This document shows, in pieces, positions 1 through 64,000 of a DNA stretch of 64,000 nt (the first letter of the stretch is position 1; each line of letters begins with the position of its first letter). Origin of the DNA: Planctomycetota bacterium (lineage in GTDB: Bacteria > Planctomycetota > UBA8108 > SXIK01); contig CBDCXR010000004.1 in assembly GCA_965223845.1 (NCBI GenBank), forward strand, positions 3,168,001 to 3,232,000, read 5' to 3'. A program made the position numbers and the translations under genes. The notes beneath the pieces are model-generated. The model made no database searches, had not been told where the DNA came from, and was given only the letters and a program-made list of their open reading frames with translations.

Positions 1-120
1 GAAGACGAAGAGAAGAGGAAAAGTAAAGAGAACCACCAGCGAGAGCGATAGGTGAAGCCTCTTTCAGATCGTGACTCGTTCAGGTGTTTCAGGTTGCCGA
101 TCTCGCTCTATCTAAAACCA

Positions 121-168
121 TCTCTCCTCCGTCTTCCTTCGCGGACCTTCGCGCTCTTCGTGTAAACT
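121..168. repeat. Repeat family A copy (CGAAG-unit REP-like arm)
   Basis: Reverse complement AGTTTACACGAAGAGCGCGAAGGTCCGCGAAGGAAGACGGAGGAGAGA resembles the arms at 13749-13794 and 14005-14050. Window start GAAGACGAAGAGAAGAGG looks like the inner end of a truncated partner arm. Confidence 0.7.
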
Positions 169-173
169 CCCCC

Positions 174-1667
174 TCACCGCCGATTCGACTCGGGGATCTC
201 GTTCACCGTGTAGTACGCGTTTGCGTGAACGAGCCGTGAGCCGTCCGCCGCACGTAGTTCCGGGAGGTCGAATTCGTAGACGTGCCCCTCGCTCAGCGCA
301 TCGAGGCGGAGGATCACCGTTCTTCCGTCCGGGGACACCGTCGCCGCGATCACCTCCGCGGTGCCTCGATCGACCTCGGGGCTCCCGTAAAACTTGTGAT
401 AGATGTGTGTGAAGTGGCTCAGCCGATACGCGTCCGTCCGTAGCGCTCCCTCTCGCGCTACCGGCTTGGTGAACCGCAGCGTGAATCCGTCCGGTCGGAT
501 CGTGATGCGCTCGATGTCGAACGGCGTCTTGCCGGTCCATTCGAGGCGCTCGAGCGCGTACTCGCGACTTCCCCGCACGGGCCATCCACGGTTCGTTCCG
601 CCCGTGACGAGGTAGCCTTTCGGGGAAAACTGAACGGCGAGGATTCCGGTGCTGAGGCCTTCACGGAAGGGGTAGCACGCTCCCTGCCACACACCGTTCA
701 CCTTCTCCGTCGTCGCGCGCATCACACAGCTCAAGCTGTAGTCGCCGACGAAAATCTGACCCGCGAACGGGCCGAACTTTCCGCCCGTCGTGTCGACCCG
801 GAATCCGGAGATCGACTGTCCCATCTTGCGATAGGGGAAGATGACTGCGTACGGAACGAGCTCTTTGACGCGCTTCTTTTCGATGTGAATCCGCGAGCCG
901 CTCTTCGGCTCGGGCGGCCGTGGCCCCATGTTCGGGGCGAGGTCGTACGCCGGAAAACTGATCGGATGCCCCATGAATCCGCCGGGTTTCAATTGCTTCA
1001 GCGAACAGGAGCCGTTCCACGGCCCTTGGCTCTCCGTGTAGAACATCACGCCGTGCTCGTTCGGTCCGACGCCGCCGGCGCTCCGGATTCCGCTCGCGAT
1101 CGGGATCGTCTCCCCCGCCGCCGTCACCTTGAGACACCAGCCGCGAAACGGAGCCTTGTAGTTGTAGGATTCGGAAAGACCGAGCACGACCCAGACATCG
1201 CCGTTTCCGTCCGGCCGCGAGCCCCACGAGAACTCGTGATAGTAGTCGAAGCCCCAGTCGTCGCTGAGTGTCTCGAAGAGGTCCGCGCGCCCGTCCCCGT
1301 CGCGATCGGTGATGCGCGTCACCTCCGTTTGCTGCGTGACGTAGAGCGAGCCATCTCGGTACCCGACTCCGAATACCTCGTCGAGTCCGCTCGCGAAGCG
1401 ATGAAAACGAGGCTCGGGCCGCTCATCGAACGCGCCGCTCACGAAGAAGAGATCGCCGCGTCGAGTTCCGATCACCAGCCGGCCGTCCGGCAGACGCTCT
1501 AAGCTTCCGGATTCGATCGCGAGCTCCGCCGGAAGCGGGAGATCGACGATGCGGTAGAACTCGGCCTCCGCTTCGGCCGTGCCCCACATTCCCCCGAGCG
1601 GCTGCGCAGGGAGCGTCGTCGCCGCGATCGACGAGAGGAGTGCCGCTACGAACCAACAACGCATCAT
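174..1667 (-). CDS. Secreted glucose/sorbosone-dehydrogenase-like beta-propeller protein (PVC type)
   Basis: N-terminal signal peptide, repeated propeller-like strands, DxDGDGxAD motif, SQGPW and FVGDY segments typical of PVC membrane-bound dehydrogenase-like proteins. Overlaps the upstream cytochrome gene by 4 bp. Confidence 0.7.
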   Translation of the reverse strand: MMRCWFVAALLSSIAATTLPAQPLGGMWGTAEAEAEFYRIVDLPLPAELAIESGSLERLPDGRLVIGTRRGDLFFVSGAFDERPEPRFHRFASGLDEVFGVGYRDGSLYVTQQTEVTRITDRDGDGRADLFETLSDDWGFDYYHEFSWGSRPDGNGDVWVVLGLSESYNYKAPFRGWCLKVTAAGETIPIASGIRSAGGVGPNEHGVMFYTESQGPWNGSCSLKQLKPGGFMGHPISFPAYDLAPNMGPRPPEPKSGSRIHIEKKRVKELVPYAVIFPYRKMGQSISGFRVDTTGGKFGPFAGQIFVGDYSLSCVMRATTEKVNGVWQGACYPFREGLSTGILAVQFSPKGYLVTGGTNRGWPVRGSREYALERLEWTGKTPFDIERITIRPDGFTLRFTKPVAREGALRTDAYRLSHFTHIYHKFYGSPEVDRGTAEVIAATVSPDGRTVILRLDALSEGHVYEFDLPELRAADGSRLVHANAYYTVNEIPESNRR

Positions 1668-4411
1668 CGTTCGGCCTCCAGCCAGACGTAGTCGAGGACG
1701 AGAGTCGCCGAACCCGCACGGATCTCGATCGGGACGATCGCCTCGGCGCCACGAGACGATGATCGGACGAGGATCGACACGAGCTCCGGAGAGTCCGCGC
1801 CGGAGCCTTGTTTCGCGACCACACCGAGGATGCCGTCGATCTCGATCGTCCCGTCGTCTCGCCGGACGATTTTCTCGTGAACAGCGAGGCGGAAGTGGAC
1901 CGTCCGCTCTTCCTCCCCGTACAGCGACAACGTGCGCCGGAGAAACGCGCGCCCTCCGGGTCCGTCGGCGATATCGACGGTCGAGTCGGAAATCGAGATG
2001 GTGCCGAATCGATAGAGAAAGCTAGGCCGCTGCCTCGCGCCGAGCTCGTATCCGCGAAACCGAATGTTACGTTCGCGGCTCGTCCCGCTCGGCCACGGGT
2101 CGTTTTCGTCGGCGAGCTCGGCCCACGCCGAGCCGCGCCCGAGCTCGACGCGATCGCGCGAGAGAACGCGTGCAGAACCGCTCCCCTGGCCGCGCCAGAC
2201 GCCGCTGGGATCGACGAACTTCCCGCGCCAAACTTGCTGCACGCTCGGACTCTCGGCGTCAAAGATCAAGTTGAGTCCAAGCGGATACCCGACGCTGATC
2301 GCACGCTTCCCGGCCCCTTGCGCCTTTCGGCGCAGCATCACCGCTTCGTCGCCGACGACGATCTCCATGGGCGGCCGACGAAGCCCACGCGGCGCGCGAG
2401 TGTTTCGTCCCTCGGCGAGGTACTCCCACATCGCGTGCAGCTGACGCTTCGGATCGCCGTCCGCGATGTCCGGAAACACCGACTCCCCCCCCGCGAAATA
2501 CTGCGGCATGATCGTGATCGAACGGAATCGCGGCGGGTCTAGCATGTAGTGGTAGAACCAATCTTTCCGAAGGCGCTGCGTCGTCGTTTCGACGAGATCG
2601 ATCGCGGCCATCGAGCCGCTCTGGATTCCGCGGAAGGTGTGACACGTGATGCAGCTCATCGCCTGCTCGCCGACAAGCTTGTGTCCGATGTCGGTGATGG
2701 CTCGCGCGCGCTTGCGATCCTTCGGTAGCGGCTCGAACTCGACCGCGGGCACGCGATCGAGCTCGGCGAAGAGATCCGCCAGCCCGTGAGTGTTCTCGGC
2801 CCCGAACGCAGGCATCCGCGTTCTCACGTAGGGGCGGAGCGTCTGACCGTGAGCGATCGTCTTGCGCAGCCACTCCTTTTCGAGCTTCGCGCCGACTCCC
2901 GTGAGCGGCGGCGGAACGCGGCCCGTCTCGCCGAGGTTCTCGTCTTCACTCGTGAAGAAATCGTTCCGTTCGGGCGAGATCCCGCCCCACTCGCCGCGCT
3001 CGTGGCACGCGATGCAGTTGAAGATCGCGAGCGTCGTTCGAGCCCGCTCTTCCGCGCTCGGTGGCGGAGATGTCCCCGCTAGGGCCGCGCGGAGATCGCC
3101 CACCTGCCGTTCGCTCAATGCGTAATCGGGCCAGCGCCCGAACTCTTGCGAGAGACATCCGCGCCCCGGGTCGAGCTCCGCGAGCGAACGTTCGTTCGGG
3201 CGCGCGTCGCCGAGCGCGTGGCACCGAGCACAACCGAGATCGCGATAGAGCGCGCCACCCGCTTTCGCCTTTGCGGAATCGACGACGAAGGGGACGGGCG
3301 ACGGCGCGAGTGTCGCCTCCGACCGCAGCATGGTCGCGGGGATCGGTCCTCGCTCGAGCCCCGGACCCGCGGCGCTCAGAGCGAGCCGCGGTGCGCCGCG
3401 GCGATGGAGAAAGAGAAGCTCCACCGGGTGAAGCCCCGCAGCGAGCTCAATCGTTGCCGAGCTCCTGCCGCCGCCTTCGACCTCGGCGACACGAGTCGAA
3501 TCGATCACGAAACGCGCGACCGCGCTACTCTCGAGCACGAACTCGTACTCCCCGTCGCGCTCGAGCTGAACGAAGCCATCGAATCGAACCGCGAAGTCAT
3601 CGCGATACGTCGAAAACTCAGCGAGGTCAAACCCTTGGGCGACTCCGGCCCGCGCTTCTCGGCCCTCGAGCGCGTCCAGGCCACCTTCGACGCCGAAGTA
3701 AAGCGTGTAGGCGAGGGGCGCGACCACACGCGACCGCGCGGTCAGATAGTGCGCGATGTCGTAGGCTTCGTTCGGTGTCAATCCTAGGTCGGGCATTCGG
3801 CTCGCGGGACGCGCGCGACGCGGCTCGGCAAGAAACGCCGTGAGGGTCGCCGGAGTGTACTTTTCTTCGAGTCGCCCGAGCGGCGCCGAGTCGGGAATAG
3901 AAACCTCCTCGCCGTCCTCGCTACGCGGATCGTGGCACGCGACGCAGCCGACAGAATGATAGAGAGCTCGCCCTCGCTCCGCGGCTACGTGATCGGGTGC
4001 GCCGGGACTCACCGGTGCCGGCACGAGCGACACGAGATAATGCGTGAGCGCCTCGGCGATCCGATCGCGTTCTTCCGGTGTCGACGCGCCCGGAGTTCCT
4101 TCTCCGAGCACGTTCGGCATCGTCGTCCCCGGCTTCGTCCGCTGCGGATTCGCGATGTACCCGCGAAGGTACTCGGGACGGAGCCGCGCTCCTACCGACG
4201 CGAGATCGAGGGCCTTCTTCCTCGGGGGAAACACGCCGCGCGGCCCCGGCGGATGACAGGACGTACAGCGGAGCTCTCCGAGGAGAACTGTCCCGCGGAG
4301 GCGTTCGTTGAGACCATCGCGCTCGAGTGCGGGGATGATCGGGTGGTCGGGAGCGGCAGTGAGAATACGAGTAGCGAGCAGGGTCGCAGCGAGGAAAAGA
4401 AGTCGGTGCAT
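1664..4411 (-). CDS. Secreted multiheme c-type cytochrome (5 CxxCH) with inserted PA14-like domain
   Basis: CTSCH, CVACH, CARCH, CIACH, CITCH motifs and several downstream MP motifs. PA14-like segment DDFAVRFDGFVQLERDGEYEF...LAAGLHPVEL. Start moved to MHRLLFLAATLL (signal peptide). Confidence 0.8.
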   Translation of the reverse strand: MHRLLFLAATLLATRILTAAPDHPIIPALERDGLNERLRGTVLLGELRCTSCHPPGPRGVFPPRKKALDLASVGARLRPEYLRGYIANPQRTKPGTTMPNVLGEGTPGASTPEERDRIAEALTHYLVSLVPAPVSPGAPDHVAAERGRALYHSVGCVACHDPRSEDGEEVSIPDSAPLGRLEEKYTPATLTAFLAEPRRARPASRMPDLGLTPNEAYDIAHYLTARSRVVAPLAYTLYFGVEGGLDALEGREARAGVAQGFDLAEFSTYRDDFAVRFDGFVQLERDGEYEFVLESSAVARFVIDSTRVAEVEGGGRSSATIELAAGLHPVELLFLHRRGAPRLALSAAGPGLERGPIPATMLRSEATLAPSPVPFVVDSAKAKAGGALYRDLGCARCHALGDARPNERSLAELDPGRGCLSQEFGRWPDYALSERQVGDLRAALAGTSPPPSAEERARTTLAIFNCIACHERGEWGGISPERNDFFTSEDENLGETGRVPPPLTGVGAKLEKEWLRKTIAHGQTLRPYVRTRMPAFGAENTHGLADLFAELDRVPAVEFEPLPKDRKRARAITDIGHKLVGEQAMSCITCHTFRGIQSGSMAAIDLVETTTQRLRKDWFYHYMLDPPRFRSITIMPQYFAGGESVFPDIADGDPKRQLHAMWEYLAEGRNTRAPRGLRRPPMEIVVGDEAVMLRRKAQGAGKRAISVGYPLGLNLIFDAESPSVQQVWRGKFVDPSGVWRGQGSGSARVLSRDRVELGRGSAWAELADENDPWPSGTSRERNIRFRGYELGARQRPSFLYRFGTISISDSTVDIADGPGGRAFLRRTLSLYGEEERTVHFRLAVHEKIVRRDDGTIEIDGILGVVAKQGSGADSPELVSILVRSSSRGAEAIVPIEIRAGSATLVLDYVWLEAER

Positions 4412-4698
4412 GAAGAGTTGGCGCAGTGACGGTCTCGTAGTTGCGGGATCTAAGTCTCCCCACATGGTGTCCCAACCGACTCGGGTGAACACGAAAAAAT
4501 GCCTGATCCACGATGGCGGAACTCCGCCTCCCGGCAGACGCGAGCTTGTGGTTTCTGCCCGTCGGCGTACGATGCCCGTCGTCGGTCGCCGAGGAGGTGT
4601 GTTCTCGAATCCCCTCGCCGGCCCGGCGATTCCCCGCCGGATTCATCTGGGCGGGTTCGCCTTCGGCACGATTCCACCTGTTCTCGACGGAGCACGCC

Positions 4699-6030
4699 AT
4701 GAACCGCCGCCAGTTCCTGAAGTCCGCAGCCGCTGCCGGAGCCGGTCTCACCATCCTTCCGAGCGGCGTTCTCTCCGGCGCGAACGCCCCGAGCAACAAG
4801 CTAAACGTCGCATTGATCGGCGTCTGGGGCCGTGGACGCGCGCACCGGCGAGCGATCTCGGGCGAAAACGTCGTCGCGCTCTGCGACATCAACGAGAAGC
4901 ATCTCGGTGACGCGAAAGAACACTTTCCGGGCGCGAAAACGTACGTCGATTGGCGGAAGTGTCTCGAGCAGAAAGACCTCGACGCGGTCGTTTGCTGCAC
5001 CACCGATCACACGCACGCGTTCGTCGCGAACTGGGCGATGCTCCGCGGCCTCCACGTCTACTGCGAAAAGCCGCTCGCGAACACCGTCGAGGAAGCACGC
5101 GTCGTCCGCGCGACCTACCTGAAGAACAGGAAGAAGCTCGCAACTCAGGTCGGCACGCAGCGGCACGCGCACGTCAACTTCAATCGCGTACGCGAACTCG
5201 TCCGCGACGGAGCGATCGGAGAGCTGAAGCGCGTGAGTGCGTGGGGAAACCGGAAGCTCCCGAAACCCGGCTACCTCCCGGCGATTTCCGGGAAGCCGCC
5301 GAAGCACCTCCACTACGACCTCTGGCTCGGGCCGGCGCCGTTCCATCCCTACAACCCGGGGTACTTCTCGGGCGGGCCCGGGGCGAATTGCCTCAACTGG
5401 AACATGTACTGGGACTTCGGGACCGGCCAAGTCGGAGACATGGGTAGTCACACCATGGATCTCGCGTGGAACGCGATCGATGCGCATCTCCCGACGTCGG
5501 CTGAGGCGACCGGAGACGAGTTCAATCCGGACGTCACTCCGGTGAAGCTCGAGGCGCACTTCGACCATCCCGCAAACGACTGGCGACCCGCGATTCGCGT
5601 GAGCTGGTACCAGGGCGGCGCCATGCCGAAGTCGCCGCGGAAGTACGTCGACCTGAATCGCATCGGGCACGGAGCTCTCTTCGAAGGATCGAGGGGCGCG
5701 CTCGTCGCGGACTTCCACTCGCGCATCCTGCTTCCGTCCGGAGACGACGCCGACATGCGCTACTACAAGAAGCGCCCCGACGACGAGCTCCTCGAGCCGA
5801 TCGGACCGTTCATGAAGGAATGGATCGACGCGGCCAAGGGCGACCTCCAGACGTCGTGCAACTTCGACTACGGCGGCGAGATGATCGAGCAGCTTCTCCT
5901 CGGTCTCGTCGCGTACCGAGTGGGCTCGAAGATCCAGTACGACGGCGAAAGCGGGCGTGTGACGAACAGCAGCGAAGGAAACGCTCTCCTCGCGCGCGAG
6001 TACCGAGAAGGCTGGAGTCTCGTCGGCTGA
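4699..6030 (+). CDS. Tat-exported Gfo/Idh/MocA family oxidoreductase
   Basis: MNRRQFLK twin-arginine signal with GGAG upstream, GVWGRG Rossmann motif, HVYCEKP, WDFGTGQVGDMGSH. Confidence 0.9.
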   Translation: MNRRQFLKSAAAAGAGLTILPSGVLSGANAPSNKLNVALIGVWGRGRAHRRAISGENVVALCDINEKHLGDAKEHFPGAKTYVDWRKCLEQKDLDAVVCCTTDHTHAFVANWAMLRGLHVYCEKPLANTVEEARVVRATYLKNRKKLATQVGTQRHAHVNFNRVRELVRDGAIGELKRVSAWGNRKLPKPGYLPAISGKPPKHLHYDLWLGPAPFHPYNPGYFSGGPGANCLNWNMYWDFGTGQVGDMGSHTMDLAWNAIDAHLPTSAEATGDEFNPDVTPVKLEAHFDHPANDWRPAIRVSWYQGGAMPKSPRKYVDLNRIGHGALFEGSRGALVADFHSRILLPSGDDADMRYYKKRPDDELLEPIGPFMKEWIDAAKGDLQTSCNFDYGGEMIEQLLLGLVAYRVGSKIQYDGESGRVTNSSEGNALLAREYREGWSLVG

Positions 6031-6144
6031 GTCATCGCGACCGTAACAATGCGGCGAACGCTTTGGCGAAACTGTGCCCGCACCGATTTCCTCCCGGTCG
6101 GTGCGGCGAGTAGGTGGTGCGGACCGTGACCGTCGAACCGGATT

Positions 6145-7746
6145 CTACGGACGCGCCGATACTCTCTCCCACAGCCGTCGACCCGCGACGTCGGGAGAGA
6201 GCCCGTCGACTTCGACCCACCGGTTCGCTTCGCGCATGGTGCGGGCGTCGATCCGATTCACGAGCTCGAGGAGCGCATTGACGAGCGCGACGTTCCCCGC
6301 CGCCCGCGGCGAAACGAGAACGATCGCGTCATACGGCGGGAAGATCCCGCGCGGATCCTCGAGAACGACGAAGTCGTACGCGTCGATGCGTCCGTCCGTC
6401 GAATACGCGGTGGCGACGTCGACCTGCCGATCGCGCACGGCGTCGTAGAGGAAGACTGCCTGCATCCCGACGGTTCCGATCCTCTCGAGGCCGTACGCGT
6501 CGCGGACGCGAGTCCACTCGGGTCGGCCGAACACTTCTGGATCTCCGCCGACCTTCAGCTCCGCCGCGTGAGGCGCGAGCTCCGCGATCGTCCTCACTCC
6601 GAGCTCCGCCGCTCGATCGCGGCGCATGACGAGGCTGTAGGCATTCTCGAAGCCGAGCGAGCCGACGCAGAGGACTCCGTGGGTCTCACGGAGGTACTTC
6701 GCGACCTCGATCTGAACGTCGAGACGCGACGCGGCGTCCTCGCGCTTCATGAGGGTCGCCCAAATCGTCCCCGAGTAGTCGACGTAGACGTCCACGGTGC
6801 TCTGCGCGAGCGCGTCGAAGAGAATCGTCGAACCCATGTTCGGACGGTTGTCCACCTCGGCACCGCGGGACTCGAGATGCGCTTCGAGCAGCTCGGCGAG
6901 GAGGTAACTCTCGGCGAAGGGCTTCGAACCCGTAACGATCCGAGTTCCCGCGAGTGTCTTCTCGGCGGAGACGGTATCGGAATCATCTCGAGCGGCGCGG
7001 TCGGCGACTCGCCCGTCGGGCGATCGCGCGGCGCCGAACGACGCGAGGCTCGGCCAGACGCCGATCACGAGGAGGACGCCGATCGCGACGAGAGCCGTCG
7101 ACACCAAACTCCGCCGTCGCGTTTCGAGTCCGCGCTCGAGCAGACGAATGAGTCCATCGAGGATCACCGCGAGGAGTGCGGCGCAGACGCACCCGAAGGT
7201 CGTCGCGACGTGGTTGCGCGTCTGCAGCCCGAGAAAAATGTACGTCCCGAGACCCTGCGCCCCGACGGCGGTCGCGAGCGTCGTCATGCCGACCACCCAC
7301 ACCGCCGCCGTGCGCACTCCCGCGACGATCACGGGCGCGGCGAGTGGCAATCGCACCTTGAGAAGTACTTGGCGCTCGGTCATTCCGAGTCCGCGCGCCG
7401 CCTCGACGAGCGTCGGATCCGTGCCGCTCACACCGGCGACGGTGTTTCGCAGCATCGGCAGAACGCTGTAGAGAACGAGAGCCACGAACGCGGGAAAGAA
7501 CCCGATCGTTCCACCGAGGATCGGCACCATGAGTGCGAGGAGCGCGAGGCTCGGGATCGTCTGGAGAATGCCCGCGATCGAGAGAGCGATGACGCGCCAG
7601 CGCGCGGAGCGAGCGCAAACGACACCGAGCGGGAGACTGATGCTCGCCCCCACTCCGAGCGAGCACACCGAGAGGAGGAGGTGGCCGCTGAGGAGCACGG
7701 GGAGCTCGTCGAACTGCTCGAGCACTCTCTGCACGATCTCGTTCAC
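6145..7746 (-). CDS. Fused ABC permease / substrate-binding protein, glycine-betaine/choline/ergothioneine (OpuBD-ProX, EgtU-like) family
   Basis: N-terminal TMs with QTIPSLALL and EAARGLGM loop. C-terminal SBP with GSKPFAES, YSGT, GFENAY, AYSTDG, FPPYDA. Confidence 0.9.
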   Translation of the reverse strand: MNEIVQRVLEQFDELPVLLSGHLLLSVCSLGVGASISLPLGVVCARSARWRVIALSIAGILQTIPSLALLALMVPILGGTIGFFPAFVALVLYSVLPMLRNTVAGVSGTDPTLVEAARGLGMTERQVLLKVRLPLAAPVIVAGVRTAAVWVVGMTTLATAVGAQGLGTYIFLGLQTRNHVATTFGCVCAALLAVILDGLIRLLERGLETRRRSLVSTALVAIGVLLVIGVWPSLASFGAARSPDGRVADRAARDDSDTVSAEKTLAGTRIVTGSKPFAESYLLAELLEAHLESRGAEVDNRPNMGSTILFDALAQSTVDVYVDYSGTIWATLMKREDAASRLDVQIEVAKYLRETHGVLCVGSLGFENAYSLVMRRDRAAELGVRTIAELAPHAAELKVGGDPEVFGRPEWTRVRDAYGLERIGTVGMQAVFLYDAVRDRQVDVATAYSTDGRIDAYDFVVLEDPRGIFPPYDAIVLVSPRAAGNVALVNALLELVNRIDARTMREANRWVEVDGLSPDVAGRRLWERVSARP

Positions 7747-8540
7747 GCGTTTTCGCTGCCTCCGCCGGACGCGGATTCCGACAATCGATCGACGTCGCGA
7801 GCCTGCCGCTTCGGTGTCGCGAGAAGGCGCTCCACGTACGCCTCGGCCGGTCGGTGAAGAATCTCCCGGGGAGTTCCGGTTTGCAGGAGACGGCCCGCGC
7901 GCATCACCGCGATGCGATCGGCGAGGAGGAGCGCCTCCGTCATGTCGTGAGTCACGAGCACGGCGGTGAGGGACAGTCGACTCTGGAGCGCCTTGAACTC
8001 CTGCTGGAGCTCGTCCCGCGTCACCGGGTCGAGCGCGCCGAACGGCTCATCGAGAAGGACGACGCTGGGACTTCCCGCGAGCGCGCGGGCGAATCCGACT
8101 CGCTGCTTCTCGCCGCCGGAGAGTTCTCTCACGCTGCGCGCGCCGTACTTCGCTGGATCGAGCTTCACGAGCTCGAGGAGCTCGCGGACGCGATCCTCGG
8201 CCTGGGCGCTCGTCCAGCGCTTGAGATCCGGAACGATGCGAACATTCTCGCGGACGGTGAGATGGGGGAACAAGCCCGCGCCCTGAATCACCCAACCGAT
8301 CGAGCGCCGGAGCTCGACGGCGTCGCGCTCGCACACGTTCGCGCCGGCCACGCGCACCACGCCTCGGTCCGGCTCGACGAGCCGGTTGATCATTTTGAGA
8401 ATGGTCGTCTTTCCCGAGCCGGACTCCCCGAGAATCGCGACGAGCTCACCGCGCTGGACGCTCAAGCTGACATCGTCCACCGCGAAGGAACGACCGCCGT
8501 CGAAGGACTTCGTCACTCGTTCGACGGTGATCTCGGCCAT
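7743..8540 (-). CDS. ABC transporter ATP-binding protein (OpuA/ProV/EgtV-like)
   Basis: Walker A GESGSGKT, LKMINRL, signature LSGGEKQR, Walker B LLDEPFGALD, VTHD. Confidence 0.92.
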   Translation of the reverse strand: MAEITVERVTKSFDGGRSFAVDDVSLSVQRGELVAILGESGSGKTTILKMINRLVEPDRGVVRVAGANVCERDAVELRRSIGWVIQGAGLFPHLTVRENVRIVPDLKRWTSAQAEDRVRELLELVKLDPAKYGARSVRELSGGEKQRVGFARALAGSPSVVLLDEPFGALDPVTRDELQQEFKALQSRLSLTAVLVTHDMTEALLLADRIAVMRAGRLLQTGTPREILHRPAEAYVERLLATPKRQARDVDRLSESASGGGSENA

Positions 8541-8552
8541 CGGCCCTCTAGC

Positions 8553-9836
8553 TCAGACGTCTCGCGCGAGACGGATCCCGCTGAATTGCCACCGCGCGGC
8601 GGCCGGGAAAAAATTGCGATACGTGGCGCGGAGATGAGATTGCGGCGATCCGCACGAACCGCCGCGAAGGACGAACTGATTGCACATGAACTTGCCGTTG
8701 TACTCGCCGAGCGCTCCCTCGGCGGGAGCGTATCCGGGATAAGCCGTATACGGACTCCCAGTCCATTCCCACAGATCGCCGAAGAGCGAGCTCGGGCGGG
8801 AGGGATCGCGCTTCGGGCTCGCCGGAAGCGGATGGAGCGCGCGCGACTCGAGAAAGTTCCCGTCGACCGGCACCGGAGCCGCGACGATCTCCCACTCGTC
8901 CTCCCGCGGAAGGCGGGCTCCCGCCCACCGCGCGTACGCGTCGGCTTCGTAGAAGCTGACATGGCAGACCGGCTCATCGCATCGGAGCGGTCGCTCTCCC
9001 GCGAGCGTGAAAACGTGCCAGCCGCCGATCGCATCGCGATTCCAGTAGAGCGGATGGCGCCACCCTTCCGACTGCACCGTCGCCCACCCGTCCGAGAGCC
9101 AGTGTCGAGCGTCTTCGTAACCACCGGCTTCGACGAACTCGAGGTACTCGCCGCACGTCACGAGTCGATCGGCCATGCGGAAGGGGTGGACGTGCCGGCG
9201 ATGCCGCGGCGACTCGTTGTCGTAGCCGAAGCCGTCTCCGTCGTCGCGGCCGATCTCCGCGTTTCCGCCGGGATGCTCGAGCCACCGGATCCCCCCGACG
9301 GGGGCCGCGACATCACCGGCTCGATCTTCGCGATACGCAGGCCGGAGCGGATTCAGCGACAAGAGATGCTTCACGTCGGTGAGGATCAGCTCCTGGTGCT
9401 GCTGCTCGTGGTGAAAACCGAGCTCGACGCGGGCGGCGACGTCACTCGCTCGCTCGTGGTCGGGCAAGCGTTCGAAGAACTGGAGGAGAGCGCGATCGAC
9501 GTGATGACGATAGTCGAGTACCTCCGCGAGCGACGGCCGTGTCATGAGGCCGCGCTGAGGTCGAGGAATCCGCTCTCCGACCGTTTCGTAGTACGAATTA
9601 AAAAGGAGATCGGTGCTCGCGTCCCAGCGCTCATAGCCATCGCAGAGCTCGAGCAGCACGAACGTCTCGAAGAACCACGTCGTGTGCGCGAGATGCCACT
9701 TCACCGGACTCGCGCACTCCATCGACTGCGCTTGGCAGTCTTCGGGACCGAGCGGCGACGCGAGCGCCTCCGTCTCCTCGCGTACGTGACGGTACGCGCT
9801 CTCGACCGAGGTGGTGACCGCCGAAGAAACGATCAT
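8553..9836 (-). CDS. egtB: Ergothioneine biosynthesis sulfoxide synthase EgtB (NSYY-type)
   Basis: DinB-like N-terminus with SPVKWHLAHTTWFFE and HHEQQHQELILTD iron-binding His motifs, FNSYY, and an FGE-sulfatase-like C-terminus ending RNFF...RWQFSGIRLA. Confidence 0.93.
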   Translation of the reverse strand: MIVSSAVTTSVESAYRHVREETEALASPLGPEDCQAQSMECASPVKWHLAHTTWFFETFVLLELCDGYERWDASTDLLFNSYYETVGERIPRPQRGLMTRPSLAEVLDYRHHVDRALLQFFERLPDHERASDVAARVELGFHHEQQHQELILTDVKHLLSLNPLRPAYREDRAGDVAAPVGGIRWLEHPGGNAEIGRDDGDGFGYDNESPRHRRHVHPFRMADRLVTCGEYLEFVEAGGYEDARHWLSDGWATVQSEGWRHPLYWNRDAIGGWHVFTLAGERPLRCDEPVCHVSFYEADAYARWAGARLPREDEWEIVAAPVPVDGNFLESRALHPLPASPKRDPSRPSSLFGDLWEWTGSPYTAYPGYAPAEGALGEYNGKFMCNQFVLRGGSCGSPQSHLRATYRNFFPAAARWQFSGIRLARDV

Positions 9837-10834
9837 CCCGTGCTCTCCGCAGCTCCGTCGACCTCGAAATAACGGACGCTGAATAGGTCATCCTCGTCGC
9901 ACCACGTCTCCACTTCGCGGAGTCCGGCCCGCGCCGCGAGCTTTGCGAACCTCCGGTGCGAGTACTTGTGAGAGTATTCCGTGATCACGTATTCCCCCCG
10001 CTCGATCGAAAAGTCTTCCTTCGCGACCCGGATCGACTGATCGCAGCGACTGACGAGACGCATCTCGATGCGCTCTGCCTCGTGGTCGTACACCGCGCGG
10101 TGCTCGAAGCGATCTTCGTCGATGTCGGCGCCGAGCTCGCGATTGAGGACTCGCAGGATGTTCTTATTGAATCGAGCCGTGACTCCGGCAGAGTCATTGT
10201 AGGCGGCCGAGATCACGTCCGGGCATTTGACGAGATCGACGCCGACGAGAACACCGCCGTCATCGCCCGCGACGTCCGCCAGATTTCGGAGAATCTGCTC
10301 GGCTTCTTCTTCTTCGAAGTTGCCGATGGTCGATCCGGGAAAGAACGCGACCCGGCGGCGCGTTTCCGGGGGAAGTTCCGGGATGTCGATCGCGCCGGTG
10401 AAATCGCCTTCCACGGGAACGACTTCGAGCTCGGGATAGCTCTCCTGAAGATCGCTTGCAGCACTTTCGAGGTGAGTTCCCGAGACGTCGATCGGCACAA
10501 AGCAAGCGACTTCGTCGAGAGCGTCGAGGAGGTAGCGCACCTTGACGCAGGAGCCCGCCCCCGGCTCGATCAGCGCCGCTCCCGGTCCGATGCGGTCCGC
10601 AATCTCTCCGGCGTTCGTGCGCAGGATCTCCGATTCGGCATCGGGGATGTAGTACTCGGGGAGATCGCAGATCTCGTCGAACAGCTTCGAACCGGTTTCG
10701 TCATAGAAGAGCTTCGACGGGAGTCGCTTCGGTTCGGAAGAGAGACCGTCCATCACTTCTTGAGCCGTTTCACGACAATCCCTGTCCGACTCGCCTAGGT
10801 CGAGTTCGACTCCATCGCTTCGCTTACTACGCAT
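9833..10834 (-). CDS. egtD: L-histidine N-alpha-methyltransferase EgtD
   Basis: KRLPSKLFYDETGSKLFDEICDLPEYY, IEPGAGS, FFPGSTIGNF, AYNDSAGVTARFNKNIL, TEYSHKY. Overlaps egtB by 4 bp. Confidence 0.95.
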   Translation of the reverse strand: MRSKRSDGVELDLGESDRDCRETAQEVMDGLSSEPKRLPSKLFYDETGSKLFDEICDLPEYYIPDAESEILRTNAGEIADRIGPGAALIEPGAGSCVKVRYLLDALDEVACFVPIDVSGTHLESAASDLQESYPELEVVPVEGDFTGAIDIPELPPETRRRVAFFPGSTIGNFEEEEAEQILRNLADVAGDDGGVLVGVDLVKCPDVISAAYNDSAGVTARFNKNILRVLNRELGADIDEDRFEHRAVYDHEAERIEMRLVSRCDQSIRVAKEDFSIERGEYVITEYSHKYSHRRFAKLAARAGLREVETWCDEDDLFSVRYFEVDGAAESTG

Positions 10835-10929
10835 CGATCCGGCCTTCCTGGAAAGAAATGTAAACTGAGTCCAACACTGCCCCTCGGTACCTCGAGTTCA
10901 AACGGCGTCGCAGCGGTAGCACGGGACCG

Positions 10930-12036
10930 TCAGAACGAAATGGATTCCTCGAACCTGACGAGTGCCTCGGGGAAGCCGTAGTGCCCGAACCCGATCCGGA
11001 CGTGGTCGTCCGGCGCCTCGAAAAGCGGCGACGGCAGCGCCATGACGCCCGACCGGGCGAGCGCGCGGTCGCAGAGCGCGCTCGCGCTCTCCCCGAGAAC
11101 TCGGGCGAAGCCGACGGTCCCCGCCGCGGGTGCAGTCCACGAAAACTGGGTGGAGCGTCGCGACAGGAACGCCTCGAACCTCTCGACATTTTTCCCGACG
11201 AGCTCGCGGCGCTCGGGGAGGATCGCGCCGTGAGCTCGGAGCGCGATCGCGCCGAGGAGCTCACAGACCGGCGACGACACCGCGGACGTCGCGCAGCGGA
11301 GACGACGGACTCTCTGAACGAACTCGCGATCGCGCGACACGATCCAACCGAGTCGAATTCCAGCGAGACCGAACGTCTTCGATAGGCTAGAGACGACGAC
11401 CCCGCGTTCGTCGGCGTCGACCACCGACGGCAGCCGCGGACATCCCGCGGGCTCGATTCCACGAAACACCTCGTCGCAAAAGACGCGCACACGACGAGCT
11501 CTCGCCGCGTCGAGGATCGCCGCGAACTCGTCCTCGGACGGCACCCAGCCCGTCGGGTTGTGTGGAATGTTGAGAATGAGGAGGCGAGTTTCGTGACGAA
11601 ACAACGGTTCGAGGCCCCCCGCCGTCCAGCTCCACTCCACCCCGCCGTCGGGCATCCATTCGGAAACTTCGCACCCGATCGCCGACGCCCACGCGCTCAG
11701 CGGCGCGTACCGAGGGGTCGAGACGATCGCGTGGTCGCCGGGCCGAACCGCGGCCAGATTCGCGAGCATCAGCGCTTCGCTTCCCGGAACGACGACCACA
11801 TCGTTCTCGCTCACCGAGTCGTAGAGCGCCGCGACTTCCGCGCGCAGCTCCTCACCGCCGCGCGCGTCGCCGTATCCGAGCGACAAGGACGCGAATCGCT
11901 CCCGATCGTCCGGTGTCCCGAGCGCTAGCAACGCTTCGAGACCCAGCGATTCACACTCCGAACTCGAGATCGAGTGGGAGAATTCCGTGCCTTCGTCGAA
12001 GAAGCGTTCAGCGATGTGGTGCCGCGGAAGATCCAT
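10930..12036 (-). CDS. Class I/II (fold type I) PLP-dependent enzyme, aminotransferase-like
   Basis: GYGDARG, NIPHNPTG, DEVF, PLP-lysine motif SSLSKTFGLAGIRLGW, C-terminal VRIGFG. Start moved to MDLPRHH. Confidence 0.88.
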   Translation of the reverse strand: MDLPRHHIAERFFDEGTEFSHSISSSECESLGLEALLALGTPDDRERFASLSLGYGDARGGEELRAEVAALYDSVSENDVVVVPGSEALMLANLAAVRPGDHAIVSTPRYAPLSAWASAIGCEVSEWMPDGGVEWSWTAGGLEPLFRHETRLLILNIPHNPTGWVPSEDEFAAILDAARARRVRVFCDEVFRGIEPAGCPRLPSVVDADERGVVVSSLSKTFGLAGIRLGWIVSRDREFVQRVRRLRCATSAVSSPVCELLGAIALRAHGAILPERRELVGKNVERFEAFLSRRSTQFSWTAPAAGTVGFARVLGESASALCDRALARSGVMALPSPLFEAPDDHVRIGFGHYGFPEALVRFEESISF

Positions 12037-12297
12037 GAGGCCCGTCGATCGAAACGAAGTCGGACGTCGCAGCGCGATCGCCGAAACGCGCAGCCACGCC
12101 GACGTGGATCCGCCTCTTGTACGCGGTTTCGCCCTACGATTCCACCCGCGAAGCAGATCGCCGGGAGAACTCCCGCTTGCGGCCGTCCGCGGACAATCGA
12201 GACGCTCATTGAAATCCCGCCGGATCGTGAGCACCATGGCAGTCTCGCGTACGTAGACCTCGATTCCTGACCAGCGGATGCCGATGGAGGGTAGGCG

Positions 12298-12756
12298 ATG
12301 CGGAACGAAGGCAGCATCGAGATCGACCGTCCGATCGCGGAAGTGTTCGAGTACACGAACCACAACGTCGCCGACTGGAGCCTCGTCGTCGTCGAAGACG
12401 AGGGAGTCAAGCAGACACCCGAGGGCGTCGGTTCGACCTTCCGCATTGTCACCGAGGACCGCGGACGGAGGATGGAGTTCGAGGGCGTCGTAACGAAGTG
12501 GGATCCCCCGCGTGCCTCGACGGTTTTGATGCGAAACGCGCAGTTCGACATAGAAGCGGCTTACCGGTTCGAGGAGCTCTCACGAGACCAAACGCGCGTC
12601 ACGCAGACCGCGAACGTCACGGCGAAAGGCTTCATGAAGATCATGATGTTCTGCCTCGGTTGGCTCGGGAAGAAGTCGAGCTGCCGCGCGCAGGAGAACG
12701 AGCTCGCGAATCTGAAGCGTCTCCTCGAAGAGAGGGCGAGCGCGACGGCGGAGTGA
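12298..12756 (+). CDS. SRPBCC/START-like family protein
   Basis: SIEIDRPIAEVFEY N-terminus, GVGSTF, WDPP, and C-terminal helix ELANLKRLLE. GGAGGG upstream. Confidence 0.8.
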   Translation: MRNEGSIEIDRPIAEVFEYTNHNVADWSLVVVEDEGVKQTPEGVGSTFRIVTEDRGRRMEFEGVVTKWDPPRASTVLMRNAQFDIEAAYRFEELSRDQTRVTQTANVTAKGFMKIMMFCLGWLGKKSSCRAQENELANLKRLLEERASATAE

Positions 12757-12828
12757 CCGGATCGTCGGCCCGACGTCGACGAACGCGCCACCGAAGCCGC
12801 GTCTGAAAGGATCAACGAGATACCGCGG

Positions 12829-13746
12829 ATGTCGAGCGCCGAATCGTCCCGGGAGTTTTCGCTCCGCGGCATCGTCCCCCCTCTCGTCACGCCGCTCGCC
12901 GAACGCGATCGCATCGACGAGCCCGGCGCCACTCGACTCCTCGAGCACGTCATCGCGGGCGGTGTCACGGGAGTTTTCGTGCTCGGGACGACCGGTGAGG
13001 CGCCGAGCCTCAGCTACCGGCTGAGGCGCGAGTTCATCGAGCTCGTTTGCGCGACCGTCGGCGGACGGATCCCCGTCGTCGTCGGGGTGACGGACACCGC
13101 GTTTGTGGAGTCGATTCGGCTCGCGGGAATCGCGCACGACGCCGGAGCGAGCGCCGTCGTCCTCTCGACGCCCTACTATTTCCCCGCCGGCCAAACAGAG
13201 CTCCTTCACTACGTAAACCGCATCGCGGCCGAGCTACCGCTTCCACTCATCCTCTACAACATGCCGAGCCTCACGAAGGTGTGGTTCGAGATCGACTCGC
13301 TGCGCGAGCTCGCCGCGCTCGATTCGATCGTCGGCATCAAAGACAGCAGCGGCGATCTCGCGTACTTCGAGAGGCTCACCGCGCTCAAAGAGCTCCGGCC
13401 GGATTGGGAGATCCTCATCGGGCCCGAGCACCTCCTCGTCGAGTCGCTCTCTCTCGAGGGTGACGGCGGCGTTCACGGTGGAGCGAACATCTTCCCCGAG
13501 CTCTTCGTCGAGCTCTACCGCGCGGCAGTCGACGGCGACGCGTCGCGCTGTCGCGAGCTACAGGGAAAAGTCGGAGAACTGCAAGCGATCTACTCGATCG
13601 GCAAGTACGCGAGCCGCTTCATCAAGGCGACGAAGTGTGCGCTTTCGCTCAAGGGTATTTGCAGCGACCACATGGCGGAGCCGTTCGATCACTTTCTGCC
13701 GCCGGAGCGAGCGCGGGTGGCGACGATTCTCGAGCGACTTGCTTAA
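12829..13746 (+). CDS. Dihydrodipicolinate synthase (DapA/NanA) family aldolase/dehydratase
   Basis: [19 protein letters not shown], Schiff-base GIKDSSGD. Confidence 0.88.
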
Positions 13747-13748
13747 GA

Positions 13749-14050
13749 AGAAGTTTCACACGAAGGACGCGAAGAGCCGCGAAGGCAGACGAAGGGGGGA
13801 GAGGATTTGAGTGTGCGGGCTACGCATGTGGAAGGTTCAGAGTGTCTCGCTCGCTCACCGCGGAACAGTACGAAGTAGAGTCTTGGGATTCCGTCCACCC
13901 GCTTCATCCGTCCTGATGCGAGATCGGCGCGGGTGATGCACCGGGATCCGGTCACGCCACGGACGACCTCACGCCGCGACCGCTGTTCACCAAGAATCTC
14001 TCCTCTTCGTCTGCCTTCGCGGCTCTTCGCGTCCTTCGTGTGAAACTTCT
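13749..14050. repeat. Element bounded by a perfect 46-bp inverted repeat (repeat family A; REP/MITE-like)
   Basis: 13749-13794 AGAAGTTTCACACGAAGGACGCGAAGAGCCGCGAAGGCAGACGAAG is the exact reverse complement of 14005-14050. The spacer is 210 bp and the element lies between convergent genes. Confidence 0.9.
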
Positions 14051-14064
14051 CCTCTGGGAGCCTT

Positions 14065-15537
14065 CTAACGCCGCGGCCTCACCGCCGGAGGATGCGCCGC
14101 GAGCTTCGCGCGCAGCTCCGCCATCACCTCAGGCCGTACGCCGGCGAGGTTCTTCGTCTCGAGCGGATCGTCCTCGTAGTCGTAGAGTTCGTATTCGATT
14201 TCGGCGCTTCCGTCCCACGTCTTCCACTCGACGAGTCGATAGCGCTGCGTTCGGATCGCGCGGCCGAGCCGATTCCTTCCGCGCGGATAGCAGTGGTAGA
14301 CGTGATCGCGTACGCTCTGGGTAGGATCCTTCAGGATCGAGACCAGGCTTCGGCCATCGATGGGCTGCGTACCTTTCGGCACTGGCAGTCCCGCGAGCCC
14401 CGCGAGCGTCGGATACAGGTCGACCGACTCGACGAGTGCGCGAGTGCTCGTCCCGGCCTTCGTGACGCCGGGAGCGACGACGAGGATCGGGATGCGATTC
14501 GCCTCCTCGTAGTTCGTGTGCTTCGTCCAGGCGCCGTGGTCGCCGAGGTGATAGCCATGATCGCCCCAGAGAACGACGACGGTGTTCTCTGTGAGCTCGA
14601 GGCGGTCGAGAGCATCGAGCACGCGACCGACCTGAGCGTCCATGTAGCTGAGCGACGCGTAATACCCATGAATCAGCGTCCGCGTGAGCTCCTCAGTGAG
14701 CGGAGGTCTCGCGGGCACCGGTTTGTATTGGTTGAGCTCGCCGAGTGTCTTCCCCGCGTAGGGCGGTGCACCCTGGGGTGGACGCGTGAACTTCGCGAGC
14801 GGCAGCGACTCCGGCGAGTAGAGCTTCCAGTACTTTTCCGGCGCACAGAATGGAAGGTGCGGCTTCGTGAATCCCAGCGCGAGAAAGAACCGCGTCCCCG
14901 ACTGTTTGTATTTCTCAAGCCGGCGGATTCCCTCCGACGCGATGCGTCCGTCGGCGTACGCGTCATCGGAGACGCCGGCGCGTTCCCACGCCGCTCCGCG
15001 GGGGAGTCCTCGCGCCGGCCGATTGCTGAAGAGGGCTTCTTCGCGCGTCAGCTCTCCGTCCGTGCTCTCGGGGAGGACGTAGTCGATCACCTTGTCCGGC
15101 TGAAACGGGACGCTCCACGAATGTTCGTCGTTCACGTTCCCGTGCCCGATGTGAAACACCTTGCCGATTCCGGCGGCGTGGTAGCCGTGCCTCTTGAAGA
15201 GCTGAGGCAGCGTAACCGTATCCGGCACGGCTCGACGGAAGTGGTAGCCGAGGCTGTACACCCCGGTCGAGGTCGACCGCGAGGACGTCAAAAGATGATT
15301 CCGCGACGGCGCGCACACCGCTTGGTTGCAGTAAGCGGCATCGAAGCGCAGCCCGCGGGCGGCGAGACGATCGAGGTTCGGCGAGTGCACCCACGCCTCA
15401 CCGTACGCTCCGAACGACGGTTTCAGATCGTCGACGAGGAGGAGAAGGACGTTCGGACGCGCGCTTTCCGATGCCGGAGCCGCAGTGCACGTTCCGACGA
15501 CGAGCAGGAATACGATCAGAAGCTTCATTCCAGCCAT
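14065..15537 (-). CDS. Sulfatase (iduronate-2-sulfatase/choline-sulfatase-like)
   Basis: PNVLLLLVDDL, CAPSR formylglycine motif, GKVFH, KPHLPF, WGDHGYHLG. Signal peptide and GAAGGA upstream of the chosen start. Confidence 0.92.
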   Translation of the reverse strand: MAGMKLLIVFLLVVGTCTAAPASESARPNVLLLLVDDLKPSFGAYGEAWVHSPNLDRLAARGLRFDAAYCNQAVCAPSRNHLLTSSRSTSTGVYSLGYHFRRAVPDTVTLPQLFKRHGYHAAGIGKVFHIGHGNVNDEHSWSVPFQPDKVIDYVLPESTDGELTREEALFSNRPARGLPRGAAWERAGVSDDAYADGRIASEGIRRLEKYKQSGTRFFLALGFTKPHLPFCAPEKYWKLYSPESLPLAKFTRPPQGAPPYAGKTLGELNQYKPVPARPPLTEELTRTLIHGYYASLSYMDAQVGRVLDALDRLELTENTVVVLWGDHGYHLGDHGAWTKHTNYEEANRIPILVVAPGVTKAGTSTRALVESVDLYPTLAGLAGLPVPKGTQPIDGRSLVSILKDPTQSVRDHVYHCYPRGRNRLGRAIRTQRYRLVEWKTWDGSAEIEYELYDYEDDPLETKNLAGVRPEVMAELRAKLAAHPPAVRPRR

Positions 15538-15739
15538 TCGCGTTCCTTCAACGGATCGACAGTATTCTCGCGACCGAGTTTGGACGAGCGAGACAAATCT
15601 CGGCGCCGGCTTCCCCCGATCCGCGGCCAAAGCGGCTATCATGGGCGGCCGTGTCGACCGGTACGATGTCAGGACGCCGCCGCGGCTCCGTGTTCCATCG
15701 AGTCGACGCCACTCCTTTCGCTCTCGCTGGACCGCTACC

Positions 15740-17317
15740 ATGAGAATAACGACCTTCTTAGCCGTTTTCGCCGCGACCCTAGGCGGCGCGCCCGTCTCCG
15801 CTCAGACCGAACGCGGTCCGGATGCCGCCGGCAGTCGACCGAACATCGTCTTCATGCTCTCCGACGACATGGGCTGGGCGCAGCCGGGATTCAACGGCGG
15901 AAACAAAGAGCTGACGCCGAACATCGATCGACTCGCGACCGAAGGACTGCGTCTCACTCAGTTCTACACCCACTCGGTGTGCGCGCCGACGCGCGGGGCG
16001 TTTCTCACCGGGCGCTACGCGTTCCGCAACTGGATGGACTGGCGCTCCGAGGACTTCGGAAAGCCGAGCTATCTGAACGCACTCGGTCTCACGCTCGCGA
16101 TCAACGACGACGGCGTCCCCACGCGGCGCATCCACGCGCTCGACACGAGCGAGCGCACGATCGCCGAGGCGCTGAGCGAAGCCGGATACTTCACCGCGAT
16201 CGTCGGGAAGTGGCACTGCGGCGAGTGGCTCCCGGAGCACCTCCCGATGGCGCAGGGCTTTCAACACCAGTACGGCCACTACGCCTGGGGGATCGACTAC
16301 TACAACTTCACGATTCCCCACAACGCCCCGGCGCGGTTTGCCGTCTACGATTGGCATCGGAACCAGAAACCGCTCCAGGAAGACGGATACGCGACGGATC
16401 TTTTCGCCGCCGAAGCGGAACGGGTGATCGCGCGACAATCGAAGGAGCGCCCCTTCTTCCTCTACGTACCCTTCAACGCGGTTCACGGCCCGATCAACAA
16501 GGTGCCGCGCTACACGGACAAGTACGACGCGCGGAGCGCCGCGCTCAAGTGCCTCGACGATGCCGTCGGACGGATCCTCGGCGCGATCGACGAGCACGGC
16601 TTCCGCGACTCGACGCTCGTCGTCTTTACGAACGACAACGGCGGTCTCTTCGAGGAGATGAGCCGGCCCTACCGCGGGACGAAGAACACCACCTTCGAAG
16701 GCGGCGTGCGCGTCCCCTGCATCCTCCGGTGGCCCGGCCGCACGAAGCCCGGAAGCGTAAACGACGGGATGATGTTCATTGCGGACTTCTTCTCGACGTT
16801 GATTACGCTCGCCGGCGGCAAGCACGAACAGAAGCTCCCGGTCGACGCGCTCGACATGACGGGGCTGCTCTTTGGCGGGAAGGCGACGCCGCGCACGGAG
16901 ATCGTCTTCGAAGTCGCGGGAAGCGTCCGCCTCCCGACGATCCGGAGCGGCGACTACAAGCTCATGGGCGACATGCTCTTCAACGTGAGAGAGGATCCCA
17001 GCGAGCGAACCGACCTCGCCGCGCAGAGACCCGATGTCGTGAAGCGACTCCGCGCGCGTCTCGACGCCGTGGGAAAGGAGCGCCCGCCGCTCGGGGACAA
17101 GCCGCTCCTCATGGACCCGCCACTCCCCTACATCTACGGGCTCGAGGAGAACAAGAACGTGCCCGCGTGGCTGAAAACCGCGGTCGAAAAGGTCCGCGCG
17201 ACTCAGCCTAAGTCATGGCCGCCCGGAGAAACGCCGTGGCCCCAGGCCCCGAAGGGGGCGTTCGCATCGAAGCAGCCGAAGTCCGAGCTGCCTCCCGATC
17301 GCGGAAAGAGCGAGTAG
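15740..17317 (+). CDS. Arylsulfatase family protein
   Basis: Signal peptide MRITTFLAVF, PNIVFMLSDDMG, CAPTR, GKWHCG, DNGG, EGGVRVP. Confidence 0.92.
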   Translation: MRITTFLAVFAATLGGAPVSAQTERGPDAAGSRPNIVFMLSDDMGWAQPGFNGGNKELTPNIDRLATEGLRLTQFYTHSVCAPTRGAFLTGRYAFRNWMDWRSEDFGKPSYLNALGLTLAINDDGVPTRRIHALDTSERTIAEALSEAGYFTAIVGKWHCGEWLPEHLPMAQGFQHQYGHYAWGIDYYNFTIPHNAPARFAVYDWHRNQKPLQEDGYATDLFAAEAERVIARQSKERPFFLYVPFNAVHGPINKVPRYTDKYDARSAALKCLDDAVGRILGAIDEHGFRDSTLVVFTNDNGGLFEEMSRPYRGTKNTTFEGGVRVPCILRWPGRTKPGSVNDGMMFIADFFSTLITLAGGKHEQKLPVDALDMTGLLFGGKATPRTEIVFEVAGSVRLPTIRSGDYKLMGDMLFNVREDPSERTDLAAQRPDVVKRLRARLDAVGKERPPLGDKPLLMDPPLPYIYGLEENKNVPAWLKTAVEKVRATQPKSWPPGETPWPQAPKGAFASKQPKSELPPDRGKSE

Positions 17318-17360
17318 CCGCGGAGTCGCGCCAGATTCGAGGATCGAATCGATCCGCTCG

Positions 17361-17395
17361 CTTCCTCTCCCTTTACGCTCTCTTCGTGCGAAGCT
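17361..17395. repeat. Degenerate repeat family A copy
   Basis: CTTCCTCTCCCTTTACGCTCTCTTCGTGCGAAGCT resembles the right arm of family A and sits between convergent sulfatase genes. Confidence 0.4.
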
Positions 17396-17416
17396 CTTCT
17401 CTCAAGGACGAAATCA

Positions 17417-18976
17417 CTAGCTACCGAAGCGCGGCGCCGAATGCCCCTGCTCCCGAATCCGTTCGAGGAGCGCGCGCATTTCCGCAACTCGCTTCGGATG
17501 TTCGGCGGCCACGTTCTTCCGCTGCGCGATGTCCTCGGCGAGGTTGTAGAGCTCAACCGGCGCGTCGTCATCGGGTGCGTACTCCCGTTTCGCCTCCCAC
17601 GCCTTGTCGCGCGCGGACACGTAACCGTTCTTCGCGAGGATCAAGAGCCAGTCGCCGCTTCGCACCGCGAAGTTCTTATTGTGCGCGCAGTGGATGTAGT
17701 TCGTCCTCGCGCCTTTTTCCTCGCCCTTCAAGATCGAGAGAACGCTGTGCGAATCCTCGGCCGCGTCTCGCGGGAGCTCGAAGCCGAGCACCTCGGCGAA
17801 TGTCGCCATGAGATCGATCTGCGAGACGAGCGCGCTCGAGGTCGAACCGGGCTTGACGACGCCCGGCCACCTGACGATGAAGGGGACGTGATGCCCGCCC
17901 TCGTAGAGATCGCGCTTCAGCCCGCGAAACGGAGCGGCCGACCAATGGTCGAAGTTCCTGTCACGCGGGTAGGCGTACCGCTCGGGACCGTTGTCGGCCG
18001 TGAAGACGACGATCGTGTTCTTCGCCTGGCCGGTCTCCTCAAGCGCGTCGAGGATCCGGCCCGAGGCGTGGTCGGTTTCGTAGACGAAGTCACCGTAAGC
18101 CCCCGCCTTCGACTTTCCGTCGAACTCGTCGTTGGGGATGATCGGTGCGTGCGGTGAGGGAAAAGCGAAGTAGAGAAAGAACGGACTCTTCGTATCTTTC
18201 TGCGCTCGAATGTACTCGACCGCGCGCTTCGTCGTTGTCGGGATGTTCTCGTAGGGATCCCAATCCGAGATCATCGGCCCGGGGCGACACTCCCAGTTTC
18301 CCTCCTTGATCTTCTTCCACTTCGAAGTGTCCATGAGCGTGTCCGGCGCCTTCACCACGCGGTCGTTCTCGATCCAACAGTAGGGCGGAAAGTTGATCAC
18401 GGTGTCGCCAAAGTAGTGGTCGAAGCCGTGCGCGAGCGGGCCGTCGGGGATCGACTTCGACCAATCGAACGCCTCGGGGCCGAACGATCGGCGCCGTCCC
18501 TTCGAAATCGGCTTCGCGTCGGGCTTCTTGATCGCGTCCCAGTTCCACCCGAGGTGCCACTTCCCGATCGCAGCGGTCGCATAGCCGCGCTCCTTCAGCA
18601 TTTCGGGAAGCGTGAGGCGCTCGGGAGCGAACACCGACTTTCCGAAGACACCGACGATTCCGTGAAAGTCGCGCCAGTGGTGGCGCCCGGTGAGGAGCGC
18701 GTAGCGACTCGGGCTACAGATGCTCGCCGACGAGTGACCGTCGGTGAAGCGCAGCCCTTCGCTCGCGAGTCGATCGATGCGAGGAGTCGAAATCTTCGAC
18801 TTCGGATTCTGGCTGCTCAGATCGCCGTAGCCGAGGTCGTCGGCGTAGAGGATGAGGATATTGGGGGGAGTTCGGTTCCCCGGTCGAGGCTCCTCGACGG
18901 CGCTGACTTTCGTCTCCGCGAAGACGACACCCGAGAGGACGACGAGAAAGAGGTAACTCGATGGGAGCATTCGCAT
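17417..18976 (-). CDS. Arylsulfatase A-like sulfatase
   Basis: [37 protein letters not shown], signal peptide. Confidence 0.93.
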
Positions 18977-19041
18977 CGCTATGTCTTCCTGCAGTGCAAA
19001 GTGAGTCGAGAGCTCGACCTGCGTTTCGAACGATCGGAAAG

Positions 19042-19587
19042 TTACGAATCGGCGGACGGGCCCCGCTGAGCTGCAGCACGAATGTCCCGTTCGCGAATTC
19101 GCCCGCTTCGCCCCGTCCCTTCGACCTGTAGCCAGTCGACGCCGAGCGAACGCGCGAGGCGCGCGGCGCGAGGCGTCATCGTCGGCCCCGATTCGCTCTC
19201 GCCGAGGCGCAGCTCCTCGGCAGGGGCGTCCGAGTCCGGTTCCGGTCTCGAGTTCGGTGGAGCGCCGTCCGCCGCTCGAGTTTCGCTCGCCACGAGGAGC
19301 GAAGACGCGTCCTCGAGCTCCTCCGGCATATCCTCGCCCTCGGCGACGATGAAGCCGAGCACCTGCCCCACGCGGACGGAATCTCCTTCGCGCGGAGCGG
19401 CGTCAGGGACGCGAAGAATGCCGCCGTCGAGACTCTCGACTTCGGCCGTCGCCTTCTCGTTTTCGACGAGGAAGAGCGGATCACCGGGATGAACGCGTTC
19501 GCCGTCGCGTTTCAGCCATCCGGCGAAGACGCCTTCGTCCATGCTCCAGCCGAGACGGGGAACGACGATGCGCTGGGCCACGGTCAC
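19042..19587 (-). CDS. Lipoyl domain + E3/E1-binding domain protein lacking the acyltransferase core (E2 stub)
   Basis: [11 protein letters not shown]...[11 protein letters not shown] lipoyl domain, acidic linker, [30 protein letters not shown] binding domain, then stop. Confidence 0.85.
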
Positions 19588-21587
19588 TCCTCCATCAATC
19601 GTTCGATCGCAGCGACGATCGCGGGGACGTCCGGTACGACCGCCGCCTCGAGCTCAGGACTGTACGGCGTCGGCGCCTGTGCGCCGTTCAGCCGGTGAAT
19701 CGGCGCGTCGAGATGGTCGAATCCTTCCGCGACGAGCCGCGCGGCGATCTCCGCCCCCACACCGAACGGCGCAAAGGCCTCGTCGACGACGAGAATCCGC
19801 CCTGTCTTCTCGAGCGACGCGAGGATCGTCGTCGTGTCGAGCGGCGCCACGCACCGCGGATCGATCACTTCGACATCGATCCTCCGCTCCGCGAGTTGCC
19901 GCGCGGCATCGAGTGCGAGATGCGCCATTCGCGCGAGTGCGACGACGGTGAGATCGCGCCCAGCACGAAGGACACGTGCGCGGCCGAATTCGATCTCGTA
20001 GTCCTCCTCGGGCACCGGTCCCTTGCTCACGAGGATTTCGCGGTGCTCGAGAAAGATCACCGGATCGTCCGACCGGAGCGCTCGGAGAAAGAGCCCCTTC
20101 GCGTCGTACGGCGTCGATGGGACGACGACCCGAAGACCGGGAACGTGGGCGAAAAGCGAGTAATAGCTTCCGGAGTGATGCGTCGCCGCCGAGTGCCCGA
20201 TTCCGATCGCACCGCGAAGGAGGATCGGCATCGCGAGCCGTCCGCTCGACATGTACTGGATCTTCGCGGCCTGCTGGAGGAGCTCGCCGACGGCGTCGAG
20301 GACGAAATCCGCGAACATGAAATCGATGACGGGTCGCGATCCCGTCATCGCCGCGCCGATCCCGAGCCCGACGAACCCGCGCTCCGAGATCGGCGTGTCG
20401 CGGAGCCGCTGCTCGCCGTACTTGTCGTAGAGTCCAAGCGTCGACGCGAAGTTCCCGCCGCGCTTTCCGATGCCCTCGCCGAGGACGAAGATCCGCGGAT
20501 CGCGCGCCATCTCGCGATCGAGCGCTTCGTGCGTCGCCTGCATGAATGTGAGCTCGCGGCCCGCCGCCGGAACCGCCGGGGGAGCGGCGGAGACGCGCGC
20601 CCCCGGCGCGAAGACGAACGTCGACGCCGCGCCCGCGTCCGGCCACGGACTCCCCTCCGCGAATGCGATCGCGCCGCGAACTTCTGCCTCGATCTCGGCG
20701 TCGATCGACTCGAGAGCAGAGTTCGCCGCTTCGTCCTCCGCCGCGATGGCACTCCTCAGTCGCTCGATCGGATCGCGCGCCCTCCAGGCAGCGACCTCCT
20801 CGCGCGTTCGGTAACCGTAGTCAGCCATTCCCTCAGCGTGGGGACGGGTCCGATAGGTCTTACACTCGACGAGCGTCGGCCCCTCGCCCGCTCGAGCACG
20901 CCGCACAGCTTCCGCTGTCGCGCTCGACACCGCGAGGACATCGTTCCCATCCACCTCGACGCCCGGCAGACCGTACACTTCACCGCGCGCCGCGACGCTC
21001 GGATTCCCGCTCGCGTAGGAGAACGGAACTTCGGTGGCGTACTCGTTGTTCTCGCACACGAACACGACCGGAAGCGACCAGATGCTCGCGAGGTTGAGCC
21101 CCTCGTGAAACGCGCCGTTGTTCACCGCGCCGTCACCGAAGAACGCGACTCCGACTCCGCCCGTCTCGAGTAGCTGAAAGGTGTAGCCCGCGCCCGCCGC
21201 TTGCAGAATCGAGGGCCCGACGATCCCGCTCGTCCCCATGAGTCCGACGCTCGGCGCGAAGAGGTGCATGCTGCCTCCGCGCCCGGCTGAGATGCCCGTT
21301 GCCCGTCCGAACAACTCGGCGATGAGCTCAGCCGGGCTGACGCCGAGCGCGAGCGCGTGCCCGTGGCCGCGGTGCGTGCTGAACACGGCGTCCGCCCCGC
21401 CCAGGTGCGCACAGACTCCGGCCGCAACCGCTTCTTGACCGATGTAGGTGTGGCACGCGCCGTGAACGAGCCCCGCTCGATGTGCGCGCACGAGTGCCTC
21501 CTCGGTCTTTCGAATGCGAAGCATGCACCGAAAGAGCTCGGAGAGATCGATCGCCGGTTCGGGTCGGGTGGTGATGGGATCGCTCAC
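19584..21587 (-). CDS. Fused E1 alpha/beta TPP-dependent dehydrogenase (acetoin/2-oxoacid dehydrogenase family)
   Basis: HTYIGQEA, STHRGHGH, GRGGSMH, TPP motif GDGAVNNGAFHEGLN...ENNEY, and beta-part DTPISE and HHSGS. Confidence 0.92.
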   Translation of the reverse strand: MSDPITTRPEPAIDLSELFRCMLRIRKTEEALVRAHRAGLVHGACHTYIGQEAVAAGVCAHLGGADAVFSTHRGHGHALALGVSPAELIAELFGRATGISAGRGGSMHLFAPSVGLMGTSGIVGPSILQAAGAGYTFQLLETGGVGVAFFGDGAVNNGAFHEGLNLASIWSLPVVFVCENNEYATEVPFSYASGNPSVAARGEVYGLPGVEVDGNDVLAVSSATAEAVRRARAGEGPTLVECKTYRTRPHAEGMADYGYRTREEVAAWRARDPIERLRSAIAAEDEAANSALESIDAEIEAEVRGAIAFAEGSPWPDAGAASTFVFAPGARVSAAPPAVPAAGRELTFMQATHEALDREMARDPRIFVLGEGIGKRGGNFASTLGLYDKYGEQRLRDTPISERGFVGLGIGAAMTGSRPVIDFMFADFVLDAVGELLQQAAKIQYMSSGRLAMPILLRGAIGIGHSAATHHSGSYYSLFAHVPGLRVVVPSTPYDAKGLFLRALRSDDPVIFLEHREILVSKGPVPEEDYEIEFGRARVLRAGRDLTVVALARMAHLALDAARQLAERRIDVEVIDPRCVAPLDTTTILASLEKTGRILVVDEAFAPFGVGAEIAARLVAEGFDHLDAPIHRLNGAQAPTPYSPELEAAVVPDVPAIVAAIERLMEE

Positions 21588-21731
21588 ATGCGGACGCGCT
21601 TCGACGGGCGCAATTCATTCGCGAGCGCTCGGAGCCGCCGCGAGGGTGAATTTCGCAAAAGTGGCATCGTAAGATAGCCGCCCCAGCGCGTCCACGGCGC
21701 CCGCAGAGAATCACCTCACGGGAGTTTCCAC

Positions 21732-23390
21732 GTGAACGACGAATCGTCGACCGGAGAACAGCGCGGAGCTTCCGCTCCGGGCGACGCGTATCGACCGCGG
21801 ACCTGCCTCCCGGAGTGGGGCGTCGACGAACTCCCCGAACCGAAGCCGCTTCGCTGGCGGAATTGGACCGCGTTCGTCGGGCCGGGGATCATCATGATGG
21901 GCGCACAGATCGCGGGTGGGGAGTGGCTCATGGGGCCGGAGGTCACTGCTCGCTACGGCGGGAGCATGATGTGGATCGCGACTCTCGCGATCTTCGCGCA
22001 AGTCTTCTACAACCTCGAATGCGGCCGCTACGCGCTCTACTCGGGCGAACCGATCTTCACTGCGTTCATGCGGACGAGGCCGGGCCCTCTCTTTTGGAGC
22101 TCGGCGTTCATCCTCCTCAGTCTCGGTGCGATCATCCCCGGAATGGCGTACCACGCGGCGGCCGTTCTCGCGTCGTTCTTCCTCGATCGCGCGCCGGACG
22201 AAGCCGACCGCGGATTCGTCCTCGGGCTAGGCTACGTTTGCCTCACTCTGTCCGTCGTCCCCGTCTTCTTCGGCGGCAAGATCTACAACATGATTCAGAC
22301 GGTGATGGCCGTGAAGGTCATCGTGGTTCTCGTGTTTTGCGGGATCGCCGGCGCGCTCCTCGTGAGCTGGGGGAGTTGGGCGAGCGTCTTCGGAGGTTTC
22401 TTCGCGTTTGGGTCCGTGCCCGTGAACGATCCGGAAACGGGAGGCGAGACGGTCGTGAACGCGTTTTCGTACCGGCTCGAACACGGCGTCTGGCCGATTG
22501 TGTCGATGGCGAACATCGCAGTCCTCGGCGGGTTCGCGGGCTACGCGGGAGGAGGCGGTCTCGGAAACTCTCTCTATTCGAACTACGTGCGCGACAAGGG
22601 CTGGGGAATGGGAAGCCGCGTCGGCGCGATCCCGAGCGCGGTCGGTGGGAAAGAGATCAAGCTCAGCCACCTCGGAAAAGTGTTTCCCGTCACGGCGGAG
22701 AATCTTCGGCGCTGGCGCGGTTGGTGGCGCTACGTCCTCACCGACCAAATCCTGATCTGGGCGCCGGGGTGCTTCGTAGGCATGGCGCTTCCCGCACTTC
22801 TCTCGCTCGAGTTTGCGCCCCATTCGAGCCTCTACGATCAGCCCGAACGCTTCGGGTGGGCGCAGGCGATGATCACCGCCGACGGGATGCGGAGCGCGCC
22901 CGAGCTCTCGTCCGGCACCCGACAATTCCTCTGGCTCGCGATGCTCTTCGTCGGGTTCATGGTGCTCGTGCCGAGCCAGATGTCGGTCGTCGAAGACATC
23001 AGCCGGCGCTGGACGGACGTCATCTGGTCGTCGAACCGCCGCGTGCGCGAAGGGATGCGCCCCGGCCAAGTGAACCGCATTTACTACACGATCCTCGGCG
23101 TGTACGTCCTCTGGTGTATCTCGACGCTCTACTACTTCGGGACGCGCAGCACACCGAAGATCATGACGCTCATCATCGCGAATCTCGGCAATCTCGCGAT
23201 CGGCCTCACGGCGATTTTTCTTCTTTGGGTGAACATTCGTTATTTGCCGAAGGCGATTCGCCCCCGGCTCCACCACCGCCTGGGACTCCTTCTCTGTGCG
23301 GTCTTTTACCTCGGCCTCGCACTCCTCGTGTTCCTCCACAAGCAGGTGCCGATGATCCGCGAGCTGTTCGGAGGAGGTTCGGCGGGATGA
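21732..23390 (+). CDS. Nramp-fold (YcsG-like) multi-pass membrane transporter
   Basis: About 11-12 hydrophobic segments, GPGIIMMGAQIAGGEW, YVRDKGWGMG. No DPGN metal motif. Confidence 0.75.
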   Translation: MNDESSTGEQRGASAPGDAYRPRTCLPEWGVDELPEPKPLRWRNWTAFVGPGIIMMGAQIAGGEWLMGPEVTARYGGSMMWIATLAIFAQVFYNLECGRYALYSGEPIFTAFMRTRPGPLFWSSAFILLSLGAIIPGMAYHAAAVLASFFLDRAPDEADRGFVLGLGYVCLTLSVVPVFFGGKIYNMIQTVMAVKVIVVLVFCGIAGALLVSWGSWASVFGGFFAFGSVPVNDPETGGETVVNAFSYRLEHGVWPIVSMANIAVLGGFAGYAGGGGLGNSLYSNYVRDKGWGMGSRVGAIPSAVGGKEIKLSHLGKVFPVTAENLRRWRGWWRYVLTDQILIWAPGCFVGMALPALLSLEFAPHSSLYDQPERFGWAQAMITADGMRSAPELSSGTRQFLWLAMLFVGFMVLVPSQMSVVEDISRRWTDVIWSSNRRVREGMRPGQVNRIYYTILGVYVLWCISTLYYFGTRSTPKIMTLIIANLGNLAIGLTAIFLLWVNIRYLPKAIRPRLHHRLGLLLCAVFYLGLALLVFLHKQVPMIRELFGGGSAG

Positions 23391-24169
23391 AATGCGATCT
23401 CGATGGGCAGGTGAGCGTCGTCACCGGCGCTGCCGGAGGAATCGGCAGCGCGATCGGAAAGCGACTCGAGGCGAACGGCGCGATCGTCTACTACACGGAT
23501 CTCGATCTCGACGGTGCCGTCGAGCAGGCCGGAGGCCGTAGACTCGCTCACGCGCTGCGTCTCGATGTGACCGACGAATCGAGCGTTGAATCCGCGATCG
23601 ACGAAGTCGTCTCGCGCTCGGGGCAGCTCGACATTCTCGTCAACAATGCGGGCGTCAACACGCTCGCCCACCGCGTATCCATCGACGAGTTCCCGCCGGA
23701 CGAGTGGGATCGCATCGTCGACGTCGATCTCCGTGGTCTCTATCTCACGAGTCGCGCGGCGGCCCGCGTGATGCGCGGACAAGGATCGGGACGGATCGTC
23801 AACATCGCGTCGATCGCGGGTCTCGTCCCGCTTCGCCTTCAGTGCGCGTTCGTCGCGGCGAAAGCCGGCGTCGTGAATCTCACGAAGGCGATGGCGCTCG
23901 AGCTCGCGCCGGCCGGCATTCTCGTAAACGGCGTGGCGCCGGGGTCGACGCTAACCGAAGGGACGCGGAAGCTCTTCTACGGGGAGGACGGGCGATTCCG
24001 CGATTCAGTTCAGCGGATGCTCGATCATGTTCCGCTCGGGCGTCCGGGGACGACGGACGAGATTGCGGTGGCGGTTTTGTTTCTTGTGGATCCCGAGAAC
24101 AGTTATACGACCGGGTGTGTGGTTACGGTCGATGGGGGTTGGGTTTGTGGGTTTGCTCGTGATTTCTAG
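23387..24169 (+). CDS. SDR family oxidoreductase with atypical FxxxK catalytic motif
   Basis: TGAAGGIG, NNAG, NIASIAG, AFVAAK, VNGVAPG, VDGGW. ATG at 23387 overlaps the transporter stop by 4 bp, with GGAGG upstream. Confidence 0.9.
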   Translation: MKCDLDGQVSVVTGAAGGIGSAIGKRLEANGAIVYYTDLDLDGAVEQAGGRRLAHALRLDVTDESSVESAIDEVVSRSGQLDILVNNAGVNTLAHRVSIDEFPPDEWDRIVDVDLRGLYLTSRAAARVMRGQGSGRIVNIASIAGLVPLRLQCAFVAAKAGVVNLTKAMALELAPAGILVNGVAPGSTLTEGTRKLFYGEDGRFRDSVQRMLDHVPLGRPGTTDEIAVAVLFLVDPENSYTTGCVVTVDGGWVCGFARDF

Positions 24170-24204
24170 GCTAGGCTAGTGCGCATGGACTTCTCGAACG
24201 CGGG

Positions 24205-24249
24205 TTTTACACGAAGGGCACGAAGGGCCACAAAGGAAGAGGGGAGGAT
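24205..24249. repeat. Repeat family A copy
   Basis: TTTTACACGAAGGGCACGAAGGGCCACAAAGGAAGAGGGGAGGAT aligns with the left arm at 13749-13808. Confidence 0.7.
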
Positions 24250-24396
24250 CGGGTCCTCGTCTCGTCGAGTCGAGCTGACGTCTGGGTACGATAGCGGACT
24301 CGAGGTCACCGAGGCTTAGTGTGGAAGTTGAGGCGCGGGCCTCTGTGCCGTTCGCGCGTAGTGGAAAGAGTTTCGAAGACGGAGCAGAGGTTCGGG

Positions 24397-26112
24397 ATGA
24401 GACCGACGCCTTTCGCCTACACCTATGCGGCGCTCGGGTTTGCGGCGCTGGTCTTGGCCTCGTGTCTTTCCCCTTCGGTGCGGGAGGTTTCCTTTCCTGC
24501 TGCGATTCCCGTTCACGCTACGGAGGAGTCGCAGGCATTTCCGCTGTCGGGGCGACTGAACGGAGTCCTCTACGGTCGAGGGCGTCGAACGCAGGGAGGC
24601 TGGCAGGATTGGGAAGTTCGACGAGTCGACGTTCTCGAAGATGGGCGCGTGCGACTGCCTCTGTTGTCGGACGAGTCTGACGAATTCGGCGTACGAACGA
24701 CCGGTTCGTTCGAGTACCGAATCTATCTCGCTTTGGAATCCCACGCGGCGCAGCTCTTTCTCTCCGAGAACGAGCAGCTCCCGTCGAGACTCGAGCTGAG
24801 GCCGACGGTTTCGGTTCGCCTGCAACTTGATGGGGAGGCCCCGCCTGGTGAACCCGTTGTCGTTCCCGCAGCCGAGTCGGTTGACGCGCTCTACGGGAAA
24901 CCCGCGTCCGGACGCTACTTCGACCTTCGATCCGGCGATCGAGAATCTGAGTGGACCGTATCGCTCCTAGAAGGGGAACGTTACGTCATCGGTTGGCCCT
25001 CTGAGGAAGTCTTCGGTTACCTTTCCGAGCCGTTCGAGGCCCGGCGCGAGGTCGCCATCACGTTCTCTCCCGGCCCACCATCAGCTGTTCACTACGACCT
25101 CTCTCTCGCGCCAAGCGGAGTCGAAGTGTTTCCCGCGAACGTATTCTTGCTCAAAAAGATTCTTAGTCGAGGCAGAGCGACTCATCTGAGTTGGGGAGCG
25201 AACGAAACTCGGGTCGACAGCGGCATCGTTCAATTCCCTGCGATCGCGGGTGGGAACTACCGATTGAAAGCGGTGACACCAGGATCGAAGACCCCACGGC
25301 TTTACGACGTGCGAGATATCGTCGTTGAATCCGGGAAAATTCACCGAGTCCTGCCAGTCTATCCACGGGTGGACACGACTGAAGACGACGGAGACATGTC
25401 GATTCGCGGCCGAGTTGTGAACGTCGCCTCAGGGAGAGGTGTACCCGAGCAGACTGTCTCCATTCGCCCGCTCAAGAAGGACTATTCACTCGTGGTGGCC
25501 GTGTCGTATCCGAGCACTCTCACAAACGATGAAGGAGAGTTCGAATTCCGTGGTGTCGACCCGCGCTACATCTACGAGGTCACCACGACCGCGACAAACG
25601 AGACCGAGACATCGGTGCTTCTGCCCTACAGCACTGAAAACCGCGGCAAGGTATGGTCGGTCTCCCTCACGACCGGGTATTCCCCCGTACCCGAAACGAC
25701 CGGCGCCGTCGTTCCCGACTTGACCCTAGAGCTACAAGACGGTTCGCGACGGAGACTCTCGGAACTCCAAGCTCGGATGCTTGTGATCGACGTGTGGGCG
25801 AGTTGGTGTGCGCCGTGCAGACGGGCGTTGCCGGTTCAAGATTCCCTTGCACGAGAACTCGGGAGCGACCAAATCGTATTCCTTGCCCTCAGCATAGACG
25901 AATCAAAGGAGAACTGGACGAAATCGGTCGCCAGGATGCAGCTTCGAAATCTGGAGCATGCGTGGCTCGCGCCCAGCAACGCTGCGAGGTTCAGCAAGCC
26001 GATACCTTATTATCTGGTACTGGACTCGGCTCGCCGCATTCTTGCCTCCGGGAACGACCTCGATGTGAGGTCGGTTGTCGAAGGGGCGTTCTCCGGGGGC
26101 GGAGGTCGCTGA
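24397..26112 (+). CDS. Putative lipoprotein with carboxypeptidase-regulatory-like domain and C-terminal TlpA/thioredoxin domain
   Basis: Lipobox LVLASC, IRGRVVN...TNDEGEFEF beta-sandwich, IDVWASWCAPC redox motif. More A/T-ending codons than its neighbours. Confidence 0.8.
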   Translation: MRPTPFAYTYAALGFAALVLASCLSPSVREVSFPAAIPVHATEESQAFPLSGRLNGVLYGRGRRTQGGWQDWEVRRVDVLEDGRVRLPLLSDESDEFGVRTTGSFEYRIYLALESHAAQLFLSENEQLPSRLELRPTVSVRLQLDGEAPPGEPVVVPAAESVDALYGKPASGRYFDLRSGDRESEWTVSLLEGERYVIGWPSEEVFGYLSEPFEARREVAITFSPGPPSAVHYDLSLAPSGVEVFPANVFLLKKILSRGRATHLSWGANETRVDSGIVQFPAIAGGNYRLKAVTPGSKTPRLYDVRDIVVESGKIHRVLPVYPRVDTTEDDGDMSIRGRVVNVASGRGVPEQTVSIRPLKKDYSLVVAVSYPSTLTNDEGEFEFRGVDPRYIYEVTTTATNETETSVLLPYSTENRGKVWSVSLTTGYSPVPETTGAVVPDLTLELQDGSRRRLSELQARMLVIDVWASWCAPCRRALPVQDSLARELGSDQIVFLALSIDESKENWTKSVARMQLRNLEHAWLAPSNAARFSKPIPYYLVLDSARRILASGNDLDVRSVVEGAFSGGGGR

Positions 26113-26118
26113 GCGAAC

Positions 26119-27033
26119 TCAGCGTTCTTTCGATTCCGGTTGCCGCTTCACGCGAATGTGGACTTCTTCGTGTTCGGCCGCTCGCACTTCGGCGTCTGTG
26201 AGCTGTGTGGCCGGTGATCCCGGGGTTTTCCACTGAGCGATTTTTCGGAGTCCGGCGAGGCGGCGCTGCGCCGTTCCCCGTACTTCTTCGCTTGGGTCGT
26301 CTCGGCTCGCGCGGAGGATCGCGTTTTGCACCTCGATGTCGCCCGCGTGTCCCATCAGGTTGCGCACGGCTTGTTGGCGGAGTCTCGCTGAGCCGTCAGT
26401 GGCGAGGAGGTCGACCAGCGGTTGACGCAGTTCGTCGACCTTGTACTCGTCGATCTCCGCGAGGAGTCGGGTCCGAACGCCCTCGTCGAGACTTTGGTCG
26501 CGCGCAAGCTCCATGACCGGGAGTACCGCGTCGCCCTCGTCGAGCCCGCTCTCCTCGAGGAGCGGCTCAATGCGTCCCCGGTTCTGCCAAAACTCCTTGA
26601 GACGCGCCGTTCGTTCGTCCGCGGATAGGTCCTCTTCGAAGAGATGCGCGAGAGTCGAGAGGGCGTTCTTCGTCCGGAGCTTCCGCCGGCCAGACTGCGC
26701 GAGCTGGGCGATGTGCTCTGCGTCTTCGAGAGTCGCGAGACGGGCTTCCAACGCGGCGAGTGACCTCGATTCGGCCTTCGAGTCGTCGAGTTTTTCGTCG
26801 GCATTCGGTGGCGGCGAGGACGCGATCACGCCCCCGTCCGCGACGGAGTTTCCCGGCGCCGCTTCGAGTGCCGCGATGCGCTCTTCCATCGCTTCCATCG
26901 CCGCGACGAGACTATCGAGTGTCTCGGGCGCGGACGACGGCGCGAACGTGGAGTCCCCGCCCCTCGACATCACGGCGAGAAGAATCGCGAGCAACGAGAG
27001 GCTGATGCAGGCAGCGCTCAGGACGGGTCTCAT
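26119..27033 (-). CDS. Membrane-anchored coiled-coil / HEAT-repeat protein
   Basis: N-terminal hydrophobic anchor, EERIAALEA and LEARLATLE coils, HEAT-like DGSARLRQQAV and DPSEEVRGTA. Confidence 0.7.
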   Translation of the reverse strand: MRPVLSAACISLSLLAILLAVMSRGGDSTFAPSSAPETLDSLVAAMEAMEERIAALEAAPGNSVADGGVIASSPPPNADEKLDDSKAESRSLAALEARLATLEDAEHIAQLAQSGRRKLRTKNALSTLAHLFEEDLSADERTARLKEFWQNRGRIEPLLEESGLDEGDAVLPVMELARDQSLDEGVRTRLLAEIDEYKVDELRQPLVDLLATDGSARLRQQAVRNLMGHAGDIEVQNAILRASRDDPSEEVRGTAQRRLAGLRKIAQWKTPGSPATQLTDAEVRAAEHEEVHIRVKRQPESKER

Positions 27034-27048
27034 GATTCGCCTTTCCTC

Positions 27049-29640
27049 CTAGCGCTCCACTTCGAGGAGCGCGCTCCATTCTCCCTCAAATCGCGTCCGC
27101 GCGCACAGTCGTGTCGTCGACGCCACGTGGATCGGTCCGTCGTATTTGACGGCCGCGTTGGAAACCGCGCCCCCGACTTCGCGAGGATCCGTTCCGTCGA
27201 CCGTGTAATAGATCTCGCCTCGAGACGACTCGAGGACGACGGCGTCGTCCGGCCCCTCGGACTCGGGCGAGTCAGATCGTACGATTTCCGGTCGCCCGAC
27301 CTCCGGGATCAGTCCCTGTTCCCAGAGCTGTTGTCGAACGATGTCTCCCCGCCGCGGGATGTACTCTGCGAGCACTCGCTCGACTTCCGCTCGCCACGCC
27401 TCGTCGCGCGTCAGCGGCCGAGATCCGTTGCGCTCGGGATTGGTGTCGCCCCACCGCGCCGACTCCGCGATCACTGCATCTTCGATCTGCCGCACCCGTG
27501 CCTCGAATCGCCCGCGCACTGCGTTCGTGGCGAGTGCGCCCGCGAAGTGCCGTTCGATGCGGTCGCCCACTCGCACCCGGAATTCCGCGTTCTCGAGGCA
27601 CTGCTGCCATAGCCACTGCGGATTGCTCATGCTCGGCCTCGAGCTCGCGGGAAACGGGCCGAGTCGATTCTGTTCGACGTCGAGAAGCGTGTGCTCGGCA
27701 TCCCAGACAAAGAAGCGGAATCCGTGGTCTCCGCTGCGACTGCGCATGCCGTACCAGTTGTTCGGATAGCGGTTGCCGGCGAACGCCGTGACGGGTGCGT
27801 CGAGGTTTCCGGCCCAGAAGATCACCAGCATGTAGTCGATCAGATTGTCGACGTCGAGGAGTCGTTCGTACTCGGCGTTTCTAGTTCCGTCCGCGTTGTT
27901 CCCCTGAATTCGTTCGTACGCGGCGCGCTCTTCGAGGCCGGGACGAGCGAGGTCGAGGAGTTTCGACCAGGCGTCCATATTGCCGTCGGTCGCGATGACG
28001 CCTTCGCCCTGCTTCGTCTTGACGACGTCGTAGTCTTCCTTCGCCCCACCGAGGTACGTTTCGCCGAACGAGGCTTCCACCCGCTCGCACGAGTTGTAGA
28101 GCCCCCAGTACTGGCCGTTCAGGTAGAGGTGGTAGTACTCGCCACGCGCGGCCGGGTGTCCCATCGCGAGCTGCGTATCGCGACTGAACTGGTCACGAAC
28201 GAAGAGCCCGCGTGGGTCGCCGCCGAGATTCCACGAGTAGTTCTGCGAGCAGCGGAGGTCGAGGTTGTCGAACTCTTCCGCACCGTCGCGCCCGAAGAGC
28301 GGGTAGCGGAGCTTCCCCGGCCCGTATTCCTTCCGAAAGAACAACCGGAAGCCGTGCTTCGGGTTCCCCGAGGTCCGGCTGAATCCACCGCGGATGCGGA
28401 CCCCGCAGTTCTCCCGGATGCCGGGACGATGATCGGGAAAGAACATCTCGAATGATCCGGGGCGCTCGGCTTCGCGGCCCTTCATTCGCGCATACGCGTA
28501 GATGCCTCGACCACCGAAGAGATCGTCGGGATCGAGAACGAGCGAGATCGACGGGAGCGATTCGAGCGACCGCAGGATGGCGTCCCGATAGCGAGGGTTG
28601 TCGACGATTTCGGGATCCATACCGTAATCGACGATGTTCCGCCCCCAGCGGTACGGCGCGTCCGGCGGAGGCAGACCGTCGCGCGATTGGCGGATGACGT
28701 CGCGGAGAAAGACGAACGTCGACGTCTTCGGCCGTCTCGGTGCGAGCCCATCGTAGAACGCGGCCGCGCGGACCACGGTCGTCTTCGCGATGCGCAAAGG
28801 CTCACGATAGATCTCGCCGGTTGTCTCCGTCGGCTCCGTGCAGTCGAGCGTGTAACGGATCTCCGCCGACGGCGTACGCGAGGAGAGGACGAGCGAGATC
28901 GGCTCTTCGTAGATCCCGCCGCGGTGACTGAACGAGAGCTTGCCGACGCGCTCGCGCTTTTCTTCGTCTTTCCTCTCCTCGATCCGAATCGCCGAGGGGC
29001 GAACGGATCCCGAGGGGCGCTCCGACGGCGGCCGACGAGACGGAGAGACTTCGACGGGTGCTCCGTCCGCCTTCTCGAGCGCGCGCCGCACCGTCGCGAG
29101 CTCCGCAGCACTCAGCCGGCCGTCGTCGTTCTCGTCGAACGACTCCCAGCTCCGGAGCTCCGGTTCGCGCCTCGCGCGGCGTCCTCGCCGCTTAAACCGA
29201 TCGCGGATAAAGAACGGAACATCCTTCGTCTTTCCCGCGATCGTGTCGTCTCCGAGAGCTTGAAACTCCCTCTCGTCCAGCCGGCCGTCGCCATTCGCGT
29301 CGTACTCACGCTGGAGCTCCTCCCAGCGTCGGCGGAGCTCCCTTCCCGCGGCTTCACTCTCCGCTTCGTCGAGCTCGCCGTCGCCGTCGACATCGAATCG
29401 CTTCACGACCTCGGGCGGCCAGCGAAAACCGCTGCGGCCGCGGCCGAGCGTTCCGAAAGGCTCGACTTGAGCCCTCCGCATAGCATCGCGCTCGCCGGCG
29501 CTCAGCCAGCCATCCCCGTTTTCGTCGAATCGCTCTCGCAGCTCTGCCCGTCGGGCTGCGATATCGTCATCCCCGTAAAGACCCGCCGAAACTCCCGCCA
29601 CGAACGCGACGAGGAGAACACTCTGTTTCGATCGATCCAC
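27049..29640 (-). CDS. Secreted CotH-like kinase with four EF-hand-like motifs and chitobiase/Fn3-like domains
   Basis: Signal peptide, DENGDGWLSAGE, DVDGDGELDEAE, DANGDGRLDERE, DENDDGRLSAAE, IRYTLDCTEP, RIRGGFSR, HLYLNGQYWGLY, NNWY, WDAEH. Confidence 0.82.
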   Translation of the reverse strand: MDRSKQSVLLVAFVAGVSAGLYGDDDIAARRAELRERFDENGDGWLSAGERDAMRRAQVEPFGTLGRGRSGFRWPPEVVKRFDVDGDGELDEAESEAAGRELRRRWEELQREYDANGDGRLDEREFQALGDDTIAGKTKDVPFFIRDRFKRRGRRARREPELRSWESFDENDDGRLSAAELATVRRALEKADGAPVEVSPSRRPPSERPSGSVRPSAIRIEERKDEEKRERVGKLSFSHRGGIYEEPISLVLSSRTPSAEIRYTLDCTEPTETTGEIYREPLRIAKTTVVRAAAFYDGLAPRRPKTSTFVFLRDVIRQSRDGLPPPDAPYRWGRNIVDYGMDPEIVDNPRYRDAILRSLESLPSISLVLDPDDLFGGRGIYAYARMKGREAERPGSFEMFFPDHRPGIRENCGVRIRGGFSRTSGNPKHGFRLFFRKEYGPGKLRYPLFGRDGAEEFDNLDLRCSQNYSWNLGGDPRGLFVRDQFSRDTQLAMGHPAARGEYYHLYLNGQYWGLYNSCERVEASFGETYLGGAKEDYDVVKTKQGEGVIATDGNMDAWSKLLDLARPGLEERAAYERIQGNNADGTRNAEYERLLDVDNLIDYMLVIFWAGNLDAPVTAFAGNRYPNNWYGMRSRSGDHGFRFFVWDAEHTLLDVEQNRLGPFPASSRPSMSNPQWLWQQCLENAEFRVRVGDRIERHFAGALATNAVRGRFEARVRQIEDAVIAESARWGDTNPERNGSRPLTRDEAWRAEVERVLAEYIPRRGDIVRQQLWEQGLIPEVGRPEIVRSDSPESEGPDDAVVLESSRGEIYYTVDGTDPREVGGAVSNAAVKYDGPIHVASTTRLCARTRFEGEWSALLEVER

Positions 29641-29641
29641 C

Positions 29642-32600
29642 TTATCGTCGCTCCTGGTCTCGCCCGCGCCTGACGCTCACAGAATGAAAAACCGCCGGTC
29701 GCGACGCGGTTGAAACCGCGACCGCGCCGAGGCGGTGGCCCCCGTCTTCGATCGAAACCGTCGGCTCGGTCGGACGCGCTTCCGTTCGACGCCACGCGCG
29801 AAGCTCAATCCGATCTCCGACGGATCGGAGCTCAACGGAAACGTCGTTTCCGATTCCCGCGACGACTCGCGTTCGGTGGAGCGCCCTCCGCCCGTGCTCC
29901 CACTTTCCGATGTGACACGAGCCGTCCTGTTCGACGCCCCCGTAGTAGAGAGTCGTCGTCCCGAGATCCACGTGCACATTTCCGTAGACGCTTTTGTCTC
30001 CCAGGTTCGCGGAGAGCTCGAGGGTCACGTCGCCGGAGAAGACTTCGTCCGACACGAGCCACGCGTGCTGGCCGCGCTCAGGATCTCGGGTGGCTACACT
30101 GAGACCCGAGGGAGTCTCGACCACGTCGCCGGGACAACACTGTTCGACGATTCGCCACCGCAGCGGTGAAGTGTCGTTGCCCTCGCCGTGTTCGGCGAAG
30201 TCGTATTGAACGGCGCCCCGGTCACCGGCGGACGGCAGTTCGAGACCGGCCGCCGTCGCGGCTTCGGTGAGAATCGTCCTCGCTTCGCTCGCCGCTCCAC
30301 TGTCCTCAGCCCCCTCGAGCAAACGGGCTTCGACGGCTTCCCAACCCGCGCGAAGCAGAAAACGCGACCGATGATGGGCCGGCTCGCGAGCGAGCGCGTC
30401 GCGGACGGCGCGGGCGAGATCGAGCCAGTCGTCGGGATCATTTCGATCGGAATAGAGCGCGCGTTTGATCGTCGCCGCCGCGAGGAGCTGCCGCGGAACC
30501 AGGGCTTCCGGGTCGGCGACCATCGCCCGCGTTCCGGCCGCGACCGCGTCGTCCCAGCGCGAGAGGCGAAGAAAGAGGTACGTAGCGAGTCGCTCGCGGA
30601 GCGCCGGGTCGGGCACTCTCTTCGCCCAGCGGATCCCCTCGGAAGCGTCGCTTTTCGTGACGTCCAGATACACGGAGACCACCCAGAACGGGAGAAGCTC
30701 GGGAGTGCCGTCCCGAGACGCGAGCCGCTCGAAGGTCCGGCGGGCGAGATCCGGTTTTCCCGCAAGGAGATAGATCCGTCCGAGGAAGAGGTCCGATACG
30801 AGTGACGCCGGGTGGTGCGCGCGAGCGCGAACGCAGTCCTCTTCGGCGAGGTCGTACTCTTCGAGGGCGAGACGTGCCGACGCGCGCTTCAAATAGCACT
30901 CGGTGAGAAAACCGGTGTACGGCGGATCACGATCGGTGTAGCGGTGGATCAGCTCCGTAAAGAGCGCCTCCGCGCCCCGGGGGTCGCCCTTCCATCGCAA
31001 GATGTCGGCTCGCTTACGAAGCTCGGTCCAGTGGCGCTCGTCCGGCGTTCCGCTCGAAGTCTTCGCGGTGTCTCCATCGTCATCCTCGACGAGCTTCGCG
31101 CGAAGGTACTCGGACGCCTTGAAGTTGGGGTCGACGTCGAGCGCGCGATTGAGCTCCGAGAGCGCGCGCGTCGGATCTCCGAGCACTCGGTACGCGCGAG
31201 CGAGATGGTAGTAGGCCTCGGGCTCATCGGGACACCGCTCCGTGAGCTCATGTAGCTTCTCGACCGCCCGGTGAACCGTGTTCTCGCCGCCGAGAGCCAC
31301 CACGTCCCGAAAGTCCGCCGGTTCGAACACCTGGAACCCGATTCCCGAGGCCCGGAGCGGGAGTGCGCCCTTCTGGAGGATCCACGCCCCCGAATCGAGC
31401 TCGCCCACGGCGTCGCGAAGTAGACCCGGATAGACGGCTCGTTCGCGCGCGATCTCCGCTTTCGAGCGCTGATTGGCGAGCCAACCGACGAGGGTGGCGG
31501 CGATGACGATCCCGCCGACGGCGAGGACGCGCGCGCGATTGCGCCGGAGCTTGCGGACGAGGGGCGGCCAAGTGCCCTCCGGGCGCGCTTCGATCGGCTC
31601 TCCCTTGGCGAAGCGCGCGAGGTCTTGCGCGAGTGCCTGCGCCGTGTTGTACCGGCTTTCGGGCCGCTTGCGCATGCACTTGAGCACGATGGTCTCGAGC
31701 GCGTCCGGCACGAGCGGATCGTGCGTGCGAAGAGGCGGCGGGTCTAGCTCCATCACTTGCCGGAGCGTGTCGAAGCGATCGCTTCCTCGAAACGGCGGAG
31801 AGAGCGTGAGCACCTCGTAGAGAGTCGCTCCGAGGGAATAAACGTCCGTGCGATGATCGACGGGAATCGTTTCACGCCGCGCCTGCTCGGGACTCATGTA
31901 GACCGGTGTCCCGACAACCTCGCCGGTGAGGGTGAGAGTGTTCAGGTCATCGAAGTACGCGAGACCGAAGTCGAGGATGCGGAGCCGTCCATTCGCCTCG
32001 ACCATGACGTTCGACGGCTTGAGATCTCGGTGGACGACGCCTTCGCGGTGCGCGTGGTGAAGTCCGTCCGCAACCTCGGCGAACGCCTTCGCGACGCGGA
32101 CGTAGTAGGACTGATCCTTCTCGAGGGGCGAGAACACCCCGCCGGCGACCGACGAATCCTTCGACCGTGTACCGGCGATGATCTCCGCGAGCGATTTTCC
32201 CGCGATGAACTCCATCGCGTAGTACGGAGTATCGGACTCAACGCCGAGCGAATGGACGCCGACGATCGCTTCGTGACGGAGCCGACCGGCCGTCTGCGCT
32301 TCGCGCATGAAGCGAAGGAACGCGGTTCGATCCGCCGCGACTCCGGTCGGAAGAATCTTCAGCGCGACCCGGCGATCCATCGACTCCTGGTGGGCCTCGT
32401 ACACGACGCCCATGCCGCCGCGACCGAGCTCGCGCACGAGGCGAAAGTCCCCGAGGCGTCGAAGCTGCATCGGCTCCGGCCGGCCGAGACGGACGAAATT
32501 CTCGAGCCGATCGACGACCTCGTGTCCGATCCCCGGATGTGCGGTCAGGACCGCGAGTGGATCGAGCTCTTCACCCGCGATCAGGCGATCGATCCATTCG

Positions 32601-32689
32601 CCGACCGCGTCCTCGATCGCTCGCTCGGAAGCGTCGTCGTCGAGCTCTGAACGGACCGCGTCGCCGAAGTCACGATCCGCCATCGCCAC
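29642..32689 (-). CDS. Hanks-type Ser/Thr protein kinase with TM, TPR repeats and C-terminal beta-sandwich domain
   Basis: LGRGGMGVVY, VALK, HRDLKPSN, DFGLA, GTPVYMSPEQ, DVYSLG, then a hydrophobic segment and TPR-like repeats (AYYHLARAY). Confidence 0.93.
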   Translation of the reverse strand: MAMADRDFGDAVRSELDDDASERAIEDAVGEWIDRLIAGEELDPLAVLTAHPGIGHEVVDRLENFVRLGRPEPMQLRRLGDFRLVRELGRGGMGVVYEAHQESMDRRVALKILPTGVAADRTAFLRFMREAQTAGRLRHEAIVGVHSLGVESDTPYYAMEFIAGKSLAEIIAGTRSKDSSVAGGVFSPLEKDQSYYVRVAKAFAEVADGLHHAHREGVVHRDLKPSNVMVEANGRLRILDFGLAYFDDLNTLTLTGEVVGTPVYMSPEQARRETIPVDHRTDVYSLGATLYEVLTLSPPFRGSDRFDTLRQVMELDPPPLRTHDPLVPDALETIVLKCMRKRPESRYNTAQALAQDLARFAKGEPIEARPEGTWPPLVRKLRRNRARVLAVGGIVIAATLVGWLANQRSKAEIARERAVYPGLLRDAVGELDSGAWILQKGALPLRASGIGFQVFEPADFRDVVALGGENTVHRAVEKLHELTERCPDEPEAYYHLARAYRVLGDPTRALSELNRALDVDPNFKASEYLRAKLVEDDDGDTAKTSSGTPDERHWTELRKRADILRWKGDPRGAEALFTELIHRYTDRDPPYTGFLTECYLKRASARLALEEYDLAEEDCVRARAHHPASLVSDLFLGRIYLLAGKPDLARRTFERLASRDGTPELLPFWVVSVYLDVTKSDASEGIRWAKRVPDPALRERLATYLFLRLSRWDDAVAAGTRAMVADPEALVPRQLLAAATIKRALYSDRNDPDDWLDLARAVRDALAREPAHHRSRFLLRAGWEAVEARLLEGAEDSGAASEARTILTEAATAAGLELPSAGDRGAVQYDFAEHGEGNDTSPLRWRIVEQCCPGDVVETPSGLSVATRDPERGQHAWLVSDEVFSGDVTLELSANLGDKSVYGNVHVDLGTTTLYYGGVEQDGSCHIGKWEHGRRALHRTRVVAGIGNDVSVELRSVGDRIELRAWRRTEARPTEPTVSIEDGGHRLGAVAVSTASRPAVFHSVSVRRGRDQERR

Positions 32690-33296
32690 CTCCTCCGTGG
32701 GGAAACGGCGAGACGAGTCGAAGGCTTCCGGTCGAGTCGCCGTAGTGGCGACGGAGCTCGCGAAGCGCCCGGGCGAGTAGCTTCTTCACCGCGTTCGGCG
32801 TGCGGTTCATCCGCGCCGCGACCTCGGCGATGGGGAGGCCATCGATGCGCGTGAGCGTCGCAACCTCGCGGTGATCGCCGGAAAGATCCGCGAGCGCGCG
32901 CTCGAGTCGCTTGCGCCGCTCCTTCCGCGCTGCGCGCGTCCCGGGTGTTGTGCGTCTGTCCGCGACGGGTTCGAGCACGAGCGTGACGCGCTTCTTCTGA
33001 CTCACCTTCCAGATCACGTGCTCGGCGATGCGGGCGAGCCACCGGAAGAATCGCTCCTCCCCCGACCAGACGAAGCTCTCGACGGCCGAACAAGCCTTGA
33101 GGAGGGTTTCCTGGACGACATCGTCACCCTCGATCGACTCGCGCACGCGCGGTCCGAGACGCCCTTCCACGTGACGCCGAAGGCGCGGAAGCTGCGTCTC
33201 GATGAGCGCCTCGAGCGCGCCGGGGTCTCCAGCGACGGCCCGCGCGGCGAGATCCTCGATGGGAGCTTGATCCACGGTGATCCGGTCCGTAGGCAC
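32670..33296 (-). CDS. ECF RNA polymerase sigma-70 factor (kinase-associated)
   Basis: Region 2 DDVVQETLL...FFRWLARIA and region 4 LSGDHREV...IAEVAARMNRTPNAVKKLLARAL. GTG start 8 nt after GAAGGA. Confidence 0.88.
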   Translation of the reverse strand: MPTDRITVDQAPIEDLAARAVAGDPGALEALIETQLPRLRRHVEGRLGPRVRESIEGDDVVQETLLKACSAVESFVWSGEERFFRWLARIAEHVIWKVSQKKRVTLVLEPVADRRTTPGTRAARKERRKRLERALADLSGDHREVATLTRIDGLPIAEVAARMNRTPNAVKKLLARALRELRRHYGDSTGSLRLVSPFPHGGGGDGGS

Positions 33297-33682
33297 GACA
33301 CCAATCCTTCGTCGCCCCGGGGGACGCCCAGCTCCGGGGATGTTCGACGATCGAAGCACCCGTTCCAAGATAGACATGGACGGCGCCTGCGGCCAGGGTG
33401 GTGCGGGCGTGACAAAAAAAAGTGAGGCGGAGCCGCCGCTGAATGACACGGGGCGGTCCGCCTCACACGTGAGGGTCAGTAGGAGGCGGAGCGGGCCCTG
33501 TCGCACTAGGGCGCCTGCTTCCGCGGACTAGAGTCGTCTCGACGCGCTGAGGTGCCGCGAAATCTTCGCGGATGGGTACCGAACGCGACGCGTACGGAAA
33601 ACGCGAGACCGACCGGCTCGTCCGCGGGAGCGATCACCTCCCGCATTGGGGTCGTCGAGTCGAAGAACCCCGAAAACCGAGC

Positions 33683-35248
33683 TCAGGGCCGAGTCCGTTC
33701 GGCCTTTTTGATCGCCTCGAGTCTCGCGAGGAGACTCTTGAGCCGATCCGGCTCATCTCGCGCGAGGTTCCGCGTCTCTCCGGGATCGTCCGCGAGGTTG
33801 TAGAGCTCGTGCTTGCCCGCGGCTTTTTCGTAGGTGAGCGCCTTGATCGGCTTCTCGTTCGCGTACGAGAGCACCTTCCAGTCGCCGACCCGGAGCGCGA
33901 GTGTCGGTCCACGATTCGGCTGCTGGACGAGATGATCGCGGCCCTTCGCGCCCGCCTTCCCGAGAAGGGCGCGCGAGAGGTCGAAGCTATCGGGGAACGC
34001 GGTCTTCGGGATCGATTCGCCCGCGAGAGCGGCGACCGTCGCGGGGAGGTCGACCGTGCATACGATTTCCTTCGAGACACCGGAGGCGATCGTCCCCGGC
34101 CAGCACGCGATGAAGGGCGTTCGCGTCCCGCCTTCGTAGATGCTGTACTTCCCTCCGCGGTAGAGTCCCGCGGGTCGGTGCGCACCGAGCTTCTCCTTCG
34201 CGCCGTCCTTGTAACCGTCGTCGAGGACGGGGCCGTTGTCGCTGCAGAAGACGATGAGCGTCTTCTTCGTGAGGCCGAGCCGCTCCACGGTCTTCACGAT
34301 CTCGCCGACGCACCAATCGAGCTGGGCAATCGCGTCGCCGCGGAAGCCGAGCTTCGTCGCGCCATGGAAGCGCTCGTGCGGCATCCGCGGGACGTGGAGG
34401 TCGTGCGACGAGAAGAAGAGAAAGAACGGCTTCTCGCGATTCGCCTCCATCCACTTCACCGACTGCTTCACCCATTCGTCGGCGAGGTCTTCGTCACGCC
34501 AGCGCGCGGACTTGCCGCCCGTGAAGAATCCGATGCGCCCGATCCCGTTGTGCACGGTCTGGTTGTGGCCGTGGCTCCAGTCCATTTTGAGCGTCTTCCG
34601 CACTTCCGGGTCTTTCCCCACCGGGTGGTCGGGTCCCGGGCGCTTCCGGCCGACCCAGAGCGGATCGGCGGGATCGAGCCCGCGTACGCGGTGATTCTCG
34701 ACGTAGACGCTCGGCACGCGGTCGTTCGTCGTCGGGAGAAGGAAGCAGTAGTCGAAGCCGATTTCGATCGGACCGGGCTTGAGCAGCCCGTTCCAATCGG
34801 GCGCCGGTTTCGCACCGAGGCCGAGGTGCCACTTGCCGACGACGGCCGTCGCGTATCCCGCTTTCTTGAGAATCGACGCGATCGTCTCCGTGCCGGGCTC
34901 GATGAGTAGCGTCGCGTTCGGCGGCGCGATCCCGGCGCCCTTTTGGCGAAACGCGTACTTTCCCGTGAGAAACGAGAAACGCGTAGGCGTGCACGTCGAC
35001 GCCGAGCAGTATCCCTGGGAAAAGCGGAGACCACGCTCGGCGAGCCCGTCGATGTGCGGCGTCTCGAGCTCGGTCGCGCCGTAGCAGCTCACGTCGCCGT
35101 AGCCGAGGTCGTCGGCCATGATCACGATGATGTTCGGGCGAGTTTCCGCGGTCGCCGCGAACGAAACGAAGAGCGAAACGAGGAGTGCGAAAGAGATCAG
35201 CGCGGCGGTCGAGCCGGGTCGCCGGACGGAAGAAGGGGACGTGTGCAT
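33683..35248 (-). CDS. Arylsulfatase family protein
   Basis: [38 protein letters not shown]. Confidence 0.93.
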   Translation of the reverse strand: MHTSPSSVRRPGSTAALISFALLVSLFVSFAATAETRPNIIVIMADDLGYGDVSCYGATELETPHIDGLAERGLRFSQGYCSASTCTPTRFSFLTGKYAFRQKGAGIAPPNATLLIEPGTETIASILKKAGYATAVVGKWHLGLGAKPAPDWNGLLKPGPIEIGFDYCFLLPTTNDRVPSVYVENHRVRGLDPADPLWVGRKRPGPDHPVGKDPEVRKTLKMDWSHGHNQTVHNGIGRIGFFTGGKSARWRDEDLADEWVKQSVKWMEANREKPFFLFFSSHDLHVPRMPHERFHGATKLGFRGDAIAQLDWCVGEIVKTVERLGLTKKTLIVFCSDNGPVLDDGYKDGAKEKLGAHRPAGLYRGGKYSIYEGGTRTPFIACWPGTIASGVSKEIVCTVDLPATVAALAGESIPKTAFPDSFDLSRALLGKAGAKGRDHLVQQPNRGPTLALRVGDWKVLSYANEKPIKALTYEKAAGKHELYNLADDPGETRNLARDEPDRLKSLLARLEAIKKAERTRP

Positions 35249-35349
35249 GTTGGACTCCGAGCAGCGGAAAGAGAATCGCGATGGCTCGCGCGGTAAGCAC
35301 GGAGCTCGCGCATTCTATCTCAGCTCGGACCGATCGCCATGAGTCGTCG

Positions 35350-38300
35350 TCATTCCTTTGGCACGGACAGAACGACCGCTTCTTCTTCGCCCGAACGCAC
35401 CACCAGGTCCCGCAAGAGATCCTCACGAACGCCGGGCAGCCGGTAGCGGAGTCGATAGGAACCCGGCGGGATGCCTCCGAAGCGAAACGTCCGGTCTTCG
35501 TTGACCGTGGCGGTGACACGGTGGAAGGCTTCCCCGGCCGTTTCGAGAATCACGCGTCGACCGGGCGTGAACGCGCCGGCGTCGATCGTTCCGCTCACTC
35601 GGCCGTGCTTCGTCGCGAGCGAGTTCAGATCGAGCTCGGCATCGACGGTCGCCCCCTCCGAAACATCCGCGAACACGATCCCCGCGGCCGATCGATCGAG
35701 TTCGAGCACGATGCGGAAGCGACCGGCCGGCAGGCCTTCGAATTCCATGGCGCCGGGCTGAGCGCTTCGCGACGCGCGGAACGGTACGCCGGAGCTTCCA
35801 AATCCGTCGAGCTGGAGGACGGAGATCGAACGTCGAGTGGAGACCGCGCCGTGATCGGCGACTCGAACCCGCAGGCGAGCTTCGTGACGAAGCGCGAGCT
35901 CGAGCCGCGCTCCGGACGTCACATCGCCGACGACGCGAGTGCCGAACTCGCTCCTCCACGCCGCGACACCGTACGACTCACCCGGTGTGAACGAGTCGAA
36001 GAGGAATCGACCGCCGGCGTCGGTCCGCACGAACCAGCTCGGCCCTTCGACGAGCGCCCGTTCCGAAAGGAGATGCGCTCCGAATCCGCCGCGAAAGAGA
36101 CGCACCGCAACATCCGCCAGCGGCTCTCCGGTCGCCGCGTCGGTGACGCGTCCCTCGATCGGTACCACCTTCTCCAGCCAGACGTTCACGCCCTCGATCC
36201 ACCCCTTCGATTCCACGTGAAGCCGATCGGTCCGCGCCGGTGCAAACCCCGGCGCTCGCACTTCGATCACGCACGCGCCGGGAGGGACCTCCCCAAACGA
36301 AAACTCACCGCTCTCGGAGTGCACCGGCTTCCATACGCCCGTCTCGCCCGCCGGAACGACGCGATACGAGACCGCGCGCAGTTCGAAACTAGCGACGGGA
36401 TCACCGCTCGCGGTGGCGACGACACGCCCGCGCACGCCACCGAAGCGCTCGAGGACGAAGTCGACTCCGGTCGCGTCGAGCTCGACGCCACGGAGATCGC
36501 CGCGCGCGAATCCCGGGCGGTCGGCGATGAGGTCGAACTTGGCTCCCTGACCGAGGTTCTGGAGCCGGTAGGTTCCGTCGGCGTTCGTGCGGGCTCGCTC
36601 GTGCACGCCCGACCCGTCCCTCGAAAAGGCGCGAACCTCCGCGCCCGCGATCGGCGCCCCGGAGGCGTCGACGACTCGACCCGAGAGTGAACCTTCCTGG
36701 AGACGGCGGAGGACAAACTCGAGTCCGATCGCGTCTCCCGAGACGGGAACGACGAACGATTGCTGCGTCGAAGTGTGGTATCGATTCGTACGCGGGTAGA
36801 CGACGAACGTTCCCGGTGCGAATCCGCTCACGCGAAAGGTGCCGTCCTCCGAGGTTTGTGCCTCGGGCATTCCGAAACGCGATGTCGTGCGAGCGAATCG
36901 GCGAGCGAACTGAAGGGGAAGCCCTCCGATCGCTCGACCGCGATCGTCGACGAATTTCCCCGCGACCTGGCGTCCAGGGGCGAGACGGACGTCCACTCGC
37001 GGTGTCGCAACGCCGCGACGAAGGGACCGAGCCTCGCTCGCTCCCGGCGCGTAGCCGGGAGCCGAGGCGATCGCGATGTAGGTCTCGCCGAAGCGGAGTC
37101 CACGGTACCGAAACTCGCCCGCAGCGTCGGTCGATTCCTCCCAAGTCTCGTACGACGACGACAGCGTGTCCGCCTCGCGGTCGTAGACGTAAGAAGAAGC
37201 GGACGCGACGACACGCACCGTCGCTCCGGGCACGCCGTTCCCGTCGGGATCCGACACCCGACCGGTGATCGTCCCACCGCGCTCGAGATCGATCTCGACG
37301 ATCTTCTCCGCTTCCCCATCCGCTACGCGCACGGGGTCGAGACGCGTCGTCCGAAAGTAGCCGGGCGCGACGTACGCCATGCCGCCGAGTGGAAACGCAA
37401 ACTCGTAGACGCCGGCGGGGAGGTCGATGAAGACGTACTCTTCGTCGCTCCGAATCGGTCGACGCACGAGGACGTCGAGTCCGACCAGCGCAAGTCTCTC
37501 GGCGATGCCGTCGTGGTCGAAGGCTCGACCCTCGAGGCGAAACTCAAGATCCGCGACCGGAGTCTGCGATTCTCCTTCTACGACTCGACAACGAAGACGC
37601 GCGAGCGGTCGAAGTCGAATCGTTACGGTGCTCCGTCCGGACTCGGAATCCGCTCGAATCTCCGCCGCGAGGCCGATCCCGAAGTCCCGGTGGTACGCGG
37701 TGACGGTCGAGTCGATCGTAAGGTTCTCCGGCCATGCGAATTCGCCAGTCGGTCCGGATCGCAACATTCGCCGAGTGTCTCCGAGCGAGAGAGCGACGAC
37801 TGCGTCGGGCACGGGACGACTGAGTTCATCCACGACACGCCCCGTGATCGTGTCGGCGGCGTTGTTCGGCGTCGCCGTTCGACTCTGGCCGCCCGAAGAG
37901 GCGCCTTCTACCGCACTCGTGTCTTCGATTTCCGTTCGTTCGGAAACGATCTCGTCGCCGCCCGGCGTCCACCGTTCAGCTCCCATCCAGATTCCGCCGA
38001 GCAGCGCGAGAACGAGAACGCCGAACCAGAGCTTCTTCATCGCAATCCATCCTCCGACAAGAACCGCTGGGGTCTCTACGACGGTGACTCCCGAGACGGC
38101 GAGCTTTCCGAGCGTCGCGTGGAGAGCAGGCGAAGCGGCCGCTCGCGCCTCGCCGGTGAGTGCCGCCCCGAGCGCGAGCGCGCTGATGACCACCCCGCGC
38201 TTCCGCAGGCCATCGCGAAGCCGATCGAGCCCACGCCCCACACGACGGTGGACAGCGGATCGAGTCAAGCCGATCGAATCCGCGATCGACTGCTGACTCT

Positions 38301-38718
38301 GTCCTTCGAGAAAGTGGCGGACGATGACGACCCGGAGATCCTCGGGGAGCGCCGCGATCTCCTCGTCGATCGAGCTTTCGATTTCCGCCCAACTGGCCGG
38401 CTCTCGGTCCGCGGCCATCTTGACGTACGTCCGCTCACGAATCCGCCGGCGCGATTCCGTACGGACGCGATCGAGCGCAGCGCGCGTCGCGACCGTATGG
38501 AGCCAAGCCGCGAGAGACCGCGGTTTCTCGAACTTGCGCCCGGCCAGCCTGAGAAAGCACTCCTGGGCGAGATCCTCCGCAAGCGCGGAATCACGGACGA
38601 TCCGGCGACACGTCGCGTACACCATGTCGGTGTGGCGCGCGAGGATCTCTCGAAACGCCTCGGCATCGCGACGGGCAAACCAGCGTTCGAGGAGGGTTGC
38701 GTCCGGAGGACTCGTCAT
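35350..38718 (-). CDS. ECF sigma factor fused via TM helix to tandem carboxypeptidase-regulatory-like domains (Planctomycete ECF57-like)
   Basis: WFARRDAEAF, AEDLAQECF, WLHTVA, region 4 LPEDLR...VHRRVGRGLDRLR, TM LWFGVLVLALLGGIW, repeated GRVVD..G.P/TD..G.F modules. Confidence 0.88.
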   Translation of the reverse strand: MTSPPDATLLERWFARRDAEAFREILARHTDMVYATCRRIVRDSALAEDLAQECFLRLAGRKFEKPRSLAAWLHTVATRAALDRVRTESRRRIRERTYVKMAADREPASWAEIESSIDEEIAALPEDLRVVIVRHFLEGQSQQSIADSIGLTRSAVHRRVGRGLDRLRDGLRKRGVVISALALGAALTGEARAAASPALHATLGKLAVSGVTVVETPAVLVGGWIAMKKLWFGVLVLALLGGIWMGAERWTPGGDEIVSERTEIEDTSAVEGASSGGQSRTATPNNAADTITGRVVDELSRPVPDAVVALSLGDTRRMLRSGPTGEFAWPENLTIDSTVTAYHRDFGIGLAAEIRADSESGRSTVTIRLRPLARLRCRVVEGESQTPVADLEFRLEGRAFDHDGIAERLALVGLDVLVRRPIRSDEEYVFIDLPAGVYEFAFPLGGMAYVAPGYFRTTRLDPVRVADGEAEKIVEIDLERGGTITGRVSDPDGNGVPGATVRVVASASSYVYDREADTLSSSYETWEESTDAAGEFRYRGLRFGETYIAIASAPGYAPGASEARSLRRGVATPRVDVRLAPGRQVAGKFVDDRGRAIGGLPLQFARRFARTTSRFGMPEAQTSEDGTFRVSGFAPGTFVVYPRTNRYHTSTQQSFVVPVSGDAIGLEFVLRRLQEGSLSGRVVDASGAPIAGAEVRAFSRDGSGVHERARTNADGTYRLQNLGQGAKFDLIADRPGFARGDLRGVELDATGVDFVLERFGGVRGRVVATASGDPVASFELRAVSYRVVPAGETGVWKPVHSESGEFSFGEVPPGACVIEVRAPGFAPARTDRLHVESKGWIEGVNVWLEKVVPIEGRVTDAATGEPLADVAVRLFRGGFGAHLLSERALVEGPSWFVRTDAGGRFLFDSFTPGESYGVAAWRSEFGTRVVGDVTSGARLELALRHEARLRVRVADHGAVSTRRSISVLQLDGFGSSGVPFRASRSAQPGAMEFEGLPAGRFRIVLELDRSAAGIVFADVSEGATVDAELDLNSLATKHGRVSGTIDAGAFTPGRRVILETAGEAFHRVTATVNEDRTFRFGGIPPGSYRLRYRLPGVREDLLRDLVVRSGEEEAVVLSVPKE

Positions 38719-38802
38719 CGGACTCCTTAGCGATGGTCGAATCGGTGGGCGCCGATCCCCGAAGCCGCACGGAGCAGCCTCGCTTGTCTGCCCCTACTTT
38801 GG

Positions 38803-38829
38803 AAGACGCCGACCACCCGCCGATGTTGA
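38803..38829 (-). promoter_or_regulatory. Candidate ECF-type promoter upstream of the ECF fusion gene
   Basis: Minus strand TCAAC-N16-CGTCTT matches the generic ECF AAC-N16/17-CGT layout, about 85 bp upstream of the start. Confidence 0.3.
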
Positions 38830-39128
38830 GTCCGGTTTCGTCGAGAATGCTGGGGGAGGGTCGAAGGAGATTCGGGTGCAAGACCTTCTCGAAAGCTCTT
38901 TCTTCTCCTCGTGGTCGTCGGTACGGGCGTCATGCCCGCCGCCGGTGCCCGCGAATAGAATCGGCGCTGGGCTCGATTCGCGGAATTCGCGGCGCGTTGG
39001 CGCGAAGCTCTACAGGCGCTCGAAGCGCCGTAGCCTCAACCGGGAGCCGGACCTCGGCATACACTGCATCTATGCGATCTATGCGTCGGGCAGAGTTCGC
39101 GTGGTCTCGGGATCGGCTCCGTTAAGAG

Positions 39129-40532
39129 TTACCGAGGACTCGCCTCGAATCTCGCCCCCGCGAGCTTCCGCGCGAGTTTGAATCCCTTTTGCCACGGGCC
39201 ACGGAGCTCGGTCGCTCCGTAGTACTCGGCGTCTCCCAGCATCAGGAGCGGATCATCGGCGAGTCGCTTCTCCGAGTCGACGAACGCCTTGAGGAGATAC
39301 CGGCCGCGCGCGAGGGTCGACTCCTCCGGATCCCAGGTCTCCGCCTCTCCTGCCGCCGGCGAGCGGAGGAGGAAGAGCGCGCCCGCGACGCGGCGCCTCG
39401 GTGTCACCGTCCCCTGCGTGAACGCGATCGGCTCTTCGTGCCAGCGGTCCGCCGCCTCGCTCCAGCGATAGAGGAAAAACTGGACGCGCGTGAAGCTCTC
39501 CCACGCTTCCGGGGTGTCCCGGACGATCACGACGTGCTTCGACGGATACCAATTGTCCGCTGGGAGATCGTCGACGGACGCGTACTCGTCTCGGGCGACG
39601 CGCGCATAGTCGCGAAGCCACGCGACCCACGCTTTGTACGACTGGTCGTCGCCGTGCATCTTGATCCCTCCCATGTGGGAGACGGGCTCGAGGTACGACG
39701 GCGGATCCCTTCCGGTATCGGTCTTCTTCGGAAGGCGCGCCGTCGGCTTCAGGATGAGGAGACTCTTCAGCGGATCCTCGATGTTGATGAGCGGGAGCCG
39801 ACCGGGAGGCGTCGTTCGGCTGTCCTCGATCAGGTAGCGAAGGGTCTCCTCCGGAGTCTCGCGGAAGATCTTGAGGCGCGAGGCGACCGCTTCGCCGAAC
39901 TCCGCGGCGAACTCCTTTGCCCGCTCGATGGGACGCTGATGCTTCGGGTTCGAGGGGTCGAGCTCATGAGGCGTGTGGCAGGGAAAGCAGCGCATCCGCT
40001 GCGACCAAACGTTCCGGACGAAGGAGTCGACGACGCGACTCTTGCGCGCGTGACGGATCACGGCATCCGGGCGGTCGGGGCGCGCGAGGTCGGAGTCACC
40101 CGCAGCCGGCAGTTTGCGGAGCTTCGCGTCGGCGCAACACGCCTTGATCCACGCGGCGAAAGCCTCGTACTCCGCTTTTCGAGTCTTCTCGTGAATGAGC
40201 CGCACGCCCTCGTCCTTGTCCTTCTCGCCCATCTGGATGAGCGTGAGGATCTTCGAGCGCTCGGGGCGCTCGAGATCAACGAGCCCTTGATCGCGGAGCG
40301 ACGCGAACGTCTTCTCTTGGGACGGGAGGATGTAGTCCTTCAGATCGACGGATGCGAGGTGGCACTGAATGCAGCTCGACGGCTTCTCCGACTTGAAGAT
40401 CGGGAGGATCCTTTCCTCGAAGAGCTCGAGCGGCGTCGGCGCGGCGGCGTCGTCTCCCGCCTGGACCAGCCCGGAGATGAGCGGAGCGACGAGCGCGGCG
40501 ACGACGAGCGGTCTCGAAGCGACAGAAACCAT
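39129..40532 (-). CDS. Secreted diheme c-type cytochrome (Planctomycete type)
   Basis: Signal peptide, FEERILPIF..SCIQCH, RCFPCH, SHMGG. Confidence 0.75.
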   Translation of the reverse strand: MVSVASRPLVVAALVAPLISGLVQAGDDAAAPTPLELFEERILPIFKSEKPSSCIQCHLASVDLKDYILPSQEKTFASLRDQGLVDLERPERSKILTLIQMGEKDKDEGVRLIHEKTRKAEYEAFAAWIKACCADAKLRKLPAAGDSDLARPDRPDAVIRHARKSRVVDSFVRNVWSQRMRCFPCHTPHELDPSNPKHQRPIERAKEFAAEFGEAVASRLKIFRETPEETLRYLIEDSRTTPPGRLPLINIEDPLKSLLILKPTARLPKKTDTGRDPPSYLEPVSHMGGIKMHGDDQSYKAWVAWLRDYARVARDEYASVDDLPADNWYPSKHVVIVRDTPEAWESFTRVQFFLYRWSEAADRWHEEPIAFTQGTVTPRRRVAGALFLLRSPAAGEAETWDPEESTLARGRYLLKAFVDSEKRLADDPLLMLGDAEYYGATELRGPWQKGFKLARKLAGARFEASPR

Positions 40533-40729
40533 TGGTTCACCTCGGTCCGGCGGCCTGGGGTCAGAGTCCCACGAATCGTATTCGGCGAACTGATTCTATC
40601 CCACGCGAGACGTTCGGCCGTGCGGGAAAGTCCTGCGGCCACCGCGAGATAGCACGCGGACGGTATCCCTGCGATCATCGAATGCTCTGAATCGTCGAGC
40701 GCATCTTCTCGGCGCAAGGATTGGAGATC

Positions 40730-41479
40730 ATGACGCGCGAATCGCCTCCCGCCCCTCATCGTGCCCGCACCGTCGTCCTCGCCCTGGGCGTCAGCTTGGC
40801 CGCGGTCGTCATTCTCGGAATCGTCTTCTCACCCGAGTTGCTGACGGCCTACTACCTGCGGAAGCTCCGCCGCGATGACGCGTTCCTCCTCGAGGCCGTC
40901 GTCGCCGAAGCGGATAGCCTACGCTTCGCGGCTGTCCGAAAGTTCGTTCGCGGCGACGCCGGAAAGCGCGCGGTGTATCAACATCTTCTCGGGGAAGTGG
41001 AGCGCGTGCTCAACGCGCAGCTCGGATCAGCGCGAACCGGCGGCGGGCGCGTACGCTACGTCGTCCGCCTCACGGACGCCGGCGGCTGGAACACTCAGCA
41101 GACGCGCGCGACCGTCGGTGTCGAGTGGTTCGCCCCCCGCGTCGTGCGCGGCCGAATCCTTGTCCGCCGGGACGACCGCGGTCTTCGACACGTCGGCGTT
41201 TCGGTGCGCGTCGAGGGTGAATGGGGAGACCGGGCGGAAGTTGCTCAGCTCGACGAGGCGTCGCCGCTCGCGGCGCTTTGTGGACTTCTCGGGGACGAAG
41301 CGTTTGCGGACGCGTCTTCCCTAGAACTTCCCGGTTGCGATGGGTTCGTATTCTCGACGCCTCCCGACACGCACGATCTGCCGAACATCTCGAGTCTTTC
41401 GCTCACCGTCGATCCGCGCTCGACGCGTGTGTTGACGTGGCTGCGGGAGAACGAAGCGCGGTCGAGTGACGGGAACTGA
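40730..41479 (+). CDS. Hypothetical membrane-anchored protein
   Basis: N-terminal TM VVLALGVSLAAVVILGIVF, genome-like codon usage, GGAG upstream. Confidence 0.6.
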   Translation: MTRESPPAPHRARTVVLALGVSLAAVVILGIVFSPELLTAYYLRKLRRDDAFLLEAVVAEADSLRFAAVRKFVRGDAGKRAVYQHLLGEVERVLNAQLGSARTGGGRVRYVVRLTDAGGWNTQQTRATVGVEWFAPRVVRGRILVRRDDRGLRHVGVSVRVEGEWGDRAEVAQLDEASPLAALCGLLGDEAFADASSLELPGCDGFVFSTPPDTHDLPNISSLSLTVDPRSTRVLTWLRENEARSSDGN

Positions 41480-41595
41480 GGTCGCACGGTTGACGTCATG
41501 GACCGCGATCCGTTCCCGGACTCGTTCCCGTTCGGTCGATGACCGGATAGCGCTCGACGGTGAGCTTCCGGCCGGCGCGGAACGACTGCCGAACG

Positions 41596-41668
41596 AGAGG
41601 AGAAGAAGGAGAATGAAGTTTGTCGGGAACGGGAACGGGAACGGGAAGAGAAAGAGGAAGAGGAAGAA
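41596..41668. repeat. Repeat family B copy (purine tract + ATGAAGTTTGTC(GGGAAC)n)
   Basis: ATGAAGTTTGTCGGGAACGGGAACGGGAACGGGA flanked by GA-rich tracts. An inverted-sense CCGTTCCCG..GTTCCCGTTC occurs near 41510-41533. Confidence 0.75.
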
Positions 41669-41672
41669 TGAC

Positions 41673-43553
41673 TCAGTTTCCTGCTTCGAGATCCCCGAGC
41701 GTTTTCTGAATCAACCGACTCACGTACCCGTTGTACCGTCCGTGCGGGGACCATCCTCCGGCTTTCGCGTCGGTCGGGAGCTTTCGGATGTCTTCGAGCA
41801 CGAAGGCCGCCTTCCCATCGAGCTTGTCGAGTGCATTGAGCGCCGCCATCGCCGCGAACACGTTCGCGCCATCCGCCCAGCGACTCAGTTCGACGAGCGG
41901 CCCGATCGCCCGGCGGTGGACGTCCGGTGCATCTGAATGCAGCGCGATCGCGTACGCGGCGATCACTCGCACGTACGGCGAGTCGTCCGCGAGCGCTGCC
42001 GCGAGCTCCTCGGCGGACGCCGTTACCGCTTCTGGGCCGCGATTCAGGATCCCCACCGCGCCCCAGTAACGAACGGCACTGTCGGAGTCGCGCAGATTCT
42101 TTTTCAGCGCCGGAAGCGCTCCTTCCGTCCGCCGCGTCGCGAGGTTGGCCGCGGCGAAGATCCGCTCGAACGGATACTTCTGGTCGTCGCGAGCCATCTC
42201 GTACGCCGTCGACCCTTTCGACCGGCTGTGGATCTCGCCTTCGGGGAGGAACCCGAGATCACGGATGCTCCGGCACCAGTCCTGCTGAGCCTTCCGGAGC
42301 TCGTCGAGCTTCGCCCGGTGCTCGGGTGACGACGCTAGGTTGTTCACCTCATCGGGATCGGCCGCGAGATCGTAGAGCTCTTCGGCCGGCTTTTGGTGCC
42401 AAAAGCGTGACTGCGCATCGTTCAGCTTTCCCGCTTCGTAGTCGCGCCTCCACGCCGCGGTCGACGGCGTCTGGAAGTTGTAGCGGACGTGCTGGCCGTA
42501 GATGAAATGCGGATTGTAGTTCCGGATGTAGTGGTAGCGACCGTCCGTGACGGTGCGGATGAAATCGTAGCGCTCGTCCATTCGCCCGCGGAAGCCGTAC
42601 ATGTACTTCGGCTTCGGAGCCTGAAACTCGCCGGCGAACGCGTGTCCGTGCATGGTCGCGGGCGGCTTGGTCCCGGCGATGCTGAGCACGGTGGGAGCGA
42701 GGTCGACGAAGTTGACGAGTCGATCGCTCGCCGCCCCCGCTTTGTACTCCTTCGGCGCGAGGCGCTCCCACTTCTTAGGGAAGTAGACGACCATCGGAAC
42801 CGAAAGCCCGGAGTTGTACGTCCAGCGCTTGCTCCGCGACATGCCCGAGCCGTGGTCGCCGTAGTAAAAGACGATCGTACTGTCCGTGAGCCCGGCGGCG
42901 GCGAGCTCAGCGAGTCGTTCACCCGCTATCGCGTCAGCGCGCGAGACGACGTCGTAGTACTGCGCCCAGTCCTGTCGCGTCTCCTTGTTGTCGGGGTGGT
43001 ACGCCGGAACGCGCACCTTCGCCGGATCGTGGATCGCTTGGTGCGGTCTCTTGCGGACGCGGCTCTCGTGACTCACGGTCGAGTTGAAGATCGCGAAGAA
43101 CGGCTGGCCGTCCTCTCGGTTCTTGTAGTGTGCCTTCCGCGACGACTCGTGCCAGCCCTTCTCTTTCGCGCTCGCGTTGTAGTCTTCCTTTGAATTGTTC
43201 GTACAGTAGTAGCCGGCTTCGCGGAGGTACGACGGATAGAAGCGCATCCCATCCGGAAGCGAAACCATGCTCCGCATGTGCTGCGCGCCGAAGGACGGCG
43301 GATACATACCGGTGATGATCGTCGTCCGCGCCGGGGCACAGACCGGAGCGCAGGACCACGCGAGCCCGAACCGCATCCCCTTCTTCGCGAGGCCGTCGAC
43401 GCTCGGGGTCGTCGCGAACTCGTCACCGTAGCAACCCATCTCCGGGCCGTGATCCTCGCTCGTGATCCAGAGGATGTTCGGCCGTTCGGCGGCGAGTGTG
43501 CCACCGGTGGCGAGGGCGAGCCAGAGCGACGATGTCATCCAAATGCGAGACAT
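41673..43553 (-). CDS. Sulfatase with C-terminal HEAT-like repeats
   Basis: PNILWITSEDHG, CAPAR, NNSKEDYN, GDHG, RGRMDERYD, and DSDSAVRYWG / DDSPYVR HEAT-like repeats. Confidence 0.92.
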   Translation of the reverse strand: MSRIWMTSSLWLALATGGTLAAERPNILWITSEDHGPEMGCYGDEFATTPSVDGLAKKGMRFGLAWSCAPVCAPARTTIITGMYPPSFGAQHMRSMVSLPDGMRFYPSYLREAGYYCTNNSKEDYNASAKEKGWHESSRKAHYKNREDGQPFFAIFNSTVSHESRVRKRPHQAIHDPAKVRVPAYHPDNKETRQDWAQYYDVVSRADAIAGERLAELAAAGLTDSTIVFYYGDHGSGMSRSKRWTYNSGLSVPMVVYFPKKWERLAPKEYKAGAASDRLVNFVDLAPTVLSIAGTKPPATMHGHAFAGEFQAPKPKYMYGFRGRMDERYDFIRTVTDGRYHYIRNYNPHFIYGQHVRYNFQTPSTAAWRRDYEAGKLNDAQSRFWHQKPAEELYDLAADPDEVNNLASSPEHRAKLDELRKAQQDWCRSIRDLGFLPEGEIHSRSKGSTAYEMARDDQKYPFERIFAAANLATRRTEGALPALKKNLRDSDSAVRYWGAVGILNRGPEAVTASAEELAAALADDSPYVRVIAAYAIALHSDAPDVHRRAIGPLVELSRWADGANVFAAMAALNALDKLDGKAAFVLEDIRKLPTDAKAGGWSPHGRYNGYVSRLIQKTLGDLEAGN

Positions 43554-43798
43554 ATCCTGCTTCCTTCTGCTGAATGACCGTTCGGGGAACTCCGCCCTAT
43601 CGTAGCGAGTCGGCCGTCTCGCCGAGCCCGTTTTTGCGCAATTCGATCAGCGGATTCGATTTCACCCAGCGGTGATACAATGCGGGCATGGGCATCAAGA
43701 TCGAGATTCCGTCCTCCGCCGGCGGGGAGAACTTTCCGCCGTGTGCAGCCCGACGCGTGTCGTTCGCGGCTTCGAAGTCTGTTTCACTCCGGCGTGTG

Positions 43799-46700
43799 AT
43801 GACGAGAATCGTCCTCGTCTTCTTGATCGCGACGACCGGGCGAGCCGACGTCGTCATTCACGAATTCGTCGCGACGAACTCCGATTCTCTCCGCGACGAG
43901 GACGGCGAGTCGTCGGATTGGATCGAGCTCCGCAACTGCGAGCGTGTCCCGGTCGACGTGGGCGGCTGGTTCCTCACGGACGACGCCGACGAGCTCACGC
44001 GCTGGTCGTTTCCCGCGGTCGTTCTCGATCCGGGGGCCTACCTGGTCGTCTTCGCATCGGGCAAGGACCGGCGCGACGCGTCGGGCGAGCTCCACACGAG
44101 CTTTCGGCTCGACGGTGACGGCGAGTACCTCGCGCTCGTCCGCCCGGACGGAAGAACGATCGCGCACGAGTTCGCGCCCGCCTATCCCGAGCAGCGCCGA
44201 GACGTCGGCTTCGGAACGGGCGAGGAGGTCGTCGAGCCGCGTCTCGTCGCGCTCGGCGACGACGTGCGCATCTTCGTACCCGCGAACGACCCAGCCGGCG
44301 CCGCGGCCATTGGAAATGCATGGACGGGCGGCGCCGAGCCGTTCGACGACTCGCTCGCGGCCGGCTGGACGAACGCGACGACCGGCATCGGATACGACGT
44401 CGCGTCCGAAGCCGCGCCTCAAGACGACCGGCGGCGCCTCATCGGATACTGGAGCTTCGACGACCTGGCCGACCGCGAGCTCACGGTGGATTCTAGCGGC
44501 AACGATCACCACGGAACGATCACGAGCCGCTTCGCGCTCACCGGCGAAGGCGGAACAGCGAATCCCGTCTACACCACCGATGGCAGCGGACACACAGGAC
44601 TTCCCGGGGACCGCTCGCTCGACTTCGGTGTGACGGGAAACGGTGCTCTGGTCGACATACCGGCGGCCGCGACCGGAGCGTTCGACCGGGCGCGCGAGAA
44701 CGACGCGATCAGCATCAGTCTCTGGATCTTCGGCGGGACGGACCAACCAGCGCGAGGCAGCATCTTCTGGGGATCGGGGAACGAGCTCGGCACGGGGGTC
44801 CGCTCGCTGAACGCTCACGCCCCGTGGAGCGACCGCACGATCTACTGGGATACGGCCGGCTGCTGCGACGAAACCACCCGAATTTCGAAACCAGAGCCGA
44901 GCTCGATTCGCTGGCAAGGCGAGTGGAACCACTACGTCTTCATCAAGAACGGTGATCGGAAGGAGATCTGGCAGAACGGAGTCCTCTTCCACGAGGGAAA
45001 CAATCCGTCCCCGCTCACCCCGATACGGAACTTCACGATCGGTGGAGCGAAAGCCAACGGCCCGCTCGGCTACGGCGGACGCATCGACGATGTGGCCGTT
45101 TGGGACGGAGCACTCGAACGGAAAGAGATCGAGAATCTGTCGGCCGGCGCGTCGCCGCTCGACCTCTCGGAGTTTCGCGGGTTCATCGCGAGTGATGTCG
45201 AGGACGCACTTCGAGGTCGAGGCTCGTCGCTCTACGTCCGCGCCCCGTTCGAGCTCCGCGAGGAGCCGACGCCCGACACGGCGCTCGTCCTTCGTGTCCG
45301 CTACGACGACGGGTTCGCCGCGTACCTGAACGGCGTCGAAGTCGCGCGCCGAAACGCGCTGGCGGAGCTCACCTTCGACGCCCGCGCTGAGTCCGATCGG
45401 CCGCGGGGGGATGCCACGACCAAGCTCGAGGAGATCGATCTCAGCGAATACCTCGGGTCGCTCAACCTCGGCCGAAACGTCTTCGCGATCCACGCGCTCA
45501 ATGATCGCGCGGACAGCCCGGACTTTCTCATCGCGCCGGAGCTCGTCCTCGTTCGGCGAACGGCGGATCGATATCTCTCACCGTCTACGCCGGGCGAGGC
45601 GAACAGCCCTGGCCTCGACGGATTTGTCGACGACACGCGCTTCAGCGTCGATCGCGGCTTCTTCGATGCGCCGATCGATGTCGAGATTTCGTCAGAGACC
45701 GAAGACGCAGAGATCTACTACTCGATGGACGGCAGCGAGCCGGGACCGGATGCTGAAGCAGCGACACGCTATTCCGGTCCGATTCGCGTCGACGAGACGA
45801 CCACTCTTCGCGCGCGCGCGTTCAAGGCGAATCACCTACCGACGAACGTCGACACGCAGACGTATCTCTTTATCGCAAGCACTGCGAGTCAGCCGCGCCG
45901 CCCGGAGGGATTCCCGGCGAGTTGGAGCGAAGGGGTATCGGCGGACTACGCCGTCGACCCGGACGTGGTCGAGTCGACGCTTCCGGGCTTCGGCTTCGAG
46001 GAGGCTCTCCGCGCGATCCCCTCGATGAGCATCGTAATGCCGCCCGAAGATCTGTTCGGCTCGAGCCGGGGAATCTACTACCACTCGCGGCAAAAGACGG
46101 AGCGCGGCGGCTCGATCGAGTACATCGACCCGGACGGTGAACGAGAGTTCCAGTCCGACGCCGGCGTCCGTATCCACGGCCTCACGAGCGCATGGCACTC
46201 GTTCACGAAGAAACACTCGTTTCGCGTCGTGTTCAAGAGCCGCTTCGGGCCGACGAAGCTCGATTTCCCCCTCTTCGATGGATCGCCCGTCGAAAAGTTC
46301 GATCAGTTCGTCCTCAAGGGACTCTCGACCGACACCTGGCCGGTCGAGGACGGCTGGCACCTCAGCAGTGCGCCGCCCGGGACGCGCCGATGGCATCGCG
46401 AAGACGCCCTCTACATGCGCGAACAGTGGATGAAGGACAGCCTGCGCGAGATGGGACAGACGTCGACCTTCGGCCGCTACGTTCACCTCTACCTGAACGG
46501 TCTCTACTGGGGCCTCTACAACTTGACCGAGCGTCCGACGGACTCTTTCAACGCCGAGCACCGCGGCGGAGAGAAGGAAGAGTACGACGTCATCCGCGAC
46601 TTCGCCGAGCTGCAATCCGGATCGCGAGCCGCGTGGAACGAGATGATGACGCTCGCATCGAACGGTCTCGAGACGGAGGCCGCCTACCAGCGCATCCAGG

Positions 46701-48322
46701 GCAACCATCCCGACGGCACGCGCAATCTCGACTACCCCGTCTACGTCGACGTCGACAGTCTGATCGACTACATGATCCTCCACATCTACGCAGGTGCTGA
46801 CGACTGGCCGAACCACAATTGGTGGGCGGCTCGTCGTCGCGGGCCGGATAGCGATGGCTTCAAGTTCTACGCGTGGGATCAAGAGATCAGCAACAACTCG
46901 AACAATCGCTTCGGCTTCTCGGCGTGGGGCGTCCGCTTCGAGCTCGCGAGCGCCGCGGGTACGCCGTCCTTTCTTTACGACCGAATGCGCGGAAACCGCA
47001 GCTTCCAGATTCGCTTTGCCGATCGCGTGGCGCGGCATTTTGCCCCCGGGGGAGCGCTGTCGCGAGAAGGAGCAGAAGCTCGGTGGGAGTCGCGCGCGAT
47101 CGAGATCGACCGGGCGATCGTCGGCGAGTCGGCTCGGTGGGGAGATGCACGCCGGACCGCGCCCTACAAACGCGAGGTCGAGTGGCTCGCAGCGCGCGAC
47201 TGGATCACCGGCGAGTACCTCGACGGCGTCGTTCCGCAGGCGTTCGCGCGCTTTCGTCGAGTCGACCTCTATCCCGCTCTCGACGTTCCCATCTTTCGCC
47301 AACACGGCGGACGTGTGCCGATGAGTTGGGAACTCACCATGGCCGCCGCGGAGGGAACGACGTATTTCACCGTCGACGGCAGCGACCCGCGGGCGCGGAA
47401 CGGAACGGTGTCGCCGACGGCGTCCGTTGGCGAGGGCTCGTCGGTGACGATCACCGGTCCGGTGACGGTGAAAGCACGAGCACGCTCCGGCGGTGAATGG
47501 AGCGCGCTCAGCGAGGCGTTCTTCTACGTCGAGGAGCCGCTTCGCATCACGGAGATCATGTACCATCCTCCGGCGAGCGATCCGGGCGACGAGTTTTCGC
47601 GCGTCGACTACGAGTTCGTGGAGTTTCAGAACATTGCATCGACGCCGCTCCGTCTCGAGGGATTTCGCGTGCGCGGCGGCGTCGAGGCCGAGTTCGCCGC
47701 GGGCGACGCTCTCGCACCCGGCGAGATCGTGGTGCTCGTAAAAAACACGGACGCGTTTCGTGCGCGGTACGGAGACGACCCGAGAGTCGCGGGTGAGTTC
47801 TCGGGTCAGCTCCGAAACTCCGGCGAACGGCTCGAGATCCGCGGTCCGCTCGACGGGTTACTGCTCGCGGCGGACTACAGCGACGAGTGGCATCCGTCGA
47901 CCGACGGTGAGGGCCGCTCCCTCGCGATCGTCGACGCGCGGGCGCCCGCTGAGAGCTGGAGCGCCGCGGGAAGTTGGCGACCGAGTGTGCGGCGGCTCGG
48001 CACGCCGGGATTCATTCCTTCGGTCGACACCGGCGCGCAGCGACAGGGGGATTACAACCAAGATGGGGACGTCAACATCGCGGATGGAATCAACGCTCTC
48101 CTCGTGCTTTTCGCGGACGGCGAGTTGAGACTTCCGTGCGGAGGTGAGATCGACGACGAAGCGAATCGCCGGCTCTTCGACCTGAACGGCGACGCGTCAT
48201 TCGATCTCTCCGACCCGATCTATCTCTTCGAGTACCTGTTCCAGGACGGGCGGCCACCGGTGCTCGGAGTGGAGTGTCTACCGACCGAAGGCTGCGCGGT
48301 CGTGTGTGGGGCCGGGGAGTAG
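43799..48322 (+). CDS. Large secreted protein: lamin-tail, LamG, chitobiase-like, CotH kinase, lamin-tail and dockerin-like C-terminus
   Basis: VVIHEFVATN..DWIEL and RITEIMYHP..EFVE lamin-tail domains, GYWSFDD..WNHY..GRIDDVAVW LamG, HLYLNGLYWGLY and WDQE CotH, GDYNQDGDVNIAD / DLNGDASFDLSD repeats. Confidence 0.85.
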   Translation: MTRIVLVFLIATTGRADVVIHEFVATNSDSLRDEDGESSDWIELRNCERVPVDVGGWFLTDDADELTRWSFPAVVLDPGAYLVVFASGKDRRDASGELHTSFRLDGDGEYLALVRPDGRTIAHEFAPAYPEQRRDVGFGTGEEVVEPRLVALGDDVRIFVPANDPAGAAAIGNAWTGGAEPFDDSLAAGWTNATTGIGYDVASEAAPQDDRRRLIGYWSFDDLADRELTVDSSGNDHHGTITSRFALTGEGGTANPVYTTDGSGHTGLPGDRSLDFGVTGNGALVDIPAAATGAFDRARENDAISISLWIFGGTDQPARGSIFWGSGNELGTGVRSLNAHAPWSDRTIYWDTAGCCDETTRISKPEPSSIRWQGEWNHYVFIKNGDRKEIWQNGVLFHEGNNPSPLTPIRNFTIGGAKANGPLGYGGRIDDVAVWDGALERKEIENLSAGASPLDLSEFRGFIASDVEDALRGRGSSLYVRAPFELREEPTPDTALVLRVRYDDGFAAYLNGVEVARRNALAELTFDARAESDRPRGDATTKLEEIDLSEYLGSLNLGRNVFAIHALNDRADSPDFLIAPELVLVRRTADRYLSPSTPGEANSPGLDGFVDDTRFSVDRGFFDAPIDVEISSETEDAEIYYSMDGSEPGPDAEAATRYSGPIRVDETTTLRARAFKANHLPTNVDTQTYLFIASTASQPRRPEGFPASWSEGVSADYAVDPDVVESTLPGFGFEEALRAIPSMSIVMPPEDLFGSSRGIYYHSRQKTERGGSIEYIDPDGEREFQSDAGVRIHGLTSAWHSFTKKHSFRVVFKSRFGPTKLDFPLFDGSPVEKFDQFVLKGLSTDTWPVEDGWHLSSAPPGTRRWHREDALYMREQWMKDSLREMGQTSTFGRYVHLYLNGLYWGLYNLTERPTDSFNAEHRGGEKEEYDVIRDFAELQSGSRAAWNEMMTLASNGLETEAAYQRIQGNHPDGTRNLDYPVYVDVDSLIDYMILHIYAGADDWPNHNWWAARRRGPDSDGFKFYAWDQEISNNSNNRFGFSAWGVRFELASAAGTPSFLYDRMRGNRSFQIRFADRVARHFAPGGALSREGAEARWESRAIEIDRAIVGESARWGDARRTAPYKREVEWLAARDWITGEYLDGVVPQAFARFRRVDLYPALDVPIFRQHGGRVPMSWELTMAAAEGTTYFTVDGSDPRARNGTVSPTASVGEGSSVTITGPVTVKARARSGGEWSALSEAFFYVEEPLRITEIMYHPPASDPGDEFSRVDYEFVEFQNIASTPLRLEGFRVRGGVEAEFAAGDALAPGEIVVLVKNTDAFRARYGDDPRVAGEFSGQLRNSGERLEIRGPLDGLLLAADYSDEWHPSTDGEGRSLAIVDARAPAESWSAAGSWRPSVRRLGTPGFIPSVDTGAQRQGDYNQDGDVNIADGINALLVLFADGELRLPCGGEIDDEANRRLFDLNGDASFDLSDPIYLFEYLFQDGRPPVLGVECLPTEGCAVVCGAGE

Positions 48323-48345
48323 GAGACGCGGCGGGCGGGGAGGGG

Positions 48346-48406
48346 AAGAGAAGAGAAGAGAAGAGAAGAGAAGATGAAGTTGGTCGAGAACGGGAACGGG
48401 AGCGGG
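48346..48406. repeat. Repeat family B copy with (AAGAG)5 microsatellite
   Basis: (AAGAG)5 then AAG and ATGAAGTTGGTCGAGAACGGGAACGGGAGCGGG, between convergent genes. Confidence 0.75.
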
Positions 48407-48444
48407 TACCGGCGGAGACTTGCTGCGATGTCGACATCGATGCG

Positions 48445-49392
48445 CTAGTGCATCTCCGCCTCGCAGATTCCGATTCCCGGCCGGTAGAAGCTGAATCGCA
48501 CCTCTTCGTGCTCCGCGAGGAGCGACATCGGCACCGCGGTGTCGACGATTCTCTTCGAGATCATCAGCGTCGTCAGTCGCATCCCGAACGGGTTGTCGTG
48601 GACGCCCGCCTGCCAGATCGAAACGCTTTTCGACTTCCAGGTTTCTACGGGGCCTACCGTCGCGGCTTGGGTCGGGACGAGCGCGACTTGTCCCCCACCG
48701 CTCGTTCGTGCGTTCTGAATGATCGTCATCGGGTGGAGATCGGTGACGCGGGTTGCAAGCTGGCGGTACTCCGCCGGCGAGGGCGGCGCGTCCACGTGCT
48801 CGCCCTCACGGCGTGGCGGGTCGTTGAACGCCCAGTGCTTGACTTCGCCTTGCCCGCCTTGCATGACGAGGCAGTCGACCTCGTCGAAGCTTCGCGAGTA
48901 CGCGTCGAGATCGCCCGTCGGAAAATGGAGGTGGGCGTCCGGCATACGAAGCTCGGGACGGATCCGGTTGAAGCAGAGCTCGAGGTCGGCACGCGCGAAG
49001 CTGAGGGGGTGATCCATCGGCACCGGGATCCCGTTTTCGTCGACCCACTCATCCATGCCCCAGAAATGGGCCGAGCGAATGTCGATGTCGAGCGCGTTCA
49101 CAATGCGTGCGACGAGCGGGAGCTGTTCGGTCGGACCGATCGGGCCGCAGATTCCGGTAGGTCGATCGGGCGTCGAACGTTTCCACGCGTCGATGTACTC
49201 CAGCGCCTCGGCGAGGTAGAACTCCTCCAGCGTGTCGTAGAACCGCACGGAAAAACCCGGGCGGGAAAGCCCGAGGAGATCACCCGCGGACAGCTTCGCC
49301 GCATCCGCGAGCAATTCGTCGTCGAGAGTCGTGTAGTCCCACCACTCCGGTGCGACTTTGCTGGTGGGTCGGGGGCGGATCGATCGGGGCAT
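48445..49392 (-). CDS. Glucosamine-6-phosphate deaminase/isomerase (NagB)-like protein
   Basis: GPIGPT, FWGMDEW, and KHWAFNDP resembling the NagB GHIAFNEP motif. Divergent N-terminus WWDYTTLD. Confidence 0.75.
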
Positions 49393-49640
49393 CTCGTCCT
49401 CGCGCGAATCGAGCTCCGTCGGGGAATCGCAGCGAGCTATCGTGCCAGCCGCGGAAGGTCGAAGTATTCTACTAATGCGGAAGACGCGCCATCGACCTTC
49501 GCCCGTCGAGAAGCGGCGTCTACAGGAACTCGCCCGTTGGGTTTCTCGTCGACTATCGTGGAGAGTCGTGATTCGACGAAGACGCTGGGATGGCTTTCGC
49601 GTTTAAGACGGCCCATGCATCGGAGAGGACTTGAGGACGT

Positions 49641-50084
49641 ATGGACCACCCTGAACTCGAATTCTTCAACGATTTGTCCGGCGAGCTCGAAATCGAGTTG
49701 AGCACTCCCGCGCAGCCGATCGCGGAGGGGTTGCGGAACTTGGCAGCGCCGACGGACTCGAAAGTCGTCAGCTTGCGACTCCGGCCCGAAGTCTATGTGG
49801 AAGAAGAAGACGACTTCCGCAGTCTTACCGAGGACGAGCTGAGCGGGATCGCCTATCGAGGAGCTAGAATTACGCTCCGAGGTGAGAGCGGCGACGCGGT
49901 AACGCATGCCGCGCCAAACGGCGAGGCTTTCACCGTCCAGGAGCTCCTGGACGCGGTAGCAGAGACCGAACTTCGAACGCGCGACGCATCCGAGTGGCTC
50001 GGCGGCGTCGACGTGCATCATGTATTCTTCGAAGGTCTCGAGCCGGAATCCGACGGAGTTTGGGCGATCGTTTGGGGTTCGTAG
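49641..50084 (+). CDS. Hypothetical acidic protein
   Basis: 147-aa ORF with GAGGA upstream, D/E-rich, C-terminal HHVFFEGL...WGS. Confidence 0.7.
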   Translation: MDHPELEFFNDLSGELEIELSTPAQPIAEGLRNLAAPTDSKVVSLRLRPEVYVEEEDDFRSLTEDELSGIAYRGARITLRGESGDAVTHAAPNGEAFTVQELLDAVAETELRTRDASEWLGGVDVHHVFFEGLEPESDGVWAIVWGS

Positions 50085-50253
50085 AACATCGCCCGAGAAT
50101 CGACTCCGATGGCGCCGTTCTCAGGTTGCATCAGTACTCGGCGTCGATAGGCTGAAGCTGACGTTACGCTTCCGCACGCCCCCCTCAGCGAACCTCGCCC
50201 GCCGCGATGTTCGTTCCGAGGTGGCTCTCCCTCGACTCGCGAGTGACGCCGAA

Positions 50254-52956
50254 ATGATTCGTACGACCCGTACTCGTGTCTCCGCGCCCCTTCTCGGTGC
50301 TCTGCTAGGCGTCGCGATGCTGCCGTCTGCGAACGGTGAGACCGAGGCTCGATCGACAGGAGACGTAGCACGCGTGCACCGAGGTCTCCTCGCGCATTAC
50401 GACTTCGGCTCCGCCGAAGGCGATCTCGTGCGCGACCGATCGCCCTCGCGGACTCCCGTCGATCTCCGCATCGCCAACCCGAAGGCGGTTCGCCGCGCCG
50501 CCGGCTCGCTCGAAGTAACCGGTGAGACGATCATCCGCGCGGCGCGTGAGTCGAGGCGCCTCGTTGCGGCGCTCAAGCGCTCGCGCGAGGTAACGATCGA
50601 GGCGTGGGTCGAGCCCGCAAACATCACTCAGAGCGGGCCGGCGCGCATCGTCACGCTGTCGAAAAACTCGTCCGAGCGAAACTTCACCCTCGGACAGGAC
50701 GGAGACAAGTTCGAGGTTCGCCTCCGCACCTCGAGAACGAACCCGAACGGACACCCGTCACTGAGCACGAAACCCGGCAGCCTCGGCACGAAGCTCTCTC
50801 ACATCGTCTACACCCGTGACCGGGGTGGGCGAAGAGCGATCTACATCGACGGAAAGACGGCGGCGGAGAGCAAGATCGCCGGTGACTTTCGCAACTGGGG
50901 AGAGCAGTTCTCGCTCGCCCTTGCGAACGAGCACGGCGGCGGGCGCGCGTGGCGAGGGACGTACCATCTGGTCGCTCTCTATCGTCGGAGTCTCGCGCCC
51001 GCGGAAGTCGAGCAGAACTTTCGCGCGGGTCCGAACGCACCCGCTCACCGCGGAGACGAACTCGCGACCGCGGTCGACCGCGATGCCCACCGTTTCGAGA
51101 CGGAAGTCGCGCCGATCCTCTCGCGTCACTGTCTCGAGTGTCACGATTCAAGCACGCGCAAGGGCAAGCTCGATCTATCGCGGAAGGACAAGGCTCTCGC
51201 CGGCGGTCGCGACGGGCCGCCCATCGTGCCGGGGAAATCGGCGGAGAGCCTTCTCTGGGAACTCGTCGAATCGGACGACATGCCGGACGAGCGCCCGCCG
51301 CTCACGGCCGAGGAGAAGGAGACGCTCAAGAAGTGGATCGATGACGGTGCGACGTGGTCCCTCGATCGAATCGATCCCGCCGTTTACGTCCACGGTGCTC
51401 ACGGCGGCGACGAGATTCTCCGTCGGCTCACGGTCTCCGAGTACATCGACACCGTCCGCGCCGCAATCGGCGTCGACATCGCGTCGGAAGCGCGGGAGCT
51501 CCTCCCGCCGGACCTGCGCGCCGATGGGTTTCGGAATACCGCCTACAATCTAAACGTCGACCTGAAACACGTCCGCTCGTACGCCGAGCTCGCCGGAATC
51601 ATCGCGACGCGCTTCGACGCCCTCCCCTTTGCCGCTCGCTTCTCGAAGAGCCGCCGCTTCACTGACGACGACATGGGGAAACTCATCTCGGGAATGGGAA
51701 AGCACATTCTCCGCGGCTCGCTCGACGAGCACGAGATCATCGCTTACCGCGGCCTCACAACGGCGGTCGCGAGCGCCGGCGGAAGCTTCGAGGATGCGGT
51801 GCGTCTCATCATCGAGGCGATGCTTCAGTCGCCGCGCTTTCTCTACCGGGTCGAAGACCAGCGGGGATCGGGGTCGCTCGTTCCGGTGACGGACGACGAG
51901 CTCGCTGCTCGCATCAGCTACATCGTGTGGGGAGCGCCTCCCGACGACGAGCTGTGGCAAGCCGCCGAAGCCGGGGAGCTCGACTCCGAAGGGGTCGAGC
52001 GCCAAGTGAAACGCATGCTCGAAGACCCGCGCGCGATCGTGCAGTCGGAGCGCTTTCTTTCCGATTGGCTCCACCTCTCCCGTCTCGAGAACCTGAAACC
52101 CGGCGAGGAAAAGTTTCCCGGCTGGGATCCGAGACTCGCCGACGATATGCGTGCGGAAACCACCGCGTTCTTCCGGGAGATTGTATGGGAGAAAAAGCGA
52201 CCGCTCAGGGAGCTCTTCAACGCGCAAGTGACGTTCCTCACTCCGCGACTCGCGCGGCACTACGGGCTCGACGCACCGGGAGAAGAGATTTCTGCAGACG
52301 ATGCGCCGGCCCGGTATGATCTCTCCGAACAGCCGAGTCGCGGCGGTCTCCTCACGCATGCGAGTGTGCTCACGATCGGGGGTGATGAGGCGTCGATGGT
52401 GACGCGGGGTCTCTTCGTCTTTCACGAGCTCCTCCGCGGAGTCGTCAAGGATCCCCCGCCCTGCGTCGACACGAGCCCGAAGCCGACGAAGCCGGGGCTC
52501 ACGCAGCGCGGAATCGCGCTCGAACGAGTGAAGAGCAAGAGCTGCGGCGGCTGCCACGCCAAGTTCGAGCCGCTCGCGTTCGGCCTCGAGCGTTTCGACG
52601 GCATCGGCACGTACCGCGAAGAGGACGAGCACGGAAACGAGCTCCGCTCGGACGGAGAGATTCTCTTTCCGGGCGAGGCCGAGTCGCGTGCGTTCGAATC
52701 GTCAGCCGAGCTGATGGATCTCCTCGCGAACAGCGAGCGCGTCGCCGAGTCGATCACGTGGAAGCTCACGCAATTCGCGGTCGGCCGACCGCTCGTCGCG
52801 AGTGATGCGGCGACCGTGAGCGCAATTCACAAGTCGGCGACGGAGAACGGCGGTACCTACGCGAGCATGATCACCGCGATCGCGACGAGCGACCTCGTGC
52901 GGCTGATTCGCACGGAGAGCGACGAGGACAAACCCGCTGAGCAGCGGAGCTTTTGA
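50254..52956 (+). CDS. LamG + Planctomycete cytochrome c + DUF1587/1595/1592/1588/1585-type protein
   Basis: Signal peptide, LamG (TIEAWV), FETEVAPILSRHCLECH, LRRLTVSEY, LQSPRFLYR, RGGLLTHASVL, CGGCH..EPLAFGLERFD. Confidence 0.85.
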   Translation: MIRTTRTRVSAPLLGALLGVAMLPSANGETEARSTGDVARVHRGLLAHYDFGSAEGDLVRDRSPSRTPVDLRIANPKAVRRAAGSLEVTGETIIRAARESRRLVAALKRSREVTIEAWVEPANITQSGPARIVTLSKNSSERNFTLGQDGDKFEVRLRTSRTNPNGHPSLSTKPGSLGTKLSHIVYTRDRGGRRAIYIDGKTAAESKIAGDFRNWGEQFSLALANEHGGGRAWRGTYHLVALYRRSLAPAEVEQNFRAGPNAPAHRGDELATAVDRDAHRFETEVAPILSRHCLECHDSSTRKGKLDLSRKDKALAGGRDGPPIVPGKSAESLLWELVESDDMPDERPPLTAEEKETLKKWIDDGATWSLDRIDPAVYVHGAHGGDEILRRLTVSEYIDTVRAAIGVDIASEARELLPPDLRADGFRNTAYNLNVDLKHVRSYAELAGIIATRFDALPFAARFSKSRRFTDDDMGKLISGMGKHILRGSLDEHEIIAYRGLTTAVASAGGSFEDAVRLIIEAMLQSPRFLYRVEDQRGSGSLVPVTDDELAARISYIVWGAPPDDELWQAAEAGELDSEGVERQVKRMLEDPRAIVQSERFLSDWLHLSRLENLKPGEEKFPGWDPRLADDMRAETTAFFREIVWEKKRPLRELFNAQVTFLTPRLARHYGLDAPGEEISADDAPARYDLSEQPSRGGLLTHASVLTIGGDEASMVTRGLFVFHELLRGVVKDPPPCVDTSPKPTKPGLTQRGIALERVKSKSCGGCHAKFEPLAFGLERFDGIGTYREEDEHGNELRSDGEILFPGEAESRAFESSAELMDLLANSERVAESITWKLTQFAVGRPLVASDAATVSAIHKSATENGGTYASMITAIATSDLVRLIRTESDEDKPAEQRSF

Positions 52957-53236
52957 CGGTCGGAATCTCTCGGCTCTGCGCAACGAGTTCGACTAGCCAT
53001 TGCGATTTGATTCGAACCATCAACGCGCTCGCACGGCGCGTCCGCCGAGCCGGGGCGAATCAACACCGCGCCATCGGCAGGAATCACGGCGTGATCCTGC
53101 GGGCGACAGCGATCCAGACCGCGCGCTTCGACGTGGACAGGACCCGAGAATCCGCGCAGAATGGGAGCGATCGTGGACCGAGCGATCTCGCCCGCGATGA
53201 TCCGAACCGAGGGCATACTTTCGGAGAGCTGACGGG

Positions 53237-54676
53237 ATGAGCGAACGAGTACTCAGCCGAAGAACCGTTCTCAAGGGCTTGGGCGCCGCGACCATCGGGC
53301 TTCCCCTCCTCGAGGAGATGCTCGTCTCGACGGCGTCGGCCGCCTCTCCGGCGGGGCCGCTCGCCGGCGGAGACGTTCCCGTTCGTGCGTTCAACGTGTT
53401 CTTCGGGCTCGGCATCCCCGCGCCGCTTCAAACCGAAGGATTCGAGGGAGTCCTCGAGCCGCTGAAGCCGCTCGGCGACAAGCTCCTCCTCCTTCGCGGC
53501 GTCGATCAGACTCGCTGCGACGAATCGGGCATCAACGCGCACTTCGACGGCGCGTCCGGCGCGTTTACGGCGGAGCCGCCCCAGGGGGAAGCGAAATCGG
53601 GCGGGCCCTCGATCGATCAGGTGATTCGAAAGGCCCACTATCCGAACGGGATGCCTCCCGGAATGGTGCCGACTCTCGTCGCCGGAACCTTCTTCCGGCG
53701 GAGTCGCGTCTCTCGGTACGTTCACAGCTACAACGAGGACGGAACGGTCGCCGCCGCGATGCAGGAGCGACCGCGCGACGTGTTCGAGCGCGTGTTCGGC
53801 CGTCTCACCGTTGCGGATTCCGGTGGCGATCCGCGGCAGTCCCGGTGGAAGCGAAGCATTCTCGACGCGATGGTCGATCAGTATCGCTACTTCACCGGGC
53901 CGGCGTCTCCCCTCGGAAAACGCTCGCGCGCGCGCGTCGCCGACCACCTCGATCGCATCCGCGAGTTCGAGCAGCGAGCGTATCAGATGAAGCACAACGC
54001 GAAGGGAGCGCCTCCGCCGCCCGCGCGCTCGAAACTCGCGCACGGCGGGTCCGCGGACCCAGGTGGCCAAGGGATCGATATGGTCCTCGACGATCTCGTC
54101 GAAGAGTGGCGGCTCCTCGCCGACCTCTACGCGCTCGCGATCGAGACGGACCGCGTCCGCTTCGGGTCGATCACCTTCCTCGCGGCGGGGGAGCGCCTCC
54201 GGATCACCGGGGACTACAAGTACGACGGTCGCCTCATCTACTCGTTCAATGACGCGAAGGACCTGAACGCATCCGGCGACAAGGGCTGCAGCCACGAGTG
54301 GTGGCACAAGTTCAGCGAGAAAAAGAAGAACGAGCAACTCCGCGCGCACGCACACATGAAGATGCGTGAAGTCGCGTACTTCCTCGGTCGCCTCGACAGT
54401 GTGAAGGAGGCGAACGGGCGCTCGATCCTCGAGAATTCGCTCATCACCGTGTCGACGGAGTCCGGTGACGGCCGCCACTCCGATCCGAAGCGCGAACTCT
54501 CGGGAGTGTTTCACGCGATCACCGGAGCGAACGGACGCTTCAAGACGGGCGCGATCCTCGACGTCGGACACGAGGGCGTCGATGTCTACAATTCGATGCT
54601 CGCTGGCATGGGCGTCAGCGGGCGCCTCGGGCCATCGGATCGCGAAGCGCGCGCGGTCGACACGATCCGGGCGTGA
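53237..54676 (+). CDS. DUF1552-type Tat-exported protein
   Basis: SRRTVLKGLGAATIGLPLLEEM, PSIDQVI, HLDRIREFE, NGRSILENSLI. Usual partner of DUF1592-type proteins. Confidence 0.85.
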   Translation: MSERVLSRRTVLKGLGAATIGLPLLEEMLVSTASAASPAGPLAGGDVPVRAFNVFFGLGIPAPLQTEGFEGVLEPLKPLGDKLLLLRGVDQTRCDESGINAHFDGASGAFTAEPPQGEAKSGGPSIDQVIRKAHYPNGMPPGMVPTLVAGTFFRRSRVSRYVHSYNEDGTVAAAMQERPRDVFERVFGRLTVADSGGDPRQSRWKRSILDAMVDQYRYFTGPASPLGKRSRARVADHLDRIREFEQRAYQMKHNAKGAPPPPARSKLAHGGSADPGGQGIDMVLDDLVEEWRLLADLYALAIETDRVRFGSITFLAAGERLRITGDYKYDGRLIYSFNDAKDLNASGDKGCSHEWWHKFSEKKKNEQLRAHAHMKMREVAYFLGRLDSVKEANGRSILENSLITVSTESGDGRHSDPKRELSGVFHAITGANGRFKTGAILDVGHEGVDVYNSMLAGMGVSGRLGPSDREARAVDTIRA

Positions 54677-54830
54677 GTCCCATTCGGTCGGGCCTGCACC
54701 GCGAACACTCGGTGTCCCTAACGGTCGCGTCCCGATCGTTCACGAAGCAGCCGCAGATCGTTCGCACGGTCCGTCCCGACACGGTGATCGAAGCGGCTGC
54801 GTTCTCCTATCCTCTTGCTACCGTACTTTT

Positions 54831-54876
54831 TCTCCTTCGTCTCCCTTCGCGGTCCTTCGCGCACTTCGTGTGCAGC
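54831..54876. repeat. Repeat family A copy
   Basis: TCTCCTTCGTCTCCCTTCGCGGTCCTTCGCGCACTTCGTGTGCAGC aligns with 14005-14050 and 121-168. Confidence 0.75.
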
Positions 54877-54938
54877 CCTTTCTTCGTGCGTCGGAGCTCG
54901 TAGCTCCGCCCACTGATTGCTGACACGGCACGAGAACG

Positions 54939-55967
54939 ATGCCACCCCGCTTTCGCGTCGGCCTGACGCACGATTTTCTAAAGCCCGACGGAACGCTCGG
55001 GTTCGGTGACATCGGGCTCAGCCTCCTCGACGCGGCACCCGACGTCGAGTACGAGTTCTTGCCGTCGTGCGGGGACGAGATTCCGCCGGGACTTGCGAAC
55101 GACTACGATGCGCTCCTCGTTCTCGCACCGCGCGTGACCGAAGAAACCGTCGCCCAAACGGAGCGGCTCCTCGTCGTCGCTCGCTTTGGCGTCGGATACG
55201 ACAACGTCGACGTCGACGCGTGCACGCGCTGCGACGTCGCGCTCACGATCACGCCGGACGGCGTTCGGCGACCTGTCGCGACGGCGGCGATCACGCTTCT
55301 CCTGGCACTCGCGCACAAGATTCTGATCAAAGATCGACTCACCCGCGCAGGGCGTTGGGACGAGAAGATGGACTACATGGGGACGGGAGTCACCGGAAAG
55401 ACTCTCGGCATCATCGGCCTCGGGAACATCGGACGCGAAATCATCGGTCTCGCCGCGCCGTTCGACCTCCAGTTGATCGCGTTCGATCCGTACCTCGCGG
55501 CGAGTGACGCTCCGGTCGAGCTGGTCGATCTCGATGAGCTTCTCTCGCGCGCGGATTTCGTCTGTGTGACCTGCGCGCTTACGCCGGAGACCCACCACCT
55601 CCTCGACGCGCGACGGCTCGGACTCATGCGGCAGACGGCCTACCTCATCAACGTCGCGCGGGGTCCGATCGTCGATGGTCGCGCGCTCGCCGAGGCGCTG
55701 AGATCGAATGCGATCGCGGGCGCGGGACTGGACGTCTTCGAAACGGAGCCGGTCGATCCGAATGACCCGCTCCTCGAGCTCGAGAACGTGATCGTTTCGC
55801 CGCACGCGCTCTGCTGGACGGACGAGCTCTTTCGAGGGAATGGGGAGGCTGCGTGCCGGAGCATTCTCGAGCTTGCCGGCGGAAGGGTTCCGCGCGACGT
55901 CGTGAATCGGGAGGTGCTCGATCGCGAGTCGTTCCGGGCGAAGCTGGCGCGGTACGGGGCGGAATGA
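54939..55967 (+). CDS. D-isomer-specific 2-hydroxyacid dehydrogenase
   Basis: RFGVGYDNVD, GLGNIG, NVARG, LDVFETEP, SPH. Confidence 0.92.
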   Translation: MPPRFRVGLTHDFLKPDGTLGFGDIGLSLLDAAPDVEYEFLPSCGDEIPPGLANDYDALLVLAPRVTEETVAQTERLLVVARFGVGYDNVDVDACTRCDVALTITPDGVRRPVATAAITLLLALAHKILIKDRLTRAGRWDEKMDYMGTGVTGKTLGIIGLGNIGREIIGLAAPFDLQLIAFDPYLAASDAPVELVDLDELLSRADFVCVTCALTPETHHLLDARRLGLMRQTAYLINVARGPIVDGRALAEALRSNAIAGAGLDVFETEPVDPNDPLLELENVIVSPHALCWTDELFRGNGEAACRSILELAGGRVPRDVVNREVLDRESFRAKLARYGAE

Positions 55968-56005
55968 GGATGGAAGCATGGACTCGTCTCGGTGGCGGTC
56001 GACCG

Positions 56006-56054
56006 GGGAGGAGGGGAATGAGATGAAGTTTGTCGGGAGCGGGAACGGAAACGG
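56006..56054. repeat. Repeat family B copy
   Basis: Purine tract then ATGAAGTTTGTCGGGAGCGGGAACGGAAACGG. Confidence 0.7.
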
Positions 56055-56093
56055 ACACCGTCACGGACACTTGTACGAAGAGGACCCCGGAGC

Positions 56094-56897
56094 ATGAGAT
56101 CCAACCCCGTCAAACGACGGATCGCGGACGGTGGCGTATCGATCGGCACCTTCGTCTTCGAATTCGACTCGACCGGGATCGGCCGACTCGCCGCCGGGGC
56201 GGGTGCGGAGTTCGTCGTCTTCGACATGGAGCACACGGGATGGAGCGTCGAGACGATTCGCTCACTCGTCGCGACGACGCGATCCACCGATATGATGCCC
56301 TTCGTGCGGATTCCCGCGACCGAGTACCACTTTGTCGCGCGCGTGCTCGACATGGGGGCGACCGGGATCATGGTGCCGATGGTGGAGAGCCGCGAGCAGG
56401 CAGAGCGCATCGTAGAGTTCGGCAAGTACCCGCCCGTCGGCCGCCGGGGCGCCGCCTTCGGTGTCTCGCACGACGACTACACGGGCGGCGACGTCGCGGC
56501 GAAGGTCTCGAGCGCGAACACCGAGACGCTTCTCATCGCGCAGATCGAATCAGCGGCGGGGCTCGAGAACGTCGACGCGATCGCTTCCGTCGGCGGAATC
56601 GACGTCCTCTGGATCGGCCACTTCGACCTCACGAACTCACTCGGGATTCCGGGCGAATTCGACCATCCGCGATTCAAGGACGCCGTCCGGACGATCGTCG
56701 ACACCGCTGAACGTCACGGGAAGTCGACCGGATTCATGGCGGGGAGCGAAGCGGAGGGCCGCCAGCGACTCGACGAAGGCTTCCGCATCCTCGCCTACGG
56801 CGGCGATCTCTGGCTCTACCAAGGTGCGCTTCGCGCGGGGATCGACGCGATGAACGAGCATGTCCGCAGCGCCTCACCCTCGGCTCGTTCGCGCTGA
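56094..56897 (+). CDS. HpcH/HpaI (GarL-like) class II aldolase
   Basis: DMEH, VRIP, LDMGATGIMVPMV, KYPPVGRRG, QIES, WIGHFDL. Confidence 0.9.
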   Translation: MRSNPVKRRIADGGVSIGTFVFEFDSTGIGRLAAGAGAEFVVFDMEHTGWSVETIRSLVATTRSTDMMPFVRIPATEYHFVARVLDMGATGIMVPMVESREQAERIVEFGKYPPVGRRGAAFGVSHDDYTGGDVAAKVSSANTETLLIAQIESAAGLENVDAIASVGGIDVLWIGHFDLTNSLGIPGEFDHPRFKDAVRTIVDTAERHGKSTGFMAGSEAEGRQRLDEGFRILAYGGDLWLYQGALRAGIDAMNEHVRSASPSARSR

Positions 56898-56909
56898 GCT
56901 ACGAGCGCA

Positions 56910-58436
56910 TCAGCCGCCGAGGCCGACGCCGGCGTAGCGGATGCCGGCGAGTTCCGCGAGCTCTTTCTTCCACGAAGTGATGTCGTCGCGCACGAACTGA
57001 TTGAGGTGCGCATGTCCGCACGCGCGCGCCATCACCTGCATGAGCTCGGTCGATGCCCGCAGGAAGTTGGTGAGCTGCGCGGCGGACTGCTCGACGTTCA
57101 GTCGCGCGCGGAGATCTTCCTTCTGCGTCGCGACTCCGGCCGGACAGAGATTCGTATTGCAGATGCGTGCCGCGACGCAACCGATTGCGTGCATCGCGGA
57201 ATTCGCGATCGCGACTCCGTCGGCGCCCAGGCAGAGCGCCTTGATGAAGTCAGCGGGCGTTCGAAGCCCCCCGGTGATGATAAGCGTGATGTCCGACCGC
57301 CCCACCGAGTCGAGGTAGCGCCGCGCCCGGGCCAGAGCGGGAATCGTCGGGACCGAGATGTTGTTTCTAAAAATGAGCGGAGCCGCGCCCGTTCCGCCGC
57401 CGCGGCCGTCGAGAATGATGTAGTCGACTCCCGCCGCGAGCGAGAACTCGATATCTCGCTCGATGTGGTTCGCCGACATCTTCATTCCGACCGGGATTCC
57501 TCCGCTCAGCTCGCGCACGCGATCTCCGAACCGGCGGAAATCCTCCGGCGTCGTGAGATCGGTGAATGTCGCCGGCGACACCGCGGCCTTCCCTTCTTCG
57601 AGACCGCGCACGGCGGCGATCTTCCCTTTCACCTTGTTGCCGGGAAGATGTCCTCCGGTTCCCGTTTTCGCCGCCTGTCCGCCCTTGAAGTGAAACGCCT
57701 GCACCTTCGAGAGGAGCTCCTCGCTGAATCCGAACTTCGCCGAAGCGAGCTCGTAGAAATACCGCGAGTTCGCCTGCTGCTCCTCGGGCAGCATCCCGCC
57801 CTCGCCGGAACAGATGCCCGTTCCCGCACCTTCGGCCCCGCGCGCCAGCGCGGTCTTCGCCTCTTCCGAGAGCGCGCCGAAGCTCATGTCGGAGACGAAG
57901 AGGGGGATCTCGAGTCGGAGCGGCTTCGCCGCGTTCGGCCCGATGACGATTTCCGTACCGACGTCGGCTTCATCGAGGAGCGGCTTCGTCGCGAGCTGCG
58001 CCGTGAGGATCTGTAGATCGTCCCACTGGGGAAGCGACGGACGCGGCACGCCCATCGCGCCCATCTCGCCGTGGTGCCCCGTCTTCGCGAGTCCGTCACG
58101 CGCGAGCGCCTTCACGTAGGCGAGGGTCGGTTCCTCCGGCGTGCTTTCCGCGTCTCCACCCGCCGAAGGAGCGCTCGCCCCGGGTTCAGCGTCGTCGCTC
58201 TTCAGTTTCGCGTGCGTCCCGTCGCAGTACGGCGGATTCTTCGTCCGCTTGCACATGCAGAGGTACGCCTCCTCCGCGGCGTCGACGGTGAACGCTTTCG
58301 GCGCGAACGGTGTCGTGCGGTGAGAGCCGTCGCAGAGGGGCTGGGACCTCGACTCGCCGCACGCGCACCAATAGTGCTCACCCGCTTCGAGCTGGACCTG
58401 TATCGGCTTCGTGTCGGCGATCTTCGGCTTCGTCAT
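56910..58436 (-). CDS. FMN-binding glutamate synthase family protein with two N-terminal CDGSH Fe-S motifs
   Basis: CACGESRSQPLCDGSH and CMCKRTKNPPYCDGTH, MSFGALS, SGEGG, GQAAKTGTGG, DGRGGGTGA, CVAARICNTNLCPAGV. Confidence 0.9.
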   Translation of the reverse strand: MTKPKIADTKPIQVQLEAGEHYWCACGESRSQPLCDGSHRTTPFAPKAFTVDAAEEAYLCMCKRTKNPPYCDGTHAKLKSDDAEPGASAPSAGGDAESTPEEPTLAYVKALARDGLAKTGHHGEMGAMGVPRPSLPQWDDLQILTAQLATKPLLDEADVGTEIVIGPNAAKPLRLEIPLFVSDMSFGALSEEAKTALARGAEGAGTGICSGEGGMLPEEQQANSRYFYELASAKFGFSEELLSKVQAFHFKGGQAAKTGTGGHLPGNKVKGKIAAVRGLEEGKAAVSPATFTDLTTPEDFRRFGDRVRELSGGIPVGMKMSANHIERDIEFSLAAGVDYIILDGRGGGTGAAPLIFRNNISVPTIPALARARRYLDSVGRSDITLIITGGLRTPADFIKALCLGADGVAIANSAMHAIGCVAARICNTNLCPAGVATQKEDLRARLNVEQSAAQLTNFLRASTELMQVMARACGHAHLNQFVRDDITSWKKELAELAGIRYAGVGLGG

Positions 58437-58605
58437 TGCGATTGAGGAACTCGTTGAAAAAGTGCTGCGAGTCGAGAACCGGCTAGTTTGCGTTCAGTTG
58501 CTCCGCGGCAAACGCAGGCAGTCTCGGTGGATTTCGAGGATCGACGCGGCCGAGCTGCGCCTGAACGTGTGGAGCTCTCGGCCGAGTGAATGGTTCGATG
58601 GGCCG

Positions 58606-59880
58606 TCAGAACAGCTCCGCGATCGGCTGCGCGTGCGCATCGACGAGCGGCACGGGACGATTTCCCGGCGCCATGTACTCCTTCGCGTAGTCGATCCCCA
58701 TCGCGTGGCAGATCGTCGCGAAGAACTCGGGCGTCCCCACCGGTCGATCGACGACCGTACCCCCGGGACGCCTCCCGTTTTCATCGGTCTTCCCGATCAC
58801 TTGGCCGGTCTTGAGTCCGCCCCCGGCGAGAAGCGTCGTCCACGCGCGCGGGTAGTGATCTTTACCGTCGACGGGACCGCGGCCGAACTCGCCCATCCAG
58901 ACGACGAGCGTCTCGTCGAGCATGCCGCGCTGCTTGAGGTCGGTGATCAACATCGCCATCGCCGGGTCCATCCACTCGCAGCGCGTCCGGATACGCTTTG
59001 CTGCGCCCTCGTGATCGTCCCAGCCGCGGTGGAAAATCTCGACGAAGGAGACGCCGGTCTCGATGAGACGCCGCGCCATGAGGCATGCCTTCCCGAATTT
59101 GTGCTCGCCGTAGGCAGCACGGATGTTCGCGGGCTCCTCGTCGAGCTCGAACGCCCTCGCCTGCGGGGATCGCATGAGCGAAACCGCGCGATCGAATGCC
59201 GCCTGCTTCGCGGCAACGAGGGGATCCGTGCGGCCGACAGTGAATCGGCGCTCGCTCTTTCGCAGGAGCGCGAGACGGCGATCGAGCTCGGACTCGGGAA
59301 CGGAGTTCGCGAGGTTCTCGAGGCCCTTCGCCGGATCGCGCACCGCAAGCGGTGCGTGCTGGACGCCGAGGTACGCAGGTACGGAGCGATAGAGACGTCC
59401 GCCGTTCCCCTTGTCGAATCCCGCGTCGATCGTGACAAACGACGGGAGCGGCGCGCGCGGGTTTCCGATCTCGTGCGAAGCGATACTCCCGATCGACGGG
59501 TGCTCGAAGCCGCCGAGACGCGCGTAGCCGGTATGGAGGAGATACTTCGCGCGGTAGTGGCCACCTTCGCCCGTGCTCATTCCGCGAAGGAGAGCGACAT
59601 CGCTCATCACCTTAGCCATCTTCGGCAGGCAGTCGGTCACGTGGACGCCCGGAAGCGTCGTCGGAATCGTCGCGTACTCGCCGCCCGGCTTCGGATCGAA
59701 GGTGTGAGCCTGGCTCGGTCCACCGTCCATCCAAAGAAGAATGCACGCTTTCGCCCCACCTCGTCTCGGCGGTGCGCTCGCCGCGAGGGTCTCGAACCAC
59801 GGCACGGTGACGCCGGAAAGCAGTCCGGCCGCCGACAGCTTCATCCAGTCGCGACGGCTGATGTCTCTCGGAGGATTCAC
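58606..59880 (-). CDS. DUF1501-type Tat-exported protein
   Basis: SRRDWMK, LLWMDGGPSQAHTFDPKP, ARRLIETGV, WDDH, GEFGR, DHYP. GTG start after AGGAG. Confidence 0.88.
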   Translation of the reverse strand: MNPPRDISRRDWMKLSAAGLLSGVTVPWFETLAASAPPRRGGAKACILLWMDGGPSQAHTFDPKPGGEYATIPTTLPGVHVTDCLPKMAKVMSDVALLRGMSTGEGGHYRAKYLLHTGYARLGGFEHPSIGSIASHEIGNPRAPLPSFVTIDAGFDKGNGGRLYRSVPAYLGVQHAPLAVRDPAKGLENLANSVPESELDRRLALLRKSERRFTVGRTDPLVAAKQAAFDRAVSLMRSPQARAFELDEEPANIRAAYGEHKFGKACLMARRLIETGVSFVEIFHRGWDDHEGAAKRIRTRCEWMDPAMAMLITDLKQRGMLDETLVVWMGEFGRGPVDGKDHYPRAWTTLLAGGGLKTGQVIGKTDENGRRPGGTVVDRPVGTPEFFATICHAMGIDYAKEYMAPGNRPVPLVDAHAQPIAELF

Positions 59881-59926
59881 GAGGTTCTCTCCTGATCGAT
59901 CGTCTTCGTAGTTCACAGGTGGATCG

Positions 59927-61603
59927 CTACCGAACGAGGATGAACTCGCTCCGGTTGAGGAGCATCCAGAGCACACCGGCATACGCCTCGGTGCGGTCTT
60001 CAGACGCTTCCACGTAGCGAACGGCTTCGGCGATCTCTTCCTCGCGCGGCCACCGGGAAAGCGTGCCCAAGTAGAGCTGCTCAACCGCGGCGACCGGGGC
60101 GACGTTTTCCTTCACGAGCTTCTCGACAACCTTTCCCCCGGTGCTCACGTGCGGGTGATTGACGAGCGCGAGAAACTGCGGGATGCCGTGGGTGAACGTG
60201 CTCGCGTCGTTCTCGTCCGTCTCGAAGAGACGGCAAAACTCCATGTACGGATCGCCGACGGGCGAGCTCTCGCCGAACTTCTTCGCTTTCTCGGCATCGT
60301 AGGTTCGGAGATCCAGTCCGGGATCGGCGAGCGCCGCTCGGAGAGCGTCGTAGAGCTGATCGGCCGAGAGAAGCTTCGTTCGCCGGCGCCCGAAATTATC
60401 GACCGCCGCCTCCTCGGCCTCCGTGAGCGCAGCACTCGTTCGCTGGTAGGCCTTCGTGTTCGTGAGACATCGAACGAGGTACTTCACGTCGAATCCCGAC
60501 GCGACGAATTCGCGCGTCAAGAGATCGATCACCTCGGGATGGGACGGTTTGTTTTCGGGCCGCATGTCGTCGATCGGCTCGACGAGACCCCGCCCGAAGA
60601 AGTACGACCACGTGCGGTTGACGAACGCCCGCGCGAAGAAGGGATTCGACGGCGACGTCAGCCAATCGGAAAAGAGCGGACGGAGCGGCTGCGTCGCCTG
60701 GACCTCCATCTCGCTCGCGCTCGCGTCGAAAAGGAAGCGAGCCGGTACGACGTCGCCCGCGTTTTCGAACGAGCTCTTCGGAATCGTGATCGAGCCGTTC
60801 GGCGATGCGTCGCCGCGATTCGTTTTCTTCGCCCCCTTCTCGAGCTTCTTGCCGAACGACTCCTTGATGCTCGCGAAGTACCGGCCGTCGAACTTCGCCT
60901 GCATGTTCCGAAAGTAGGCCGCGGTGCCCCAAAAGTCGGTCTGCTTCCACTCGCGGTAGGGATCGTCGTGACACTGCGCGCACTGAAGGTCGACGCCGAG
61001 GAAGAGCGTCGAGACCGCGCGCGTCGCGCCCGCCGGCTCGGGGATGCCCGTGTCCGTTCCGACCAGCGAAAAGAAGATCGCCTGCGGCTTCTCCTTCAGG
61101 TTTCCGTCGACGTTGACGATCGACTCGACGATCTGATTCCACGGTCGATTCGCGTTGAACTGCTGCGCGAACCAGCCGCCGAGATTTCGCGTTGCCGCGA
61201 TCGGCTGATTGCCGCCGTTCCCCTCGGACGGGAGCTCCGCCGGCGCGACCCAGTCGCGCCAGACGCGGCCGAGCTGCACGCCGAAGCGCTCGCTCGCAAG
61301 GAGACGATCGACGAGCTGCGCCCGCCGTTCGACAGATCCGCCCGCGAGGAAGCTCTTAGCCTCTTCGGCCGTCGGCAGCGTTCCCGCGATGTCGAGATGC
61401 ACACGCCGAAGAAACTCGACGTCTCCGGCGACGCGCGTCGGCAAGACGCCCTTCGATTCGAGCTGCGTCTCGATCGCGGCGTCGACGCGTCGAGCGACCT
61501 CCGCGGCCGGGAGCGGCTCGGTCGCCCGCAAGGATCCGAACGCGACGGCAACACTGAGCGCTGCGGCGCTCCAACTCGCGACCCGGTGAACTCGGTTCAG
61601 CAT
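59927..61603 (-). CDS. DUF1549/DUF1553 (PSD1/PSCyt2-type) protein
   Basis: FLRRVHLDIAGTLPT, CAQCHDDP, NPFFARAFVNRTW..GRGLVEPIDD, PSHPE, LLNRSEF. Confidence 0.9.
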   Translation of the reverse strand: MLNRVHRVASWSAAALSVAVAFGSLRATEPLPAAEVARRVDAAIETQLESKGVLPTRVAGDVEFLRRVHLDIAGTLPTAEEAKSFLAGGSVERRAQLVDRLLASERFGVQLGRVWRDWVAPAELPSEGNGGNQPIAATRNLGGWFAQQFNANRPWNQIVESIVNVDGNLKEKPQAIFFSLVGTDTGIPEPAGATRAVSTLFLGVDLQCAQCHDDPYREWKQTDFWGTAAYFRNMQAKFDGRYFASIKESFGKKLEKGAKKTNRGDASPNGSITIPKSSFENAGDVVPARFLFDASASEMEVQATQPLRPLFSDWLTSPSNPFFARAFVNRTWSYFFGRGLVEPIDDMRPENKPSHPEVIDLLTREFVASGFDVKYLVRCLTNTKAYQRTSAALTEAEEAAVDNFGRRRTKLLSADQLYDALRAALADPGLDLRTYDAEKAKKFGESSPVGDPYMEFCRLFETDENDASTFTHGIPQFLALVNHPHVSTGGKVVEKLVKENVAPVAAVEQLYLGTLSRWPREEEIAEAVRYVEASEDRTEAYAGVLWMLLNRSEFILVR

Positions 61604-61664
61604 GGTCCGTGACCCGTGTGTCTCCTGGTTTGGATTCCCATTCCTGAGTGCGTGCCGCGCGTGC

Positions 61665-63095
61665 TCAAACGAGCTCGCGAATCGGCGTCCGACCCGCATC
61701 GACGAGGTAATGCGGCCGGCCGTTCAGATCGCGGACGGTTGCGCTCGCGACGTCGATACCGAGGTTGCGGTAGAGCGTGGCGAAGATCTCCTGCACGTGC
61801 ACCGGCCGCTCGGTCGCCTGACCTCCGTGCGCGTCCGTCGTGCCGAGCACCTGGCCTGCACGCATTCCCCCGCCCGCGAGAATCGCCGGGGCGACGCGAC
61901 TCCAGTGATCGCGTCCTCCCTTTGCGTTGATCTTCGGCGTGCGGCCGAACTCGCCCCAGACGACGACCGAAACATCATCGAGAAGGCCGCGCTGGTCGAG
62001 ATCTTCGATGAGCGTCGCGAGGGCGTGGTCGAACTGCGGCAGGTCTTCGCGACCGAGCTTTTCGACCGGGCCGCCCCGGTTGCCGTGCCAGTCCCACGCG
62101 CCGAACGACACCGTGACACAGCGCGCACCCGCCTCGACGAGACGTCGCGCGAGGAGCAACCTCTGCGGATCCTTCGGCGCGCCGCCGAAGCTCGCCGTCG
62201 TCGGCTCGCTCGCACCGTAGCGTTCGCGGACGCGCGGATCTTCGCGTTCGAGATCCAGCGCCTCGGCGACGTGGCTCGACGTGAGGATCTCGAGCGCGCG
62301 TCGCCGAAATTGGTCGAGACTTTCGACCACGCCGCCGGCTGCGCGAGCGCGCTCGTCGACACCGCGGCGAAAACGATCGAGCGACGCGAGCAGCGTGCGA
62401 CGCTCGCTCAGTCGCTCGCCGGCGATTCCGTGGAGGACGAGATCGTCCTTCCCTTCACCCTCGAGGGCGAACGGCGTGTGGTGATACCCGAGGAATCCGG
62501 GCCACGAGCGCACCGGGCTCGCGTCGTGGAGGCCGGTGTTGTTGTAGGGGCCGTAGCCCATCTTCGGACCGGCGTCGATCGAGGGAGGCATCCCACCGCG
62601 GCCGCTTCCGAGGAGGCGCGAAACGACGGAGCCGAACGTGGGCCAACCACCGGCCGGCTCGCCGTCCTGCGGTCGACCGCCCGGACGTCCCGTGTGGCAC
62701 TGAAAGGACTCGTGACGATTCTCGAAGCCGACGACGGAGCGAATCGGGATGATCTTGTCGCTCAAACGAGCTAGGCGCGGGAGATGCTCGGAGAAGTGAA
62801 CGCCGGGCGTCCGCGTCGCCACCGTCCCGAACGGTCCGCGGATCTCACGCGGCGCGTCTGGCTTCGGGTCGATCGTCTCGTGCTGCGTCGGTCCACCCGG
62901 GAGGTAGACCATGATCACCGCCTTGTGGCGGGAGGACGATTTCGAAGCCGATTCGGCCCGAAGAAGCCTCGGCAGCGAGAGCCCGCCGAGAGCGGCGCCC
63001 CCGAACGACAGGCTGCCCACCGAGACGAACGCTCGGCGAGAGATTCCGTCGCAGAATCGAGTCGATCGATTCCCCGGACCGAGAAAGGTCAACAT
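61665..63095 (-). CDS. DUF1501-type protein
   Basis: CDGISRRAF, YLPGGPTQHETIDPKP, LARRLVEAG, WDWH, WGEFGRTPKIN, GRDHW. Confidence 0.9.
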   Translation of the reverse strand: MLTFLGPGNRSTRFCDGISRRAFVSVGSLSFGGAALGGLSLPRLLRAESASKSSSRHKAVIMVYLPGGPTQHETIDPKPDAPREIRGPFGTVATRTPGVHFSEHLPRLARLSDKIIPIRSVVGFENRHESFQCHTGRPGGRPQDGEPAGGWPTFGSVVSRLLGSGRGGMPPSIDAGPKMGYGPYNNTGLHDASPVRSWPGFLGYHHTPFALEGEGKDDLVLHGIAGERLSERRTLLASLDRFRRGVDERARAAGGVVESLDQFRRRALEILTSSHVAEALDLEREDPRVRERYGASEPTTASFGGAPKDPQRLLLARRLVEAGARCVTVSFGAWDWHGNRGGPVEKLGREDLPQFDHALATLIEDLDQRGLLDDVSVVVWGEFGRTPKINAKGGRDHWSRVAPAILAGGGMRAGQVLGTTDAHGGQATERPVHVQEIFATLYRNLGIDVASATVRDLNGRPHYLVDAGRTPIRELV

Positions 63096-63254
63096 CGGCG
63101 CGCCTCCGACGATCTCCGCCGCGGATCAAGCGCGGAGATGTGCGCTCAGTTTCGCCCGCCCGGGCGACGCACGTCAAGGCAAGATCGCTCCCGTAAGCCG
63201 CGTATCTGCCGTAGAATGCGTTCTTCAGCCCCCACGACTCGGAAGGGACTCACC

Positions 63255-64000
63255 ATGCCTCGAGCTACCACGCGGCGTCAGTTTCTCGCGCGGTCGACAG
63301 CCGCGCTCTCGGCCCCCCTCTTCGTTCCTGCCTCAGTTCTCGGTCGCGTTCCCGGTCAGCCTGCTCCGAGCGAACGGATCACGATGGGCTGCATCGGCGT
63401 CGGCGGCCGCGGCTCGAGCAATCTCGGCATCTTCAAGTCGAAGAAGGAGGCGCAGATCGTCGCCGCATGCGATGTCGACGCGGGTCATCTCGCCAGAGCG
63501 CTTCGAAGCGCCGGTCTCGACGCGAAGTCCGGATACCGCGACTTCCGTGAAGTCCTCGCGCGCGAAGACGTCGATAGCGTGATGGTCGGAACCCCCGATC
63601 ACTGGCACGCGCTCATCGCGAGCGCGGCGGTGAAGGCCGGGAAAGACGTCTACTGCGAGAAGCCGCTCGCGGCGTCGATCGCCGAAGGGCAATCCCTCGT
63701 CCGCACCGTGAAGGAGAGCGACCGCATCCTTCAGTGCGGAACTCAGCGGCGATCGATGGCCGGGTGCCGGATCGCGTGCGAGCTCGTGCGCAATGGCCGG
63801 ATCGGAAAGGTGACGCGAGTCGAGGTTGGCGTTCCCGGCACCTTCGCGATCCGCGGCGGGTTCACGGGCGAAGAATCGCCGGAAGAGATCCCCTCAGGTT
63901 TCGACTACGAGCGCTGGCTCGGCCCCTGCTCCGACGCGCCTTACACGCGGGCGCGCTGCCACTTCAACTTTCGCTGGGTCGCGGAGTACGCGCCCGGCTA
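63255..64000 (+). CDS. Tat-exported Gfo/Idh/MocA oxidoreductase (3' truncated by window end)
   Basis: Read directly from the DNA: MPRATTRRQFL...IGVGGRG...ACDVD...TPDHWH...DVYCEKP...GTQRRS...WLGP. Absent from the ORF track because it has no stop in the window. Confidence 0.9.
   Translation, partial: MPRATTRRQFLARSTAALSAPLFVPASVLGRVPGQPAPSERITMGCIGVGGRGSSNLGIFKSKKEAQIVAACDVDAGHLARALRSAGLDAKSGYRDFREVLAREDVDSVMVGTPDHWHALIASAAVKAGKDVYCEKPLAASIAEGQSLVRTVKESDRILQCGTQRRSMAGCRIACELVRNGRIGKVTRVEVGVPGTFAIRGGFTGEESPEEIPSGFDYERWLGPCSDAPYTRARCHFNFRWVAEYAPG

Follow-up and report, generated by a model that had tools for sequence, protein, structure and literature searches.

The window, the whole stretch of 64,000 nucleotides that we analysed, comes from a genome of 7.93 Mb in 4 contigs that is 91.7% complete. 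On its minus strand it carries genes for EgtB and EgtD, with a two-gene ABC importer on one side and a pyridoxal phosphate (PLP) enzyme, here called P0003, on the other. Beyond P0003 lie two divergently oriented genes. The features are:

6145..7746, minus strand: permease fused to a betaine-type (cluster F-III) substrate-binding domain (BPD_transp_1 and OpuAC domains)
7743..8540, minus strand: ABC transporter ATPase, ProV/OpuA-like (PF00005, 125.6 bits; TIGR01186 proV, 274.6 bits, below its cut-off)
8553..9836, minus strand: EgtB, predicted type II (Chloracidobacterium-like) sulfoxide synthase, 427 aa (TIGR03440, 554.1 bits; cut-off 360)
9833..10834, minus strand: EgtD, histidine N-alpha-trimethyltransferase, 333 aa (TIGR03438, 377.2 bits; cut-off 290.9; PF10017, 360.5 bits)
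10835..10929, minus strand: spacer between the PLP gene and egtD, 95 nt, read directly
10930..12036, minus strand: P0003, class I/II fold-type-I PLP enzyme, 368 aa (PF00155, 133.8 bits)
12298..12756, divergent from the PLP gene: SRPBCC protein
12829..13746, divergent from the PLP gene: DHDPS-family aldolase

Four of the genes are tightly packed. The egtD gene overlaps the start of egtB by 4 nt, the ATPase gene follows 12 nt past egtB, and the ATPase and permease-binding genes share 4 nt. The PLP gene lies 95 nt upstream of egtD on the same strand, just as an earlier note on this DNA had placed it. A scan of the spacer found no consensus promoter-like or terminator-like site, and an AGGAAGG stretch precedes the egtD ATG within the upstream sequence read. 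The PLP gene may be co-transcribed with egtD. As its start we took the ATG at 12036; a longer frame from GTG-12363 would run into the divergent gene at 12298-12756, and homologs are 366-375 aa long, compared with 368 aa from this ATG.

A cysteine-type EgtB and one missing step

Both Egt proteins score above the cut-offs of their equivalog models, EgtD as a histidine-specific SAM methyltransferase and EgtB with DinB_2 (PF12867) and FGE-sulfatase (PF03781) domains. The EgtB translation contains LLFNSYYETVG, in which N80-S81-Y82-Y83 corresponds to 9599-9588, exactly where the earlier note had read an FNSYY tyrosine pair. Its FNSYYE aligns residue for residue with the Chloracidobacterium thermophilum structures (8QF6/6QKI/6O6L), which give EgtB a score of 473 bits; the gamma-glutamylcysteine-type Mycobacterium enzyme (4X8B) gives 115 bits. 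Both lid-loop (NSYY) tyrosines are given as catalytic in PMC10696552, and cysteine use by type II EgtB is described in PMC11993508 and PMC10696552. The similarity supports assignment of EgtB to the cysteine-using type II kind and, together with the absence of EgtA and EgtC, suggests that free cysteine is its sulfur donor.

Genome-wide searches (7.93 Mb, 91.7% complete) gave no matches to EgtA or EgtC. The best match to the EgtE model, a SufS-type desulfurase, reached 83.6 bits against a cut-off of 400. The absence of egtA, egtC and egtE that the earlier note reported for the window thus extends to the whole genome, and the wider search for egtE and egtC that it proposed found none over cut-off. 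With a cysteine-using type II EgtB and no EgtA, EgtC or EgtE, only the C-S cleavage step is missing, as that note had argued. The three-enzyme route itself is already known for type II EgtB. The short pathway of C. thermophilum and of Methylobacterium egtBD likewise combines EgtD with a cysteine-using EgtB, without EgtA or EgtC, in the account of PMC11993508. There, however, the lyase is EgtE-type or unassigned, whereas here the operon would hold a GntC/VioD-like candidate and an ABC importer.

P0003 is a divergent member of a GntC/VioD-like family

P0003 belongs to the 3OP7/PRK07324/GntC/VioD-like family. Its best sequence and fold matches are the PLP-dependent hydroxy-arginine cyclodehydratases GntC and VioD/OrfR and Streptococcus suis 3OP7. 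The scores against GntC, VioD and PRK07324 (195.8, 185.9 and 183.5 bits) all fall below cut-off (196 against 415 for GntC, 186 against 391 for VioD), so P0003 is not an equivalog of any of the three; it also differs in pocket residues and has no hydroxylase partner nearby. The AlphaFold model is confident (pLDDT 93.6) and its best folds are GntC 8FFT (TM 0.89-0.93), 3OP7 and OrfR. The frame is intact and all 22 invariant family columns are retained, among them those of Lys220, Asp188, Asn160 and Arg347.

In an alignment of 30 family members P0003 nevertheless diverges most, differing in 18 of 72 conserved columns. Searches among 5.8 and 1.8 billion proteins returned no ortholog, the closest homolog being 39-41% identical. 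Its GC3 of 0.76 is like that of neighbouring genes, and it is the only member of its family in the genome (1 match). The family itself, with 504 representatives at E <= 1e-30, is found in anaerobes, Asgard archaea and CPR bacteria. P0003 is a divergent orphan within this family.

Comparison with established lyases separates P0003 from both recognised types. EgtE of mycobacteria and Egt2 of fungi share fold type I and a proposed PLP-dependent beta-elimination on hercynylcysteine sulfoxide; they are class V enzymes (PF00266), however, whereas P0003 is class I/II, matches PF00155 only, and does not have EgtE among its listed NCBIfam matches. The PatB/MalY/OvoB type was also rejected. P0003 scores 64.1 bits against TIGR04350 (PatB C-S lyase; cut-off 340), 33.3 bits against PatB and 32.1 bits against cystalysin (test structures 5Z0Q, 6QP3 and 1C7N), and OvoB 5Z0Q is not among its best 60 PDB matches. 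OvoB is of another subfamily, with a D204...H207 motif that we take to be of the MalY/cystalysin kind; at the D+3 position P0003 has Phe, not His. OvoB of Erwinia tasmaniensis (5Z0Q), the lyase of the sister pathway to ovothiol, is a class I/II PLP enzyme that, according to PMC8433421, cleaves a thiohistidine-cysteine sulfoxide, so class I/II enzymes are able to do the job. The earlier statement that the canonical lyases are class V thus applies to EgtE and Egt2 and overlooks OvoB, a class I/II lyase already known.

A branch of the same family is an operon partner of OvoA

Another genome of the same order, G014, has a single family member (36-37% identical to P0003), whose gene follows that of OvoA with the junction TGAcATG. 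This OvoA is bona fide (TIGR04344, 710 bits, cut-off 400; ovoA_Cterm, 347 bits, cut-off 170). A metagenome scan with the G014 PLP protein as query yielded 24 loci, in 7 of which OvoA (59-74% identical) is encoded immediately upstream, on the same strand and <100 nt away. A PLP gene of this family thus lies directly downstream of ovoA, in the OvoB position, in 8 loci. All 8 proteins fall in one apparently undescribed clade of 23 rows (SH-aLRT 98 in a quick tree, 99/99 in a careful tree), and the five rows whose upstream sequence reaches 2 kb or more and lacks OvoA all lie outside it. These proteins are not canonical OvoB: the G014 protein scores 47.5 bits against 5Z0Q, compared with 187 against 3OP7 and 134 against GntC. 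Both this branch and that of P0003 may have lyase activity.

P0003 resembles the OvoA-linked proteins in family, in lying beside the gene of a non-heme-iron sulfoxide synthase and in the replacement of Tyr191. It belongs to a separate branch, however, and the careful tree assigns it to a different group of 27 rows (support 96/98); forcing it together with the OvoA-linked clade costs 56.4 lnL (p-AU 0.025). The contexts also differ, since the clade members lie downstream of OvoA rather than with EgtB and EgtD, at gaps of <100 nt and in 8 loci, whereas the context of P0003 is unique.

Fifteen positions set the clade apart from 279 other family members; one is Tyr191, replaced by Phe or His in each of the 23 named rows of the clade. 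At 10 of these 15 positions P0003 departs from the consensus, whereas among 125 other conserved positions it does so at 43 (Fisher p 0.023). It carries the clade residues at Pro112 and Phe191, and both it and the clade have lost the family-consensus residues at 27, 56, 57, 111, 112, 248 and 258; the replacing residues are mostly different. Clade members score 11-15 of 15 at the marker positions and P0003 scores 10, as high as or lower than 18 of the 279 non-clade members (score >=10), which puts it among the 6.5% most shifted. Several marker positions adjoin the GntC active-site residues S25, N52*, K219 and H250* given in PMC10367076, which correspond to S26, Y55, K220 and A252 of P0003.

Distribution of the egtD-egtB module

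We saw the PLP enzyme associated with egtBD in no genome but this one. None of the 80 best family loci has EgtD within ~8 kb of the family member, and EgtD was likewise not found near a family member in 9 further phylum or order loci or in the 24 metagenome loci. None of the 49 other egtD loci of the phylum (44 + 5), which include 24 with NSYY-type EgtB, has a P0003-like or other class I/II PLP gene within ~7 kb, and in 23 of the 24 NSYY-type loci no PLP gene of the searched types was found over that distance. Of 400 genomes sampled from the phylum, 90 have egtD and 22 a family homolog; the 7 with both genes always carry them on separate contigs, and co-occurrence is not enriched (odds ratio 1.66, p 0.30). 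The recurrence that the earlier note had proposed to check, homologs of this clade beside egtBD, is thus absent from every set of loci compared, a result that the note had named as counting against its reading.

The egtD-egtB pair with its betaine-type ABC importer is, by contrast with the PLP gene, a conserved module. Ten of the 49 other loci have the ATPase/permease-binding pair linked to egtD/egtB, and the four-gene module is present without the PLP gene in all four relatives possessing egtD, including a member of the same taxonomic family, G003, which has egtD, egtB and the transporter and lacks a P0003 homolog. The PLP family has no conserved neighbour across the 80 loci, the largest shared cluster being generic ABC ATPases (14 loci). 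The genome encodes 12 PF00155, 5 PF01053 and 4 class V PLP genes. Assuming 6000-6500 genes, a fold-type-I PLP gene would flank a given module by chance in 0.7-1.4% of cases, and the probability of at least one such coincidence among the 45 egtD loci first compared is 0.25-0.47. Adjacency alone is therefore not beyond chance.

The importer has the layout of the ergothioneine importer EgtUV, with an ATPase and a permease that carries a fused cluster F-III betaine-binding domain (PMC9732360). However, its binding domain scores 172 bits against the glycine-betaine protein ProX of A. fulgidus and 101 bits against 8DP6, compared with 94 bits against EgtUC, and is thus closer to ProX than to EgtUC. 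It has DYSGT where SpEgtUC has EFTGT and so is without the 'Y-to-F switch' and the SpEgtU specificity signature, as these are set out in PMC9732360. The importer may bring in a quaternary-ammonium solute, probably ergothioneine or hercynine.

Discussion

We interpret the locus, with a confidence just short of even, as an ergothioneine operon of the short, cysteine-dependent kind in which P0003 is a plausible lineage-specific hercynylcysteine-sulfoxide lyase. EgtD would convert histidine to hercynine by trimethylation, and type II EgtB would join hercynine, free cysteine and O2 to give hercynylcysteine sulfoxide. The PLP gene product would then most likely break the cysteine C-S bond by beta-elimination, by way of an external aldimine on Lys220, with release of pyruvate and ammonia and reduction of the sulfenic acid to ergothioneine. 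Arguing for this role, the gene is on the same strand at a gap of 95 nt, the sole missing step needs PLP chemistry, the OvoA-partner clade is in the same PLP family with P0003 shifted at the same active-site positions, and the nearest characterised relatives, VioD/OrfR and GntC, do eliminations rather than transaminations (as presented in PMC10367076). Counter to it, the 95-nt spacer stands out against the tight packing of egtD-egtB-ATPase-permease (4-nt overlaps and a 12-nt gap), the link to egtBD is confined to one genome, and P0003 has no ortholog, stands outside the OvoA-linked clade and is neither of the PatB/MalY/OvoB type nor class V. A dedicated lyase is, moreover, dispensable. Of the earlier suggestion that the PLP enzyme is an unrecognised lyase, the intact fold-type-I neighbour and the single missing step survive; the expectation of homologs beside egtBD does not.

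Nearly as likely is a chance neighbour, an accessory amino-acid-metabolising PLP enzyme abutting a mobile egtD-egtB-ATPase-permease module, with cleavage of the sulfoxide left to free PLP or to housekeeping PLP enzymes (SufS/CsdA-like, cystathionine lyase-like). The distribution of the module and of the family, which lacks a conserved neighbour and extends to anaerobes, Asgard archaea and CPR bacteria, fits this well, as does the unsurprising single adjacency. The rarity of nearby PLP genes in NSYY-type loci indicates that a borrowed lyase is the norm, and EgtE is over cut-off in none of 401 genomes of the phylum sample. Candidate generic lyases are encoded in this genome: five PLP enzymes of Cys/Met metabolism as well as SufS/CsdA-like and IscS-like enzymes. 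C-S cleavage is described as needing no more than a borrowed lyase or free PLP (PMC13674229, PMC7437059, PMC4728180), and E. coli and yeast are described as finishing such pathways with their own enzymes (PMC13674229, PMC7437059). Yet this account must call it coincidence that the neighbour is the genome's only member of the very family that holds the OvoA-partner clade, that it is among the most shifted at the clade-defining positions, and that its gene shares the strand of egtD at a distance of 95 nt.

Two further explanations seem improbable. P0003 might partner the divergent SRPBCC protein and DHDPS-family aldolase, with which its gene shares a 261-nt divergent intergenic region, for example by transaminating or cyclising an aldolase-derived hydroxy-keto or amino acid, much as GntC and VioD act on hydroxy-arginines; the closest characterised relatives do act on hydroxylated amino acids (in PMC10367076). 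However, a DHDPS or SRPBCC neighbour recurs in none of the 80 family loci, an arginine hydroxylase was not found nearby, and P0003 has Y55 and A252 in place of the GntC pocket residues N52 and H250. Less probable still is a gene drifting under relaxed constraint with no specific role. Its divergence and lack of an ortholog would agree with drift, but the intact frame, the retained invariant columns, the confident model and the neighbour-like GC3 do not, and the changes gather at specificity positions instead of being evenly spread.

Returning to the lyase interpretation, P0003 would be a lineage-specific recruit from the 3OP7/GntC/VioD-like family, a different branch of which would independently have become the standing partner of OvoA. 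We tentatively propose, as a view still on the doubtful side of even, that this family includes a second kind of thiohistidine-cysteine sulfoxide beta-lyase, as yet undescribed, which was recruited at least twice: as an OvoA operon partner (a non-orthologous OvoB replacement) and, independently here, to carry out the last step in a self-contained ergothioneine operon of three enzymes with its own betaine-type importer. If P0003 is the lyase, EgtD, type II EgtB and P0003 would form a compact, self-sufficient route useful for ergothioneine production, and no fewer than three unrelated PLP lineages would have come to perform thiohistidine C-S cleavage: class V EgtE/Egt2, MalY-like OvoB and GntC/VioD-like enzymes. 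Should P0003 prove to be a chance neighbour, this would be an ordinary case, another egtBD locus that uses borrowed lyases. Apart from the window, the ovoA-PLP operons offer a directly testable candidate for a second OvoB type and the first functional lead for a large PLP family with almost no assigned functions. Elsewhere in the phylum, one genome (L145) has an EgtE-like class V gene (148.6 bits) directly after egtB-egtD.

The egt module and its missing step

The minus strand of the window carries five consecutive genes that run from a PLP enzyme through egtD, egtB and an ABC ATPase to a permease/binding-domain fusion. The contig makes up 7.87 Mb of the genome, which totals 7.93 Mb at 91.7% completeness.

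Genes of the egt module and its upstream flank
12829-13746, plus strand: DHDPS-family aldolase, upstream of the PLP gene, divergent
12298-12756, plus strand: SRPBCC protein, upstream of the PLP gene, divergent
10930-12036, minus strand: class I/II PLP enzyme P0003, 368 aa
95 nt: spacer between the PLP gene and egtD
9833-10834, minus strand: EgtD (EgtD model 377 bits, over cut-off)
8553-9836, minus strand: EgtB, 4-nt overlap with egtD (EgtB equivalog model 554 bits, over cut-off)
7743-8540, minus strand: ABC ATPase, starting 12 nt past egtB
6145-7746, minus strand: fusion of a permease with an OpuAC-type binding domain, 4-nt overlap with the ATPase gene

The structural claims of the earlier note hold. 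The PLP enzyme gene does lie 95 nt upstream of egtD on the same strand, and positions 9588-9599 do code a tyrosine pair (N80-S81-Y82-Y83, within LLFNSYYETVG of EgtB). The reported lack of egtA, egtC and egtE extends to the whole genome: EgtA and EgtC have no match, and EgtE is far below cut-off, the best match to its model being a SufS-type desulfurase (83.6 bits against a cut-off of 400). A scan of 5900-13000 found no promoter or terminator in the 95-nt spacer, although such a scan is uninformative for the host's own promoters.

EgtB scores 473 bits against the Chloracidobacterium thermophilum EgtB structures, with FNSYYE aligned, versus 115 bits against the Mycobacterium type I enzyme. In the C. 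thermophilum enzyme two adjacent tyrosines are described as important for catalysis (PMC10696552), and type II EgtB is reported to take cysteine and to need no EgtC (PMC11993508, citing Stampfli 2019 and Kamide 2020). Genome-wide, the EgtB model's FGE-sulfatase part has 22 matches. Given a type II EgtB and no EgtA, EgtC or EgtE, the C-S lyase is the sole step left without a gene. The route through egtD and type II egtB is itself already known.

Completion of this step by borrowed lyases is well documented. Escherichia coli is reported to finish thiohistidine dipeptides without a cluster-encoded lyase, with CsdA active in vitro (PMC13674229), yeast to make ergothioneine with Egt1 alone (PMC7437059), and the sulfoxide to be cleavable by PLP alone (PMC4728180, citing Seebeck 2010). 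PLP enzymes encoded in this genome include one SufS/CsdA-like, two IscS/NifS-like, five PF01053 and 12 PF00155 proteins.

Family membership of P0003

P0003 has fold type I and belongs to a family whose type member is 3OP7, a functionally unassigned Streptococcus suis structure, and which includes the hydroxy-arginine cyclodehydratases GntC, VioD and OrfR. Its best NCBIfam scores are to GntC (196 bits), VioD (186) and PRK07324 (184), every one below cut-off, and its PDB matches include 8FFT (123 bits) and 3OP7 (122 bits). The AlphaFold model (pLDDT 93.6) superposes on GntC with a TM of 0.89-0.93, and a fold search ranks GntC, 3OP7 and OrfR ahead of aminotransferases, with no C-S lyase among the matches listed, to rank 49. 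P0003 does not belong to the known types of C-S lyase: the PatB model gives 64 bits (cut-off 340), and PatB and cystalysin structures give about 33 bits. The OvoB structure 5Z0Q is not among the best 60 PDB matches.

All invariant family residues are retained, including Lys220, Asp188, Asn160 and Arg347. Nevertheless, in an alignment of 30 members P0003 diverges most, being altered in 18 of 72 conserved columns. The highest identity reached is 39% in a collection of 5.8 billion proteins (38 scored matches) and 40-41% among 1.84 billion representatives, 504 of which match at E <= 1e-30. Judged by these comparisons, P0003 is an orphan. Some other family members are fused to GNAT (P0051), ACT (P0164, P0173) or PAH (P0144) domains, and three (P0043, P0045, P0075) have 260-300-residue extensions without a Pfam match; none of these fusions or extensions has a connection to EgtD or EgtB.

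Distribution of homologs relative to egtBD

The earlier note proposed to check whether homologs co-occur with egtBD, and on this point the genomes did not bear it out: no homolog lies beside egtD at 80 family loci or at 49 other egtD loci. The family loci are the best 80 in species-representative genomes, mostly from Chloroflexota and Actinomycetes, with some from Asgard archaea and CPR bacteria, and none has EgtD within about 8 kb of the family member. The one EgtB-like match, a weak one at locus L031, is to an ordinary FGE-sulfatase protein of 344 aa that lacks a DinB domain, and it was not counted. Clustering of flanking ORFs at the 80 loci, in search of a conserved neighbour, returned just generic ABC ATPases (14 loci).

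Among 40 relatives, two have a homolog at E <= 1e-20 (36% and 27% identical), and none of the three same-family genomes has one. Of 400 genomes sampled from the phylum, 90 have egtD, 22 have a homolog (E <= 1e-25) and 7 have both, an odds ratio of 1.66 (p 0.30, with kin not independent). The two genes never share a contig in those seven genomes. There is no adjacency in the five of seven egtD contigs fetched or in three of their PLP contigs, two of the egtD contigs being so short (2951 and 5480 bp) that a link across a contig end is possible there.

The 49 egtD loci, taken with about 7 kb on each side, combine 40 hand-picked from the 90 phylum matches, with preference for contigs with flank room, four from relatives and five from both-gene genomes. 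None has a P0003-like or other class I/II PLP gene near egtD in tblastn screens (E <= 1e-8, at least 100 residues, best query per region shown) that left out class III, DegT, beta-eliminating lyase (PF01212) and fold types II-V. EgtB carries (F/L)NSYY in 24 of the first 44 loci (one spurious, stop-containing motif match dropped), and 23 of these 24 have no nearby PLP gene of the types searched. The sole candidate dedicated lyase among the 24 is a class V EgtE-like gene straight after egtB-egtD (L145:8008-9120, plus strand; G209:C1), which scores 148.6 bits with the EgtE model and 189.7 with the SufS model, both below cut-off. EgtE over cut-off occurs in none of 401 genomes of the phylum sample. 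Before the ovoA pairing described below was found, these data made P0003 look like a chance neighbour.

Class V matches also lie beside egtD at three further loci without EgtB (L123, L126, L130). At L126 a 1145-aa fusion of molybdopterin oxidoreductase and class V cysteine desulfurase (8121-11558, minus strand) adjoins egtD (6895-8007); this is the metallopterin-dependent ergothioneine synthase described in PMC9516567, not a lyase. The oxygen-independent route is thus found in this phylum as well. At L148 tblastn breaks the EgtB match (5593-6748, minus strand) into two pieces whose frames differ (6748-6368 and 6372-5593), which could reflect a frameshift or an assembly error.

A branch of the family paired with OvoA

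Genome G014, from the same order, lacks egtD, and the only family member found there is a 371-aa protein whose gene starts 1 nt past the stop of a 763-aa OvoA (TGAcATG). This OvoA scores 710 bits with TIGR04344 (cut-off 400) and 347 bits with the C-terminal methyltransferase model (cut-off 170). The family gene occupies the place of OvoB. A metagenome scan with the G014 protein returned 24 loci, and in seven of them OvoA (59-74% identical) immediately precedes the family gene on its strand, with less than 100 nt between the two. At least 400 bp of upstream sequence is visible at 17 loci, six of them with OvoA; the seventh case shows the end of OvoA at a contig start.

Loci with ovoA followed by a family PLP gene, gap below 100 nt
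L164:1135-4543 (G014:C32)
L177, L181, L185, L186, L188, L192, L194 (metagenomes)

In a tree of 89 family members, all eight OvoA-linked proteins fall inside one 23-row clade, with SH-aLRT support of 98 in a quick tree and UFboot/SH-aLRT of 99/99 in a careful tree, for which the bootstrap had not completely converged. Five proteins have 2 kb or more of upstream DNA free of OvoA, and all five lie outside the clade. A long-branched clade member, L198, has no OvoA in the 431 bp visible upstream. Class I/II PLP neighbours are missing from all 12 other OvoA loci of the phylum sample, including L166, with an OvoA 71% identical, so the pairing is clade-specific and not universal; another OvoA locus, L170, has two weak class V matches.

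The clade is distinct from canonical OvoB, since the G014 protein gives 47.5 bits with 5Z0Q as against 187 bits with 3OP7. We interpret it as probably a second, non-orthologous type of OvoB. No description of it appears in the literature listings searched.

P0003 in relation to the OvoA-linked clade

P0003 lies outside this clade. The careful tree groups it with the orphans P0042 and P0050 in a separate set (support 96/98), and a tree constrained to place it with the clade is worse by 56.4 lnL (p-AU 0.025). P0042 and P0050, its nearest relatives, are encoded on a 2.6-Mb ENA contig and a 19-kb Logan contig, respectively. An AU test on the quick tree had the constrained tree 15.6 lnL better; this misleading result came from a poor free search and was reversed by the careful tree.

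Without using P0003, we defined 15 discriminating positions at which the consensus residue is kept by 60% or more of the 279 non-clade members and by no more than 15% of 29 clade members (including D27, T56, E57, Q111, S112, Y191, D248 and S258). All 23 named clade rows have Phe or His in place of Y191, which stands three residues past the PLP-binding Asp. Several of the positions adjoin the active-site-lining S25, N52*, K219 and H250* in the GntC alignment (residues as described in PMC10367076). P0003 departs from the consensus at 10 of these 15 positions, compared with just 43 of the 125 remaining conserved ones (p 0.023), and has the clade-like Pro112 and Phe191; 18 of the 279 outsiders (6.5%) match or exceed its score. 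This shift shows a non-mainstream specificity and is alone no proof of lyase activity. A first signature test, in which P0003 and the G014 protein shared 10 deviations over 69 conserved columns (hypergeometric p 2e-4), was set aside because P0056 (9/13) and P0050 (7/14) overlap as much and because its six 'key' positions came from the shared set, which is circular.

Alternative explanations

How, then, should the PLP gene beside egtD be understood? Our weights are a matter of judgement and were not computed. We tentatively favour P0003 as a hercynylcysteine-sulfoxide lyase, at only just short of an even chance. This must accept recruitment in one genome only, with no ortholog anywhere, for a step whose dedicated enzymes are usually dispensable, and a junction with egtD that is looser than the others in the operon. 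Alternatively, the gene may be a chance neighbour of the egt module, a serious contender that we place somewhat below even. This reading must treat three facts as coincidence: egtD's neighbour is the genome's single member of a family in which one clade partners a sulfoxide synthase, it ranks with the members most shifted at that clade's marker positions, and it is on the same strand as egtD, 95 nt away. What weight remains goes to P0003 working with the divergent upstream genes, or drifting.

The OvoA-linked clade is the firmer part of the finding and is undescribed as far as we searched, with P0003 as a candidate second instance. If the lyase assignment is true, a GntC/VioD-like thiohistidine-sulfoxide lyase would be a new enzyme for a known step.

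A betaine-type importer and other neighbours

An ATPase and a permease/binding-domain fusion, in either domain order, lie beside egtD and/or egtB at 10 of the 49 loci, spanning at least seven GTDB families.

Loci with the transporter beside egtD and/or egtB
6145-8540 in the window
L021-L024, L114, L120, L124, L125, L153, L155 in other genomes

No mention of this linkage was found in the literature searched, nor by a search of terms in the EgtU paper. The window's substrate-binding domain (6148-6969) belongs to cluster F-III, the aromatic-cage type, scoring 172 bits to glycine-betaine ProX, 101 to 8DP6 and 94 to EgtUC, and lacks the Y-to-F switch described for the high-affinity pneumococcal EgtU (PMC9732360). 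We regard the transporter as a betaine-type importer, with ergothioneine, hercynine or another betaine as candidate substrates.

Three sulfatase genes lie in 14065-18976 of the window (14065-15741, 15485-17317 and 17417-18976); the frames of the first two lie on opposite strands and overlap, so one may be spurious. The window (1664-4492, minus strand) and a relative, G007 (L022:2148-5174, minus strand), each encode a large cytochrome c and PA14 protein at a distance of a few kb from the egt module, which may be a remnant of shared synteny.
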